Shown here piece after piece: positions 1 through 64,000 of a DNA stretch of 64,000 nt; position 1 is the stretch's first letter; every line of letters begins with the position of its first letter. The stretch lies in NCBI GenBank assembly GCA_965224245.1, contig OZ245046.1, positions 5,440,001 through 5,504,000 on the forward strand. The letters run 5' to 3'. Made by a program: the position numbers and the translations under genes. Source of the DNA: Candidatus Eiseniibacteriota bacterium. GTDB taxonomy: Bacteria; Eisenbacteria; RBG-16-71-46; CAZAMP01. The notes beneath the pieces are model-generated. The model was not told where the DNA came from and searched no databases. It saw only the letters and a program-made list of their open reading frames with translations.

Positions 1-141
1 CATCGCGTCGAGCGTGTCCAGAAGAAACGCCCGCGCGAGCACCGCCGCGCCGTCGGCGCCGACGGCGGGGATCAGTCGCGTGTTGACCCTGCCCGGTACC
101 GGGGGCTTGGCGAAGATCACGATGCGTGACGGCCGGCTCAT
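1..141 (-). CDS. DUF2064 / TIGR04282-family putative glycosyltransferase, N-terminal part (runs off window)
   Basis: Manual translation from ATG at 141: MSRPSRIVIFAKPPVPGRVNTRLIPAVGADGAAVLARAFLLDTL, typical 'FAKxPxPGxVKTRL' N-terminus of the family; not in the ORF track because truncated. Confidence 0.8.
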   Translation of the reverse strand, partial: MSRPSRIVIFAKPPVPGRVNTRLIPAVGADGAAVLARAFLLDTLDAM

Positions 142-161
142 GCGTCGACTCTACCGCATCG

Positions 162-1916
162 TCAGTGCGCGATGCCCGGATCCTCTCCGTCGGGGAGCGC
201 AGGTCGCTCCCGCGAGAGACCGCGTCCGGCGGCTCGCTCGACCCACGCCGCGTCGGCGGTGGACCGCATCCACGAGGTGCTCTCGGCGAACTCGCGTGCG
301 ATGCGCTCGAACTCGCCGGCGTTGTCCAGGAACGCGTCCACCACGTCGGGATCGAACTGGCGTCCGCGTTCGGCGAGGATCAGGCGGCGCGCCTCGATCG
401 GACCCATCGCGCGCTTGTACACGCGCTCGCTGACCAGCGCGTCGTAAACGTCGGCCAGCGCCATCAGCCGGGCCGGGAGCGGGATGTCGCTGCCCGTGAG
501 GCCGTACGGATAGCCGCCGCCATCCCAGCGCTCGTGGTGGTAATATGCGATGTCCCGGGCCAGCCGAAGGAACCGGTTGGGCCCCGAGCGATGCTCGGCC
601 CAGGCCAGCGCGTCACCGCCGAACTCGGCGTGCTGGCGCATCGTCGCGGTCTCGTCCGGCGTCAGGGCGCCGGGCTTCAAGAGGACGGCGTCGGGGACCC
701 CGACCTTGCCGATGTCGTGGAGCGGCGTGGCGCGCGTGAGCATCTCGATCGTGTGGTCGTCGAGCTCCGGTGCGAAGAGCGGATGCGAGCGCAGCGCGGT
801 GGCGAGGACGCGGACATATCGCTTCGTGCGCTCGAGGTGGAGTGCGGTGTCCGGGTCCCGGAGCTCCGCCAGTCGTGCGAGGCCCAGGACCAGCGCTTCC
901 TGACTGCTCACGAGCTCGGCGGTGCGCTCCAGCACGCTCGTCTCCAGCGCCTCGTTCGAGCGACGAAGCGTGCGCTCCAGCCGGCGCGCGTCGGTGACGT
1001 CGTGTCCGATTACCAGAACGGTCGGCTCACCGGGAAACCGTCGGAGCACGTGCTCGAACGTCCGATCCCCGATCGTCGTGTCGGCGCGTATCGACGTGTG
1101 CTCCTCGAGGCATCTGGCCACCAGGGCGGGCAGGTTCTCGGGCAACAGGCGCTGCCGGCCGATGCCGGCGCGCTGGAGTCGGTGCTCGATGTCGCGCGCC
1201 GCGGGGTTGCGATACAGGACGCGCCCCGAGCGCGAGATCTTCCACATCGGTCGCGGGCTCGCCTCCGGAAAGCGCGACAGCGCATCGACCTGACGCATCG
1301 TGTCCGAGAGCAGGCGATCGCGCTGGGCCCGGGTGCGTCGTGCGCTGAGCAGTGCCCAGACGCTCGTGCCGAGCGCGGCGCCGACCGCGGTCGCCGCGGC
1401 GAGCCATGCCCAGAGGCCGATCAGTCCGTGCACGTCGACCACCAGCAGCGGGAGGGTCGAGATCACGAACGCGGCGAGCGCCGCGAATCGTCCGGTGCGC
1501 CCGGCGGCGCAGGGGTCGTCGATCCTGGGATCGCGGCGACGACCCGCCGCACGCGATGCCTCCCGGTCCGCGGCGGCGATCTCGAGACGTCCGGCGGCGG
1601 GGTCGGCATGGATCTCGAGGCCGGGATGAGTCGTCGAGATCCTGAGAGGGCGAGGCGGTGCCGTCGCCGTGCGGGGGCGTCCATCGAGCGAGTCGACCAC
1701 GTACACGAGCGACCAGACGATCTCGTCGTACCCGAGGTTGGTGTCGAGCCGCACCACGCGGATGCCGACGCGGGCCAGATCGCTCAGGTCGCCGAGCCCG
1801 GCGCGCAGCTCCAGGACGCGCCAGCCGGACACGAGCAGGATGCTCGGCCGGGGCCCGTCGAACTCCAGGTGGAGCGAGACGGTGCGCGCGCCACGATCTC
1901 GGATCGGGGGAAGCAC
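162..1916 (-). CDS. Membrane HD-GYP c-di-GMP phosphodiesterase (unknown N-domain, 2 TM, PAS-like region, HD-GYP)
   Basis: Motifs LHDIGKVG, HHERWDGGGYP, ADVYDAL; two hydrophobic helices mid-protein; start uncertain (frame is open up to the TGA at 2187). Confidence 0.9.
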   Translation of the reverse strand: MLPPIRDRGARTVSLHLEFDGPRPSILLVSGWRVLELRAGLGDLSDLARVGIRVVRLDTNLGYDEIVWSLVYVVDSLDGRPRTATAPPRPLRISTTHPGLEIHADPAAGRLEIAAADREASRAAGRRRDPRIDDPCAAGRTGRFAALAAFVISTLPLLVVDVHGLIGLWAWLAAATAVGAALGTSVWALLSARRTRAQRDRLLSDTMRQVDALSRFPEASPRPMWKISRSGRVLYRNPAARDIEHRLQRAGIGRQRLLPENLPALVARCLEEHTSIRADTTIGDRTFEHVLRRFPGEPTVLVIGHDVTDARRLERTLRRSNEALETSVLERTAELVSSQEALVLGLARLAELRDPDTALHLERTKRYVRVLATALRSHPLFAPELDDHTIEMLTRATPLHDIGKVGVPDAVLLKPGALTPDETATMRQHAEFGGDALAWAEHRSGPNRFLRLARDIAYYHHERWDGGGYPYGLTGSDIPLPARLMALADVYDALVSERVYKRAMGPIEARRLILAERGRQFDPDVVDAFLDNAGEFERIAREFAESTSWMRSTADAAWVERAAGRGLSRERPALPDGEDPGIAH

Positions 1917-2186
1917 GTCCCGATCGAGGTGCTCGGCCAGTGGCGTCAGCTCGCGCGCGAGCGCACGGCGGCGCCATCGGAGGCGCAGGCGGCCCAGCCG
2001 CTGGCATCCACGCCGCAGGTGATAGCCCGCGCGCGCCGGTGTGGGAGAGTTGACGCTGGCGATGCCGACCCCTCCGCAACGTGAGGCGGCGCACCGGTCG
2101 GGAGGCCGCCTGGGTCCTCCTTCGGGTATCGGCAGCCGGCATCGTTTCGAAAGGAGGACTCGGCGAATGGGCGTTGGACGACGCCG

Positions 2187-3098
2187 TCAGGAGGGCTTCG
2201 GTGGACGCCGGAGAAGCTCCAGCTCCTCCAGCGTCCGCGGCCAGTCCTTCTTGAGAAGCCGCGAGAGGCCTCGATCGGCCAGGAGTCGCCCACCGGTCTG
2301 GCACGTGGCGCAGTAGTTGGTCTCGTTGGACGCGTACACGATTCGCTGCACCGGAGACCCGCAGTCCGGACACGGCTCCCCGTACCGCCCATGCACCGCC
2401 ATGCCGGGACGGAACGCCGTCACCTTCTCCGGAAACCCGTCACCCACCTCCTCGCGGAGCCGCTGCCGCCAGTGTACGAGGACCGCGCGCGCGGCCTCGT
2501 AGAGGCGTGAGACGGCCTCCGGGTCGAGGCTCCGGCTCATCGCGAGGGGGGAGAGCTGGGCCCGGTGCAGGATCTCGTCCGAGTACGCGTTCCCGATGCC
2601 GCTGACCAGACGCGGGTCGGTCAGCGTCCGCTTGAGGGTGTGGTTCTCGCGGGCCACGACCTCCCCGAAGGCGGCCTCGGAGGCGTCGAGAACTTCCAGG
2701 CCGCCGGGGTCGTGTCGCCCGACCGCCGCCTCGTCGGGCTCCACGTGAAGTGACGCGCGCTTTCGGGTTCCGGCCTCGGTGAGCAGGAGCGATCCGGTCG
2801 GGAAATCGAATGCGGCCAGACCCAGCTTCCCGGGGATCGTGACGTCGCGTTCCCGCCAGCGAAGCCGGCCCGCGATCATCAGGTGGATGACGAAGTAGAG
2901 CGGCGGATCGAACCCGACGACGATGCGCTTTCCCACGCGGCGGCACGTCGCGACCCGCCGGCCCTCCGCGTCGGACGGCTTCGGGGAGACGGTGCGCACC
3001 AGGAACGGGCTCCGGATCCGCGCGCGCTCGAGCTCGAGCCCACCGAGCATGGACGACAGTCGCTCCACGTACACGTCGACGTCGGGTAGCTCGGGCAT
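2187..3098 (-). CDS. Fpg/Nei-family DNA glycosylase/AP lyase
   Basis: N-terminal MPELPDV, H2TH motif GIGNAYSDEIL, C-terminal zinc finger CPDC...YCATCQ. Confidence 0.93.
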   Translation of the reverse strand: MPELPDVDVYVERLSSMLGGLELERARIRSPFLVRTVSPKPSDAEGRRVATCRRVGKRIVVGFDPPLYFVIHLMIAGRLRWRERDVTIPGKLGLAAFDFPTGSLLLTEAGTRKRASLHVEPDEAAVGRHDPGGLEVLDASEAAFGEVVARENHTLKRTLTDPRLVSGIGNAYSDEILHRAQLSPLAMSRSLDPEAVSRLYEAARAVLVHWRQRLREEVGDGFPEKVTAFRPGMAVHGRYGEPCPDCGSPVQRIVYASNETNYCATCQTGGRLLADRGLSRLLKKDWPRTLEELELLRRPPKPS

Positions 3099-3232
3099 GT
3101 GCGAACATCCTCCCGGTGCGCTTGCGGTGGGCGCGCACCATCACTAGACTGCGGCGCGCGCCCGCAGCGGCGGCGGCGGCGGGCTCCTCCATCGATCGCC
3201 GCCCCAGACACCGCCAACCCAAGTCGATTCCG

Positions 3233-4537
3233 ATGAAGAGACCGCAACACCGCCGGCTCCGGGTTCGTCAAAAGCTCGGCAAGTATCGCATCGACGCGAG
3301 GCTGGCCACCGGTGGCTTCGCGGACGTGTTCCGCGGCTATGATACCGTCGAGGGCGTCAAGGTCGCGCTCAAAGTGCCCAACGCCACCGCGCTCGCGCAC
3401 AGCGGCATGGCCGAGTTCCGCAAGGAAGTCCGCCTGACCGTGCACCTCGATCATCCCAACATCCTCGCCATCAAGAACGCCGACATCATCGACGGCATCT
3501 TCGTGATCGCCTATCCGCTGGGCGAGCGCTCCCTGGCCGATCGCTTGAAGACCCGCCTCTCGGTCCAGACCGCGCTCGACTACACCGAGCAGCTGCTCGA
3601 CGCGGTCGCGCATGCGCACGAACGGGGGGTCATCCACTGCGACATCAAGCCCGAGAACGTCCTCCTGTTCGAGGACGAGAGCGAGCTACGGCTCGCCGAC
3701 TTCGGCATCGGGCGCTTCGGGGTCAAGACGCTGATCGGCTCGGGGTCGGGCACGGTGGGTTACGTGGCGCCCGAGCAAGCGCTCGGCAAGCTCTCGTTTC
3801 GCTCCGACGTGTTCTCGCTGGGCCTCCTGTTGTATCGGATGTTCACCGGTCACCTTCCGGAGTGGCCGTTCGAGTGGCCGCCGGCGGGGCACGCGATCCT
3901 TCGCCGGAAGCTGCATCCCGACATGATCGCGATGATCCGGCGATCCATCGAGGTGAACGCACGCAAGCGGTTCCCCCACGGCTCGGCCATGCTCGCCGAG
4001 TTCCAGCGGGTGAAGCGCCGGGCCGTTCAGACGCCCCGCCGACGCCGCACGGCCGCATCCCCCGACTGGCGCTCCATTCGCCTGCGCGCGTTTCGTCGTG
4101 CGTACGGCAAGGGTCTCGAGACCCGCCTGCAGTGTCGTCACTGCGACGGGCCGGTCTCCGAGGCCATGCAGTGCTGCCCGTGGTGCGGCGTCACGCGTGA
4201 CGCGCGGCCCGACGAGACCTCGATGCCGGCCACCTGTCCCCGCTGCAAGCGTGGCGTCAAGCTGGACTGGGCCTACTGCGCCTGGTGCTACGGCGGCGCG
4301 ATCGGCCCGATCTCGGAGCGGCGGTATCCCGATCTTCGCTATGTGGGGCGCTGCAGCCACTCGGGCTGCCCGCGCCGGGAGCTGATGCCCTTCATGCGCT
4401 ACTGCCCCTGGTGCCGGCACAAGGTGCGACGGAAGTGGCCCGTAGAGGGCACCCGGTCGACGTGCCGCCGCTGCGGCTGGGGGGTCGTCTCGGAGTACTG
4501 GGACTTCTGCCCGTGGTGTTCCCGGGCCGTCGAGTAG
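3233..4537 (+). CDS. Ser/Thr protein kinase with C-terminal tandem zinc ribbons
   Basis: [31 protein letters not shown]-terminus with eight Cys pairs; start set at ATG 3233 (ORF extends to 3116). Confidence 0.9.
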
Positions 4538-4748
4538 CGCCGCCCATCCATCAAAAAAAACGATTTTGAACCACGTTCGGGTCGATTTGATGTTGTTCGG
4601 CCACGACGGAGCGCCGTAAATTTGGGTGGAACGCCGAAGCCCGGGAACCGGGCCGTGACTCGGCGAGTCTGTATCGGGTCAAACCGAGGACGCTCGATCC
4701 ACCACAGATATCGATTTCCGGGGCCTGGTCGATTTCACGACACGAGGA

Positions 4749-6284
4749 ATGACGACGATGACGCTCGAACCGCTGCTCAGGATGCACGACGCCAATTACG
4801 TCCGCTTGCGGCTCCGGAACATCCTGTATGACATCCGCTTCGCTCACGGCCGGGACACGGCCCAGATTCCGCACAGCTTCGATACCGACGCTCTCCTGGA
4901 CTTCTCACGCGAGGAGATGCGCCGCCGTCACCTGAGGAACGTTCCCCAGTGGACCGATCTGGTCGAGGCCGCCGCCGCGGTGGAGGCCGTGGTCGGCGAT
5001 CCCGACCAGGCACGCAAGCTCCTGCAGGTGGGCGCCAGGACGACCGGCCACGAACGCGCCTTCAATCTCTACCATCAGGCGGTGCTGCTGCACATGCCGG
5101 CCGGCGAGCGCCTTGCCGCGCGACGGCTCCTGCTCGATGCCCACGACTCGGTCACCGGCGATCGAGACCTGAAGACGCGCATCGTGCTGGCGAGCGGGCG
5201 GGCGGCACGGAAGCTCGGGGATCGTCCCGGCGCCGAGAAGGCGTACTCACAGATCCTGGCCACGGGCGTCACGAAGTATCGCCCGCTGGCCATGCAGTAC
5301 CTGGCGCTGGTCAAGTTCGACATGGGCGACCTGGACGACGCGATCTCGCTCAATCGTAAGGCCCACACGATCTTCAAGCGCGAGCGCGACGAGTACGCGG
5401 CCATCGGCGCCGATACCGACCTGCTCGCGATCACGACGATGTCCGACCCCGCGCGCGCGCTGGCGCACGGCCAGGCCCTGCTCAAGAGACACGAGCGGTT
5501 GCTCGATCTCTCCCACGTGGTGGGGTGCACGAACAACCTGGGCGTCGCAGCGATGCACGCCGGCGATCACCGCGCGGCGCGCGAGTACTACGTGAAGGCG
5601 ATCACGTATGCGTCGGCGCTCCGCCGTCGCGCGCTCCTGGCCGGTGCCTACATGAACCTGGGACGCGTGCTTCGCGCCCAGCGCCGGGCCGCCGCGTCGC
5701 TGGCCGCGTTCGACCGTGCCGCGAGCCTGTATCGTGCCTCGGAGTCCAACATCGAGGAGTTCCGCACGCTCGCGGGCGCGCTGGAGACGGTGTCCTCGTC
5801 CGGCGACGCGACCGTGATCGGGGTGCTTCTGGCCCGGCTGCGCGAGCTGCTCCAGACCGGCGAGGCGTTCCCGGCCCGCTCCCTGGCCATCGTCGCCGAC
5901 GTCTCGACGTCGTACGCGCTGGGCGGTTCCCCGGTCAAGTCGTCGCGCCGATCGGTGACGAGCTTCGCGAGCCGAGAGGGATTCGCGGAGCTGGATCGCA
6001 TCACCGGCGACGTTCGCGCCGATCAGTACGACTCGCTTCTGACCGATCGGATCGGTGAGGGGATCCCCGGGCGCACCAGCCCGCCGGCGCGGTCACTGGT
6101 GTCGTTCCTGCTCATGTTCCAGGGAGACTTCCTGCGCTGCCGCAACTATGCGCGCGAGTTCGGGCTGACCCAGGATCGCTCCAAGAACCACCTGCTCGAT
6201 CTCTGCCGGCGGAACATCCTGGAGCTGACCGGAACGAAGAAGGGGTCGAAGTACGCGCTGGCGTTTCATCGCTCCAATGCATGA
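4749..6284 (+). CDS. TPR-repeat protein with putative C-terminal winged-helix DNA-binding domain
   Basis: TPR-like units (TNNLGVAAMHAGDHRAAREYYVKAI; YMNLGRVLRAQ); C-terminal YAREFGLTQDRSKNHLLDLCRRNILELTGTKKGSKY resembles HTH + wing. Confidence 0.65.
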   Translation: MTTMTLEPLLRMHDANYVRLRLRNILYDIRFAHGRDTAQIPHSFDTDALLDFSREEMRRRHLRNVPQWTDLVEAAAAVEAVVGDPDQARKLLQVGARTTGHERAFNLYHQAVLLHMPAGERLAARRLLLDAHDSVTGDRDLKTRIVLASGRAARKLGDRPGAEKAYSQILATGVTKYRPLAMQYLALVKFDMGDLDDAISLNRKAHTIFKRERDEYAAIGADTDLLAITTMSDPARALAHGQALLKRHERLLDLSHVVGCTNNLGVAAMHAGDHRAAREYYVKAITYASALRRRALLAGAYMNLGRVLRAQRRAAASLAAFDRAASLYRASESNIEEFRTLAGALETVSSSGDATVIGVLLARLRELLQTGEAFPARSLAIVADVSTSYALGGSPVKSSRRSVTSFASREGFAELDRITGDVRADQYDSLLTDRIGEGIPGRTSPPARSLVSFLLMFQGDFLRCRNYAREFGLTQDRSKNHLLDLCRRNILELTGTKKGSKYALAFHRSNA

Positions 6285-6319
6285 GGCGGCGCCCGGGCCG
6301 GGCGCCGCCGGTGAGCGAT

Positions 6320-6676
6320 CTACTCGTCGGACGTGAAGAGCCATTCCTCACACTCTTCCACGAGGTACGACACGTCGGCCGAGCCGCTCGCCGAGAGGCG
6401 AATGCGAGAGCCCTCGACGATGGCCGGTGCCGTGATCGCCGTCCACGTTCCGGAGGCGTAGACGTCGAGATCGCCCGCGTCGATCGACTGCACGTCGAAC
6501 GTCACGACGGCGGGTGACGATGTCCCCGGAACCAGGAAGCGGACGGTCTCGAAGCTGGACGACGTGATCGTGTTCTTCACGACGCCGGGGCAGGTCGCGT
6601 TCGCGATCGTGGTGACGATCCCCGACACGACGGCCACGGCCAGGGTCGCGCGCGTGGGGACTCTGGGTCGCATCAC
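6320..6676 (-). CDS. Small secreted protein (118 aa, two Cys)
   Basis: AGGAGG RBS upstream; signal-peptide-like N-terminus ending ANA; beta-rich mature part. Confidence 0.65.
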   Translation of the reverse strand: MMRPRVPTRATLAVAVVSGIVTTIANATCPGVVKNTITSSSFETVRFLVPGTSSPAVVTFDVQSIDAGDLDVYASGTWTAITAPAIVEGSRIRLSASGSADVSYLVEECEEWLFTSDE

Positions 6677-7203
6677 GTTCCTCCTTCGGCGCCGGTGAGG
6701 ACGCCGGCTCCCACGAGACGAGCTCGAGGAGATCTCTGGGGGGCTTCTCCTCGTCGCGCCCCATCAGACAAGACGCGAAAAGGTGCCGCGATCCGACAGC
6801 TGATCGGATCACGTGCGGGGCTGACGCTCGAGCGACGTCCGACTTTGGTGTCGATTTGCGTCATTTACGTCGCATTTTCGACGTTTGCGTCGGACATCTT
6901 CCCCTAACGCACGAAGCGGGCCAAGAGGAGGGACGGGGCAGTGAATGTCATCGCAAGTGGCTGTTTTTCAACGGAATGAAGCCCTGGAAGGCGAGCCCTG
7001 GCGGCCGGTGTCGAGAGAGGAAGCACGACGAAATAGTCGATTCTGAGGGGTCGAACCGTCCGTCTCGTGACGCTGCCGAGAGCTCACGGGCCGCGAGACG
7101 GGAGGGGAGCCCACCGCCCGGTCGAGACTCGCCGGCGGTCGCGTCCGTAGTACGATGCGCCCGGCCGCATCCGGCGGCGGGTGTCCGGCGAGTGAGGAGC
7201 CAC

Positions 7204-7938
7204 GTGAAGTCGGGAAAATCGGTGGCGCTGGTGATCCCCGCGCTGAACGAGGAGGCCACGATCGGGTCGGTCCTGGCCGAGGTCGATCGCTCGCTCGTCG
7301 ATCGGATCGTGGTCGGCGACAACGGATCGTCCGATCGCACGGCCGAGCTCGCCGCCGAGGCCGGTGCCATCGTCGTCTCGGAGCCCCGCCGCGGCTACGG
7401 CAGCGCGTGTCTCGCGGCGCTACGGCGCGCTCGCGACGTGGACATCGTGGCCTTCATGGACGCCGACGGCAGCGACGACCCCGGTCAGCTCGACGCCATC
7501 CTGACGCCGATCGCGTCGGGCGATGCCCAGCTCGTCATCGGCTCCCGGACACGCGGCGGGGCCGAGCCGGGCGCCCTCACCCCGGTGCAGCACTTCGGCA
7601 ACGCGCTCACCTGCACGCTGGTGCGCTGGTTCTGGGGCGTCCGCTACACGGATCTGGGCCCGTTCCGGGCCATCTCCCGCCCGGCGCTGGACGCGTTGAA
7701 CATGCGGGATCCCGACTTCGGATGGACGATCGAAATGCAGGTCAAGGCGGCCCGGCACGCGTATGCTGTCCGAGAGGTCCCGGTGCGCTGCCGGGTCCGG
7801 CGGGGTGGCCGGTCCAAGGTGAGCGGAACCGTGATGGGCTCGTTGCGGGCCGGCACGCGCATCCTGGCCGTCGTGCTGGGGACGAAGCTCCGGGAGCTCC
7901 GGAGCGGGAATCCCGCCGTGGCCGGGCGTTCCCGCTAG
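7204..7938 (+). CDS. Glycosyltransferase family 2 (DPM/DPG-synthase-like)
   Basis: VIPALNEE, DNGSSD, FMDADGSD, VIGSR, YTDLGPFRAI; GTG 7204 preceded by GAGGAG. Confidence 0.92.
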   Translation: MKSGKSVALVIPALNEEATIGSVLAEVDRSLVDRIVVGDNGSSDRTAELAAEAGAIVVSEPRRGYGSACLAALRRARDVDIVAFMDADGSDDPGQLDAILTPIASGDAQLVIGSRTRGGAEPGALTPVQHFGNALTCTLVRWFWGVRYTDLGPFRAISRPALDALNMRDPDFGWTIEMQVKAARHAYAVREVPVRCRVRRGGRSKVSGTVMGSLRAGTRILAVVLGTKLRELRSGNPAVAGRSR

Positions 7939-8037
7939 CCAGGGCAGCCCTCGGACCGGCCGAACGCTCAAGATCACCGCGGCTCCGGCCGATTCTCGGG
8001 AGACGAGACCGACCGGACCAACCTCGGGGACACAACC

Positions 8038-8766
8038 GTGCGCCAGCTGAAACGAACGATGCCGCGTCCGGTTCGGCGAGCCTTCCGCCGCGCGCAGCGA
8101 CGGCTGACGCTCTCGCGCGCCACGCGTCGGATCCTGGATCGACCGGCCGGGACGCCGCCGACCCGCTCCGATCTGGGAGAGCTCCACTTCGGGTGGGGCA
8201 ACACGGGCTACTCGGCGGATCTCGCGTATCTCGAGCGGATCGCCGCGGAGGCCGCGCGCGTGGATCGCCCGATCCTGGAGTGCGGGAGTGGACTCACCAC
8301 GTTGATCCTGGGGCTCGTGGCCGGACGACGTGGGATCGAGGTCTGGACGCTCGAGCATCACCGGCAGTGGCAGGGTCGCGTGGAGCGCGTACTGGCGCGA
8401 TACGGGCTGTCGGTGCACGTCGTGCACGCGCCGATCGTCGAGCGCGGCACGTACGCCTGGTACGACCCTCCGCTCGACGAGATGCCGCCGAGCTTCGGGC
8501 TGGTGGTCTGTGACGGTCCGCCCGGAACCACGCTCGGTGGACGCTACGGACTGATCCCGGTCATGCGCGAGCGTCTCGCCGATGGCGCGACCATCCTCCT
8601 CGACGACGCCGGCCGTGAGGACGAGATCGCCATCCTGGAGCGCTGGGCGCTCGAAGCCGGCGTCACGTACGACTTCTTCGGAGACAGCGACGATGCCGCC
8701 CGCGTGATGCTCCCGGCTCACGCGACCGTCGCGGAAACGACCCGGCTCGGCCGGAACAACTCGTGA
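8038..8766 (+). CDS. Class I SAM-dependent methyltransferase-like protein
   Basis: ILECGSGLTT motif I, VVCDGPP, ILLDDA. Confidence 0.75.
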   Translation: MRQLKRTMPRPVRRAFRRAQRRLTLSRATRRILDRPAGTPPTRSDLGELHFGWGNTGYSADLAYLERIAAEAARVDRPILECGSGLTTLILGLVAGRRGIEVWTLEHHRQWQGRVERVLARYGLSVHVVHAPIVERGTYAWYDPPLDEMPPSFGLVVCDGPPGTTLGGRYGLIPVMRERLADGATILLDDAGREDEIAILERWALEAGVTYDFFGDSDDAARVMLPAHATVAETTRLGRNNS

Positions 8767-8773
8767 GGTGACC

Positions 8774-9211
8774 ATGTCCCCAACGATTCGCGCCTGCCTC
8801 CTCGCGCTCGGTCTCGTGGCCGCCGCGTCGATCTCCACGACCGCGGTCGCCGAGACGATCGTCATCCACGCCGACGGCGATCGTTCCCCGTCGGATCCCG
8901 CCGCTGCGATGATCGTGGCCGACGTGCCGGCCGTCCTCGCGGCCCGCGACGCCGACGCCGCACGCCGCGACGACGGTGGATTCATCTCCGGGAGCCGGGC
9001 CCTCGCCTCGGCCGAGCGCGCGGGGCTCGCCGCCGGCGTCCGTCCCTGGCGGGCCTACCTCGAGTTCGATGCAGCCGAGGCACGAGTCGTCTGGCGGATC
9101 ATGAACACGACCGACCAGAGCGGCGGGGACGCGTCCGGACGCGCGTACCTCCTGGACGCGACCACCGGCGACGTCGTCGCCAAGTCCGACTGGTCGGTCA
9201 CGATCCGCTAG
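8774..9211 (+). CDS. Small secreted protein, PepSY-like C-terminus
   Basis: Signal peptide; VVWRI...YLLDATTGDVV resembles the PepSY/FTP end motif; GAGGTG RBS. Confidence 0.55.
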   Translation: MSPTIRACLLALGLVAAASISTTAVAETIVIHADGDRSPSDPAAAMIVADVPAVLAARDADAARRDDGGFISGSRALASAERAGLAAGVRPWRAYLEFDAAEARVVWRIMNTTDQSGGDASGRAYLLDATTGDVVAKSDWSVTIR

Positions 9212-10370
9212 CACCGTCGCCTGTCGGGCCGGCCGAAGCCGCGGCGGTCACCAGCGTCAGATCGTCGTCGGCCGGCCGGCCGGCCAGGAAGCCTCGAACG
9301 GCGTCCAGCACGTCGTCCAGGAGCGCCCCGCCCCGATCGGGTGCGCGACGCGCCCACGTGGTCGCGACCTCGACGAGCCGATCGTGCCCGAAGATCTCGC
9401 CGTGCGACTCGGCCTCGGTGATCCCGTCGGTGTAGAGGAGGATGCGGCTCTCGGGCGTCCAGCGGGCGGACGTGGCCGTCCAGGTGGCGTCCGCCAGGGC
9501 CGGAGACAGCGGAAGTCCGTTCGCGTCGAGGAGCCTCGGCTCTCCGTCCGCGTCGAGCAGCAATCCCGGTGGATGCCCGGCGTTGACGTAGTCGATCCGA
9601 CCCTCGCCCGGCGTGACCCGGATGCAGATCGCGGTGAGGAATCGATCCAGCGCAAACGGTCGCAGCGCGACCGCGATGCGCCCGACGATGTCCTCGGGGT
9701 CGTAGCCGCCGGGTCTCGATGCGTGAAACGCGGACTTCACGATGCCGGTCAGCATCGCCGCCGACGCGCCGTGGCCCGACACGTCGGCGATCATCAGCGT
9801 GGCCCGGCCGCCCTCGCCGGAGGCGAACTCGTAGAAGTCGCCCCCGAGCTCGTCGCACGGCTCGAAGCGCGCGTGAACGTCCAGTCCGCCCACGTGGGCC
9901 TGATCGGGTGGGAGCATGCTCTGCTGGAAGGCCCTGGCGTCTGCGACCTCCTGCTCGAGTCGCTCGACGTAGCGCGCGTTCAGATCCGCGAGGCGCCGGA
10001 GCTCCAGGCAGCGCTCCACCAGCGCCAGGAGCACGTCCCGATCGAACGGCTTCTGGACGAAGTAGAACGCGCGCTCGCGGATCGCGCGGATGAGCTGTGA
10101 GTCGAGCTCGTTCACGACGCCGGTCATGAAGATCACGTCGAGCTCCGGGTCGACGTCCCGCAGCCGGGACATGAGCTCGAAGCCGTCCATGTCGGGCATC
10201 CGGATGTCGAGGATCGCCAGGTGCGGTCGGACCTCGCGGGCGATCGAGATCGCCTCCTCGGAGGAGCGGGTCGCGAACGCGGCATACTGACCCTCGAGAA
10301 TCCGCCGGACCGCGTGCACCATCGCGGGCTCGTCGTCCACGACGAGGATCCGCGGGCGATTGGGACTCAT
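9198..10370 (-). CDS. Response regulator with PP2C/SpoIIE phosphatase output (RsbU-like)
   Basis: ILVVDDE, ILDIRMP, VQKPF; GGDFY, ADVSGHG, NAGHP, YTDGITE, DDLTL. Confidence 0.93.
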   Translation of the reverse strand: MSPNRPRILVVDDEPAMVHAVRRILEGQYAAFATRSSEEAISIAREVRPHLAILDIRMPDMDGFELMSRLRDVDPELDVIFMTGVVNELDSQLIRAIRERAFYFVQKPFDRDVLLALVERCLELRRLADLNARYVERLEQEVADARAFQQSMLPPDQAHVGGLDVHARFEPCDELGGDFYEFASGEGGRATLMIADVSGHGASAAMLTGIVKSAFHASRPGGYDPEDIVGRIAVALRPFALDRFLTAICIRVTPGEGRIDYVNAGHPPGLLLDADGEPRLLDANGLPLSPALADATWTATSARWTPESRILLYTDGITEAESHGEIFGHDRLVEVATTWARRAPDRGGALLDDVLDAVRGFLAGRPADDDLTLVTAAASAGPTGDGASGS

Positions 10371-10440
10371 GGGTGCTCCTGGGGCTCGAGGACGCGTCGC
10401 GCCGGGACCGATCTTCTCCGCCGCCGGCGGGCGTCCGGGT

Positions 10441-12165
10441 TCATTCGTCCTCGTCGGTGACGGGGTCGCGGCGATCGGCGCGTGGCAGACGGACCGACAC
10501 CGTGGTGCCCAGGCCCGGCTTCGAGTCGAGCTGGATGTCGCCACGGACGCGCCAGACGATGGTCTGACACGTCGGCAGGCCGAGCCCGCTCCCCGTCGGT
10601 TTGGTGGTGAAGAACGGCTCGAACACGCGGGCGAGGACCTCCCGATCGATCCCCGGACCGGTGTCGCGAAGCCGGATCGTCACGTCGAGCTCGCCGACGT
10701 CGGCGGCGATGTGCAACGTGCCGCCGTGAGGCATCGCGTCGCGCGCGTTGGTCGCCAGGTTCAGAAGCAGCTGCTGGAGATCGCCGGGATTGCTCCGGAC
10801 CGACGGCGTGTCGTCGGCGATCGCGAGCTCGGTCCGGATTCTCTGTCGCTTCAGGCTGTCCGAGAGCACCGACAGCATGCTCTCGGTGGCCCGCGCCACG
10901 CTCGCCTCGCCGACGGTCTGGGCCGCGCCCCGCGCGAACGACAGCATGCCGCCGAACACGCGGCGGCAGAACTTCAGCGCCTGCTCGATCTGCATCAGAT
11001 CCTCGGCCAGGAGACCGGGATCCACCCGTCCCTGGGCCAGATCCTCCCGGATCTGCTGCGTCAGGGGCAGCGCGGCCCCCACCGCATTGTTCACGTCGTG
11101 GGAGACGCTTCTGGCGAGCGTGGCCAGCGCCTCGCGCTTCTCGGCCTCGAAGATCCGGAGCTCCAGGGACTCGGCTCGCTGCGCATTGCGGAGCGCGATG
11201 ATCGCATCGGGCACGAACGAGCGAAGGAGGTCGATCTCGTACGCCCCGAACGAGCCCGGATGCAGCCCCGCGATCTTCAACACGCCCAGGACCTCGTGCC
11301 GCGTGACCAGCGGTGCACAGATCATCGATCGTTCCCGGGGGCCCGGCGGTGAGCCGTCCCGGTGGCTGTCGAGCTCGGCGGCCAGGGCGGCGCCGGTGCC
11401 GGTCCACGATCGCCAGGTGTCGTCTTCCAGCGAGAACCCCTCGACGTGTGTGCCGTTGCGCGCGTCGGTGAAGGCGAGCTGTTCGCGGAGGTCGGGGGAG
11501 ATCGACAGCAGGTGCCCGATGCGCCGGCTCTTCCCCTTGGACCAGGCGATCTTCTCCGCCACCAGCTCGAAGCCGCCCTCGCTCGTCATGTACAGCGCCG
11601 AGGAGTGGTCGTAGCGCGTGAGCGAGCGGAGCCCGTCGAGGATCTGGTAGAACAGATCCTTCGGCCGCAGCTGCTCCATGATCTTGCGATCGATGCGTTC
11701 TCGGACCTCGGTGCTCCGCGCCACGTCGACCGCGTGGATGAGCTGGGAAACGTGGCGGGCGATCTGGCTCATGGCGATCTGCTCGCCGGTATCGATCACC
11801 TGATGCCGTGCGCGCACCCCGAGGACCGCCCACGGGCGATCGCGGCGGTGTAGCGACCCCAGGAGCGTGTCGGGAGGGAGCGGCTCGCGCGGGTTCGCGT
11901 GGAAGCGCTCGATCAGACGCAGATCCCAGCTCATGGACTGCGGGATCACGAAGAGAGGCCTCGGCGGCTCGCCGCTGGGGAGCACCTGGAACGCCGCCGC
12001 GGCGTCCGCACCGAAGAAGCCGCGCACGTCCCGCGTGACCGCGCGCACCAGGCGGTTGACGCTTCCCACGTGCTCGAGCTGCTGGGTGACGTCCTCCACG
12101 AACCGGTGCACGAGGAGCTCGAGCTCGGGCGACATGACCACGTCGGGCGTTCGGTTCGGTGCCAT
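10441..12165 (-). CDS. Cytoplasmic GAF-domain sensor histidine kinase
   Basis: H-box SHDVNN, N-box LLNLATNARDA, DTGPGI, FFTTK, GSGLGL; GAF-like segment (MICAPL...LGVL); no TM seen. Confidence 0.9.
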   Translation of the reverse strand: MAPNRTPDVVMSPELELLVHRFVEDVTQQLEHVGSVNRLVRAVTRDVRGFFGADAAAAFQVLPSGEPPRPLFVIPQSMSWDLRLIERFHANPREPLPPDTLLGSLHRRDRPWAVLGVRARHQVIDTGEQIAMSQIARHVSQLIHAVDVARSTEVRERIDRKIMEQLRPKDLFYQILDGLRSLTRYDHSSALYMTSEGGFELVAEKIAWSKGKSRRIGHLLSISPDLREQLAFTDARNGTHVEGFSLEDDTWRSWTGTGAALAAELDSHRDGSPPGPRERSMICAPLVTRHEVLGVLKIAGLHPGSFGAYEIDLLRSFVPDAIIALRNAQRAESLELRIFEAEKREALATLARSVSHDVNNAVGAALPLTQQIREDLAQGRVDPGLLAEDLMQIEQALKFCRRVFGGMLSFARGAAQTVGEASVARATESMLSVLSDSLKRQRIRTELAIADDTPSVRSNPGDLQQLLLNLATNARDAMPHGGTLHIAADVGELDVTIRLRDTGPGIDREVLARVFEPFFTTKPTGSGLGLPTCQTIVWRVRGDIQLDSKPGLGTTVSVRLPRADRRDPVTDEDE

Positions 12166-12289
12166 CTCGGCAGTCCTCGGGCTCGAGACGCGAGCGCGGA
12201 CCGGGGACGGACTCGATCGACGCGCTCGGAACGGCTGCGAGGCGACGATGATACGTCCCGAGCCATCGGGCGTCCATGCGGGCGCGGCG

Positions 12290-13657
12290 TCAGTCCCTCG
12301 CGAACAGGCCCCACCGCCGAACCGCGCCGGCCAGCGCCAGCCCGTACGCCGGCGCGTAGACGGCCACCGAGCGCCACGGGCGAGGGTCCCAGACCCCGAT
12401 CGTGTAGTAGTCGATCACGACGAGATCGACGATCGGCATCGCCACGACGAGTGCGAGCAGCCCCGGATCGGGCCGGAGGACGAGGAACGGCACGAGCCAC
12501 AGGAGGTACCAGGGATACACGGTCGACGCGCAGGCGAAGAGCACGGCCAGCACGACGAGCGCGCGCCGCGTCACGTCTCCGGTCCGGAACGCCATCGCGA
12601 TCGCCGCCAGCGCGACCACCGAGCCCATCAGCAGCCTGGCCGCGGTGGACGGCATGACGAGATCGGCCAGCGCGAAGAGGCTTCCGTTGAAGAACCAGCG
12701 CCGGGCCATCAGCACGAGGGAGCTGACGAGGTTCTCGCCGGCGCCGACGAAGGGCGCGTAGAGACCCGCCACGACGATCGTCACGCCCAGCACGAACGTC
12801 ACCGACCGGCGGCGTCCGAGCTCCCGGAGGAGCACCGGTGCGATCACGAGCAGGGCCGGCTTGATCAGGAGCGAGCACCCGAACGCGATCCCGGTGCAAA
12901 GACCCCAGCCGACGCGAAGGCCCCGCAACACCAGCGCCACGAACGGCAGCGCGAGTGCCTCGGTGTGGCCGGGCAGGTAGGTCTGCGTCATCACCAGCGG
13001 GAGCCACATCGCGAACAGGATCCGCCGCATCGGCAGCCGACGCGCGCGGAGCTCGGCGGCCAGGAGCCACCATGCCGCCGCTTCGGCCACGAGTCGCAGC
13101 ACGTCGAGCCCCAGGAACGACCCCGGCGACAGCCAGTACGCGACGGCGAAGACGATCTCGGCGAGAGGCGGGTAGACCGTCACGAGGTCGGGATGATTGA
13201 CCGTGGCGCTCCGGCCCGCGTTCTCGACCGTCTCGCCTCCGAGATCATGAGCGCGAAGCTCCTCGAGCGCGGCGGAAGACGGAGGGTAGGCGTACGGGTT
13301 GATGCCGTGGGCGAGCACCTTGCCGTCCCACCGGTAGCGGTACGCGTCGTCCGAGAGATCGTGGTCGGCCGACGCGGACAGGACGCGCAGGGCCACGGCG
13401 ACGGCGACCACGAACGCCCACGACGCGGGCGTGCGCTCGCACCCGCCGTCGGGTGGCCGATCGGCCGGCCCGAGCGGATCGCGTGCGAACGCGATCACGA
13501 CGACCGGCACGCCAAGGAGGACGGATCCGACGACCGAGATCCACACCCAGGTCGCGTAGGACATCCCGAGCACATGCGTCGCGGGTCCGAGCGCGAGCCC
13601 GAGGGCGATCAGTGCGCCACCGGTCGCCCACGTGGCGGCGCGCGCCGGGGTCGTCAC
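12290..13657 (-). CDS. Polytopic GT-C glycosyltransferase (DUF2029/GT87-like)
   Basis: LSDDAYRYRWDG, INPYAYPP, TVYPPLA, VYPWY; many TM helices; GTG overlaps the stop of the upstream gene (GTGA). Confidence 0.8.
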   Translation of the reverse strand: MTTPARAATWATGGALIALGLALGPATHVLGMSYATWVWISVVGSVLLGVPVVVIAFARDPLGPADRPPDGGCERTPASWAFVVAVAVALRVLSASADHDLSDDAYRYRWDGKVLAHGINPYAYPPSSAALEELRAHDLGGETVENAGRSATVNHPDLVTVYPPLAEIVFAVAYWLSPGSFLGLDVLRLVAEAAAWWLLAAELRARRLPMRRILFAMWLPLVMTQTYLPGHTEALALPFVALVLRGLRVGWGLCTGIAFGCSLLIKPALLVIAPVLLRELGRRRSVTFVLGVTIVVAGLYAPFVGAGENLVSSLVLMARRWFFNGSLFALADLVMPSTAARLLMGSVVALAAIAMAFRTGDVTRRALVVLAVLFACASTVYPWYLLWLVPFLVLRPDPGLLALVVAMPIVDLVVIDYYTIGVWDPRPWRSVAVYAPAYGLALAGAVRRWGLFARD

Positions 13658-15201
13658 GCGGGCTGGCGCCCGGCCCTGACGTCGTGCAGGAAGGAGAGCA
13701 CGCCGATGTACGTGAAGCCGATCGCGTGAATCAACAGGAGCGGACTGACGAGGAGCTTCTGCAGCATCAGGTACTGCACGAACGCGGCGGTGGCCCACAG
13801 TCCGACGAAGATCTCGACCAGATAGAGCTTCTGCCCGGGAAGCCGATAGGCCTTCACCCGCGGCGTGGCAGGGCCCGTGGCGTCCGCCGACCGGGTCTGA
13901 CGGCACACCTCGGCCCCCGCACCGAGCTTCGGCGTGCGCACGAACTCGCCGTGCGGCTTGCCGAAAAGAGCCTGAACGACCGCGCGCGTGTTGTTCACGG
14001 CCAGCCCGATCCCGACCGCCATCAGGAACGGCAGGAGCCAGATCGTCCGCCGCCACTGCTCGTTCCGGAGTCGCTGGGAGACGAAGTACATCGACGTGGG
14101 AGCGAACACGGCCAGGAACATCAGCGCGAACGGCACCGCGACCCAGGCCGACCTGAACGTGAAGCGCGTCCAGATCAGAAGCGGCAGCACGAGGATGGTC
14201 ATCACGAGCATCAGGGGGTGCACCATGTAGTGGGTGAGGTGCACCGATGCCTCGAACTTCTTCAGGACATCGATGTCGGGCCGGCGCCAGATCGTGGGCA
14301 GGAGCTTCTTGGCCGTCTGGATCGATCCCTTCGCCCAGCGATGCTGCTGGGACTTGAACGCGTTCACGTCGGTGGGGAGCTCGGCCGGCGTCACCACGTC
14401 GAGCAGGAAGCGCGCGCGCCAGCCGGCCAGCTGCGTCCGGTAGGAGAGGTCGAGGTCCTCGGTGAGCGTGTCGGACTGCCAGCCGCCCGCCTCGTCTATC
14501 GCGCTCTTTCGCCAGATCCCCCCGGTACCGTTGAAGTTGAAGAAGAGGCGATTCCACGATCGGGCCGACTGCTCGATCACGAAGTGCCCGTCGATGCCGA
14601 TCGCCTGCACGCGCGTGAGCGCCGAGAACAGCCGGTTGCGGTGACCCCAGCGGGTCTGGACGAACCCGCAGCCCGGATCGGCCATGAGGTACGGCACCGT
14701 CCGGCGGAGAAACTCCGGAGGCGGCACGAAGTCGGCGTCGAAGACGGCGACCAGATCGCCCCGGCACGCGGTCAGGCCCGCCTGGAGCGCGCCGGCCTTG
14801 TACCCGGAGCGATCGGCTCGTCTCACGTGGTGGATGTCGTGCCCGGCGCGGCGCATCTCGGCGACCAGGCGGGCCGTGACGGCGACCGTCTCGTCGTCGG
14901 AGTCGTCCAGAACCTGGATCTCGTGCTTGTCCGCCGGGTAGTCGAACGCGCAGGCGGCGAGGATCAGGCGCTCAACGACGTTGCGTTCGTTGTAGATCGG
15001 AAGCTGCGTGGTCACCACGGGCAGGTTCTCGTCGGGGACGTCCCGAAGGCGGCGGAGAAGCGCGTCGTCGTCGGCGAGCTGGCGCTCCCGCCGCCGGAAG
15101 AACAGCGCGATCATCACGTAGCAGTTGAGGCCGTAGACCTGGAGAAGGAGCGCCGCGGCCCAGTACAGGACCATCAACGGAACGAGCAGCCAGTCGGACA
15201 C
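13654..15201 (-). CDS. Processive GT2, cellulose-synthase-like (CslA/CslC-type) glycosyltransferase
   Basis: QLPIYNE, QVLDDS, GYKAGAL, FDADF, FNGTGG, TEDLD, QQHRWAKG (QxxRW); TM helices; start set at GTG 15201. Confidence 0.92.
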   Translation of the reverse strand: MSDWLLVPLMVLYWAAALLLQVYGLNCYVMIALFFRRRERQLADDDALLRRLRDVPDENLPVVTTQLPIYNERNVVERLILAACAFDYPADKHEIQVLDDSDDETVAVTARLVAEMRRAGHDIHHVRRADRSGYKAGALQAGLTACRGDLVAVFDADFVPPPEFLRRTVPYLMADPGCGFVQTRWGHRNRLFSALTRVQAIGIDGHFVIEQSARSWNRLFFNFNGTGGIWRKSAIDEAGGWQSDTLTEDLDLSYRTQLAGWRARFLLDVVTPAELPTDVNAFKSQQHRWAKGSIQTAKKLLPTIWRRPDIDVLKKFEASVHLTHYMVHPLMLVMTILVLPLLIWTRFTFRSAWVAVPFALMFLAVFAPTSMYFVSQRLRNEQWRRTIWLLPFLMAVGIGLAVNNTRAVVQALFGKPHGEFVRTPKLGAGAEVCRQTRSADATGPATPRVKAYRLPGQKLYLVEIFVGLWATAAFVQYLMLQKLLVSPLLLIHAIGFTYIGVLSFLHDVRAGRQPA

Positions 15202-15547
15202 GGGAGAGTCCACCCCTCGGTGTGGCCGGGTGCCGGCCTCGAGCATGCGCGCCGGTCGTGCGGCCGACGACGAGCGACGGTGACACCCGGCGTGCCCGAG
15301 GTCAAGTGCTTTGAACAAAAGGGGTTGGCCGTCCCCCCGGTGGTCCGCGACGGGGTCGGAACCGGGCCTTTGCTGATTGGGTTTCAACGGGTTGCGACCC
15401 CGGCTGAGACCGGGCGCCGAGTTGACGGATCTCGCGAGCGGCCGATAGACTCGCGTGATTCCAAACCGCGCGACGCGCGGGCAGCACGCCCATCACCTGG
15501 CACGAGCGACCGCCTCGGTCGGCCGCAAATCAAGGAAACACAACGCG

Positions 15548-17209
15548 ATGGATAGGTACCAACCCCGTGCGACGGTCCGGGTCGCGCTGACGGCCACGGC
15601 CCTCGCCGGCGCGGTCGTCGTGCCGTCCGGGGCGACGCGCATCGAGGGCCGGCTCGTCGGGCACGACGACGCTCCGATGATCAAGGCACACGTCGAGGTG
15701 TTCCGGCCCGTGCGCGAGAGCGTCATCGACATCGTCGAGGTCGGGGAGGATGGCCGGTACGCGATCGAGTTCAGCGCCGCCGGCCTCGTGGTCGCGCGGC
15801 TGGCCGGGGTGGGACACAGCCCGATCTCGCTGCCCCTGGTGGTCGATCCCGACGAGACGATCGAGCTGAACGCCCGCATGGCCACCTACGACTACGCGGA
15901 CTCGCTGTCCGACGTCCACATCATCGGCGACTTCAATCGCTGGTCCTACGACTTCACGCCCAAGCTGAAGCCCGACTTCGGCGGCACGTACTTCTCCGAG
16001 TTCAAGGCCGAGCAGGAGCTGGTCGCGTACCAGGTCCTGGACATCGTGCCCGGTCGGGCCGTCAACGGGAGCGACGCGGTCGACTACCTGTACGACGGCG
16101 GCGGCGACTACAAGTCCGTGATTCGCGTCTACGACGGCATGGCCACCATCACGCTGGATCCGGCCCGCCTGCACCGATCGGACGCTCCCGAGCGCATCGA
16201 TCTGCCCGAGCGACACCAGCTCGCGCTGGCGATGCGTCCGATCTACGAGCGCACGAGCGATCGCCTGGACCGGTTCCTGGCCGCCGTCGAGCGAACGCGT
16301 CGGGTCAGCCGGCCGATCACCGACTTCACCGGGGGCATCCTCGCCGAGCTCGACGGCCTCATCGAGGCCGCCCGGGCCGAGACCGACCCCGAGCTTCGCC
16401 CCGTCCGCCACATGGAGGCGCTCCAGGTCGTTCGGATGGTCCAGACACCGCCCGACGAGGCGTTCATCCGCGAGACCCTGGAAGAGAACCCGCCTAGCTC
16501 GCCGTACTGGTCCTTGACGCCCGAGCTGATGGGCTTCGTGATCAAGTACACCGGCGGCTATCCGGACCGGAAGGACCTCCTGGACGCATTCATCGGGCAG
16601 TCGCCCGATCCCGAGATCCGCCGGATCGCGCTCTTGCGTGGCGTGAACTATGCGATCGACCTCGGGGACGACGTCACGGCGGCGGGCTACCGCGCACAGC
16701 TGGAGAAGGAGTTCCCCACCAGCAGCGAGACCCAGGTCGCCGAGAAGCGGACCGACGCCACGACGGTGGTCAAGGGTAGCCCGATTCCGGCGTTCAGCAT
16801 GGCATCCCTGGACGATCCGGACGTGATCCTGGACAACGAGACCTTCGCCGGGAAGACCTACCTGATCGACTTCTGGGCGACCTGGTGTGCGCCGTGCATC
16901 CGCGAGATGGGCTCGCTGCACGAGGTCTACGACACGTACAAAGATCGCGGTTTCGATATCTTGAGCATCTCGTTCGATCAGAAGGCCGACGTGATCCCCC
17001 CGTTCCGCGTGAAATGGCCGATGCCGTGGCACCACGCGTACGCGGAGAATGCCTTCCAGAGCGATCTGGCCAAGACTTTCGGCGTGATCAGCATCCCCAA
17101 GCCGATCCTGGTCGGCGCCGATGGCACCGTGCTCGCCGTCGGGAACGACCTCCGGGGACACAACCTCGAACACACGTTGGCCGACGCGTTCGGCGTCGAC
17201 GCGCACTAG
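15548..17209 (+). CDS. Exported TlpA-like thiol:disulfide oxidoreductase with large N-terminal extension
   Basis: C-terminal DFWATWCAPC thioredoxin motif and cis-Pro loop SIPKP; signal peptide; AAGGA RBS. Confidence 0.85.
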   Translation: MDRYQPRATVRVALTATALAGAVVVPSGATRIEGRLVGHDDAPMIKAHVEVFRPVRESVIDIVEVGEDGRYAIEFSAAGLVVARLAGVGHSPISLPLVVDPDETIELNARMATYDYADSLSDVHIIGDFNRWSYDFTPKLKPDFGGTYFSEFKAEQELVAYQVLDIVPGRAVNGSDAVDYLYDGGGDYKSVIRVYDGMATITLDPARLHRSDAPERIDLPERHQLALAMRPIYERTSDRLDRFLAAVERTRRVSRPITDFTGGILAELDGLIEAARAETDPELRPVRHMEALQVVRMVQTPPDEAFIRETLEENPPSSPYWSLTPELMGFVIKYTGGYPDRKDLLDAFIGQSPDPEIRRIALLRGVNYAIDLGDDVTAAGYRAQLEKEFPTSSETQVAEKRTDATTVVKGSPIPAFSMASLDDPDVILDNETFAGKTYLIDFWATWCAPCIREMGSLHEVYDTYKDRGFDILSISFDQKADVIPPFRVKWPMPWHHAYAENAFQSDLAKTFGVISIPKPILVGADGTVLAVGNDLRGHNLEHTLADAFGVDAH

Positions 17210-17311
17210 ACGCCGCACACCCCCGCTGCGCGCGCGCACGAGGCGCGCGCGCGGGCATCCGATCTGCCGTTCGTGCGCGCCACCGCCCGCCTGCATCCGC
17301 CCCCCGTCCTT

Positions 17312-17346
17312 TTGACTTGATCGACTTCCGAGGGGCTGGCTAGACT
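17312..17346 (+). promoter_or_regulatory. Candidate sigma70-type promoter of the act-cox operon
   Basis: TTGATC (17317-17322), 18 nt, TAGACT (17341-17346), ahead of GGAGG and ATG 17376. Confidence 0.4.
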
Positions 17347-17375
17347 CCGCCGGCTGTAATTTGGAGGTCGCACGC

Positions 17376-18023
17376 ATGTCGTTTCGATTCCCGCGCTGGA
17401 CGAACACCATCCGTCCAGTGGCTACCGCCGTACTGCTCGGCGCGCCCGTATATGTAATAGGGCTACTGTGGTACGGCTTCTGGCCCACGACACTGGCCGT
17501 CGGCTACCAGCCCTCGCAGCCCGTCCCGTACAGCCACGAGGTACACGCCGGACAGCTCGGGATCGACTGCCGCTACTGCCACACCACGGTGGAGAGCTCG
17601 CGGTTCGCGTCGATCCCGCCCACCGAGACGTGCATGAACTGCCACCACGGCATCTGGACGCAGAGCGAGAAGCTCCAGCCGGTCTTCGAGAGCTACGCCA
17701 AGGGCACGCCGGTCGAGTGGGTTCGCGTGCACGACCTTCCCGACTTCGTCTACTTCAACCACAGCCGTCACGTGAACAGCGGCGTGGGCTGCGTCGAGTG
17801 CCACGGCCGCGTCGACAAGATGGAGGTGGTCTACCAGGATCAGCCGTTGCACATGGGATGGTGCATCGACTGTCACCGCAATCCCGAGCCGCGCCTGCGT
17901 CCGAAGGAGTTCATCACGAAGCTGGACTGGGTGCCCGACGAGGATCCCGCGGTCCTGGGCGCGCGGCTTCGCGAGGAATACAACGTCAATCCGAACGTGG
18001 AATGCTCGACATGTCATCGATGA
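17376..18023 (+). CDS. actA: Alternative complex III pentaheme cytochrome c subunit
   Basis: N-terminal TM; five CxxCH motifs (CRYCH, CMNCH, CVECH, CIDCH, CSTCH); operon position. Confidence 0.93.
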   Translation: MSFRFPRWTNTIRPVATAVLLGAPVYVIGLLWYGFWPTTLAVGYQPSQPVPYSHEVHAGQLGIDCRYCHTTVESSRFASIPPTETCMNCHHGIWTQSEKLQPVFESYAKGTPVEWVRVHDLPDFVYFNHSRHVNSGVGCVECHGRVDKMEVVYQDQPLHMGWCIDCHRNPEPRLRPKEFITKLDWVPDEDPAVLGARLREEYNVNPNVECSTCHR

Positions 18024-21000
18024 ACGGCTCGACCCGCCCGGACGCCGGATCGGGCATCCAGCGCAAGGCGTACTGGCGCAGCCTCGACGAGCTGTCGCGA
18101 TCGCCCGAGTTCGCGACGTACCTCGAGCGCGAGTTCCCCGCCGCCGCCCCGAGCGTGATCACCGACGCCACCCGACGGAGCTTCGTCAAGCTCATGGGGG
18201 CATCGGCCGCGCTGGCCGGGCTGGTCGGCTGCCGCTGGCCGAAGGAGAACATCCTCCCGTACTCGCACCGGCCCGAGGGGCGGACGCCCGGCTCGCCGAT
18301 CATGTTCGCCAGCACGTTCGAGCTCGGCGGCGCCGGGATCGGGGTGCTCGTCAAGAGCTACGACGGACGGCCGATCAAGGTCGAAGGCAACCCGGCGCAT
18401 CCGGGTAGCCTCGGCGGCTCCAACGTGCATGCGCAGGCCAGCGTCCTCGAGCTTTACGACCCCGATCGCAGCCAGTACGTGGCCAAGCGGGACGGCGGCT
18501 CGCGCCGTGCCAGCAACCTCCACGCGTTCGACGAGTTCTTCCGCGCGCACCTCGAGGGGCATCGCCGCGCGCGCGGCAACGGCCTGGCCGTCCTCTCGCA
18601 CGAGACGTCGAGCCCGACGGCCGCGCGGCTCCGGGCCGACTTCGCCGCGCGCTACCCCAACGCCCGATGGGTCACCTACGAGCCGCTCTCGCGCGAGAAC
18701 GAGACCGCCGGATCCGCGCTGGCGTTCGGCTCGCCGATGCGCTCGCGCCTCCACCTGGATCGGGCCGACGTGGTGGTCGCGTTCGACGCGGACGTTCTCG
18801 GGAGGCATCCCAACAACGTGCGGCACCAGCGCGACTGGGCGTCGCGCCGCCGCGCCGTCGACGGCGAGATGAACCGCGTCTACGCGATCGAGGCCGACCT
18901 CACGCGCACCGGAAGCGTGGCCGATCACCGCGTCGCGCTCCGGCCCGCCGCGATCGCCGGCTTCGCCAGGCAGCTGGCCAGGCGTCTGGTGGACGCCGGC
19001 GTGCGCAACGCCGCCCTGGACGAGGCCGCCGGGGGCTGGAGCGCCGGATCCGACGACCCCGTGCTCGCCGCGATCGTGGACGATCTCACGCACGCGCGGG
19101 GCCGATCGATCCTCGTGGCCGGACCCGGCCAGCCGCCCGAGGTGCACGCGCTCTGTCACGCGATCAACGTCGCACTCGGCAACGTCGGCCACACGATCAC
19201 GTACGCCATCGAGCCCGAGGGCGGCGCGTCCATCACCGCCCTGGCCGCGCTCGTGGACGAGATGCGCGGCGGATCGGTGTCGACGCTGGTGATCCTCGGG
19301 GGCAACCCGGTCTACGACGCGCCGGTCGACCTCGGCTTCGCCGATGCCCTGGGCCGGGTGGAGACCGTCGTCCATCTGGGGCTCCACGAGGACGAGAGCG
19401 CCGACGCCTCCAGCTGGCACGTGCCGCTGGCTCACTACCTCGAGTCGTGGGGAGACGCCAGAGCCTGGGACGGCAGCGTCAGCATCGTGCAGCCGCTCAT
19501 CGCGTCCCTCTACGGGGGCCGGACGGTGATCGAGATGATCGCGTTCATGAACGGTGACGAGGTGCCCGACGGCTACGCCCTCGTTCGCGAGACGCACGCG
19601 TCGCTCGTGGCCACCCCCGAGGAGATCGGGTGGCGCCGCGCGCTGCACGACGGCATCGTCCCGAGCTCCGCCGCGCCCGCCGAGCGCCCATCGCTCGATT
19701 CGCGGCTCGGCGGACGGCTCGCCGGGTTCACGCCCCGCTCCGAGGGCGAGATGGACGTCGTGTTTCGTCAGGACGCGTCGATCTACGACGGGCGCTTCGC
19801 GAACGTCGGCTGGCTCCAGGAGGTACCCGATCCGCTGACCACGCTCGCGTGGGACAACGCGGCCCTCATGGGGCTCGCGGACGCCGAGCGGCTGGGTCTC
19901 TCGACGCATGACCGGGTCACGCTGTCCCACGGCGGCCGCTCGGTGACGCTCCCGGTCTACGTCATGCCCGGCATCGCCGCGGGTGTCGTGTCGGTCGCGC
20001 TCGGCTACGGCCGCGCGAAGGCGGGTCGCGTCGGCACCGGCACCGGTGTCGACGTCTACGCGCTCCGGTCGTCGGCCGCGCCGTGGACGGCCACCGGGGC
20101 CGGCATCGCCAGGGCGGACGGAAGCTATCGCCTCTGCGTCACGCAGGATCACTTCGCGATCGACCAGGTGGGCATGGAAGGTCGCGAAGAGCGGATGCAC
20201 GAGCTCTACCGCGAGGCCGATCTCGATCACTACAAGTCGCACCCCGACTTCGCCAAGCACGCGATTCACCATCCGCCGCTGGAGTCGCTCTTCGAGGAGT
20301 GGACCTACGAGGGCAGCAAGTGGGGCATGTCGATCGACCTCACCGCGTGCACGGGCTGCCGCACCTGCACCGTGGCGTGTCAGGCCGAGAACAACATCCC
20401 GATCGTCGGCCGTGAAGAGGTTCAGAAGGGCCGCGAGATGCACTGGATCCGCGTCGACCGCTACTTCGTGGGCGAGGCCGAGAGCCCGCAGGTCGCCCAT
20501 CAGCCGGTCACGTGTCACCACTGCCAGAACGCACCCTGCGAGCAGGTCTGTCCCGTGGCGGCCACCGTGCACGATGACGAGGGCCTCAACGTGATGGTCT
20601 ACAACCGCTGCATCGGCACGCGGTACTGCCTCAACAACTGCCCCTACAAGGTCAGGCGCTTCAACTTCCACAACAACATGAAGTACCTGACCGAGACCGA
20701 CAAGATGGGCAAGAACCCCGAGGTCACCGTCCGCAGCCGCGGCGTCATGGAGAAGTGCTCGTTCTGCGTGCAGCGCATCAAGGCGGTCACCCAAGCGGCC
20801 AAGAACGAGAACCGCGCGTTCGTGGACGGTGAGATCCTGACCGCGTGCCAGCAGGCCTGTCCGACCGAAGCCATCGTGTTCGGGGACCTGTCCGACCCCG
20901 AGAGCCGCGTGTCGAAGGCCCAGGCCCACAACCGATCCTACGCGATGCTGGCCGAGCTCAACGTGAAGCCGCGCCTGCACTACATGGCGAAGCTACGCAA

Positions 21001-21106
21001 CCCGGCAGGCTCGCTCGCGACGCCCCACGACGGCGGCGGGGCGGCTCACGGCGCGGGCTCGCACGCCGCCGGCCAGGACACTCACTCCGAGGAGGCGTCG
21101 CACTGA
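18020..21106 (+). CDS. actB: Alternative complex III molybdopterin-oxidoreductase-like/Fe-S subunit
   Basis: YWRSLDEL, Tat signal TRRSFVK with lipobox [14 protein letters not shown], Fe-S motifs [31 protein letters not shown]...CQQAC; ATGA overlap with actA. Confidence 0.95.
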
Positions 21107-22491
21107 TGGCCACGACCACGCCCGACGTACACATCGAAGAAGATCCTCGGATCCGCGCACCGCTGGTCGAAGGCGACAACGACTTCGCGTCCGTGACCGA
21201 CAAGGTCTGCCGCGTCGTGGAGAGCCCTCCGGGCCTGGCCTGGTGGGGGCTCTTCGGTATCTCGTTCGCGCTCCTCGGCGTCCTGTTCGCGATGATCGGC
21301 TGGCTGTTCTGGGAGGGCGTCGGCGTCTGGGGCGTCAACAACCCGGTCGGTTGGGGATTCGCGATCATCAACTTCGTGTTCTGGGTCGGCATCGGTCACG
21401 CGGGCACGCTGATCTCGGCCATCCTGTTCCTGTTCCGGCAGAAGTGGCGGACCAGCATCAACCGGTTCGCCGAGGCGATGACCATCTTCGCCGTCATCTG
21501 CGCACTCGTGTTCCCGGGCATCCACGTCGGTCGCGTGTGGGTCGTGTGGTGGATGTTCCCGCTGCCGTACCAGCAGGACATGTGGCCCAACTTCCGCAGC
21601 CCGCTCCTGTGGGACGTCTTTGCCGTGGGCACGTACTTCACGGTGTCGCTGCTGTTCTGGTACGTGGGACTCATCCCCGACCTGGCCACGCTCCGCGACC
21701 GCGCCAAGACCAAGATCCGCTACTTCGCGTACGGGGTGCTCGCCGCCGGGTGGCGCGGCTCCTCACGGCACTGGCACCGCTACGAGGTCGCGTACCTCGT
21801 GCTGGCGGCGCTGGCGACCCCGCTCGTGCTCTCGGTGCACTCGGTGGTCAGCTTCGACTTCGCGACGTCCCAGATTCCGGGGTGGCACACGACGATCTTC
21901 CCGCCGTACTTCGTGGCGGGCGCGATCTTCGGCGGCTTCGCGATGGTCCAGACGCTCATCATCCCGAGCCGGGCCATCTTCAAGCTGACCGACATCATCA
22001 CCACCCAGCACATCGAGGTGATGAACAAGATCATCCTCGCCACCGGCATGATGGTCGGATACGCGTACGCGATGGAGTTCTTCATCGCCTGGTACAGCGG
22101 GAACCCGTACGAGTCGTTCGCGTTCGCGAACCGCGCGATGGGCCCCTACGCGTGGGCGTACTGGATCATGATCGGCTGCAACGTGGTCTCGCCGCAGATC
22201 TTCTGGTTCCGGTGGGCGCGTCGCAGCATGATCGTCTCCATGTGCGTGGCCATGTGCGTCAACGTAGGTATGTGGTTCGAACGCTTCGTCATCGTGATCT
22301 CGTCGCTGAGCCGGGACTTCCTGCCGAGCTCGTGGGCGTACTTCAAGCCCACCTGGGTCGACGCGGCCACTCTCGCGGGCAGCTTCGGGCTCTTCTTCAC
22401 GCTGTTCTTGTTGTTCCTCCGCTTCCTGCCCATGGTGGCGATGGCGGAGGTCAAGGGTGTGATGCGCCAGGCGCATCCGTCGCACGACTAG
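21106..22491 (+). CDS. actC: Alternative complex III quinol-binding membrane subunit (NrfD/PsrC family)
   Basis: [52 protein letters not shown]. Confidence 0.95.
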
Positions 22492-22517
22492 CACCCACGA
22501 GTTTCGAGGAGGTCGAG

Positions 22518-23087
22518 TTGAGCTCGACGATGCAAGGTCGGACCAACGGCGCACAGAGCCGCCCCTACGGCTACCTGATGGAGTTCGCCGAGGTCGGTCC
22601 CTTCCTGAGCGCGACCCGCATGGTGCGCGACGCCGGGTTCAAGCACTGGGACACGTTCTCGCCGTTCCCGGTCCATCACATCGAGGACGCCATGGGCATG
22701 CGCCGCACGGTTCTGCCCTTCCTGATCCTCGGGGGCGGCATCACCGGGGCGGCGCTGGGCCTGGTCATGCAGTGGTGGATGAACGCGGTGGACTATCCGC
22801 TCAACATCAGCGGGAAACCCCTGTGGAGTGTCCCCGCGAACATTCCGATCGTGTTCGAGCTCACGGTGCTCCTGGCCGCCTTCGGCGCCGTGTTCGGGAT
22901 GCTGGGAATGAACAAGCTCCCCGAGCTGCACCACCCGCTGTTCGGCTCCGAGCGGTTCAAGCGCGTGACCACCGACCGGTTCTTCATCGCCATCGAGGCG
23001 CGCGACCCGAAGTTCGACGTGGACCGTACGCGCTCGTTCGTGGAATCGCTGGGCGCGACCAGCATCGAGCTGGTGGAGGACGAGTAG
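22518..23087 (+). CDS. actD: Alternative complex III subunit D (DUF3341)
   Basis: DTFSPFPVH, YPLNISGKP, FELTVL, TDRFFIAI; TTG start after GAGGAGG (ATG 22530 alternative). Confidence 0.92.
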   Translation: MSSTMQGRTNGAQSRPYGYLMEFAEVGPFLSATRMVRDAGFKHWDTFSPFPVHHIEDAMGMRRTVLPFLILGGGITGAALGLVMQWWMNAVDYPLNISGKPLWSVPANIPIVFELTVLLAAFGAVFGMLGMNKLPELHHPLFGSERFKRVTTDRFFIAIEARDPKFDVDRTRSFVESLGATSIELVEDE

Positions 23088-23777
23088 ATGACCGCATGGC
23101 TCCTCAGGCGCGCCCCGTGGCTGGACTTCTCGGATCTGCCGAAGTTCGTCGTCCCCAGCGTGGTCGTGCTGGCGGTGGTGGCGTTGCTGCCCATCGCTCT
23201 GATCGCGAAGGCGCGCACGTCGAAGCGGGCGGCGCCGCGGGTCGAGATCATCCAGAACATGGACAATCAGCCCCGGTTCAAGGCCCAGCAGGCCAATCGC
23301 ATCTTCCGCGACGGACGGGCCATGCGGCCCCCTCTGTACGGCACCGTCGCCGTCGGTGAGCTCCAGGAGGACAGCCATCTCCATCGGGGCACCGTGGACG
23401 GCAACTGGGCCGGCGAGCCGCCGATGCCGATCACGCAGCGGCTGATGCAGCGCGGGCAGGAGCGCTACGACATCCATTGCTCGCCCTGTCACGGGCTCGG
23501 TGGAGAGGGCAACGGCATCGTCGCGCTGCGCGCGGATGCGCTACAGCAGGGAACCTGGGTGCCGCCGTCCTCGTTCCACAGCGCCGCTCTGCGTGACAGC
23601 GCGGACGGATACTTCTTCAACGTGATCACGAACGGCGTTCGCAACATGCCCGCCTACGGATCCCAGGTGAACGTCGAGGATCGCTGGGCGATCGTCGCGT
23701 ACGTTCGAGCACTGCAACAGGCACGGAACGTGGACGCATCCAGTCTGCCGGCGGACGTGCGCTCCAAGCTGCGATGA
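23088..23777 (+). CDS. actE: Alternative complex III monoheme cytochrome c subunit
   Basis: MDNQPRFKAQ, CSPCH, NMPAYG, DRWAIVAYVRALQ. Confidence 0.92.
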   Translation: MTAWLLRRAPWLDFSDLPKFVVPSVVVLAVVALLPIALIAKARTSKRAAPRVEIIQNMDNQPRFKAQQANRIFRDGRAMRPPLYGTVAVGELQEDSHLHRGTVDGNWAGEPPMPITQRLMQRGQERYDIHCSPCHGLGGEGNGIVALRADALQQGTWVPPSSFHSAALRDSADGYFFNVITNGVRNMPAYGSQVNVEDRWAIVAYVRALQQARNVDASSLPADVRSKLR

Positions 23778-23789
23778 GCGAGGCGTAGG

Positions 23790-25013
23790 ATGAAACGAAT
23801 CGTCGACCTGTCCACTCAGGACATCTACGCGGGCGCCGGCGCCGCGCGCATCGGCGTGGTGTCGCTCGTCGTCGGGCTGGCGGCGCTGGCCGCGAGCTTC
23901 TACTTCGGCTTTGCCGGCGGCGTGGGACAGCAGCGGTTCTACTTCAGCTACCTGCACGCGTTCTGCTTCTTCATGAGCCTGGCGCTGGGCGGTCTCTGGT
24001 TCACGTTCATCCAGCACCTCGTGAGCGCCGGCTGGAGCGTGGTGGTCCGTCGCTTCGCCGAGATCCTGATGATCAACGTCGTCCCCATGGCCGTGCTGGC
24101 CATCCCGCTCATCCTGGGGCGCGAGCAGGTCTGGACCTGGCTGAACCCCGACGTCGCGGCCCAGGATGCGCTCGTGGCCAAGAAGGCCGGCTACCTCAAC
24201 CAGTCGTTCTTCCTGACTCGCCTGGGGGTCTACTTCGCGCTCTGGATCCTCCTGGGGATCTTCTTCTACCGGGGATCGGTGTCGCAGGATGCCAACGGCG
24301 ACTTCCGGACGTCGATGCGAATGAAGCGGGTGGCGGCGCCCACCGCGGTGCTGTTCGCGCTGTCGATCTCGTTCTTCGCGTTCGACGTGCTGATGTCCCT
24401 GGATCCGCACTGGTTCAGCACGATCTTCGGCGTGTACTACTTCGCCGGCTCGGTGGTGACCACGTTCGCGGCACTGGTGATCATCTGTCATCTGGCGCAG
24501 CGCGCGGGGAAGGTGCGCGACGTCATCTCGCGCGATCACTACCACGACCTCGGCAAGCTGACGTTCGCGTTCACAGTGTTCTGGGCGTACATCGCCTTCT
24601 CGCAGTTCATGCTGATCTGGTACGCGAACATCCCGGAAGAGACGTCGTGGTACCTCCGGCGCATCGTCGGCGAGTGGCGCGACGTGAGCTGGTTTCTGCT
24701 CTGGGGCCACTTCGTGGTGCCGTTCGTGGCCCTGATCTCGCGTTATCCGAAGAGACGCCCGGCGCTGCTCGTCTTCCCGGCGATCTGGGTGCTCTTCGTG
24801 CACTGGATCGACGTCTACTGGCTGATCATGCCCGAGCTGCCGGGCGCCGCGGAGGGCGTGATTCCCTGGTCGATCACCGACCTCACGTGCTGGCTGGGCG
24901 TGGGCGGCGTGTTCGTGGCGGCGGCGATGTTCCGCGCGCGGAGCGCGGCGCTCATCCCGAAGGAAGATCCTCGACTGAACGAATCCCTGGCCTTCGAGAA
25001 CGTCGGTGGCTAG
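23790..25013 (+). CDS. actF: Alternative complex III membrane subunit F
   Basis: AGWSVVVRR, MSLDPHWFSTIFG, HDLGKL, WYANIPEE; ~10 TM. Confidence 0.93.
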   Translation: MKRIVDLSTQDIYAGAGAARIGVVSLVVGLAALAASFYFGFAGGVGQQRFYFSYLHAFCFFMSLALGGLWFTFIQHLVSAGWSVVVRRFAEILMINVVPMAVLAIPLILGREQVWTWLNPDVAAQDALVAKKAGYLNQSFFLTRLGVYFALWILLGIFFYRGSVSQDANGDFRTSMRMKRVAAPTAVLFALSISFFAFDVLMSLDPHWFSTIFGVYYFAGSVVTTFAALVIICHLAQRAGKVRDVISRDHYHDLGKLTFAFTVFWAYIAFSQFMLIWYANIPEETSWYLRRIVGEWRDVSWFLLWGHFVVPFVALISRYPKRRPALLVFPAIWVLFVHWIDVYWLIMPELPGAAEGVIPWSITDLTCWLGVGGVFVAAAMFRARSAALIPKEDPRLNESLAFENVGG

Positions 25014-25031
25014 GGCGACGGAGCAACGGTC

Positions 25032-25400
25032 ATGAGTGACGAACGCACGCACGACGGCGAGCACGAACACGGTCACGGTCACGGGGATCCGTTCAGCGAT
25101 CAGTACCTGGTCGACGACGGAGACCCCAGCTCGCGGTCCACGCTGTACGTGGGCGTGGTGGGCGGCGTCCTCCTGGTCGTGATCATCCTGTGGGTGACCA
25201 CGGTGTTCAACAACGTCCTGGAAGAAGAGCGGTTCCGCAAGCAGGTCGAGCCGCTTCCGGCGGATCGGGAGCGCATTCTGGCGCAGCAGGAGACCGAGCT
25301 GAACAGCTACGGCTGGGTGGACGACTCTCTCGGCGTGGCACATGTCCCGATCGACCGCGCGATGGAGATGGTCGTCGCGGAGCGCGCCAGGAACAACTAG
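25032..25400 (+). CDS. Small single-TM protein of ACIII/oxidase clusters (possible ActG-like accessory subunit)
   Basis: His-rich N-terminus, one TM, C-terminal LNSYGWVD...HVPIDRAM; between actF and sco. Confidence 0.65.
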   Translation: MSDERTHDGEHEHGHGHGDPFSDQYLVDDGDPSSRSTLYVGVVGGVLLVVIILWVTTVFNNVLEEERFRKQVEPLPADRERILAQQETELNSYGWVDDSLGVAHVPIDRAMEMVVAERARNN

Positions 25401-25474
25401 AGGCGACGTCCGGCGCACACCGAAGCGCCCCGACGCCGCGACGCGCCACCGCGCGTGATGGGTAGGTTACGGAC

Positions 25475-26377
25475 ATGGCGAACTCGAAGCGCCACCTCGC
25501 ACACCACGCCGGCACGGCCCGCGCTCTCCGCGGCGCCGTGGCCGCGCTCGCGCTCACCGGCCTCCTGGCGGGCCCCGGCCCGGCGCAACGCGCCGAGCCG
25601 CTCCCCGACGACCTGGAGGGCGTGGACATCATCGAGAAGCTCGGGGCCACGATCCCGCTGGACGTGCCGTTCGTCGACAGCTCGGGCAAGAAGGTCAAGC
25701 TGGGTGATTACTTCGGCGGCGATCGTCCGGTCCTCCTGACGATGAACTACTCGAGCTGCCCGATGCTCTGCTCGCTCCACCTGAACGGTCTCGTCGACGC
25801 GCTGACCGAGCTCGAGTGGACGGCCGGCGGCGAGTTCCGGATGGTCACGATCAGCATCGACCCCACCGAGTCGACCACGCTGGCCCGCAAGACGAAGCAG
25901 CGCTACCTCCAGGACTACGGCCGGCCCGGGGCGGGCGGCGGCTGGGAGTTCCTGACCGGAACCAAGGACGCCATCGACACGATCGCCAACGCGATCGGCT
26001 TCCAGTACCGCTATCTGCCGGACGAGGACCAGTATGCGCACGCGGCGGCCACGTTCATCGTGACCCCCGAGGGGGTCCTGTCCCGCAACCTCTACGGCGT
26101 CGTCTACGACCCGCAGACCATCCGGCTCTCCCTGGTGGAGGCGTCCGAGCATCGCATCGGGAGCGCGCTCGACAAGATCCTCCTCTACTGCTTCCACTAC
26201 GACGAGACCAAGGGCAAGTACGGACCGGCGGCCTTCAACCTGATGCGGGCCGGCGGTGTTCTGACTCTGATCGTCTTCGGCATCACGCTCACCAGCTACT
26301 GGCGCCGGGACGTCCGTCGCAAGCGCGAGCTCGAGGCTCGACACCCGCACGCAATCAAGGACGGGCTACGGACATGA
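25475..26377 (+). CDS. SCO1/SenC copper chaperone
   Basis: CxxxC (CPMLC), downstream His (YAHAA), signal peptide and C-terminal TM. Confidence 0.9.
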   Translation: MANSKRHLAHHAGTARALRGAVAALALTGLLAGPGPAQRAEPLPDDLEGVDIIEKLGATIPLDVPFVDSSGKKVKLGDYFGGDRPVLLTMNYSSCPMLCSLHLNGLVDALTELEWTAGGEFRMVTISIDPTESTTLARKTKQRYLQDYGRPGAGGGWEFLTGTKDAIDTIANAIGFQYRYLPDEDQYAHAAATFIVTPEGVLSRNLYGVVYDPQTIRLSLVEASEHRIGSALDKILLYCFHYDETKGKYGPAAFNLMRAGGVLTLIVFGITLTSYWRRDVRRKRELEARHPHAIKDGLRT

Positions 26378-27369
26378 ACGCGCTCATCATGAGCATCGGC
26401 GGGCTCGCGGGAGCCGTCGCCAGGAAGGCGGGCTCCGACGCCACGTTCTGGATGCCCGAGCAGGCCTCCAGCGTCGCCCCCACGGTCGACTACGTCTTCT
26501 ACGTCGTCTACTGGCTCTCGGTCGTCTTCTTCGTCGGGATCGTGGCCGCGATGCTCCTGTTCGCGTTCCGCTACCGGCGCCGGCACGTGGATCAGCGGGC
26601 GCAGTCGCAGGTCTCTCACAACAACGTGATCGAGACCCTGTGGACGGTGATTCCGCTGGGTCTGGTGGTCTGGATCTTCTGGATCGGCTTCACCGGCTTC
26701 CTGGATCTGCGCACGCCGCCGGCGAACAGCTACCAGATCGCGGTGACCGCGCAGAAGTGGTCCTGGTCGTTCACGTATCCCAACGGCTACGTCACCGACA
26801 AGCTCCACGTGCCGGTGGATCGACCGGTCGAGCTGACCATGACCTCCGAGGACGTGATCCACAGCTTCTTCGTCCCGGCGTTCCGGGTGAAGATGGACGT
26901 CGTGCCCGGCAAGTACACCAAGGCTTGGTTCCAGGCCACGGGCCCCGGCGAGTACCCGCTCTTCTGCACCGAGTACTGCGGCACCCAGCACTCCCAGATG
27001 CTGTCGAACGTCATCGTGCACGAGCCGGGCGGCTTCGAGCCGTGGCTGGCCGAGGCGTCCGAGTGGATCGACAAGATGCCGCCCGCCGAGGCCGGACAGC
27101 GGGTCTACCAGGTGCGCGGGTGCACGCAGTGCCATACGGTCGACGGGGTGAACGGCATCGGTCCCACGTTCAAGGGTATCTTCGGACGTGAAGAGCAGTT
27201 CGCCGACGGCTCGAGGGGGGTCGTCGACGAGAACTACATCCGAGAGTCCATTCTGTATCCGCAAGCGAAGATCGTTGCGGGGTACGAGCCGGTCATGCCG
27301 ACCTACCAGGGTCGACTCAAGGACAACGAAATCACGGTGCTCATCGAGTACCTCAAGACCCTGAAGTAG
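26374..27369 (+). CDS. coxB: Cytochrome c oxidase subunit II with fused cytochrome c (caa3 type)
   Basis: DVIHSF, CuA motif [13 protein letters not shown]-terminal CTQCH; ATGA overlap with sco. Confidence 0.95.
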
Positions 27370-27382
27370 GAGGGGAGGCGGT

Positions 27383-29043
<1,661 letters not shown>

Positions 29044-29044
<1 letters not shown>

Positions 29045-30045
29045 TGGCTCAGACGTCCGTGCAGCGTCCCGACTATCTCGGCCATCACTACGACAGCGTC
29101 GAGCAGCAGTTCCAGTCCGGGAAGCTCGGCATGTGGCTGTTCCTGGCCACCGAGATCCTGCTCTTCGCGGGGCTGTTCTGCGCGTACGCGGTCTACCGGC
29201 GCAACCACCCGGAGATCTTCCTGTACGCGCATCACTTCCTGGACACGACGCTCGGCGGCGTCAACACCATCGTGCTCATCTTCTCCAGCGTGACCATGGC
29301 CATCGGCGTCCGGTGCGCGCAGAAGGGTCAGCGCGGCATGCTGGTGCTGATGCTGTCGATCACGTTCCTGTGCGCGTGCACGTTCCTCGGGATCAAGTAC
29401 GTCGAGTACTCCCACAAGTGGAAGCATGGGCTCCTCTGGGGCACGCTCTACGAGGAGCAGGTGGGGCACGGGGCCGAGCACGGCGAGGGCGCGGAGGCCG
29501 GCGCCGGGCACGGCGCCGACGCGACGCACGGCGCGGAGACGACGGGGCTGGCCGACGTCACCGGAACCGAAGCCCTCGGCCACGACGCCGCGATGACGGC
29601 GGCCGACGACACGCACGCGACCGGTGAGGTCGACCTGCACGCCGGTGAGGCCGCGCCCGTCGAGATCGTGGACGCGAAGGTCGCGATGGAGATGGCCAGG
29701 GCCGCCAACGGCGATCACACGGGGACGGAGGTTCCGGCGGCGGGCTCTCTGGTCCCGCGCGCGGCGACGGCCCCGGCCGGTCTGGCCTCGGGGGCGGTGG
29801 CCGACCCGGCCGCGACCCCGCCGCCGAACGTGCACATCTTCTTCGGGATCTACTTCGTGATGACGGGCCTTCACGGGCTCCACGTGGTCATCGGGATGAT
29901 CGTGATCGGATGGCTGATCGTCCGCTCGCTGAAGGGGCACTTCGGCCCCGACTACTTCACACCGGTGGATCTCGGGGGCCTGTACTGGCACATCGTCGAC
30001 CTGATCTGGATCTATCTCTTCCCGCTGCTGTATCTCATCCACTGA
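29044..30045 (+). CDS. coxC: Cytochrome c oxidase subunit III with long low-complexity insert
   Basis: GMWLFLATE, NTIVLIFSS, MTGLHGLHV, LYWHIVDLIW. Confidence 0.92.
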
Positions 30046-30097
30046 TGACGACGGCGGCACGCACGGCGGCGCACGGGCCGTCGAGGGGTTAGCGGCA

Positions 30098-30445
30098 ATG
30101 TCACACGGCTCGAACGGCGCTCACGTCGGCCACATCGTTCCGCTCCGGCTTCTGGTGGCGGTGGGGGTCACGCTGGCGATCCTGACCGTCATCACCGTCA
30201 CCGTGACGAACTGGGACTTCGGCTACAACGCGAACCTGGCGGTCGCCATGACGATCGCTACGATCAAGGGCGCGCTGGTGGTGCTCTACTTCATGCACCT
30301 TCGCTGGGATCGACCGTTCAACGCGATCATCTTCGTGTCGGCGCTCGCGTTTCTGTCCCTGTTCCTCGGTCTGGCGATGCTCGACACCGGCGAGTACAAG
30401 CACGAGATCATTCCCGGACCGGCGCCGGCCGTCCAGCAGCAGTGA
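30098..30445 (+). CDS. coxD: Cytochrome c oxidase subunit IV (prokaryotic COX4)
   Basis: IKGALVVLYFMHLRWD, three TM. Confidence 0.88.
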   Translation: MSHGSNGAHVGHIVPLRLLVAVGVTLAILTVITVTVTNWDFGYNANLAVAMTIATIKGALVVLYFMHLRWDRPFNAIIFVSALAFLSLFLGLAMLDTGEYKHEIIPGPAPAVQQQ

Positions 30446-31077
30446 CCGGCCGGGACCCCGAGTCCCCGCCGGTCTCTCCGTCCGACTGGGACTCGTTCCT
30501 GTGGGGCATGTTCCGGCGACGTGAGGACTCCGAGCGGAGCACGGGCACGCTCGGCATGTCGGTCTTCCTGACGTCCCTGACCGTTCTCTTCATCGCCAGC
30601 ATCGTCGGCTACCTCGTCGTCCGGACGCGGGCCGACCAGTGGGGTCCCGCCGGGGGCAGCCATTACCCGGGTACGCTCTGGATCTCCACGCTGATCATCC
30701 TCGGCGCCAGCGTCACGATGCAGATCGCCCTGGCCGCGGCCCGCTTCGACGCGCCAGAGCGCCTCCGGAAGATGCTGACGACCACCCTGGTGCTCGGCCT
30801 CGTGTTCCTCCTCATGCAGCTCGCGAACTGGCTCCAGCTCTGGCAGAGCGGCACCACGGCCAGGACGGGGCTCTACGGGTTCACGTTCTACATGTTCACG
30901 GTGCTGCATGCGCTCCACGTGATCGGGGGACTGATCCCGCTCGGCATCGTCACCCGAAAGGCCCATGCGGGAGCCTACTCGGGCCGGAGCCACGCCGGCG
31001 TGCAGTACGTCACGATGTACTGGCACTTCCTGGACGCGGTGTGGATCGTGCTGTTCGTGATCATCCTGATCGGCTGA
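30442..31077 (+). CDS. Second heme-copper oxidase subunit III paralog
   Basis: LGMSVFLTS, LHALHVIGG, MYWHFLDAVW; GTGA overlap. Confidence 0.88.
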   Translation: MTGRDPESPPVSPSDWDSFLWGMFRRREDSERSTGTLGMSVFLTSLTVLFIASIVGYLVVRTRADQWGPAGGSHYPGTLWISTLIILGASVTMQIALAAARFDAPERLRKMLTTTLVLGLVFLLMQLANWLQLWQSGTTARTGLYGFTFYMFTVLHALHVIGGLIPLGIVTRKAHAGAYSGRSHAGVQYVTMYWHFLDAVWIVLFVIILIG

Positions 31078-31104
31078 GGGGCACACGAGCCGCCGATCAC
31101 CGGA

Positions 31105-33837
31105 TCACTCGATCTCCTCGACACGAGCCAGCCGTTCGCGTCCCATCTTCACGAACACCTCCACCGGCTCGAACTTCGACTCGATGGGCTCCCGGTTCTC
31201 GCGGACGAGCCGGGCGCCCTCCTCGGTCTCGCCGAGATCGATCAGCGCCATCCCCAGCACATACCGGTTGGTCGCGACGAAGAAGCCGCTCTTCCGCCGC
31301 ATGTCGTCCATCGACGGCGAGGACAGGACCTCCTCGACCATCGCCCGCGCCCGGGCCGCGTCGCCGACGCCCACCACCGCCCACGCGTGATTCTGCCGGG
31401 TCATCATGACCCAGGGATGGTCGGGTCCCAGCGCGCGCTGGTACGTCTCGGTGGCCTCGCGGTAAAAGCGGTCGGAGTCCGCGAACCGCTCCATCTTCAG
31501 GTACATGAACGCGAGGTTGTTGAGGCTGGTCGCGACGTCCACGTGATCGGGCCCCAGCGTCGCCCGCTGGGTCTCGAGCGCGCGCGTGTGCAGGCGCTCC
31601 GCCTCGTCCCACTCGCCGCGCCCCTCGTGGAGCGTGGCCAGACCGATCAGATAGTGCACGTAGTGGGGGTGATCGACCCCGAGGATGCGCTCGGCCTTCT
31701 CCAGCACCTCGCGATAGAGCGACTCGGCCTCCTCGTGCTCCCGCCGGCGGGCCAGGAGCCGGGCCAGCGCATTGATCGCGTGAAGCGCGTCCGTGCCGTC
31801 GCCTCCGGCCAGCCGTGCGAGGCGCACGGCCTCTCGGATCGCCTTCTCGGCCTCTTCCAGCGAGCGGCTCTCCCGGCAGAAGCTCCCGAGGTTCAGCCAG
31901 CCCTTGGCCACCAGCGGATCCTCCGGCTCGAGCTCCCGCGCGGCAGCCGCGAGCGCCTCGCGATGCGCGACCTCGGCCTCGGATACGCGACCGGCCAGCT
32001 CCAGCGCCCGGGCGCGTGCCTGGAGCAGGCGGACCTTCCGGCGGGGCTCCCCCGGCATCCCGACCGACACCGCGTGATCGATGACCCGAACCGCGTCGTC
32101 GTAGTGGCTCGCGATCAGGAGGCGCTCGGTCCGCTCGATCTGGAGCTCCTTCCAGAGCTCCGGGTGCGACTCCGGTCCGATCAGCTCGCCGGCCCGCTCC
32201 AGGTGGGCGTGCGCCTCGTCGAGCGCGGCCAGACTGACGTACGCCGAGCCCAGCGTCACGTGCATGTCGGCGGCCACGTCGGGCTGATCGACGAACTCGG
32301 TCTCGATGCGCCGCGCGCTCGACTCCAGCAGCGAGCGCATCAGCGTCGTGTCCTGTCCGCGTGCGACGTCGGGCGAGATCGAGCGGAGCATCTCCTTCAG
32401 GAACCGGCTGATCTCCTCGGACTTTCGTCGCTCGAACTCGGATACGCGCCGGTACTCTTGCGCACGCCTCCGGAGCCGCTCGGCGCGAAGGTACAGCGCG
32501 GTGACGGCGATCGTCGCGCCCCCGAGGACGGCCACCGAGGTCGCGCCGAGGAACTGGTTCGTGGTCAGCGTGGTCGCGCCCCCGATGGCCAGCACGACGA
32601 CCGCGATCGCGCCGGCGAGCGTACGATTGCGACGGATCCACTTGGCGGCCCGGTACACGGGGGTGCTCGGCCGCGCACTCACGGGGCGGTTCTCGAGGAA
32701 GCACTCGATGTCCACGGCGAGCGCCCGCGGGGACGAGTAGCGGCGTGCGGGCTCCTTCTCGAGCGCCTTCATCAGGATCCTGTCGAGATCGCCCCGCACG
32801 CGCCGCATCAGCGTGCGGGGCTCCATCGATCGGGCGGCGATGTCCCTGGCCGTGCTCGTCTCGATCGCGCGGCTGGGCAGCGTGGGGGCGACGTTCAGGA
32901 CCTCCTCGATCCAGCGCACGACGCCGCCCTCGCGCCAGACGTGGGGGAGCTGCCCGGTCACGAGCTGATAGAGAAGCACGCCGAGCGAGTAGACGTCGGT
33001 CGCGGGGGTGATCGCGTGTCCGCGGAGCTGCTCGGGGCTCGCGTAGTGGGGCGTCATCATCGCGGCCGCCGTCGCGGTCCGGTTCGCGCTCCCCTGGAGG
33101 AGCTTGGCGATCCCGAAGTCGAGGAGCTTCACCACGCCGGCGTCGGTGACGAGGATGTTCGACGGCTTCAGGTCCCGGTGCACGACCTGGTGCGCGTGTG
33201 CGTAGTCGACCGCCTCGCAGACGTCGCGGAAGAGCCGCAGGCGAGCCTCCAGGGACAGCCGGGCGGCGTCGCAGTGCCGATCGATGGCGTCGCCGTCGAC
33301 GTACTCCATGACGATGTACGGCATGCCGTCGGGGGTCTCGCCGCCGTCGAGGAGGCGCGCGATGTGGGGGTGCTCCAGCGTGGCCAGCACCTGACGCTCG
33401 GCGCGGAGTCGACCCGCCAGCGACGTGTCGTCCCGCTCGTGCTGGAGGAGCTTGACCGCGACGCGCTTGTCGAACTGGCGATCGGCGCGCTCGGCACCGT
33501 AGACGACGCTCGTGCCGCCGGTCCCGATGCGGCGCGTCAGGCGATAGGCGCCGAGCATGCGGCCGACCCAGGGGTCGTCCGCCGGGGCGCCCGTGCCCGC
33601 GGGCGGCACCGCCGCGACGGCGGGCTCGTCCAGAGCCGGGGAGCGCGGGATCACGGGTTCGTCCAGGAACGTGCCCGCGTCGTCGTGCGCGGCCAGGAGC
33701 GACTCGAGATCGCGGCACAGCTCGGGCGCCCTCGCGCGCAGCTCGTCGAGCCACCCGCGCCGCGCACCCGGCGCGAGGCTCATGGCGTGCGCGAATGCCG
33801 AGAGGAGCTCGGCCGGGGGGTCGGGGGATGGCGTCAT
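31105..33837 (-). CDS. Ser/Thr protein kinase with membrane segment and C-terminal TPR repeats
   Basis: VAVKLL, HRDLKPSN, DFG, TPHYASPE; repeats LGPDHVDVATSLNNLA; start could be GTG 33978. Confidence 0.92.
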   Translation of the reverse strand: MTPSPDPPAELLSAFAHAMSLAPGARRGWLDELRARAPELCRDLESLLAAHDDAGTFLDEPVIPRSPALDEPAVAAVPPAGTGAPADDPWVGRMLGAYRLTRRIGTGGTSVVYGAERADRQFDKRVAVKLLQHERDDTSLAGRLRAERQVLATLEHPHIARLLDGGETPDGMPYIVMEYVDGDAIDRHCDAARLSLEARLRLFRDVCEAVDYAHAHQVVHRDLKPSNILVTDAGVVKLLDFGIAKLLQGSANRTATAAAMMTPHYASPEQLRGHAITPATDVYSLGVLLYQLVTGQLPHVWREGGVVRWIEEVLNVAPTLPSRAIETSTARDIAARSMEPRTLMRRVRGDLDRILMKALEKEPARRYSSPRALAVDIECFLENRPVSARPSTPVYRAAKWIRRNRTLAGAIAVVVLAIGGATTLTTNQFLGATSVAVLGGATIAVTALYLRAERLRRRAQEYRRVSEFERRKSEEISRFLKEMLRSISPDVARGQDTTLMRSLLESSARRIETEFVDQPDVAADMHVTLGSAYVSLAALDEAHAHLERAGELIGPESHPELWKELQIERTERLLIASHYDDAVRVIDHAVSVGMPGEPRRKVRLLQARARALELAGRVSEAEVAHREALAAAARELEPEDPLVAKGWLNLGSFCRESRSLEEAEKAIREAVRLARLAGGDGTDALHAINALARLLARRREHEEAESLYREVLEKAERILGVDHPHYVHYLIGLATLHEGRGEWDEAERLHTRALETQRATLGPDHVDVATSLNNLAFMYLKMERFADSDRFYREATETYQRALGPDHPWVMMTRQNHAWAVVGVGDAARARAMVEEVLSSPSMDDMRRKSGFFVATNRYVLGMALIDLGETEEGARLVRENREPIESKFEPVEVFVKMGRERLARVEEIE

Positions 33838-33990
33838 GGGCTCTCGTGGGTGAGGTCGACGTCCGGTGAGGATAGAGGGGGAGGCGCGATCGTGTCCACC
33901 GACCGCGCGGCGGCACCCCGGTGCCTCCGTTCCGAACCGCGTGACCGGTACCCCCTGATCCGGCTCGTGTGAGGACACCGCCGTCCCGGC

Positions 33991-35616
33991 CTACCGGCCG
34001 CGGAGATCCAGATAGGACCGGTGGGCCGAATCCACGGAGCTCCCCTCCAGAAGGCTCTTCACCCGATCGGCGAGCAGGCCGCGCACCGCGTACAGATGGT
34101 GGTAGCGCTCGCCGTAGCGCACCAGAAACAGGCGATACCGGCCCGGCGCCGCCACCAGCGCGCGATACACGGCGATCGGCGCGCGCTGGACCGGACTCAG
34201 GCCGTCCAGCGAGAGTCGCGCGAAGTCCGGACGGATCAGCCGTCTCAGGTGCTCGAGGTCGATCTCGTGCACCGGCGCACCGACGCCGACGAGCGGCGTG
34301 AGCGTGTCGGCGGTGTGCACGAGGACGATGTCCGGTCCGAACGCGTCGAGCAGATGCTCGTCCGCGCCGTGGCCCGCCACCTCGGCCGAGTTCAGGCCCA
34401 CGAGATCCAGCGTTCGACATCGCATCCAGAACGGGAGCCGTCCCGCCTCGCTGACCGCGAGAGAAACGTCCGGTCCGAGAGCACGCCGTAGCTCGAACGG
34501 AAACGTGTTGATGTACTGGGGTGTGGTGAGAACCCGGAGCTCCCGGGCGAGCGCCATCGCGTGGCCGAGGCTGACGGTGGTGGCCACCAGCAGGATCGAC
34601 ACGAGCCGACTCGTCGGTGCCGACCCGCGTCGCGCACCGGCCACGAACGCGCCGAACACGAGGAGCAGAAAGGCCGTGGCCGGTCCTTGCAATCGGAACG
34701 CCACGTTCTGCGACGGCGTCGTCACGCCGAGCACGCCGACGAGGAGCGCGAACGGGATCGCAGCTCGTTCCCACCGGCGTCGCGCTTCGGGATCGGCGAG
34801 AACCCAGGCGAGTGCGGCCACGCACACGAGAGCAGCCTGCCCGGCGGCCCAGCTCAGGTTCGAGCGGATCCCGTCCCAGGCCGATCCGTGCAGTCCCTTC
34901 ACGATCAACGGCAACGGCAAGAGCTCGCCGAAGTACGTCGTGCGCCAGATCATGTAGACCACCGCCACGGCTCCACACGCCGCGGTCGCGATCGCGTACC
35001 GTCTCGCGTCGCCGGCTCGACGTGCCGTCAGCAGCCCGAGCACCACGACCGCACCGCCGACGACGACCCCGTCGGGTCGGAAGAGCGCGACCACCAGTGC
35101 GAGCGCCGGGACGAGCACGACCGAGCGTCGGGTCCACCCGAGTAGACGGTCGACGAGAACGAGACACAGGCCACCATAGGCGAGCGTGCTGAATCCGCCG
35201 TAGCTGGCCGCGGCCAGGGGAGAGAGGGCGATCATCGGCGGGAGAATCCACGCGATCGGATCCCGAGCGCGACCGGCGCCGGTGTAGCGGGCGAGGACGA
35301 TCGCACAGGCGTACGCACCGGCGGCGTTCAGCATCGCCGCCGCGATCGCGACGTCGACCCCCAGGGAGACGAGCGCCGTCAGCAGCACCAGCCACAGGAA
35401 GTCGGTCGCTCCCTCGGTGTGCGGTCCCCCGGGATGAAACACGATCCCGTGGCCGTGGGCGGCGTTCTCGGCGTACGTGAACAGGATGTACGCGTCCTCG
35501 TGCGGGTGACCGTCCGAGAGGACGGCGTACCCGATCGCGAACACCATGATCACCGTCACCAGCGCGACGAGGTGGTGGATCGGTGACGGCGTCGGGGTCG
35601 CTCTCCCGGAGGTCAC
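33991..35616 (-). CDS. Polytopic membrane protein, GT-C-like (AftB-like N-terminal motif)
   Basis: EDAYILFTYAENAAHGHG...EGATDFLW, RPDG, many TM, C-terminal DLVGLN. Confidence 0.65.
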   Translation of the reverse strand: MTSGRATPTPSPIHHLVALVTVIMVFAIGYAVLSDGHPHEDAYILFTYAENAAHGHGIVFHPGGPHTEGATDFLWLVLLTALVSLGVDVAIAAAMLNAAGAYACAIVLARYTGAGRARDPIAWILPPMIALSPLAAASYGGFSTLAYGGLCLVLVDRLLGWTRRSVVLVPALALVVALFRPDGVVVGGAVVVLGLLTARRAGDARRYAIATAACGAVAVVYMIWRTTYFGELLPLPLIVKGLHGSAWDGIRSNLSWAAGQAALVCVAALAWVLADPEARRRWERAAIPFALLVGVLGVTTPSQNVAFRLQGPATAFLLLVFGAFVAGARRGSAPTSRLVSILLVATTVSLGHAMALARELRVLTTPQYINTFPFELRRALGPDVSLAVSEAGRLPFWMRCRTLDLVGLNSAEVAGHGADEHLLDAFGPDIVLVHTADTLTPLVGVGAPVHEIDLEHLRRLIRPDFARLSLDGLSPVQRAPIAVYRALVAAPGRYRLFLVRYGERYHHLYAVRGLLADRVKSLLEGSSVDSAHRSYLDLRGR

Positions 35617-37100
35617 CGGTTCGACCTCTCGGGCGGGAGCGCGAGCTCGGTGACGAGCTCGTGCGTTCGTGGGCTCCGGAACGCCGAGCGCGCATCCTCC
35701 TCGAGCGTGAGCTCGGCCACGGTGCGCGACGCGAAGTTCGCGTTCAGGAGACGGCTCGTCAGCGCCTCGGGATCGCGCGCCAGGCTCTCACGGAGCACGA
35801 CGACCCGACGTCCCGACACGAGGGCCTCTCCGATCGCCCGTGCGATGCGGACCGCCTCCTCGCGCGGGGCCGCGACCGCCGGGTCGTGCCGGGGCACGAT
35901 CAGCTCGCGTCGCGTGTAGTAGGCGACGAAGGGTGCCATGCGATCGGCCAGCACGGCGGTCGTCGCCGGCGTCTCGGCGTCGATCCAGCTCGCCAGCGTC
36001 CTGGGGCCGGAGACCCGCGACCGGAGCTGCATCGCTGGCCATGCATCGACGAGCGGGACGATGATCAGACCCAGGACGCCGATCGCGACCGCGGCCGGCC
36101 GGGCGCGCGCCAGCGCGCCGCCGCCCAGCACGTCGGTGAGCCCGCGCGCCACCAGGAGCGAGAGCACGGCGGCGGGCAGCGCGAGCGAGCGCGGAAAGAG
36201 CTCCCCGGCGAGGAACGCGTGCACGAGCGCGACGCCGGTCCACGCGGCGAGGATCCGGAGCATCCGGCCGCCGTGAGCGACCGCGATCGCCGCGAGACCG
36301 AGCCCGATCGGAAGCACCGCGCGGGCGAGATCCCCGGCCCCCGGAGCGAGGTCGTGGAGCGAGGGAAGGCCGGTCGATCCGAACATCGCGCTCGGGCTCG
36401 CTCCCGGCCCGAGCCGTCCACCGAGCATGGCCACGACGGCGGCGACGAACGCGATGGCGAACGCACCGAACGGCCGGGGCGCGGCGGGCTCCCGGACGAG
36501 GAGGACGAGACCCACCGTCGCCGACGCGAGCCACGTCGTGGGGAGCGTCAGCATCGCGCCGGCGGCCAGCGCGGCGGCCAGGAGCCCATGGCGGAGGTGG
36601 ACGTCGGGGGCCATCACCATGCCCAACGCACCGAGCACCAGCGCGATCGCGAGCGAGTGTCCCGACGCGGCGGTGGCCTCGGCGACCAGCAGCGGATTGG
36701 CCCCCACCAGGAGCGCCACCCCCGAAGCGATCGGATGCCCGGCTCCCAGCACCCGCGCCAGCCGGTACGCTGCCAGCACGGCCAGCGAGCCGAACAGCGC
36801 CCCGCTGGCGATGAGCGCTCGCTCGAGGTCCATGCCGAGCGCGCTCGTCAGGCTCGCCACCGCACGGCTCGCGGCCACGAGGAGCGGGCCCGGGTGCGAC
36901 GATGCACCGGCGATCCAGCCGATCGGATCGCCACCGCTGCTCGAGACCACGCGCGAGGCGAGCGCCACCTCGTCGGGGTGCACGAAGCCCGCGTGACCCG
37001 CGGCCAGGTACCCGAGGAGGGTCCCCAGTGTGATCGCGATCGGGACGGCGACGTCGCTGGCGACACGCCGCCCGGGAGTCTCGCTCGCGCCCGTCGCCAA
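35613..37100 (-). CDS. Polytopic membrane protein, ArnT/PMT-like (GT-C) glycosyltransferase
   Basis: HPDE loop after TM1, HPGP, ~11 TM plus C-terminal soluble domain; GGAGGTG RBS before TTG. Confidence 0.55.
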   Translation of the reverse strand: MATGASETPGRRVASDVAVPIAITLGTLLGYLAAGHAGFVHPDEVALASRVVSSSGGDPIGWIAGASSHPGPLLVAASRAVASLTSALGMDLERALIASGALFGSLAVLAAYRLARVLGAGHPIASGVALLVGANPLLVAEATAASGHSLAIALVLGALGMVMAPDVHLRHGLLAAALAAGAMLTLPTTWLASATVGLVLLVREPAAPRPFGAFAIAFVAAVVAMLGGRLGPGASPSAMFGSTGLPSLHDLAPGAGDLARAVLPIGLGLAAIAVAHGGRMLRILAAWTGVALVHAFLAGELFPRSLALPAAVLSLLVARGLTDVLGGGALARARPAAVAIGVLGLIIVPLVDAWPAMQLRSRVSGPRTLASWIDAETPATTAVLADRMAPFVAYYTRRELIVPRHDPAVAAPREEAVRIARAIGEALVSGRRVVVLRESLARDPEALTSRLLNANFASRTVAELTLEEDARSAFRSPRTHELVTELALPPERSNR

Positions 37101-37422
37101 TCGTCACCTCCGACCCGTGCGTTGCCACCGCGCCGGGCGATGGAAGACCTCGTTCGTGCTGCGCCGCCGACGCAACCGGGAGCACCCGCCGGTCGCAAGG
37201 GGCGTTCCCCGCCCGGTGCGAGCGCTCATACCGAGGATGCCGTCTCCGGTTGGTGATGTCTATAAGTATCTTCATTGCAACACATTGCGGCATTCGCTAC
37301 GGCGACCTACGACAACCGGCGGCCATCCGTGTTCGGTCGGGCGGCCCCGTGCGTCTGACTCCACGACGACGAGATCGAGCGGGCCAGCGGCGAGTTTCGC
37401 CGCCCCGGCATGCCAACGTAAG

Positions 37423-38076
37423 ATGTCAGGAGGTTCACCCATCGCATCCCTAGCCCGGGTCGCGCTCTTGACCGACGACACACGAGATCCCGGCGTCCCG
37501 CCGGTCGAGCGTACGGTTCCGGTTCTGGAATCGTCGCTCCAGCTGATCACGCGTGCCCGTCAGGGCGACTCCGTGGCCGTGGATCGACTCTGCGCGCGCT
37601 ACCTGCCCCGGCTTCGCCGCTGGGCGACCGGGCGGATGCCCAGGAAGTCGCGCGGGCTCCTCGACACCGACGATCTCGTCCAGAACACGCTCCTGCGCAC
37701 CGTCCGTCGCCTCGGGGACTTCGAGACCAGTCACCCGGGTGCGTTCCAGGTCTACGTGCGGCAGGTGCTGATCAATCAGATTCGCGATCTCGGTCGACGC
37801 GGCGCGCGCCGGCCCGACGAGGACGAGCTGATCGAGGAGATCGACGATCCGGGGCCGTCTCCGCTGGAGGCCGCCATCGGATCGGACATGGTCGAGCGCT
37901 ACGAGGCCGCCCTCGCGCGACTCGAGCCCGCCGCGCGAGAAGCCATCGTCGCTCGCGTGGAGATGGGCTGGTCGTACGCGCAGGTGGCCGAGGTACTGGG
38001 GAAACCGTCGGCCGACGCGGCTCGCATGACCGTTGCGCGTGCGCTGTCGCGGCTGGCCGAGGAAATGGACGTGTGA
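37423..38076 (+). CDS. ECF-type RNA polymerase sigma factor
   Basis: Region 2 DTDDLVQNTL...YVRQVLINQIRD; region 4 ALARLEPAAREAI...GWSYAQVAEVLG...RALSRL; start may be TTG 37468. Confidence 0.92.
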   Translation: MSGGSPIASLARVALLTDDTRDPGVPPVERTVPVLESSLQLITRARQGDSVAVDRLCARYLPRLRRWATGRMPRKSRGLLDTDDLVQNTLLRTVRRLGDFETSHPGAFQVYVRQVLINQIRDLGRRGARRPDEDELIEEIDDPGPSPLEAAIGSDMVERYEAALARLEPAAREAIVARVEMGWSYAQVAEVLGKPSADAARMTVARALSRLAEEMDV

Positions 38077-38079
38077 ACC

Positions 38080-39870
38080 ATGCGTGACGAGGGCTTCCTG
38101 GACGTCGCCGCGACCATCTCCGATGGTGCCGGGATCGAGTGGTCGGTCATCGAGGGACGGGCGCGCTCCGACGACGAGCGCCGGCACCTGCGCCGGCTGC
38201 GTCTGGTCGACGACATCGTCACGTTTCATCGCGTGTGGCAGAGCCAGGTGGACGAGCTCGGCGATCCGATCGACGCGACCTCGCCGGACGCGCCGAGCTA
38301 CGACGCGACGTGGGGCCCGCTGGGTCTCCTGGAGCGGATCGGGCAGGGATCGTTCGGCGTCGTGTATCGCGCGTGGGATCCCAAGCTCGAGCGTGAGGTC
38401 GCGCTGAAGCTCTCGCCCGCCGGCGCCGATCCGGCGCGTGCGGCGACGATCTCCCGCGAGGGACGCCGGCTGGCCCGCGTCGATCACCCCAACGTGGTCA
38501 CGGTGTACGGCGCCGCCGACGACGACGGCCGCGCCGGGATCTGGATGGAGCTGATCGACGGGATCACGCTTCAGGACCAGGTCAAGCGCGACGGACCGAT
38601 GAGCGAGCGCGAGGTGATCGCGATCGGTCAGGACCTGTGCGGCGGGCTCGCCGCGATCCACGGCGCCCGGCTCCTGCATCGCGACATCAAGGCGGCGAAC
38701 GTCATGCGCGAGCGCGGCGGGCGCATCGTGCTGATGGATCTCGGATGCGGCCTGGACACGCCCACCGGGGTGGCGCCGGCCGCCCGTGACGCGCGGAGCA
38801 CGTCGTCGATCTCGGGCACGCCGATGTACATGGCGCCCGAGCTGTTCGACGGCGCCGAGGCGAGCTTCCGGAGCGACGTCTACGGACTCGGCATGCTCCT
38901 GTACTTCCTCGCCACCGGAACGTACCCGGTCGAGGCGATCACGCTGGGTCAGCTCACCGACGCGCTGAAGCGCGGAGAGCAGCGCCGGCTGCGCGACGTG
39001 CGCCCCGATCTGTCGTACACGTTCGTGCAGGTGATCGAGCGCGCGATCGCGCTGGATCCCGCCGGTCGGTACGCGTCGGCCGGCGAGCTGGACGACGCGC
39101 TGGGTCGCGTGCTCTCGTCCGATCTCGATCGATCGGGACGCGCCGCGACGCTCGAGACACCGGCACCCACCGGGTCTCCCGCGCCCACCGATCGTCCTGC
39201 GCGCCGTGGACGGATCGCGACCCTCGCGCTCGCGGCGGCGGTCGTGGCCGCCATCGTGCTCTGGCGATGGGCACCCTGGGCGTCCGGCTACGTCGTCGAC
39301 GCCACGTTCTATCGTCAGCTCCCGTCGGGTGCGGTCGAGGCGCTCGCGATGAACGATCGCGTGCAGCCGAAGGAGCAGTTCCTGATGCGCGCCGAGCTGT
39401 CCGACGAGACATGGGTCTACGTGATCAACCAGGACGATCACGGCGAGTCGTACCTGCTCTTCCCCATGCCGGGGCTCGAGCAGACGAACCCGCTTCCGGC
39501 CGGACGGCACGAGCTGCCCGGCGTGTGGCTCGGCGAATCGATCCGGTGGCAGTTCTCCTCCGCGGGAGGTCGCGAGCGGCTGCTCCTGGTGACCTCGCCG
39601 GAGCCGCTCACCGACTTCGAAGGCGCGCTGGCGGCACTGCCTGCGCCGCGCGCCGACGGCGAGCTCCGCGCCGCGCAGCTCTCGCCCGAGAGCGTGCGCC
39701 GGCTGCGCGGGGCGGGTGCCATCGCGCGCCATGCGCCCGGGGCGGCGAGCGCGCCGCCGGAGATCCTCGAGATGGCCGAGCCGCTGACCGGGCGCGAGCG
39801 CTCGTCGGGGCTGCGGGTCCGCGAGATCGTGCTGGAGAACCCGGTAGATCCGCAGGGAGACGGCCGGTAG
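38080..39870 (+). CDS. Membrane Ser/Thr kinase with N-terminal helical extension and DUF4384-like extracytoplasmic domain
   Basis: GQGSFGVVY, VALK, HRDIKAAN, DLG, GTPMYMAPE; single TM; WVYVINQDDHGESYLLFP...ERLLLVTSPEPL resembles DUF4384; 3 nt after the sigma stop. Confidence 0.88.
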   Translation: MRDEGFLDVAATISDGAGIEWSVIEGRARSDDERRHLRRLRLVDDIVTFHRVWQSQVDELGDPIDATSPDAPSYDATWGPLGLLERIGQGSFGVVYRAWDPKLEREVALKLSPAGADPARAATISREGRRLARVDHPNVVTVYGAADDDGRAGIWMELIDGITLQDQVKRDGPMSEREVIAIGQDLCGGLAAIHGARLLHRDIKAANVMRERGGRIVLMDLGCGLDTPTGVAPAARDARSTSSISGTPMYMAPELFDGAEASFRSDVYGLGMLLYFLATGTYPVEAITLGQLTDALKRGEQRRLRDVRPDLSYTFVQVIERAIALDPAGRYASAGELDDALGRVLSSDLDRSGRAATLETPAPTGSPAPTDRPARRGRIATLALAAAVVAAIVLWRWAPWASGYVVDATFYRQLPSGAVEALAMNDRVQPKEQFLMRAELSDETWVYVINQDDHGESYLLFPMPGLEQTNPLPAGRHELPGVWLGESIRWQFSSAGGRERLLLVTSPEPLTDFEGALAALPAPRADGELRAAQLSPESVRRLRGAGAIARHAPGAASAPPEILEMAEPLTGRERSSGLRVREIVLENPVDPQGDGR

Positions 39871-39947
39871 GCCGCTCGCCGGATCGTGTCGGACGGGCAT
39901 GGTAGAATCGACCATCCCGCGCAACGACGAAAGGCACGGAACAATTC

Positions 39948-41582
39948 ATGACATCTGGCTTCGCACCTTCATCGGCGATCTGGCGCCCGCGACATCGGCA
40001 ACCCGCGTGGTGGTTCTCGGCCATCGGCGGCGCTCTCGCGCTCGCGTGTCTCGGCGCCACGCCGGTCATCGCCGGGCTCGGCGACACCGGCTCGGCCGGT
40101 ACGCTGCCCGACGACGGGGAGGGCGCCGGCGCGGAGGGGGCCGACCGGGATCCCGACGACACGACGACCGGCGTCTGCGGAACCGTGAACAGAAGCGGCG
40201 GCGAGCCCGGCGCCTGGATCTGGATCGTACCCGACGACGAAGTGGTCCAGACCTCCGAGCTGAAGGGCTCCGAGAAGGAGGATTGCTCCGAGGCGTGCGA
40301 CGTGGCGTTCGGTCGATCGTGCGCATCCTCGCGACTGGGGAGCCCCGTGAACGGGAGCGATCCCGGTGGACGGCGCGGTGCGGACGAGCCCGGCGCCGGC
40401 ATTCTCGAGACGTACCTCCTCGTCGTCGGGTCGTACCAGGACCCGGGCGTTCAGCCCCAGCCCGTCGTGTGGGAGAGCCCGACGTCGGCGCCGCCGTTCA
40501 CCGCGAAGACGCTGGACACGCTCGCCGGCGGCGAAGGCCAGGCGCACGCCGTCGTCAAGGCGGACGACGTCTGGTGGATCGGCGGCGACACGAAGGGACC
40601 GGCGGGCTGTGTCCGCCCCTGCGTGTGGACACGTCAGTGCGAGGACGGGCCCTGGATCCTGACCGTGCTGCCGGTCCCGGCCGGAAGCTGCGAGGCCTCG
40701 GTGCGCGACGTCTTCGACTTCGGACCGGCCGGCGTCGGCGCCGTGGGCTACGCCGACGACGCCAAGGGCGTCAGGATCCCGTTCCTCTGGCGCTACGCCG
40801 CCGGCGCGTGGACCCCCGATCCGCTTCCGGTGCCGGGTGATCTGCCCGGGCGGGCCATCGCGGGATTCTGGCGATCGGGACGAGCTCAGATCGTGGGACA
40901 CGTCGACTGCACGCTGCCGAGCTCGTGCGGGGGGCTCCTCTGGGACTGGACACCCGGCGGAGGGGCCACCGTGACGCCGCTGGATCCGACGCTGGGTCCG
41001 ATCTACCGGCCGACCGACATCCTGCCCTACGGACCGACCTGCGGCGTGATCATCACGGGCACGGTCCTGACCGGCACGGGCATGCTCGCCGAGCGCATTC
41101 CGGTTCTCCAGTACGCGCGGTGCGCCCCCGGCGGCGTCCTCGACCCGGTCGACCTGAACGCGCTCCTCTCGGAGCCGTACGACGGCGTCCTCCGCACGGC
41201 CGACGCGATCACGGCCGGCGGGCACGTGTACGTGACCGGTGACGCCACCACGACCGGCGGGCCGAGCTTCGGCAACGCGTATCTGTGGACGTCCGACGCG
41301 CTACTCGACGCCCCGGACGTCGTGGCGGTGGCGCCACTCATCGCGGCGACTCCCAACCCGGTGCGCCGGAGTGTCCGGCTCACGCTGCCCGAGGGAGCGG
41401 CCGGCGCCGACGTCCGCGTCTTCGACGCCGGCGGGCGCGTCGTGCGCGAGCTCGCCGGAGGCCGCGTCCGCGCCTGGGATCGGACCGATAGCGCTGGCCG
41501 TCGCGTACCCGATGGGGTCTACTTCGTCAGAGCGACCTGGCCGTCCGGCGTCTCGACGGCCAAGCTCGTCGTCGACGACTAG
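39948..41582 (+). CDS. Secreted Cys-containing beta-repeat protein with FlgD-Ig/T9SS-like C-terminal domain
   Basis: Signal peptide; repeated G...W...L units resembling HAF extracellular repeats; CTD PNPVR...VFDAGGRVVREL...WDRTDSAGRRVPDGVYFV. Confidence 0.75.
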   Translation: MTSGFAPSSAIWRPRHRQPAWWFSAIGGALALACLGATPVIAGLGDTGSAGTLPDDGEGAGAEGADRDPDDTTTGVCGTVNRSGGEPGAWIWIVPDDEVVQTSELKGSEKEDCSEACDVAFGRSCASSRLGSPVNGSDPGGRRGADEPGAGILETYLLVVGSYQDPGVQPQPVVWESPTSAPPFTAKTLDTLAGGEGQAHAVVKADDVWWIGGDTKGPAGCVRPCVWTRQCEDGPWILTVLPVPAGSCEASVRDVFDFGPAGVGAVGYADDAKGVRIPFLWRYAAGAWTPDPLPVPGDLPGRAIAGFWRSGRAQIVGHVDCTLPSSCGGLLWDWTPGGGATVTPLDPTLGPIYRPTDILPYGPTCGVIITGTVLTGTGMLAERIPVLQYARCAPGGVLDPVDLNALLSEPYDGVLRTADAITAGGHVYVTGDATTTGGPSFGNAYLWTSDALLDAPDVVAVAPLIAATPNPVRRSVRLTLPEGAAGADVRVFDAGGRVVRELAGGRVRAWDRTDSAGRRVPDGVYFVRATWPSGVSTAKLVVDD

Positions 41583-41668
41583 GACCCGCCGAGCACGCCC
41601 GACGTCTCACGGGGTCCGCGCGATTCAGGGGGTGGCGTTCGCCGCTCCCGCACCCCCGGGAGCGCTCG

Positions 41669-44600
41669 GTGCCGCGCGACAGAGCCCACTCCGATCGATT
41701 CCCCAGCTTCGACGGCGCGTGCGGGTCATGCGCCGCCTTCGGCGCGGGGCTCCTGGCCCTGGCCACGACCCTCGCCGGGTCGGCGTCGGCCGAGTGCACG
41801 CTGAGCGCGTCCGACGCGGCCCGCGTCACGCAGCTCGAGGATGCGGTCGAGCGCCACGTCACCACGGCACGCTTCGACTCCGCCAGCGTGGCGGCGGAGG
41901 AGATCGAGACGCTGTGGTCGCGGGCCGACGTCGCGGGCATGCCGTGCGGTCCCGCGATCGAGTGGCGCTGGGAGCACGACGCCTACCGGACCGTGGCCGG
42001 GCTGGACGCACCGGACCGCGAGCGGTTCGCCCGCTCGTCCGGGGAGCTGCGACACGCCATCGCGCTCCAGCGCGGGAGTCACACCGACAGCGCCGTCGTC
42101 ATCTTCGAGAGCATCGCGTCGCTCTACTCCCGCACGCTCGGTCCCGGCCATCCGTGGACGGCGCAGGTCGACGGGCGGCTCGCGCTGGCGCTTCACGCCG
42201 ATCGGCGTCCCGACGAGGCGCTGCCCATCGCGTACCGGTACCTCGACGGGCTGGTGTCCGCGTACGGAGAAGAGCACGTGGAGGTCGCGAAGGCGGAGTA
42301 CAACGTCGCCCGCATCGAGCGGGCGCTCGGACACTTTCCCGACGCCGAGGCACTCCTACGGTCGTCGCTGGCCCGGCGCGAGCGACTCTTCGGGGCCGAC
42401 GGCGCCGGTGTCGTGGTGGCGCTGACCGCGCTGGCCGACGTGTTGAAGGAGCTCGGCCGATACGCCGAGGCGGCGCCCCTGGCCCGGCGATCGGTGGCGA
42501 TCCGTCGAGCCGAGTACGGCGACGACCACCCGCGGGTCGCCACCGGGCTCAACGGGCTCGGAACGATCCTGGAGGCGCTCGGCGAGTATCGAGAGGCCGA
42601 GCGCGCGTATCGCGAGGCGCTGGCCATTCGCGAGGCGTCGCTGGCCGCGGAGGATCCCGGCATTGCCTACGTGCTCCGGAATCTCGCGATCACGCTTCAG
42701 CGACAGGGACGGTTCACCGAGGCGGCGGCGCTGCTGGCCCGCTCGATCTCGATCGCGGAGGCGGCCTGGGGACGGGACGACGATCGCGTGGCCCGGCACG
42801 TGCGATCGCTCGCGCTGGTGTACGCGGCGCTCGGCGACCACGAGCGGGCCGAGGCGCTCGATCGTGAGGTGATCGCCACGCTGCGCCGGGCCCTCGGCGA
42901 CGAGCATCCCGAGGTGGCCAAGACGCTCCTGAACCTCGTCGACGCGCTCGTGCCCCAGAGACGACATGCCGAGGCGATGACCGTGCTGGACGAGGCGATC
43001 GAGATCGGACGCCGCCCGAACGCCTCGCGCGTCCATCTCGCGACGAGCCTGATGATGAAGGGTGTGCTCCTCCGGCGCGACCATCGTCTCGACGAAGCCG
43101 AGGTCGCGGTCGAGGAGGCGCTCGGCATCCTGCGCGAGCAGGTGGACGCCGACCATCCGCTGGTGGCGCAGACTCTGGAGTCGCTAGGGGGGCTGGCCCG
43201 CGCTCGCGGTGACTACCGGACCGCGTTGACGTTTCTGACGCAGGCCACCGAGGCGAGGCGCGCGCGGCTCGGTCCCGAGCACCAGCGCGTGGCATCGGGG
43301 CTTCTCGCATCCGCGCTGTGTCATCTCGGGCTCGGCGAGGGCGACGCGGCATACCGGGACGCGGCCGAGGCCGAGGAGGTGGCCCGCGATCATCTCGCGC
43401 TGATGAGCTCGGCGACGTCGGAGGCTCTCGCGCTCGCGTACGCCGACACACGCACGTCGGGGCTGGATCTCATGACGACGCTGGCGGTGGAGCCGGTGAC
43501 CGAGCACGGCGATCCTCCGACCCCGTCGGCCGACATCGCCCGTCAGGCCCGCGTATCCGCGACGTGGGATGCGATCGTCCGCTCGCGAGGACTCGTCGTG
43601 GACGCGATGGCGGCCCGACAGCGGCGCGCGTTCGAGACCGCGTCGGACCGGGTCCGTTCGCTCGTCTCCGAGCTGGCCGATGCGCGCGAGCAGCTGGCCA
43701 ACCTGGCCTTCACGAACGTCGACGAGGTGGAGGAGGATGTGTACCGGCGCTCGCTGGCCGCGGCTCGCTCGCGCCGGCGCGAGGCCGAGGAGGCGCTGAC
43801 GCGCGAGATGGGCGCGGTGCCGGGCGCGGTGGCCGACGTGGGTCTCGCGGACGTCCGCGCGGGGCTCCCGGCCGACGGCGCGCTGGTGGCGTACTGGCGC
43901 TACGAGCGGGCCGATGCGCGGCCGGATGCACCACGTGAGCCGAGGATCGGCGCGTTCGTTCTCGCGGGACCCGATCGCGCCCCGCGCGCGATCGACCTCG
44001 GTCCCGAGCGCGCGATCGACGACGCGGTCCGGGCCTGGCGCGCGACGCTCGTGGACGCCGCCACGCGATCCGACCTCGCCGGCGCCGAGGACGACCACCG
44101 CCGTGCATCGCGACGGCTGGCCGAGCGGATCTGGGATCCGATCCGGCGCGACGTCGCGGACGCCGGACACGTCTTCGTCGTGCCGGACGGCGCCGTGCTG
44201 GTCGTGAACCTCGCGGCGCTGGTCGGTCCCGACGGACGGTACCTCGTCGAGAGCGAGACGCCGCTGACGACGCTGGGCGTCGAGCGGGACCTCGTCGACG
44301 CCCCGGGCGAGAGCGCCGGGGGGCTTCTCCTCGTCGGGGATCCCGACTACGGAGAGGCGCTGGTCACGGTCTCGCCCGGCGGGTCGGCGACGCCCGCCGA
44401 CCGGACGGACGCGCCGGGCTTCGCGCCGCTCCCGGGGACCCGGGTCGAGGTGGAGACGATCGCAGGGCTGTGGGACGCCCCCGAGGATCTGGTCGTGCTG
44501 ACCGGCGCCGACGCCACCGAGGCCGCCTTCAAGCGCGCGGCACCGCGGTTCGGCCTGCTCCACGTGGCGACGCACGGGTTCTTTCTCGATGCCGGGACCA

Positions 44601-45109
44601 CCCGTCGCGAGGGGCTCCGCGGCGCCGGCGAGATCGCCGTCGCGTCCTCGTCGAGCCGCCCTCGGCGCGCGCCACGGAGCCCGCTCCTCCGGTCGGGGCT
44701 CGTCCTGGCCGGCGCGAACGCACGCGGAGAGCGGGACGGCGACGCCGACGACGGCATCCTGACCGCCGAGGAGATCGCCGGGCTCGATCTGGCCCGGGTC
44801 GGGTGCGTGGTGCTGTCGGCGTGCGACACCGGGCTGGGAGAGGTGCGGGCCGGCGAGGGGGTCTTCGGCCTGCGGCGGGCGTTTCGCATCGCCGGCGCGC
44901 ACGGGGTGGTCATGAGCCTGTGGCCGGTGGACGACACGGCGACAGAGGCGTGGATGCGCGCCTGGTATCGCGCCCGGCTCGACGACCGGGTGGGCATGAC
45001 GGAGGCGGTACGGGTCGCGTCACGGTCGGTGATCCGCGATCGCCGCGCGCGGGGGGAGAGCACGCACCCGTTTCTGTGGGGTGCGTTCGTCGGCGTCGGG
45101 CGCGAGTGA
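41669..45109 (+). CDS. Exported TPR-CHAT (caspase-like) protease
   Basis: Signal peptide; many TPR units (DHPRVATGLNGLG); CHAT motifs VVPDG, LPGTRVE, HVATHG (His), LSACDTG (Cys), SLWPVDD, HPFLWGAF. Confidence 0.93.
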   Translation: MPRDRAHSDRFPSFDGACGSCAAFGAGLLALATTLAGSASAECTLSASDAARVTQLEDAVERHVTTARFDSASVAAEEIETLWSRADVAGMPCGPAIEWRWEHDAYRTVAGLDAPDRERFARSSGELRHAIALQRGSHTDSAVVIFESIASLYSRTLGPGHPWTAQVDGRLALALHADRRPDEALPIAYRYLDGLVSAYGEEHVEVAKAEYNVARIERALGHFPDAEALLRSSLARRERLFGADGAGVVVALTALADVLKELGRYAEAAPLARRSVAIRRAEYGDDHPRVATGLNGLGTILEALGEYREAERAYREALAIREASLAAEDPGIAYVLRNLAITLQRQGRFTEAAALLARSISIAEAAWGRDDDRVARHVRSLALVYAALGDHERAEALDREVIATLRRALGDEHPEVAKTLLNLVDALVPQRRHAEAMTVLDEAIEIGRRPNASRVHLATSLMMKGVLLRRDHRLDEAEVAVEEALGILREQVDADHPLVAQTLESLGGLARARGDYRTALTFLTQATEARRARLGPEHQRVASGLLASALCHLGLGEGDAAYRDAAEAEEVARDHLALMSSATSEALALAYADTRTSGLDLMTTLAVEPVTEHGDPPTPSADIARQARVSATWDAIVRSRGLVVDAMAARQRRAFETASDRVRSLVSELADAREQLANLAFTNVDEVEEDVYRRSLAAARSRRREAEEALTREMGAVPGAVADVGLADVRAGLPADGALVAYWRYERADARPDAPREPRIGAFVLAGPDRAPRAIDLGPERAIDDAVRAWRATLVDAATRSDLAGAEDDHRRASRRLAERIWDPIRRDVADAGHVFVVPDGAVLVVNLAALVGPDGRYLVESETPLTTLGVERDLVDAPGESAGGLLLVGDPDYGEALVTVSPGGSATPADRTDAPGFAPLPGTRVEVETIAGLWDAPEDLVVLTGADATEAAFKRAAPRFGLLHVATHGFFLDAGTTRREGLRGAGEIAVASSSSRPRRAPRSPLLRSGLVLAGANARGERDGDADDGILTAEEIAGLDLARVGCVVLSACDTGLGEVRAGEGVFGLRRAFRIAGAHGVVMSLWPVDDTATEAWMRAWYRARLDDRVGMTEAVRVASRSVIRDRRARGESTHPFLWGAFVGVGRE

Positions 45110-45226
45110 GTCGACGGAGTCCGCCGCGCGAGGCGCCGGCGGGCTCAGCGCACGACGGCCGTCGCCGGTGGCCGCAACACGTCCCACGGGTCCGGGCGCG
45201 TGCGGATGGAGATCGCGCCATCGCGA

Positions 45227-46903
45227 TCAACGTCGGCGCGGTGCGAACGCGTAGCCGATCGACAGCTCCACCCATCGCTCACCGTGCGGCGCGGTGCCGG
45301 CGTGATGAAAGTGGTACGTGCCCGCGACCTCGATCGCCGCGTCGCCGCGTGTCGGCAGGCGAACGCCGGCGCCGGCGTAGAAGCCGGCCTGCGTCGATTC
45401 GCGCGCGATGAGGTCGCCCTCCAGCGCGACGCGATGGCCGGCGCCCCCGGCCCGCACGAACGCCTCGTTCCCGCTCGATGGGAGATCGACGTCGGCGCGA
45501 AGGCCGGCCGAGAACTGCGTCAGGGTGTAGTGCGGGTCGCGATCCTCCTCGGGCTCGGTGTCGACCAGAGCGGAGTAGCGCCCGCTCAGCGCCGCGCGCA
45601 TCAGCGATGTCTCCGCGGAGGCCGGTGAGCCGTCGATCGGGAACCGGGAGCCGACGCGGATGCCGTTGCCGTGGGAGATCCCCACCGACAGGCCGCGAAG
45701 CGGCGTCACCCGCGCGTACGCGACCGAGAACGACGGTGTCGACAGATGACGGGGTCGGGGCCGATCGCCGGAGGCGACGATCTCCAGCCCGAACTTGTTG
45801 ACCGACGACTCGAGGGCGCGTGCTTGTGGGACGCGCGCGTAGTCGAAGCGGAGATCGACCGCGAGAGGCAGGGGCACGACGATCCCCATGCCGTAGGTAT
45901 GATCGAGGATGTCCCCGTCCCGGTCGTGTACGTATCCGAATCGGCCGAACACGATTCCCTCCGCCGACACCTCGTTGCCCCAGTTGCGAATGAAACGCTC
46001 GCGATAGCTGCCGTCCTCGGCCAGGATGATCTGCGGCTGATTGCTGTCGAAGGCGGCCGTCCACGCGAGCGGGCCGGCAACGATCTCCACGGCGACGCCG
46101 TCGCGGCGGATCCGGCCCAGCGGCGAGGCCTGTCCCTCGTCGATGAAGGTGATGCTCTCCTTGCCGTTTCCGAGGAACGTCCGGTTCGTCCAGGCCATGC
46201 CGGCCGACACGCGGAGTGCAGGGGAGGTGAGCGCGGGCGGGCCACCCAGTGGACGCCACACCGGCGTGCGCACGATGAGTCCGTAATCCCACACCCAGGC
46301 GTCGCCCTTGCCCGCTTCGCCGTCCGGTGTGGCCCAGGCCGGCGCGAGATCGACCGTGACCTCCTTGACCGTGACCCCGACCGAGAGCACGTCGCCCGGA
46401 ACGTACGGGATCGACTCGCGCACGGACCGGGGCGCGAGCTCGAGCGGCGTGAGCGCCAGTGTTGCGCCCAGCGCTCGCTCGTACGACTCGAACTCGCCGA
46501 GCTCCTCTTCCTCGTCGCTGATCGCGGTCGAGAGGCCGTAGCTGAGATCGGTCGTCTGGAGCGAGATCGCGACGCCCCGGAGCGGCACGGTCGCGGCCCA
46601 GAATCCGAACGTGACGTCGTGCGCGAGACCGGGAACCAGCACGGTCAGAGGTTCGGTTCCGAACAGGCGCGGCGATCGCACGTTCGTCACCGCGGCGGGG
46701 TTCCACCAGGCGGCGGTGCCGTCCGACGCGATGGCCGATCCGGCCCGTCCCATCCCGTCGTATCGACCACCGGGGGTGATGAGGAGCGACTGGGCGCCCG
46801 CGGTGCTCTGTGCGTACGCGTCGCGGCTGATCATCGACAGCGAGCAAGTGATCAGACCGGTCACCGCGAGCCGGTGCCAACGCGCCGTCGGGAGTCGTGT
46901 CAC
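45227..46903 (-). CDS. PorV/PorQ-family outer-membrane barrel with extra C-terminal barrel-like domain
   Basis: AGAQSLLITPGGRYDGMGRAGSAIASDGTAAWWNPA is the PorV-type N-terminus; amphipathic strands; AAGGAGG before GTG 46903. Confidence 0.75.
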   Translation of the reverse strand: MTRLPTARWHRLAVTGLITCSLSMISRDAYAQSTAGAQSLLITPGGRYDGMGRAGSAIASDGTAAWWNPAAVTNVRSPRLFGTEPLTVLVPGLAHDVTFGFWAATVPLRGVAISLQTTDLSYGLSTAISDEEEELGEFESYERALGATLALTPLELAPRSVRESIPYVPGDVLSVGVTVKEVTVDLAPAWATPDGEAGKGDAWVWDYGLIVRTPVWRPLGGPPALTSPALRVSAGMAWTNRTFLGNGKESITFIDEGQASPLGRIRRDGVAVEIVAGPLAWTAAFDSNQPQIILAEDGSYRERFIRNWGNEVSAEGIVFGRFGYVHDRDGDILDHTYGMGIVVPLPLAVDLRFDYARVPQARALESSVNKFGLEIVASGDRPRPRHLSTPSFSVAYARVTPLRGLSVGISHGNGIRVGSRFPIDGSPASAETSLMRAALSGRYSALVDTEPEEDRDPHYTLTQFSAGLRADVDLPSSGNEAFVRAGGAGHRVALEGDLIARESTQAGFYAGAGVRLPTRGDAAIEVAGTYHFHHAGTAPHGERWVELSIGYAFAPRRR

Positions 46904-47207
46904 GCCGTCCTCCTTCCGTGGGCTCCGGACGATCGGCCGGCGGGAGGGGGTCATGGAGCCGCCTGGGTGCACCCCGCGCTGGGTCGTGCCTCACCCGCTG
47001 TGGCACGCCCGTGCCTGCATGGGTTTTGTAACCCCCGGTGGACCCGCTGCCAACCGGAGGCCGAACGGGTCACGGACCGGTCACCTACCGCCGCCGGACG
47101 CCGCGGCGAGATTCTCGCGAGGGCCGTGTCGGTGATCGTCCGAAAACGTCGCCCATGGAGATACCCGCGATCGGGGCCCCGCACCCCGGACCTGGAGGAT
47201 CTCCAAG

Positions 47208-49721
47208 ATGCTGTCTCTCAGTCTGTTGCGTGACAAGAAGCGGCCCACGGCGCTGATCGCGTCGCTCGTCGTCTCGGTCGTCCCGGTGGCGATGGCCCCG
47301 GCCGCCCCCGCCGATCCCGCCGCCGCCGCCGCCGGCGGCCGGTACGCCAGCGAGCCCGACTGGATCGAGGTGATCTTCGCGCCCACGTCCCGCGTTCGCC
47401 TGCGGGACGGTGCGCTGCGCGACCTCGGAGAGCCCGCGCTGGCCGGGGTCGGCGTCGTGCTGGCGCAGGTGGATGCGCCGCAGTGGCATCGGCTCACGCA
47501 CCTCGAGGAGTCCGAGATCGATGCGATGCGCGAACGCGGCATCGCGAACACGGGCCGCGACGTCCCCGATCTCAACAACGTCTACCGCCTCCACGTCGGC
47601 TCCGGCGAGGTCTGGGACCTGAGTGCGAAGCTGGAGGCCCTGCCGGGAATCGCGCTGGCACGACCAGTTCCGCTGCCGGTTCCGGCGCCGATACCGCCCG
47701 CGTATGCCCAGGAGTATCGCGCGTCCGGCGCGTGGAGCCCGTCGGGGATGGGGCACGACTACTTCGCGCAGTTCCCGTTCGGCACCGGAGCCGGCGCGCA
47801 CGTGTGTGATCTCGAGTACAACTGGACGTTCACCCACGCCGACGTGTCGAAGCTCGCCGGCTCGCAGATCAACCCGACGTTCGTGCCCTGGGGTGGCGAG
47901 GAGCACGGTACCGCCGTGGCGGGCATGCTCGTGGCCGACGACAACGGCTGGGGCATCACCGGGCTCTGTCCCGATGCGAACTTCTGGACCTGTGGCACCT
48001 ACTACGGGGCCGCGCCCACGTGGAATCCGGCGGGCGCGATCCTGATCGCGAGCGCCTTCCTGCCGCCCGGTGGCGTGATCCTGCTCGAGCAGCAGTGGGA
48101 CTACGACGACCCGACGACGACCGGGCCCGACTACGTCCCGATCGAGTTCTACCTGGACTACTGGCCGTCGGCTCAGACCGCGAACGCCGTCTACCAGGCG
48201 ATCCAGCTGGCGACCGCGAACCTCCAGTACGTCGTCGAGGCGGCAGGGAACGGCAGCTACGACCTGGGCTCCATCGGGGTCGTCGGGGACTCGGGCGCGA
48301 TCATCGTCGGCGCCGGCGGCGGAACGGCGGGGAACGATCGTCAACGGCTCCCGTTCTCCAGCCACGGGTTCCGCGTCAACGTGCAGGGGTGGGGCGAGAA
48401 CGTCGTGACCACCGGCTACGGCACGCTGTGGGAGGAGGGCCTCACCGACGACTACGACTTCACGGCGACGTTCTCGGGGACGTCGAGCGCATCGGCCCAC
48501 GTCGCCGGCGCGGTGACCGTGTACTCGGCGTTCCACACGCCGACGTTCGGGGTGCTCGCGCCGAACACGATGCGCGACCAGCTCATCCTCAACGGGACCG
48601 ACCAGGTCTACGGGCTGCCCGGCTACATCGGACCGCGACCGGATCTGATGCGTCTTCACATGCTGTACGCACCGTATCCGATGCACCTGGGCCGCGACTT
48701 CGGCGACGCGCCGGAGGGCGTCCGGGCCTATCCGCCGACGCCCATCATCGGAGAGTTCCCCACGGTCTTCGGCCCGAGCGTCTCACCGGATGCGATGATG
48801 CACGCGCCTCACCCGGGGATCGCGCTGCACCTGGGGAGCATGATCGACTACGAGTTCGAGGGGAACGGAGGTGTGCCGTACCTCCAGTTCCACGAGGTTG
48901 ACTGGGACGAGTGCGACGACGCGTCGCCGGCGGACGACGGGCTTCTCTTCCCGCGCTCGTTCACGATCGACGGCGGGACGATCGCGCCGTGCACCACGCC
49001 CGACGTGCTCGGTCCGCGGTGCGGGCTCGTGAGCTGGGGCACCGACATCGACGTCGAGATCGTCAACCAGCTCCCCGACCCGGCGTACCTGAACGTGATC
49101 TTCGACTGGAACCAGGACGGGAAGTGGGGAGGCTCCGACAACGGATGCGGCTTTCGCGTGCCCGAGCTGGCCCTGGAGAACGTGCCCATCCCGACGACCG
49201 GAGCCACGCCGGTCCCGCTCTCGCAGCTCGTCCCGGGGCTGCCCCCGATCGCCACCGGCTCGGGGTCGGTGGTCTGGGTCCGGTTCACGTTGACCGACAC
49301 CCCGCTCCCGTTCCCGGCGACGTGGGACGGCGGGCTCGGATCCGGCGGCTGGGGCGTGATGCCCTACGGGGAGACCGAGGACTTCCTCCTGGCGCTCGAC
49401 GAGGAGTCGCTGGCCGTAGGCGATGGCGCGGGCACCGGCGGCGCCGTGCTGGAGATCGCCGGCGCGTTCCCGAACCCGTTCCGGAGCCGGATCGCCATCG
49501 GCTTCTCGCTCGAGTCGGCGACCGCGGTGACGGTCCGCATCTTCGACGTGTCCGGACGGCTGGTGCGCGATCTCGGGGCCGTTCCCCTGGACGCGGGCCC
49601 GCACCGCATCGTCTGGGACGGCCGCGACCAGGGTGCTCGTGACGTGGCGAACGGGCAGTACTTCGCCACGATCCGTGCGGCCGACACCGAGCGCACGGTC
49701 CGCCTTCAGCTCCTTCGCTGA
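47208..49721 (+). CDS. Secreted S8 subtilisin-like protease with GEVED-like and FlgD-Ig C-terminal domains
   Basis: Triad motifs CDLE, HGTAVAG, FSGTSSASAHVAG; AAGNG; YGETEDFLL; PNPF...IFDVSGRLVR...WDGRD. Confidence 0.88.
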   Translation: MLSLSLLRDKKRPTALIASLVVSVVPVAMAPAAPADPAAAAAGGRYASEPDWIEVIFAPTSRVRLRDGALRDLGEPALAGVGVVLAQVDAPQWHRLTHLEESEIDAMRERGIANTGRDVPDLNNVYRLHVGSGEVWDLSAKLEALPGIALARPVPLPVPAPIPPAYAQEYRASGAWSPSGMGHDYFAQFPFGTGAGAHVCDLEYNWTFTHADVSKLAGSQINPTFVPWGGEEHGTAVAGMLVADDNGWGITGLCPDANFWTCGTYYGAAPTWNPAGAILIASAFLPPGGVILLEQQWDYDDPTTTGPDYVPIEFYLDYWPSAQTANAVYQAIQLATANLQYVVEAAGNGSYDLGSIGVVGDSGAIIVGAGGGTAGNDRQRLPFSSHGFRVNVQGWGENVVTTGYGTLWEEGLTDDYDFTATFSGTSSASAHVAGAVTVYSAFHTPTFGVLAPNTMRDQLILNGTDQVYGLPGYIGPRPDLMRLHMLYAPYPMHLGRDFGDAPEGVRAYPPTPIIGEFPTVFGPSVSPDAMMHAPHPGIALHLGSMIDYEFEGNGGVPYLQFHEVDWDECDDASPADDGLLFPRSFTIDGGTIAPCTTPDVLGPRCGLVSWGTDIDVEIVNQLPDPAYLNVIFDWNQDGKWGGSDNGCGFRVPELALENVPIPTTGATPVPLSQLVPGLPPIATGSGSVVWVRFTLTDTPLPFPATWDGGLGSGGWGVMPYGETEDFLLALDEESLAVGDGAGTGGAVLEIAGAFPNPFRSRIAIGFSLESATAVTVRIFDVSGRLVRDLGAVPLDAGPHRIVWDGRDQGARDVANGQYFATIRAADTERTVRLQLLR

Positions 49722-49895
49722 TCGCGGACCGTCACGGCCCACGAGGGCGTCGTGCGGGGGAGCCACCGGTCGAGTGGCTCTCGCACGACGCCGGCGAGCC
49801 CCCCATCCCTTGCCGAGCCCGGTATCGTGCAACCCGGACCCCAGCGCCTCCGTTGCCCCTCGAGACGTCCACTCCAACGGAAGGATCCCGACGAC

Positions 49896-51674
49896 ATGGC
49901 CACCACGACCCGCGCGCCCCGCGCTCGCCGCCCAGGCTGGATCATCGGGACCGGCGCCTTCCGGTCGACCGTCACGACCGGACTGCTCTCGGTGATCGCG
50001 GGTCTCTCGGTGCTCGCCACGGATATCGTCGCACCCGTGTCGACGGCCGAGGCCTCCGAGCCGCGATCTGCGGACGGCGGCGCCGACGAGCGCCGGGACG
50101 ATCTCGCCGTTCTGGTCGATCGGATCCGGGCGATCCATCCCGATCCGTTCCTCGCCACGCCGGAGGCGGATTTCGACGCCCACGTCGAGGCGCTGGAGGC
50201 TCGCCTCGAGACGCTGACCGACGTCGAGCTGCTCGTGGAGCTTCAGCGCCTGGTGGCGCTTCTTCACGATGGTCACTCCGCGATCAACCTCGGATCGGCG
50301 GGATCCCCGTTCGATCTTCAGTATCCGGTGGTGATCTACCCGTTCGACGACGGCGTGTACGTGACCGGGGCGAACGCGGCGTACGCGCGTCTCGTGGGTG
50401 GACGCGTCGTGCGCATCGGCGACCTCCCGGTGGACGACGCGCTGGCCCGGATCCGCGACGCCGTGAGCGGCGAGAACGAGCTCACGTATCAGGATCGCAC
50501 CCCGAACGCGTTGACGATCCCACCCCTCCTGCACGCGCTCGGCATCTCGCCCGACCCCGACCGCGTCGAGATCGAGGTCGAGACCGGGGACGGCTCCCGG
50601 GTGCGCGAGACCGTCGCCCCGGTCGCCGCGAGCGCCTTCACGTTCGTCGGGCCCGAGGTCGTGGGAGACGACGTCGTGAGGGCACGCACGGCGGAGACGC
50701 CGCTGCATCTCCGCGATCCCCGGCGCACGTTCTGGTACGAGCTCCTCGCGGACGAGAAGCTCCTGTACGTGCAGCTCAACGCCGTGCGAAACGAGGCGGA
50801 CGAGTCGTTGCGCGCGTTCTTCGAGCGCGTGTTTGCGCTCGCCGACGAGGAAGATGTAGAGACGTTCGTCCTGGACATTCGCTATAACCACGGCGGCAAC
50901 AACCAGCTCCTGAGGCCACTGATCCACGGTCTCATTCGCCGGAACGAGACCATCGGACGCCCGGGGCATCTGTACACGATCATCGGCAGGGGGACGTTCT
51001 CGGCCGCGGTCTCCTGCACCGCGTGGCTCGAGGAGCACACGAACGTGCGCTTCGTCGGGGAGCCCACGAGCTCGGGGCCAAACCACTTCGGTGATGCCGA
51101 GTCGTTCACGCTGCCGCACTCCGGCGCCCGTGTGTGGATCTCGGCGTGGCGCTGGCAGACACGCCTACCCTGGGACGATCGTGTCTTCTTCGCTCCGGCC
51201 ATCGCGGCGCCGCCGACGTTCGCGGACTACGTCGCGGGCGTGGACCCGTCGCTGGAGGCGATTCGGCTTGCCGGGCACGCTCCGGCCCTCGGGGACGTCC
51301 TCCGGGCCGCCCTGGAGGAAGACGGCGTCGACGCGGCCCGTGAGCGCTACGTCGCCTACAAGGCCGAGCATCCCGACCGGTGGGGCGTGACGACCGAGGC
51401 CGAGCTGAACGCGCTCGGCTACGCCTTGCTCGAGGACGACGCCGTCGGGGCGGCCGTCGCGGTCTTCACGATGAATGCCGAGACGTATCCGTCGAGTGCG
51501 AACACATGGGACAGCCTGGCCGAGGGTCACCTCCGCGCGGGCGATCGGGCGCGCGCGATCGCGCTGTACGAGAAGGCGCTCCAGGTCGATCCCGGATTCG
51601 AGAACGCGCGCCGCATGCTCGCGGAGCTGACGGGATCGCGATCACACGACGGGGGGGCGCGCGGCGGACACTGA
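49896..51674 (+). CDS. Exported S41-like peptidase with C-terminal TPR
   Basis: HDGHS, LDIRYNHGGN, TFSAA, VGEPT; TPR NTWDSLAEGHLRAGD. Confidence 0.78.
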   Translation: MATTTRAPRARRPGWIIGTGAFRSTVTTGLLSVIAGLSVLATDIVAPVSTAEASEPRSADGGADERRDDLAVLVDRIRAIHPDPFLATPEADFDAHVEALEARLETLTDVELLVELQRLVALLHDGHSAINLGSAGSPFDLQYPVVIYPFDDGVYVTGANAAYARLVGGRVVRIGDLPVDDALARIRDAVSGENELTYQDRTPNALTIPPLLHALGISPDPDRVEIEVETGDGSRVRETVAPVAASAFTFVGPEVVGDDVVRARTAETPLHLRDPRRTFWYELLADEKLLYVQLNAVRNEADESLRAFFERVFALADEEDVETFVLDIRYNHGGNNQLLRPLIHGLIRRNETIGRPGHLYTIIGRGTFSAAVSCTAWLEEHTNVRFVGEPTSSGPNHFGDAESFTLPHSGARVWISAWRWQTRLPWDDRVFFAPAIAAPPTFADYVAGVDPSLEAIRLAGHAPALGDVLRAALEEDGVDAARERYVAYKAEHPDRWGVTTEAELNALGYALLEDDAVGAAVAVFTMNAETYPSSANTWDSLAEGHLRAGDRARAIALYEKALQVDPGFENARRMLAELTGSRSHDGGARGGH

Positions 51675-51698
51675 CGCGTACGTGCAGGCGAGCCGCGG

Positions 51699-52079
51699 CT
51701 ATGCGCGCCCGATCACGCGCAGCGCAACCTGGATGCCGAGCCAGGCGGCCACGAGCGCCCCGACGTTGGCGAGCACGGCGTAGCCCATGCCCCGGATCGG
51801 CGATGCCTCGGACAGGTGCAACACCTCGAGCGTGTAGGTCGAGAACGTCGTCAGTCCGCCGAGGAGCCCCACCGTGATCGCCAGCCGGTGCTCGTCGCGC
51901 ATCGTGAGCTGCTCGACGAACAGCGTGGCCAGCAGCCCGATCGCGAACGAGCCGACGAGGTTCACCAGGAGCGTGCCCCAGGGCAGCACCGCCCCCGGTC
52001 GATTGAAGATCACGTTCATGCCGTACCGGAGGACGGCGCCCACCCCGCCGCCGAGCGCGATCCAGAGGACGTTGGTCAC
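51699..52079 (-). CDS. crcB: Fluoride channel Fluc/CrcB
   Basis: GGGVGAVLRY, PWGTLLVNLVGSF, GGLTTFST; 126 aa, 4 TM. Confidence 0.93.
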   Translation of the reverse strand: MTNVLWIALGGGVGAVLRYGMNVIFNRPGAVLPWGTLLVNLVGSFAIGLLATLFVEQLTMRDEHRLAITVGLLGGLTTFSTYTLEVLHLSEASPIRGMGYAVLANVGALVAAWLGIQVALRVIGRA

Positions 52080-53272
52080 GATCGCTCACCCGCCGGTGCC
52101 GGGATGGCGTCGTCCCCGATCAGCCCCACCGGCTCGTCAGCCGCGACCTGGGGCATCGCGAAGCGCATGTCGGGGTGGAGCGCGTGCCACGCGAAGCGCA
52201 GCATCGGGATCGCCACGACGGCGGACCGCACGCGATCCGCGCCGGCGTCCACCGGATCGCGGCGAGCCGGCACCACGCGCGTCACGGGTGGATCGTCGGT
52301 GAACGACAGGGTCACGTCGGCGGCGCCGACGCCGACGGTGACGCGGCCGCTCGGGCCGTCCACGCGCTCCCGGATCCACCGGAACGGAACTACGCTGCAG
52401 GTCTCACCGGCGCACAGCACCACGATCGGCGCCTTCTTCGCGAACGCGTCGTCGCCGGGCGCGGCCGAGAGCGGCGCGTCGGGCAGGAGGTCGTTGCCGT
52501 AGTAGTTGCCGTACGGCTCGGTCCGGTACTTCAGCATCATCACGCGGTCGGGGTCGATGACGGTGGTGCCGGGGTGGCGGGAGACCCACGATCCCCAGTG
52601 ATCCACGTCGAACGGGTGCACCGTCAGCTCCGCATCCCGTGCCGCCGCCGGGCCCGCGATCGCCCGCGCGAGGATCTGTCCCCACAGGCTCTCGTCGGCC
52701 TCGCTCTCGCGCCGATCGTACAGGACCAGGTTGGCGTTGTAGACGAGCCCCGAGAAGCCGAGCTCCACCACGTCGCCGTCCAGCCGGCGATCGAACACCA
52801 CGGCGGCGTCGCACTTGGGACTGTACGTGACCGCGATCGGCCAGCCGCCCAGGGTGTCGTTCAGCACCTCGTGCCAGGCGAGCACGCGAAGCGGATACGC
52901 CCGGGCGTGATCGCCGACCGTGACGCCGATCACGCGATCGGTCGAGACCAGGTACTTCGCGCGTCCGGTGATGGGCTTCACGTCGCCGACGCCCCCGGGC
53001 GAGATCAGCGGGGGATAGTCGAGCGGCTGGATGCCGTTGCGCGGCAGCCCGCTCGCCGCGAGCGCGGCCCGATCCACGGTGAGCGTCGAGAGGTCGTAGC
53101 CGTAGGTCTCGACGTTCCGGCCGTCACCCCGGCGTGGCGCGGTGCGCGAGTCGACCACGAGCGAGATCTGCCACCACGCGACGAACGTCGTGATCACGGC
53201 CAGCGGGAAGACGAGCCATCCGCCGCTCCGGATGAAGCCGCCGCGTCGCGGCGAGGCGGTGCCGGTCATCAC
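52076..53272 (-). CDS. DUF3179 domain protein, membrane-anchored
   Basis: RAYPLRVLAWHEVLND, FSGLVYNANLVLYDR, SLWGQ; N-terminal TM. Confidence 0.82.
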   Translation of the reverse strand: MMTGTASPRRGGFIRSGGWLVFPLAVITTFVAWWQISLVVDSRTAPRRGDGRNVETYGYDLSTLTVDRAALAASGLPRNGIQPLDYPPLISPGGVGDVKPITGRAKYLVSTDRVIGVTVGDHARAYPLRVLAWHEVLNDTLGGWPIAVTYSPKCDAAVVFDRRLDGDVVELGFSGLVYNANLVLYDRRESEADESLWGQILARAIAGPAAARDAELTVHPFDVDHWGSWVSRHPGTTVIDPDRVMMLKYRTEPYGNYYGNDLLPDAPLSAAPGDDAFAKKAPIVVLCAGETCSVVPFRWIRERVDGPSGRVTVGVGAADVTLSFTDDPPVTRVVPARRDPVDAGADRVRSAVVAIPMLRFAWHALHPDMRFAMPQVAADEPVGLIGDDAIPAPAGERS

Positions 53273-53276
53273 GCGC

Positions 53277-54317
53277 TCAGGGGCGATCGGTCTGCGAGAT
53301 GACGGTCAGGCGCCCGGCCTTCCACGGCACGAGCCCGGCGCCAGGCCCGCGATCGGCCACCATCAGCGCGAGCAAGATCGGCAGGTAGATGAGGCTCGCG
53401 AAGAAGACGCGCCGGGCCAGGGCCGAGCTGCGCCGGCGGTACAGGCTCCAGCACAGGCGCGCGAACACGATGCCCACCGGCGCCGCGCCCAGCGCGAACC
53501 ACCATCCGGCGATGCCGGTGAGGACGATCGTGGCCGACAGCGGCAACAGCACGATCGCGTACATCAGGATCAGACGCGTGGTCCGGACACCCGAGGGATC
53601 CACGATCGGCAGCATGCGAAAGCCCGCCCCCGCGTACTGGTCGCGATGGAACCAGGCCAGCGACAGGAAGTGCGGGATCTGCCACACGAAGAGCACCAGG
53701 AAGAGCACCCAGGCGCGCATGTCGAGGTGCCCGGTGACCGCCGTCCAGCCCATCATCGGGGGAATGGCGCCGACCACCGCGCCCACCAGCGTGCAGCTCG
53801 GGTCGCGGACCTTCAGCGGCGTGTACACGAACACGTACAGCGCGAGCGTGATGATCGACAGCGTGGCGGTCAGGACGTTCACCAGGGTCGCGAGAACCAC
53901 CGGCCCCGAGACCGCGAGCGTGGTGGCCACGATCAGCGCGTGCATCCGCGTCATCCGGCCCGACGGCAGCGGGCGTCCGGCCGTGCGGGCCATGCGGCGG
54001 TCCAGATCCACCTCCCACCACTGATTCAGGGCATTGGCGCCGGTGGCGGCGAGCCCCGTGCCGAGCAGCGTCCAGAGCAGGCGGACCCAGTCCAGGGCGC
54101 CGGTCGTGGCGACGGCGGATCCCACGAACGTGGTGATGACCACCAGGGCCGACAGCCGGAACTTGGTCAGATCGAAGTAATCCTTTGCCCAGTAGCGCGA
54201 TGCGGCGTTGGTGCGGTGCCGAACGGGGGTCGGAGATGGGATCCCCGGCATCCCGGGCGTCTCCGGCGCGGTGGGCGCCGCGAGGGGCTCCCGGGAGCTG
54301 GGAGTCTGTAACGTCAT
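53277..54317 (-). CDS. ctaB: Protoheme IX farnesyltransferase (heme O synthase)
   Basis: LTKFRL, NQWWEVDLDRRMARTAGRPLPSG, YTPLK, GAIPPMMGW, WQIPHF. Confidence 0.95.
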   Translation of the reverse strand: MTLQTPSSREPLAAPTAPETPGMPGIPSPTPVRHRTNAASRYWAKDYFDLTKFRLSALVVITTFVGSAVATTGALDWVRLLWTLLGTGLAATGANALNQWWEVDLDRRMARTAGRPLPSGRMTRMHALIVATTLAVSGPVVLATLVNVLTATLSIITLALYVFVYTPLKVRDPSCTLVGAVVGAIPPMMGWTAVTGHLDMRAWVLFLVLFVWQIPHFLSLAWFHRDQYAGAGFRMLPIVDPSGVRTTRLILMYAIVLLPLSATIVLTGIAGWWFALGAAPVGIVFARLCWSLYRRRSSALARRVFFASLIYLPILLALMVADRGPGAGLVPWKAGRLTVISQTDRP

Positions 54318-54579
54318 GAGCGACCTCTAGATACAGCGCGCATCGGCCGAGCGGGCGGGGCCCCGCCCGGCCGGCAGGACTCCGTTTCGACAGCGCGGGA
54401 GTATAGCGCAACTCACCGGCCCGCGACATCCGATCCGGACCCCGGCGGACCCGCTTCTCGGCCCCTTTGCGTGCGGTCCCCGGCGCTGTGCTACGCTAAC
54501 TCGCGCCGCGTTCAGGGCCCCTTTCCGGACCCCGCCACGCGTCGACCGACCTGCGAACCCCGTCCAAGGAGGGTTGGCG

Positions 54580-55944
54580 ATGACCGAAGCCACCGCGCGC
54601 GCGCACGCCGCGACGATCCCGGTCGAGCCCCGCTCGCTCTCGACCCCCGCCGCCGGGGGCCGTACATATATGTTGCCCCTCGGATTCGGAACGACGCTCG
54701 GGATGTGGGGCGTCGGGTACCTGAGCCGGCTCTCGCCCGGCCTGGTCCCGTCGTGGATCACGCTCATCCTGATGCTGGGCTGCCTGTTCGGCGGCGGCCT
54801 CGTCGCCGGGCGATACACCGGCCGGGGCTGGCGGGCCGGACTGAACACCGGCGTGGTCGCCGCGCTCCTGAACATGCTCATCCTCGGGAGCCTCGTCTCC
54901 GGAGGCAGCGCGGCGATGATCGCCACGTCGATCGCCGCGTGGCTCGGCGCGTCCCTGATCGTCTCCGCGCTCGTGGCCGCGGCCGGGGGCGCCGTGGGCG
55001 CGCGCTTCCCGGTGGTCCGCGACGCCGGCGTGAACTGGACCGCAGCGTTCGCCGCGGTCGCGGCCACGGTGGCGTTCTCGGTCCTGGTCGTGGGCGGACT
55101 CGTCACCGGCCACGAGGCAGGCCTGGCCGTCGTCGACTGGCCGAATTCCTTCGGTCACAACATGTTCCTGTATCCGCTGTCGCAGATGACGGGCGGCATC
55201 TTCTACGAGCACGCACATCGTCTCTTCGGCTCGTTCGTCGGGCTGACGACGCTCGTCCTGACGATCCACCTCAACATGACCGACCGTCGCCGCTGGCTCC
55301 GCATGCTCGCGGTGGCCGCGCTGGTCGGCGTGATCTCCCAGGGGATCCTCGGTGGGCTCCGCGTGACCGGTCACTTCACGACGAGCCAGTCCCCCGACGT
55401 CGTCTCGCCCAGCATCGTGCTCGCGATCGTGCACGCCGTGTTCGGTCAGGTCGTGTTCGGGCTTCTGGTCTCGATCGCGGTGTTCACGTCGACCGGGTGG
55501 CGGCGCCGCACCGCGGGGCTCGTGCGCGAGTCGGCCCGGACCGATCGGCTGGCCACGTCGGCGCTCGTCGTGGCGCTGGTCGGTCAGCTGATCCTGGGTG
55601 CCGTGCAGCGACACACCGCCGGTGCGCTCGTGGTGCACATCCTGATGGCGACCGTCGTGACCGCGCTCGCCGTGTTCGTGGGCATGCGCGCGTGGGGCAT
55701 GAAGCGGGTGCCGGTCCTGCAGCGACTCGGACCGAAGCTGCTCGGGCTGGTGTCGTTCCAGCTGATGCTGGGCGTGGGCGCGCTCGCGGTCACGTCGATG
55801 CCGGGCTCCGAGGACGGCCCCTGGCTCGGCGACGTCATCGTGACGACGATGCACCAGGCCACCGGAGCCGCGCTGCTGGCGCTGACGGTGATGGTGGTCA
55901 TCTGGACGCATCGGCTCCTGGCACCGCCGGCGCGGGAGTACTGA
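54580..55944 (+). CDS. ctaA: Heme A synthase (COX15/CtaA) with N-terminal membrane extension
   Basis: GGLVTGHEAGLAVVDWP, EHAHRL, QGILGGLRV, HAVFGQ, HQATGA; AAGGAGG RBS; divergent from ctaB. Confidence 0.88.
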   Translation: MTEATARAHAATIPVEPRSLSTPAAGGRTYMLPLGFGTTLGMWGVGYLSRLSPGLVPSWITLILMLGCLFGGGLVAGRYTGRGWRAGLNTGVVAALLNMLILGSLVSGGSAAMIATSIAAWLGASLIVSALVAAAGGAVGARFPVVRDAGVNWTAAFAAVAATVAFSVLVVGGLVTGHEAGLAVVDWPNSFGHNMFLYPLSQMTGGIFYEHAHRLFGSFVGLTTLVLTIHLNMTDRRRWLRMLAVAALVGVISQGILGGLRVTGHFTTSQSPDVVSPSIVLAIVHAVFGQVVFGLLVSIAVFTSTGWRRRTAGLVRESARTDRLATSALVVALVGQLILGAVQRHTAGALVVHILMATVVTALAVFVGMRAWGMKRVPVLQRLGPKLLGLVSFQLMLGVGALAVTSMPGSEDGPWLGDVIVTTMHQATGAALLALTVMVVIWTHRLLAPPAREY

Positions 55945-56318
55945 TGAAGCGCGTGTTCACCGCGCCCGATCCGTCGCTCGTGCATCACGCCAGGAATCTG
56001 CTCGAGTCGGCCGGCATCGTCTCGATCGTGCAGGGCGAGCTACGCGGCGTCGCGTCCGGTGAGCTGCCGCCGATCCAGTGCTGGCCCGAGCTGTGGATCC
56101 TCGAGACCGACGACTACCAGGAAGCCTGTCGCGTGCTCAGAGGGCTCGACGTGCCCGACGGGTCCGGAGAGCCCTGGGAGTGTCACGTCTGCCACGAGAC
56201 GATCGACCCACCGTTCACCGCGTGCTGGCAGTGCGGGACCGAGCGATCCATCGACCGCGATCGCGAGAGCTCGCTCCCGCGAGATGATCCGTCGCTCTCC
56301 GGCAACGCCCGCACGTAG
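55944..56318 (+). CDS. DUF2007-type protein with RanBP2-like zinc finger
   Basis: HARNLLESAGI, GELPPIQCWPELWI, WECHVC...FTACWQCG; start overlaps the ctaA stop. Confidence 0.8.
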   Translation: MKRVFTAPDPSLVHHARNLLESAGIVSIVQGELRGVASGELPPIQCWPELWILETDDYQEACRVLRGLDVPDGSGEPWECHVCHETIDPPFTACWQCGTERSIDRDRESSLPRDDPSLSGNART

Positions 56319-56429
56319 GTGGAGGCGCAGGCCATGGACGCGTCCACGTCCGGCGCGGTACGTGCCTCGGCGTCGCCCGCGCGCGGCCTACGTGCGGCTC
56401 GGACGGACGACGACCTTCGGGACTCCCGA

Positions 56430-58637
56430 TCACGCCCGTGCGTAGAGGTCGGATCCCAGGAAGGACTCGACCACCGTGGGGTCGAACAGGGTACCGGCCT
56501 CGGAGGCGATGTACTCGCGGGTCCGGTCCGGTGACCAGCGCCGGCGGTACGGGCGATCGGACGTGAGCGCGTCCCACACGTCCACGACGGCGAAGATCCG
56601 CGCCGCCATCGGGATCTCCTCGCCCCGGAGCCCGCGCGGATAGCCCGATCCGTCCCACCGCTCGTGGTGACAGTACGGAATGTCGATCGCGGGGCGGAGG
56701 TACTCGATCGGCGCGAGCATGTGATAGGCGTACACGGGGTGCAGGCGCATCGTCTTCCACTCGGCGTCGGTCAGCGGGCCGGGCTTGTGGAGGATGCGAT
56801 CGGGGATGCCCATCTTGCCGATGTCGTGCAGCAGCGCGCCGCGCCGCACGTGGATGATGTCGGTGTCGGTCCAGTCGAGGCGCCGGGCCAGCGCGACCGT
56901 GGTCTCGGTGACGCGCCGCGTGTGACCCTCGGTCTCGCGATCGCGAAGATCCAGCGCCCGGGTCCAGCCCTCCAGCGTCTCGTCGTAGGCCACCTGCAGC
57001 CGATCGTCCGACTGGCGTACGCTGGCCATCAGCTCGGCGCGCTCGATCGCCGACACGATCTGTCGGGCGGCGCCGTCGAAGAGGTCGACCCAGCCCGGGT
57101 CGACGTGGTAGGGCGCGCGGTGAAACACCTCGAGCACGCCCTTCAGGTCGGGGCCCGAGAGCATCGGTACGCCGTAGTAGGCCCGGAATCCCTCGTCCGC
57201 CAGCAGCGACGATCGGGGCCAGAGGCCACCGAGGTCGCTCAGCGCGGGAATCTGGAGCTGGCAGCGCGTCTTCGCGATGCGACCGGCCAGTCCCTCGCCG
57301 ATGCGGAGCTGCATGCCCCCGAGCGTGCGCGTGCGGAACCCGATCCCCGACAGGAAGCGGAGCGTGCGCCCGCAGGGCTCGGTGACGAAGAGCGCCGCCG
57401 CATCGGCGCCCACGCGGGTGGCCAGCTCGATCAGCACCGGCCGCACGGTGTCGGCCAGCTCGTCGGTCGGCGTGGTGGGCATCGGGATGGGTGTCCACGC
57501 GACCGGGGGTGGCGGCACGCTGGAGGGTGGCATGGAGAGTCGCGCCGCATCGCCGGCGAAGCGTGCCCGTGCGTACGTGGTGGCGAGCACGTCGGCGACG
57601 GTCCGGAGCGCATCGAGCTCCAGGGACGTCCACCGGCGCTCCCGATGGCGGGACTCGAAGCCCAGCACGCCTGCCAGCTCGTTGCCGAACCGGACCGGCA
57701 CCAGCGCCACCGACCGGGTCTCGCGCGCGCCCTCGCCGTCGCCCGAGGGCGCGGGGATCAGCGCCGACACGGCCTCGCCCCGATCGAGCTGTAGCTGGAA
57801 CAGGCGAAGGAGCCCGGCGTCCACCGACGTCTGCCAGTCCCCGTCGGCGCACCACAGCTGATCGACGGCGAACGACGCACGCGTGCCGCCGGTCGACGCC
57901 CCCGTTCCCCGGTCGCCGACCGGTGCCGCATGAACGGCCGCGTCCACGTCCGCCGCGCGGGCGAGTGCTTCGAGCACGAGCGCGATCCGCTCGCCGTCCG
58001 GATCGTCCGCGGACAGCATCTCGACCGACGACCGGATCGCGGCCAGCAGGCGAGCCGACACGTCGTCGCGGCCATCGACGCCGTTGCTCCGACCCTCTCG
58101 TGGCGACTCGGCCCGCTCACGCGACATGCGTGCGGCGAGGGCACGATCGACGGCGTTCGTCACCGGCGCGGGCGTCGCGCCGGAGACCAGAGTCGGGGAC
58201 GCACCATCGCGCCCGGACGATGCACGCTCGCCGCCGACGCCGGCCGTCATCAGTGCCTCGACCGGCGCGGCGACACGAGCCGAAAGCACGCGCTTCACCG
58301 CCGCGGGGAGCCGGGAGAGATGACGCATTCGTACGAGATCGGCGGCGCCGCCTCGCATCAGATCGACGGCGACGTCCTCGCCGCCGGCCTCGGTGACGAC
58401 GATGAACGGCGTTCCCGGGCGGTGCGCGTTGCGGATCTGGAGCGCGTCGAGCGCATCGAACGAGGGAAGCGAGTAGTTCGAGATGATCACGTCGAAGGGT
58501 CTGGACATGGCGTCCAGGTAGGCGCGCCGGGTGTGCACGCGTCGAGCACGAGGCTCGAATCCACCGCTGGCCAGCGTCGTGACGATGGAGCTCGCAACCG
58601 TGCGGTCATCGTCGACGATCAAGACGCGAAGATGCAT
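56430..58637 (-). CDS. REC(degenerate)-GAF-GAF-HD-GYP c-di-GMP phosphodiesterase
   Basis: VLIVDDD; GEGLAG GAF; ETEGHTRRV, LHDIGKMG, HHERWDGSGYP, DVWDAL. Confidence 0.92.
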   Translation of the reverse strand: MHLRVLIVDDDRTVASSIVTTLASGGFEPRARRVHTRRAYLDAMSRPFDVIISNYSLPSFDALDALQIRNAHRPGTPFIVVTEAGGEDVAVDLMRGGAADLVRMRHLSRLPAAVKRVLSARVAAPVEALMTAGVGGERASSGRDGASPTLVSGATPAPVTNAVDRALAARMSRERAESPREGRSNGVDGRDDVSARLLAAIRSSVEMLSADDPDGERIALVLEALARAADVDAAVHAAPVGDRGTGASTGGTRASFAVDQLWCADGDWQTSVDAGLLRLFQLQLDRGEAVSALIPAPSGDGEGARETRSVALVPVRFGNELAGVLGFESRHRERRWTSLELDALRTVADVLATTYARARFAGDAARLSMPPSSVPPPPVAWTPIPMPTTPTDELADTVRPVLIELATRVGADAAALFVTEPCGRTLRFLSGIGFRTRTLGGMQLRIGEGLAGRIAKTRCQLQIPALSDLGGLWPRSSLLADEGFRAYYGVPMLSGPDLKGVLEVFHRAPYHVDPGWVDLFDGAARQIVSAIERAELMASVRQSDDRLQVAYDETLEGWTRALDLRDRETEGHTRRVTETTVALARRLDWTDTDIIHVRRGALLHDIGKMGIPDRILHKPGPLTDAEWKTMRLHPVYAYHMLAPIEYLRPAIDIPYCHHERWDGSGYPRGLRGEEIPMAARIFAVVDVWDALTSDRPYRRRWSPDRTREYIASEAGTLFDPTVVESFLGSDLYARA

Positions 58638-59320
58638 CGCGCGATGGATCTCCAAGCAGTCCGTGCTAAAGGGATCACAACGGTTCGACTGCGACGAAGC
58701 GTCGAGACGACGAAGAACGCCGAAGTGTAATGACGTCCGTGAGTCGACGGCAACCGTTTACTGGTCACTCTGGAACCACGGCGACCGTTTGCTCGCGTGC
58801 AGACCGAGGTCGACAATCTATCCCACGTGCGCGACGAAACCGAACACGAAAGCGAGCCGTTCTCGCGCGTCGACGTCGTCACATGCAAGTGCCCGTCGAA
58901 TCGTGCGATCGAGAAAACGCCGGGGGCATCGCGACGTCATCCGAGCGCGCGCTCGCGCGCGAGCGCGCTCGAGGGCCGCGCGCCCGCGGTCTCGGTCACG
59001 CGTCGTGTCGACGAGCCGAACGCCGGCGCTCGCCGGCGGGACCCCACCGGCTCGTCGGCCTGACGGGAGGTGAGTCTGGCAGCGCCGCTCGAGGGGACGG
59101 CGAAGGCGCCATCATGCTCGGACCGTCTTGCCGAGCCCGCGTTCGGTCCGCCTTTCCGCCATGACGACAAACTGTTTCTTGGTTGAAACTTACGACCTTC
59201 TGAACAAATGCGTGGATCTGAGTGTCTGGACGTGCTTATAGTCGGGGTCAGCCGGGCGACTGGTAACTGCTCACGCTGCGACCTGTACTCCGGTACCCTG
59301 CTGTCCTCCGCTGCTTGGTG

Positions 59321-59369
59321 GACGGGCACCTTCGGGTTTTTGGATGGATTTCCGCCGAAGGTGCCCGTC
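59321..59369. terminator. Perfect 15-bp inverted repeat downstream of the sigma-54 activator gene (terminator or structured RNA)
   Basis: GACGGGCACCTTCGG (59321-59335) / CCGAAGGTGCCCGTC (59355-59369), 19-nt loop; no flanking U-tract. Confidence 0.5.
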
Positions 59370-59410
59370 GCCGGGTCGCATCCCACCACCCGCGCCGTCC
59401 CCGGTCTCGA

Positions 59411-60820
<1,410 letters not shown>

Positions 60821-60829
60821 CGGCTCTTC

Positions 60830-62566
60830 TCAGGCACGCAGGTTCCGCGGCAGATGAACGCGCATCACCGTTCCGGCCTCGGGTGCGCTCTCGACGTCGA
60901 TGTGGCCGCCGTGGCGCTCCACGGCGCTCCGGACGATCGCCAGCCCGAGTCCGGTTCCATCGGGGCGGGCGGTGTAGAACGGATCGAAGACGTGAGCGAC
61001 CTCGTCGGGCGACATCCCGCGTCCGGTGTCGCGCACGGTCACGACGGCGACGTCGTCCTCCTCGGGTGCGCCGCCCATGCCGGCGCACCGGCTGCCGATC
61101 GTGACCGTGACGTCGCCGCCAGGGTCGGTGGCCGCCAGCGCGTTGGCAAGGAGATTGTTCCACACGGTGGACAGCGCCGACGGATCGCCGTCGAGCGAGA
61201 TCGGCTCGGTCGCCTCGACCGCGAGGCGGACCCCACGTTGCTGGGCATCGGCCTCGAAGAGTGTGACCGCTGCCCGTACCGATGCCACGAGGTCGATCGA
61301 CTCGGTGTGGAGGGTCTCCGCGCTCGAGAGGACGAGCACGTCGCTCACGAGCTTCTCTAGGCGGTGAAGCTCGCCGGTCACCGACGAGAAGTACCGATCG
61401 AACGCGGCCCGCTCGTCGGTTCCGCCGGGCGGGGCGGTCTTGTCGCGGAGCTGCTGCATCGTGAGCTGGATCGTGTTCAGCGGATTGCGCACCTCGTGGG
61501 CAACGCCGGCGGCCAGACGACCCACCGTGGCCAGGCGCTCGGCCTCGGCGAGCTGTTGCTCGATCGCCTTGGTCTGGCGCAGCCGACCCACCATGCGGTT
61601 GAACGAGGTCGTGAGGCGCCCGATCTCGTCGCGGCGCTCGACGGCGATGTCCACGTCCAGGTCGCCCGACTCGACGCGCTCGAACGAGCGCTCGAGCCGC
61701 CGGAGCGGTCGCGTGAACTGCACCGCCATCAGCCCCGCGCCCACGGCACCCAGCCCCAGGAGCGAGGAGACGAGCCAGACCCCGCGGCGCCGCGATGCCG
61801 CGAGCGCGTCGGTCAGCTCGGCCAGCGGATAGCGGACCTCGAACACCGCGAGCGAATCCTTCTGGCCATAGAAGAACGGCACCTCGAACAGGAACTCGTC
61901 GTGCGTGGTGCGGCGGGGGCCGAAGCGCGCGGTGAGCTCGGCCAGACGCCCGCGCATCGTCGACTCGGCCACGGCGCGGGGAAAGGGCGGGATGAGAGCG
62001 TCGGGCGCCGTCTCGACGTCGACCACGATCTTGCCGGGGCGCAGCGAGTCCGCGAGCGAGCGCCGCTCGTAGCGCGTGGTGATCGTCCGGTCGTCGACCT
62101 CTTGATGCCACACGTGTCCCGGCTGCTCAGACCAGAACAGCGAGTCGCCCTCGTCGGCGAACACGAAGACCTCGGTTCGGATCGAGTCGCATCCGTCGAG
62201 GTCCAGCGGCAGTTCCTCGAGCTCGGCGATGAGCTCCCGCACGCTGTCACGATCGGCGATCGCGTGCGTGACCACGTGCTGCAGGTCGTCGCCGACGTGC
62301 CGGAACCGAACCGTGGCCCGGGTGGCGCTGAACCCGGAATCGGAGGACACGGGTGTCAGCGTATCGAAGAAGCCGCGGTCGTCCTCCATGACGGCGAGCA
62401 TGACGCGCTCGGTCGCCTGGCGCGTGGACAGGTTCACCTCGTCGTTGATGCGCGCGATCCGATCCTCGAGATCGCGCTGCTCGCGCGCGTTCAACAGGAA
62501 CTGGGCCGCCACGACGGCCATGACGAGGAACATCATCATGGCCGCCAGGCGAAGCTTGAGCGTCAT
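60830..62566 (-). CDS. Membrane sensor histidine kinase with HAMP domain
   Basis: Two TM, HAMP (DEIGRLTTSFNRM), AHEVRNPL, NLLANA, DTGRGM, GTGLGL. Confidence 0.95.
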   Translation of the reverse strand: MTLKLRLAAMMMFLVMAVVAAQFLLNAREQRDLEDRIARINDEVNLSTRQATERVMLAVMEDDRGFFDTLTPVSSDSGFSATRATVRFRHVGDDLQHVVTHAIADRDSVRELIAELEELPLDLDGCDSIRTEVFVFADEGDSLFWSEQPGHVWHQEVDDRTITTRYERRSLADSLRPGKIVVDVETAPDALIPPFPRAVAESTMRGRLAELTARFGPRRTTHDEFLFEVPFFYGQKDSLAVFEVRYPLAELTDALAASRRRGVWLVSSLLGLGAVGAGLMAVQFTRPLRRLERSFERVESGDLDVDIAVERRDEIGRLTTSFNRMVGRLRQTKAIEQQLAEAERLATVGRLAAGVAHEVRNPLNTIQLTMQQLRDKTAPPGGTDERAAFDRYFSSVTGELHRLEKLVSDVLVLSSAETLHTESIDLVASVRAAVTLFEADAQQRGVRLAVEATEPISLDGDPSALSTVWNNLLANALAATDPGGDVTVTIGSRCAGMGGAPEEDDVAVVTVRDTGRGMSPDEVAHVFDPFYTARPDGTGLGLAIVRSAVERHGGHIDVESAPEAGTVMRVHLPRNLRA

Positions 62567-62586
62567 GCCGAACTCACCTCGGCGAG

Positions 62587-63792
62587 TCAGTTGACCTGCG
62601 AGACGCGGAGACGATGCACCAACGGGAAGTCGTCGTCATCGTGCGCGACCGCGTAGAGCTGGCCGTCGCGACCGACCGCGAACCGATCGTAGGACGGCAG
62701 CGAGAATCGCCGGACGTACGTCCCGTCGGCGTTCCACTCGTCGGTGACGATCGTATCATCGTCGCCCTGGGACGTGATGACCCAAATCCGGCCGTCGGGC
62801 CACCCGAGGAGGCCGCGCACGTCGGCGGCGTACTCCGGCAGCATCCTCGCGAGATCCTTCATGTCGAACGTCTGCGTCTCGCCGTCGCCGATCTCCACGC
62901 TGGTCTCCTCACCGCCGACGCCCCCGGCACCGGCCGGCGAGCTCTCGACCGTCTTGGTCACGAACACCATCCGGTGGCCGCCGTCCTCGCCCTCGCCCTT
63001 CGGCTTGGGAAGCTCGAGCTTCTGGCGCTCGAACGCGCGAGCGACGCCCGGTCCGAGCTGCCCGGTGTGCGAGAGCGGCACGAGGCAGTACGCGTCCTCG
63101 CCGGCGATCTGGAAGCCGTCGGCCGCCAGCGTGACACGCGGGGCGACCTCCCGCGAGACCTTGAACACCATGCGATCCGTGACGGCCCCTTCCGGCGGAG
63201 CGACACCCGCCTGCCAGAGCGTCTCGCCCCGTGGGTCGAAGAGCTCGGCCACGGCGGGCCGCCCTTCCTCGTGGGTCAGCAGCAGCGAGCCGTCGTCGGT
63301 CAGCAGCATGCCGCCGACCATGCTGCTGAGGATCTGATCGCGCACGAGGCGGCCGTCGGCCCCGAAGATCGACACGCGCTGCTGGCCCATGTCGAAAACC
63401 GCGACCTCACCGGACGCGTTCACGCTGAGCCTGTTCGGGAGCTGGAATTCGCCCGGGCCCTGTCCCTCGGCGCCGATCGTGCGGAGGTGGCCGCCGTCGG
63501 GACCGAACACCTGCACGTGACCGTTGCCGTTGTCGAGGACGTAGATGTTGCCCTCCGCGTCGGCGTCGACGAGCACCGAGCCCAGCTTCTCGTAGAACTG
63601 CGCCGCATCCGGGGCGTCGCCGCCACCGATGGTGAGCGTCTCGTCGATGCTGTATCCCCCCTCGAACAGGGGAGCGTCGACGACGTCTCCGACCGTGAAC
63701 GGATCCACGACGGGGTTTCGGGCCTCTGCGCCGGCCACCGTCAAGGCGACGCCGGCCGCGATCGTGGTGAACGTACGCATGACTGGGGACAT
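62587..63792 (-). CDS. Exported 6-bladed beta-propeller (NHL-repeat) protein
   Basis: Signal peptide; GNIYVLDNGNGHVQVF, IGAEGQGPGEF; AAAGGAG RBS before ATG 63792. Confidence 0.82.
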   Translation of the reverse strand: MSPVMRTFTTIAAGVALTVAGAEARNPVVDPFTVGDVVDAPLFEGGYSIDETLTIGGGDAPDAAQFYEKLGSVLVDADAEGNIYVLDNGNGHVQVFGPDGGHLRTIGAEGQGPGEFQLPNRLSVNASGEVAVFDMGQQRVSIFGADGRLVRDQILSSMVGGMLLTDDGSLLLTHEEGRPAVAELFDPRGETLWQAGVAPPEGAVTDRMVFKVSREVAPRVTLAADGFQIAGEDAYCLVPLSHTGQLGPGVARAFERQKLELPKPKGEGEDGGHRMVFVTKTVESSPAGAGGVGGEETSVEIGDGETQTFDMKDLARMLPEYAADVRGLLGWPDGRIWVITSQGDDDTIVTDEWNADGTYVRRFSLPSYDRFAVGRDGQLYAVAHDDDDFPLVHRLRVSQVN

Positions 63793-64000
63793 TAGATTCT
63801 CCTTTGCGAGCGGGACTACGACGTCGTCGAACGCGACGGCGCCATCGGACGCCGTCGTCGTCGTTGCAACAACACGAACAGGGGCGGAAGACACACGAGC
63901 GTGACGATCGCCGAGGCGATCAGGCCGCCCGTACCCGCCATCGCGAGGGAGCGCCATCCCGCGGTCGCGTTGGGATCGACTCCCCACCCCAGTGGAACCA

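Follow-up and report, generated by a model that had tools for sequence, protein, structure and literature searches.

Several described bacterial systems couple a sigma factor of the ECF type to a protein kinase or to a CHAT protease. The EcfP/PknT and EcfK/PknS pairs are kinase-linked, and their ECF sigma factors are regulated by direct phosphorylation, according to the available text of PMC13147305, PMC8999054 and PMC7826278. In type III-E CRISPR, Csx30 is the substrate of Csx29 and binds an ECF-type sigma factor; the available part of one account lists DUF4384 among the C-terminal domains of Csx30 and describes frequent fusions of DUF4384 with protease domains (Kato et al. 2022, bioRxiv 10.1101/2022.08.17.504292). 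For the myxobacterial protein DdvA, self-cleavage in a flexible linker has been proposed, not demonstrated, and eukaryotic separase cuts after Arg in the site (S/D/E)xExxR and is held by its inhibitor securin, as summarized in the available text of PMC11506125. The proteases encoded by a Haliangium ochraceum CRISPR locus are described as working in a proteolytic cascade (available text of bioRxiv 10.1101/2023.06.23.546230).

The locus described here lies in a 64,000-nucleotide stretch of DNA from Candidatus Eiseniibacteriota (the window). ORF coordinates and Pfam domains confirm four co-directional genes on the plus strand with gaps of 3, 77 and 86 nt, as an earlier note on this DNA had reported (Table 1). 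That note had also proposed a four-gene signalling system. Three of the genes, encoding the sigma factor, the kinase with DUF4384 and the TPR-CHAT protease, are conserved together and constitute a conserved three-gene signalling module, and the secreted protein is not a conserved member. A literature search found no published description of a sigma/kinase-DUF4384/TPR-CHAT module.

Table 1. Features of the locus, in window coordinates
Feature	Position	Strand	Basis
ECF sigma factor, 217 aa	37423..38076	+	Pfam Sigma70_r2, Sigma70_r4_2, Sigma70_ECF
Hanks Ser/Thr kinase, single-pass, periplasmic ectodomain, 596 aa	38080..39870	+	Pfam, alignment, hydropathy
Kinase N-terminal region, ~78 aa	38080..38313	+	tblastn of paralogs, alignment
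Kinase catalytic domain, residues 84-332	38329..39075	+	Pfam Pkinase, 135 bits
Sole TM segment of kinase, residues 376-400	39205..39279	+	Hydropathy
DUF4384 beta-sandwich, residues 432-509	39373..39606	+	Pfam; model pLDDT > 90
Kinase motif L542-R-G-A-G-A-I548, predicted disordered loop	39703..39723	+	Alignment, model
C-terminal strands of kinase, ~residues 573-587, conserved L-x-N-P at end	39796..39840	+	Model, alignment
Secreted protein with T9SS-type C-terminal domain (CTD), 544 aa	39948..41582	+	FlgD_ig; Por_Secre_tail residues 468-542
TPR-CHAT protease, separase/Craspase/DdvA architecture, 1146 aa	41669..45109	+	Pfam; model pLDDT 86.1
Signal-peptide-like N-terminus, residues 1-41	41669..41791	+	Hydropathy heuristic, ortholog comparison
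TPR superhelix, ~residues 139-610	42083..43498	+	Pfam TPR_12 in 8 stretches; model
CHAT caspase-fold domain, residues 812-1144	44102..45100	+	Pfam CHAT, 208.6 bits
CHAT internal motif copy L983-R-G-A-G-E-I989	44615..44635	+	Alignment, model

Architecture and linkage of the three genes

The sigma factor begins at an internal ATG within a longer ORF (37030-38076), and its top NCBIfam match is TIGR02984 (87.8 bits, under its cut-off). Its sigma2.2 motif reads D-T-D-D-L-V-Q, with the Thr invariant in an alignment of 19 orthologs. The acidic, DAED-like DTDD is retained, and the protein is therefore without the trait on which phosphorylation dependence rests in ECF43 members. A promoter motif common to the regions upstream of the sigma genes was looked for and not found.

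The kinase carries all of its catalytic residues (K110, HRD200 and D220), and exactly one hydrophobic 19-residue window is present, in agreement with the single TM segment that had been claimed. The N-terminal region has no Pfam match and is conserved in the sigma-linked kinases of this genome, where tblastn alignments of paralogs begin at residues 2-13; it is a candidate sigma-docking region. DUF4384 scores 25.1 bits in a Pfam protein search (cut-off 27) and 29.6 bits, above the cut-off, in a scan of the whole genome, and it has no solved relative at E<=1e-3. Beyond it, a disordered loop and then short C-terminal strands (model positions 182-196, pLDDT 75-90) are predicted.

The His/Cys dyad of the protease is intact, as the note had stated: His969 (44573-44575) and Cys1052 (44822-44824) are invariant in 65 aligned homologs. 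The N-terminus consists of basic residues followed by FGAGLLALATTLAG and SASA, with E42 next. By the hydropathy heuristic, this signal-peptide-like segment (maximal 11-residue hydropathy 2.10) is weaker than those of the orthologs, most of which, among the 19 compared, have clearer export-type N-termini. Together with the single TM segment of the kinase, these N-termini support at the sequence level the earlier proposal that protease and kinase ectodomain would share a compartment.

A gene-neighbourhood check, which the note had suggested, revealed that the three genes recur together. A CHAT gene is found within ~9.5 kb at 38 of the 61 loci with this kinase type; because the 16 CHAT matches in the 6.94-Mb genome would place one at this distance from any chosen gene in only ~4% of cases (for 9.5 kb), chance does not account for the arrangement. 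Gene orders and orientations vary (sigma-kinase-CHAT, CHAT-sigma-kinase, divergent and convergent), which argues for selection on proximity. In this genome, three of the four kinase-DUF4384 genes have a sigma gene upstream and a TPR-CHAT gene adjacent or one gene away. A first sample of 17 loci from 13 related genomes has an adjacent sigma gene at 15 and a CHAT gene at 11, and a second, held-out sample of 40 loci, ranked by E-value and filtered for contig position alone, has a sigma gene at 38 and a CHAT gene at 24. Viewed from the CHAT side, the trio of sigma factor, kinase and ectodomain lies beside 10 of the 80 top-ranking CHAT homologs drawn from across phyla, in records labeled Acidobacteriota, Vicinamibacterales, Vicinamibacteria, Candidatus Eisenbacteria or uncultured bacterium.

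No CHAT gene was found in the DNA examined at the other 23 of the 61 kinase loci. Several of these end at contig ends (for example L044, L149, L163 and L166), and others lie among housekeeping genes, for example those for Mfd, MetH or tricorn protease. Most kinases of this group nevertheless retain the motif described below, and thus a partner in trans must be assumed.

A motif shared by kinase tail and CHAT domain

The sequence L-R-G-[IV]-G-G occurs both in the kinase tail and in the partner CHAT protein, each copy in a predicted disordered loop that appears in the models as a low-confidence segment flanking well-folded domains. The CHAT copy lies 14 residues past the catalytic His (loop residues 977-999, pLDDT < 50), and the kinase copy is distal to DUF4384, away from the membrane. 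Among 20 kinase tails both the Arg and the Gly after it reach at least 90% conservation, and in held-out tails the Arg is present in 40/40 and the Gly in 39/40. The Arg of the CHAT loop is invariant (11/11) and is likewise present in all 25 members of a second set.

The two copies co-vary within pairs. Identical positions number 78 of 140 in 20 pairs (56.7 +/- 4.1 when partners are shuffled) and 103 of 168 in 24 held-out pairs (73.5 +/- 4.0); after collapsing kinases at >=50% identity, 33 clusters give 136 of 231 (99.1 +/- 4.6), and none of the 20,000 shuffles made for each comparison came up to the observed value, with shared ancestry controlled only in part by such shuffling. Rare variants are shared by both members of a pair, including RGAG in this window, RSIGGL (L002), RAVGGL (L057), GVGELA (L170), IGLL (L151 and L154) and RGVGGMVP (L138); at L053 the kinase reads RSVGGL and its CHAT partner RSIGGL. 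Where a genome has at least two cassettes, 11 of 17 kinases match their neighbouring CHAT strictly better than any other; 3 match it as well as another CHAT, and 3 match a non-neighbour better. Such differences between cassettes mean that several pathways could run in parallel in one cell without cross-talk.

A common, co-varying motif in the disordered loops of both proteins makes it probable that the kinase is a direct target of the protease, and it backs the direct protease-kinase link that had been postulated. The motif is probably the recognition site of CHAT, cleaved after the Arg, and R543|G544 is the candidate cleavage position in the window's kinase.

Proposed mechanism and alternatives

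We favour, with a probability of roughly 0.55, a three-gene envelope module in which the exported CHAT acts on the kinase ectodomain at the motif and the kinase controls the ECF sigma factor. TPR-CHAT would be exported to the periplasm and meet there the ectodomain of the membrane kinase, which would present, in order, the DUF4384 beta-sandwich, a flexible loop with L-R-G-[IV]-G-G and a short C-terminal beta element. A signal might be received by the TPR superhelix, presumed to be a sensor or docking surface, and the protease would bind the kinase loop and most likely cut after the invariant Arg. The motif is distal to DUF4384 rather than adjacent to the membrane, and cleavage at this place would differ from a classical site-1 cut. 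The motif copy beside CHAT's own active site may serve self-processing or self-inhibition; separase, too, cleaves itself, at sites similar to the one in its substrate. Ectodomain processing would make the kinase domain in the cytoplasm more or less active, and the kinase would then phosphorylate and thereby control the co-encoded sigma factor, and through it a putative regulon, in the manner of other kinase-linked ECF groups. Points against this reading are the position of the motif distal to DUF4384, the retained DTDD, the lack of a common promoter motif, the 23 loci with no CHAT gene nearby, the three kinases better matched by a non-neighbour CHAT, the incomplete control for shared ancestry, the weaker signal-peptide-like segment of the window's CHAT and the different cleavage preference of Csx29.

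The co-varying motif is equally compatible with binding without hydrolysis. Securin binding to separase is of the pseudosubstrate type, and the kinase tail could similarly occupy the CHAT active site, holding the protease inactive at the membrane or reporting occupancy. The true substrates would then lie elsewhere in the envelope, the CHAT motif copy would be an autoinhibitory loop, and information could flow from kinase to protease, or the two might form a sensor complex in which the kinase is not cleaved. The distance of the motif from the membrane fits such a tether, as does the precedent of separase, which is inhibited by securin and bound to it in the separase-securin structure (available text of PMC11506125). 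However, a real cleavage site looks much like what is seen here, a long disordered loop in which a small residue comes after an invariant Arg, and strict conservation of the CHAT dyad implies that catalysis matters for something. We regard this tether as a possibility, with the odds clearly against it.

It is unlikely that another periplasmic protease or docking protein recognizes or cuts both loops, thereby co-regulating protease and kinase with no mutual contact through the motif. The motif is indeed kept in kinases that have no neighbouring CHAT (L003, L035, L039, L040 and L047, and also 16 held-out loci), and genes for S8 and S41 peptidases lie downstream in the window. But one common factor would favour a constant motif rather than variants specific to each cassette, seen within pairs even inside one genome, and no third gene is conserved across cassettes in the first sample, the CHAT-side sample or the held-out sample.

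The earlier note's proposal, in which the secreted CTD protein takes part in the system as trigger or output, is less likely still, and the protein's status as a conserved member is already largely refuted. Its gene is co-directional and sits between the kinase and CHAT genes, and at L050 and the L004 DUF4384 locus a CTD-type gene likewise separates the genes for the membrane protein and CHAT. Nevertheless, the L050 gene is on the opposite strand, the N-terminal part of the window's CTD protein has no match among 137 related loci, and in the two other cassettes of this genome the kinase and CHAT genes adjoin and the CTD gene is absent. CTDs of the FlgD_ig type are also very common here: the 451 candidates in this genome yield at least 150 matches. 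The gene is probably an inserted bystander or passenger. Equally improbable is a cytoplasmic conflict or abortive-infection system, since, although CHAT/caspase, sigma and kinase genes occur together in the Haliangium type III-B locus (available text of bioRxiv 10.1101/2023.06.23.546230) and PADLOC defence-kinase profiles match our kinase, those matches are limited to the generic kinase domain, CHAT has only a generic TPR match, the sigma factor and CTD protein have none, the CHAT orthologs begin with export-type sequences, the kinase has its ectodomain outside the membrane, and no cas-type domains are present among the annotated neighbour genes.

Comparison with known systems

The systems closest to the favoured three-gene module are the ECF43-type sigma/kinase pairs, Craspase and DdvA/DdvS. 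In its sigma and kinase genes the module resembles the kinase-linked ECF groups, which comprise ECF43 (EcfP-PknT of Vibrio parahaemolyticus and EcfK-PknS of Xanthomonas citri), ECF59-62, 217, 267 and 283. As those groups are described in the available text of PMC13147305, PMC8999054 and PMC7826278, the sigma gene directly adjoins the gene for a transmembrane Hanks kinase, no anti-sigma gene intervenes, and signal sensing is expected of the kinase's periplasmic domain. The module differs in its acidic D-T-D-D, the corresponding ECF43 motif being uncharged, in a kinase ectodomain made of DUF4384 and a motif-bearing tail, and in co-encoding a dedicated TPR-CHAT with an export-type N-terminus, of which the available text of those papers names none.

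The SAVED-CHAT/PCaspase/PCc-sigma/PCk locus of H. ochraceum (type III-B CRISPR) likewise encodes CHAT or caspase proteases alongside a Ser/Thr kinase and a sigma factor. As outlined in the available text on that system, it is cytoplasmic, triggered by cyclic oligoadenylate and CRISPR/CBASS-associated, none of which was seen for the module. Separase, which acts with cohesin Scc1 and securin, is the best Foldseek match of the CHAT model (9hn0_B, E 8.6e-14), yet it is eukaryotic and intracellular, has no kinase or sigma partner, and its (S/D/E)xExxR site contrasts with R-G-[IV]-G-G.

In DdvS/DdvA of Myxococcus xanthus, as far as the available text describes it, an ECF sigma factor is also controlled via a periplasmic TPR-CHAT with a His-Cys dyad (8rw5, E 1.8e-12). 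However, DdvA fuses a zinc-binding anti-sigma domain, a TM helix and TPR-CHAT in one protein, whereas CHAT of the module is a separate protein whose membrane partner is a kinase.

Craspase (type III-E) comprises Cas7-11, the TPR-CHAT Csx29, its substrate Csx30, Csx31 and the ECF-type RpoE. The analogy drawn in the earlier note is strengthened by the kinase's DUF4384, one type of Csx30 C-terminal domain in the available part of Kato et al. (2022, bioRxiv 10.1101/2022.08.17.504292). Both systems couple a TPR-CHAT of the same fold (8eey_B, E 9.5e-13) to an ECF-type sigma factor, and Csx30 is cut in a flexible linker much as the candidate cleavage site of the module lies in a flexible loop. The candidate P1 residue is Arg in the module and Leu or Met for Csx29 (available text of PMC11506125), so the specificity of a CHAT protease is not readable from its relatives. 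The module has no Cas7-11 or RNA trigger, its protease is seemingly exported whereas Csx29 is cytoplasmic, and its DUF4384 is carried by a receptor kinase rather than by a sigma-binding protein.

Organization and conservation of the sigma-kinase-CHAT module

The earlier note had described this region as a run of four closely spaced, co-directional genes, and the open reading frame coordinates bear out both the shared orientation and the gaps. The first gene encodes a group 4 sigma-70 protein of the ECF type, ~200 amino acids long and composed of just the sigma2 and sigma4 domains, whose Pfam matches to Sigma70_r2 (33.6 bits), r4_2 (33.6 bits) and Sigma70_ECF (25.8 bits) all exceed their cut-offs, as does its match to NCBIfam TIGR02937 (75.2 bits, cut-off 42.9). 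Its best NCBIfam match, to the Planctomycetaceae subfamily TIGR02984, scores 87.8 bits and lies under the cut-off of 183.75. The second encodes a Hanks-type Ser/Thr kinase (Pfam Pkinase, 135.4 bits, residues 84-332) with K110, H200-R-D, D220 (which reads DLG) and M-A-P-E. The single transmembrane segment and C-terminal domain ascribed to this kinase are indeed present, as one hydrophobic segment at residues 376-400 and a C-terminal DUF4384 (PF14326). With a cut-off of 27 bits, this domain falls short in the protein search (25.1 bits) and passes in the genome scan (29.6 bits), where the paralogous kinases reach 38.8-58 bits. The N-terminal 80 residues and the C-terminal tail gave no Pfam match below E=0.1.

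The third protein carries a T9SS-type A C-terminal sorting domain (CTD; TIGR04183, 26.9 bits, cut-off 23) and a FlgD_ig match of 27.9 bits (cut-off 27). The fourth has a CHAT match of 208.6 bits and a TPR_12 match of 253 bits spread over eight stretches, and its profile, catalytic dyad and TPR superhelix identify it as a TPR-CHAT protease of clan CD (separase/Craspase type). The His/Cys dyad is intact, with H969 and C1052 invariant among 65 aligned homologs. A hydropathy heuristic and ortholog comparison agree with the proposed export of this protein: its N-terminus is signal-peptide-like and ends in SASA before a Glu, and most of the 19 orthologs are clearer, showing a hydrophobic core between a basic n-region and an AxA-type terminus. 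A consensus scan of positions 36900-45400 returned no promoter-like and no terminator-like sequences, a result that is uninformative at the ~70% G+C of the window. A search upstream of 31 sigma genes for a common promoter, by enumerating pairs of a 5-mer and a 4-mer separated by 14-18 nt, found its best pair in five of the 31 versus four in mononucleotide shuffles; the method is crude and a promoter may still exist.

Genes of the window and related loci. G000 is the genome of the window and C1 its contig; L numbers are loci from genome searches; positions without a prefix are those of the window.
Feature	Position	Strand	Remark
Sigma ORF	37423-38076	+	3-nt gap to kinase
Kinase ORF	38080-39870	+	77-nt gap to CTD gene
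CTD-protein ORF	39948-41582	+	86-nt gap to CHAT gene
TPR-CHAT ORF	41669-45109	+	
Own-genome cassette 1	window locus		CTD gene between kinase and CHAT
Own-genome cassette 2	G000:C1:942538-948271	-	CHAT directly after kinase, no CTD gene
Own-genome cassette 3	G000:C1:187480-192841	+	CHAT directly after kinase, no CTD gene
Three genes divergent from sigma	31105-37100	-	ORFs of 495 and 541 aa without Pfam match; 957-aa kinase fused to TPR repeats
ORF just past CHAT gene	45227-46972	-	581 aa, no Pfam match
S8 subtilase, then S41 peptidase	47208-51674	+	837 aa with T9SS-type CTD; 640 aa with C-terminal TPRs
Kinase-free version, by appearance	L004:2650-12062 (G000:C1:3943650-3953062)	-	outside the window
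Third flavour in own genome	L172:4068-8303 (G000:C1:4961068-4965303)	-	outside the window
Kinase-DUF4384 gene without CHAT neighbour	L003:3409-5175		own genome
TPR-CHAT gene without kinase neighbour	L173:3719-7117		own genome
Weak sigma-like match directly after TPR-CHAT gene	L070:11226-12861		record titled Candidatus Krumholzibacteriota

A tblastn search of the same genome revealed nine paralogs of the sigma factor, eight of which have a kinase gene directly downstream. The N-terminal ~80 residues are conserved among all eight of these sigma-linked kinases and match no Pfam family; the region is a candidate sigma-docking domain. Four of the eight kinases are long (1066-1215 aa) with other C-terminal regions, one with a TPR match. 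The ectodomain formed by the transmembrane segment, DUF4384 and the tail is found in four sigma-linked kinases, and in three of these a TPR-CHAT gene follows.

Linkage extends to related genomes, where locus counts rest on tblastn and HMM maps. In a first sample of 40 relatives, an ectodomain profile detected 16 full-length copies of the domain, spread over 12 genomes, as well as a split one, and ±9.5 kb was examined around these 17 places. A sigma gene adjoins the kinase gene in 15 (of the other two, one runs into a contig end and one gave no sigma match) and a CHAT gene is present in 11. The order is sigma-kinase-CHAT in six of the latter and CHAT-sigma-kinase in one; two others are convergent, another is divergent, and in L050 an unrelated CTD-type gene lies in between. 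Some loci that lack CHAT are near Mfd, MetH, or a tricorn protease and an alkaline phosphatase; others have neighbors without a Pfam match or reach contig ends. A second sample comprised 40 further places taken in order of E-value, with 9 kb of upstream contig as the sole requirement; 38 of these have a sigma gene next to the kinase gene and 24 have a CHAT gene. Overall, a CHAT gene lies near 38 of 61 kinase-DUF4384 loci within the DNA examined, versus a chance expectation near 4% given 16 CHAT matches in the 6.94-Mb genome of the window.

Across the phylum the ectodomain is present in 84 of 206 genomes, including 50 of the 121 of high quality; the unpublished genome G083 is counted in these tallies and used nowhere else. 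A CHAT-domain alignment was also run against 185,579 species genomes, and the best 80 loci, which come from many phyla, were kept. The specific trio of sigma factor, kinase and ectodomain accompanies CHAT in 10 of these 80, in records titled Acidobacteriota, Vicinamibacterales, Vicinamibacteria, Candidatus Eisenbacteria or "uncultured bacterium" (MAG records among them). Together with the phylum-wide tally, the occurrences in Acidobacteriota and Candidatus Eisenbacteria MAG records point to a widespread pathway. In L063, another of the 80 loci, this type of sigma gene occurs twice and no kinase was matched, and 21 more have a weak match (17-44 bits) to the sigma profile near CHAT, which we regard as putative sigma factors only.

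The CTD protein had been cast as a member of the system, its output or its trigger, and this part of the proposal fails. Its N-terminal domain has no match in any of 137 related loci, and it has no counterpart in the two other cassettes of its own genome, where kinase and CHAT genes are adjacent. FlgD_ig-type CTDs are common in this genome, with at least 150 matches scored from the 451 candidates of a first look, and such numbers imply that it encodes a large secretome of T9SS-type proteins. The interpretation in the earlier note is partly supported: the sigma factor, kinase-DUF4384 and TPR-CHAT protease recur together and the link between protease and kinase holds, while the secreted protein drops out.

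Several loci resemble the module in part. L004 encodes a distant ECF sigma factor (233 aa), a single-pass DUF4384 protein (302 aa, 43.6 bits), a CTD protein (1394 aa) and a TPR-CHAT protein, in that order. Its DUF4384 protein has V-R-G-T-G-G between the hydrophobic segment and DUF4384, to which the T-R-M-D-G of the CHAT loop is a poor match. The arrangement at L070 is similar, with a kinase-less, DUF4384-like ORF of 308 aa (37 bits to the ectodomain profile) following the sigma-like match. L172 combines a 177-aa protein with a weak, sub-threshold Sigma70_r2 match (20.6 bits), a 259-aa protein without Pfam match and a 992-aa TPR-CHAT protein (CHAT, 140 bits). The S8/S41 gene pair of the window is not kept beside the module in other loci.

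A motif shared by kinase tail and protease loop

The kinase tails carry the motif L-R-G-[IV]-G-G after DUF4384, with the Arg and the following Gly kept in 90% or more of the 20 sequences. In held-out tails the Arg is present in 40 of 40 and the Gly in 39 of 40. A closely similar motif, x-R-G-[IV]-G-G, occurs ~15 residues past the catalytic His of the partner CHAT proteins, where the Arg is invariant (11/11, and 25/25 in held-out sequences, in which the next residue is Gly in 23 and Ala in two). Most other CHAT paralogs of the same genome, which are not beside such kinases, lack the motif.

Variants of the motif in neighboring kinase and CHAT proteins.
Locus	Kinase	CHAT
This window	RGAGAIA	RGAGEIA
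L002	RSIGGL	RSIGGL
L053	RSVGGL	RSIGGL
L057	RAVGGL	RAVGGL
L138	RGVGGMVP	RGVGGMVP
L170	RGVGELA	RGVGELA
L151	RGIGLL	RAIGLL
L154	RGIGLL	RGIGLL
L092	RSIQLRK	RGI-HLRQ

Co-variation was assessed by shuffling partners 20,000 times and counting identical motif positions. The 20 pairs of the discovery set, which left out four pairs with broken or truncated frames (kinase in L051, L058 and L067; CHAT in L090), are identical at 78 of 140 positions versus 56.7 ± 4.1 after shuffling. The 24 held-out pairs, with the second CHAT of L169 left out, give 103 of 168 versus 73.5 ± 4.0, and all 44 pairs, reduced to 33 clusters by collapsing kinases at 50% identity or more, give 136 of 231 versus 99.1 ± 4.6. None of the 20,000 shuffles reached the observed value in any of the three sets, although such shuffles control only partly for ancestry. 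In seven genomes with at least two cassettes, the neighboring CHAT is strictly the best partner for 11 of 17 kinases, is tied for three and is worse for three. Parallel rare variants in two different proteins would not be expected from co-inheritance alone.

The orphan genes of the same genome also carry versions of the motif, H-R-G-V-G-G-L-T in the kinase tail of L003 and T-R-G-L-G-G-L-T in the CHAT loop of L173, and these two proteins may pair in trans. The L003 protein has H-G-D and lacks the catalytic-loop Lys (HGDVTAAN), and so may be a pseudokinase.

Structure models place both copies of the motif in flexible segments. In the ectodomain model (mean pLDDT 78.7, from an alignment of 28 rows), a confidently predicted beta-sandwich leads into a disordered stretch that holds the motif (model residues 152-171 have pLDDT below 50) and then into terminal strands at pLDDT 75-90. 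A search of the PDB with this fold gave no match at E≤1e-3, only generic beta-sandwiches. The CHAT model (65 rows, pLDDT 86.1, pTM 0.85) shows a caspase-fold domain to which a long TPR superhelix is attached, and loop 977-999, which contains R984-G985, is disordered. For this model Foldseek ranks human separase first among PDB structures (8.6e-14), ahead of Csx29 in Craspase (9.5e-13) and DdvA (1.8e-12). A complex prediction for CHAT residues 345-1146 and kinase ectodomain residues 401-596, made with separate alignments, gave a score of 0.00 and a mark of 0.32, which speaks neither for binding nor against it.

A possible route from protease to sigma factor

We favor, with a probability of roughly 55%, a mechanism in which the exported CHAT protease recognizes the loop in the kinase tail and probably cuts it after the Arg. 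The resulting change in the ectodomain would alter kinase activity, and the kinase would then control the sigma factor. The matching site in the loop of CHAT itself could serve self-processing or self-inhibition. Separase also cleaves itself at substrate-like sites. Parallels that favor this mechanism come from separase, DdvA and the ECF43 sigma factors EcfP and EcfK, all compared below.

Three observations count against this mechanism. Twenty-three of the 61 kinase loci have no nearby CHAT gene. The predicted site is distal to DUF4384, and hence would not be a membrane-proximal site-1 cut. Moreover, the acidic D-T-D-D in region 2.2 with its invariant Thr indicates that the sigma factor is not of the intrinsically inactive ECF43 type.

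A broader reading, advanced tentatively and with less confidence, is that of a protease-activated receptor kinase. The TPR arm would sense a signal and CHAT would clip the kinase at an R-G-[IV]-G-G code between the Arg and the Gly, and this cut in the sensor domain of a receptor kinase of eukaryote-like type would switch the sigma factor. Specificity would be encoded in the sequence of the site, so that several protease-kinase-sigma pathways could operate side by side in the same cell, and DUF4384 might be a general docking domain that offers substrates to CHAT/caspase proteases, that of Csx30 included.

Alternatively, the kinase loop could be a securin-like pseudosubstrate tether, which we consider unlikely, and recognition of both loops by a third factor appears more improbable still. 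A four-gene system that includes the CTD protein is very unlikely. A role as a defense module is just as implausible; PADLOC returned only generic kinase-domain and TPR matches, and assignment to a known defense system was rejected on this result.

To our knowledge, almost no natural substrates of bacterial CHAT/orthocaspase proteases are known outside CRISPR-linked systems, and we know of no sensed signal for most kinase-linked ECF sigma factors. The module provides a named candidate substrate with a residue-level site, between R543 and G544 of the kinase and between R984 and G985 of the protease, and a built-in specificity test in the form of a motif swap between paralogous cassettes. A possible role for DUF4384 also emerges, one that would hold as well for Csx30 of Craspase systems.

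Comparison with known systems

Our literature search yielded no description of a module combining an ECF sigma factor, a receptor kinase and an exported CHAT protease; the ECF classification supplements (Casas-Pastor et al. 2021) and the kinase-ectodomain survey of Iyer et al. 2020 lie outside its scope. Papers naming DUF4384 have nothing on this module in their titles and abstracts. The nearest reports on CHAT, sigma factor and kinase are the DdvA papers and a type III-B cascade of Haliangium.

Type III-E Craspase systems comprise Cas7-11/gRAMP, a CRISPR array and a cytoplasmic protease. The genes within ~6 kb of the module encode a kinase-TPR protein, three ORFs of 495-581 aa without Pfam match and the S8 and S41 peptidases, with no Cas7-11/gRAMP, and the CHAT orthologs are of the export type, which sets the module apart. 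Cleavage by separase takes place after the Arg of a short motif, and securin restrains the enzyme (PMC11506125). In the same paper, DdvA is presented as a periplasmic TPR-CHAT protein fused to an anti-sigma factor, for which self-cleavage was proposed without being demonstrated. DdvA joins an N-terminal zinc-binding anti-sigma domain, one transmembrane helix and the periplasmic TPR-CHAT region in a single protein, whereas the CHAT protein of the window starts with a signal-like sequence and has neither an anti-sigma domain nor an internal transmembrane helix.

The module shares with ECF43 systems an adjacent gene for a Hanks-type kinase (3-nt gap in the window; 15/17 and 38/40 orthologous loci). 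Neighboring kinases phosphorylate EcfP and EcfK, two sigma factors of ECF43 (PMC13147305, PMC8999054 and PMC7826278). As defined in PMC8999054 and PMC13147305, ECF43 has an uncharged motif in place of the acidic DAED of sigma2.2. This motif contains a phospho-acceptor Thr, whereas the sigma factor of the window keeps DTDD. Among 19 orthologs the pattern is [DE]-T-x-D in all but L035, which has Ala first, and the Thr at the second position is invariant. We therefore rejected ECF43 membership on the sigma2.2 motif. We regard the module of the window as a variant of two known kinds of system, kinase-linked ECF sigma factors and sigma factors under the control of TPR-CHAT proteins.
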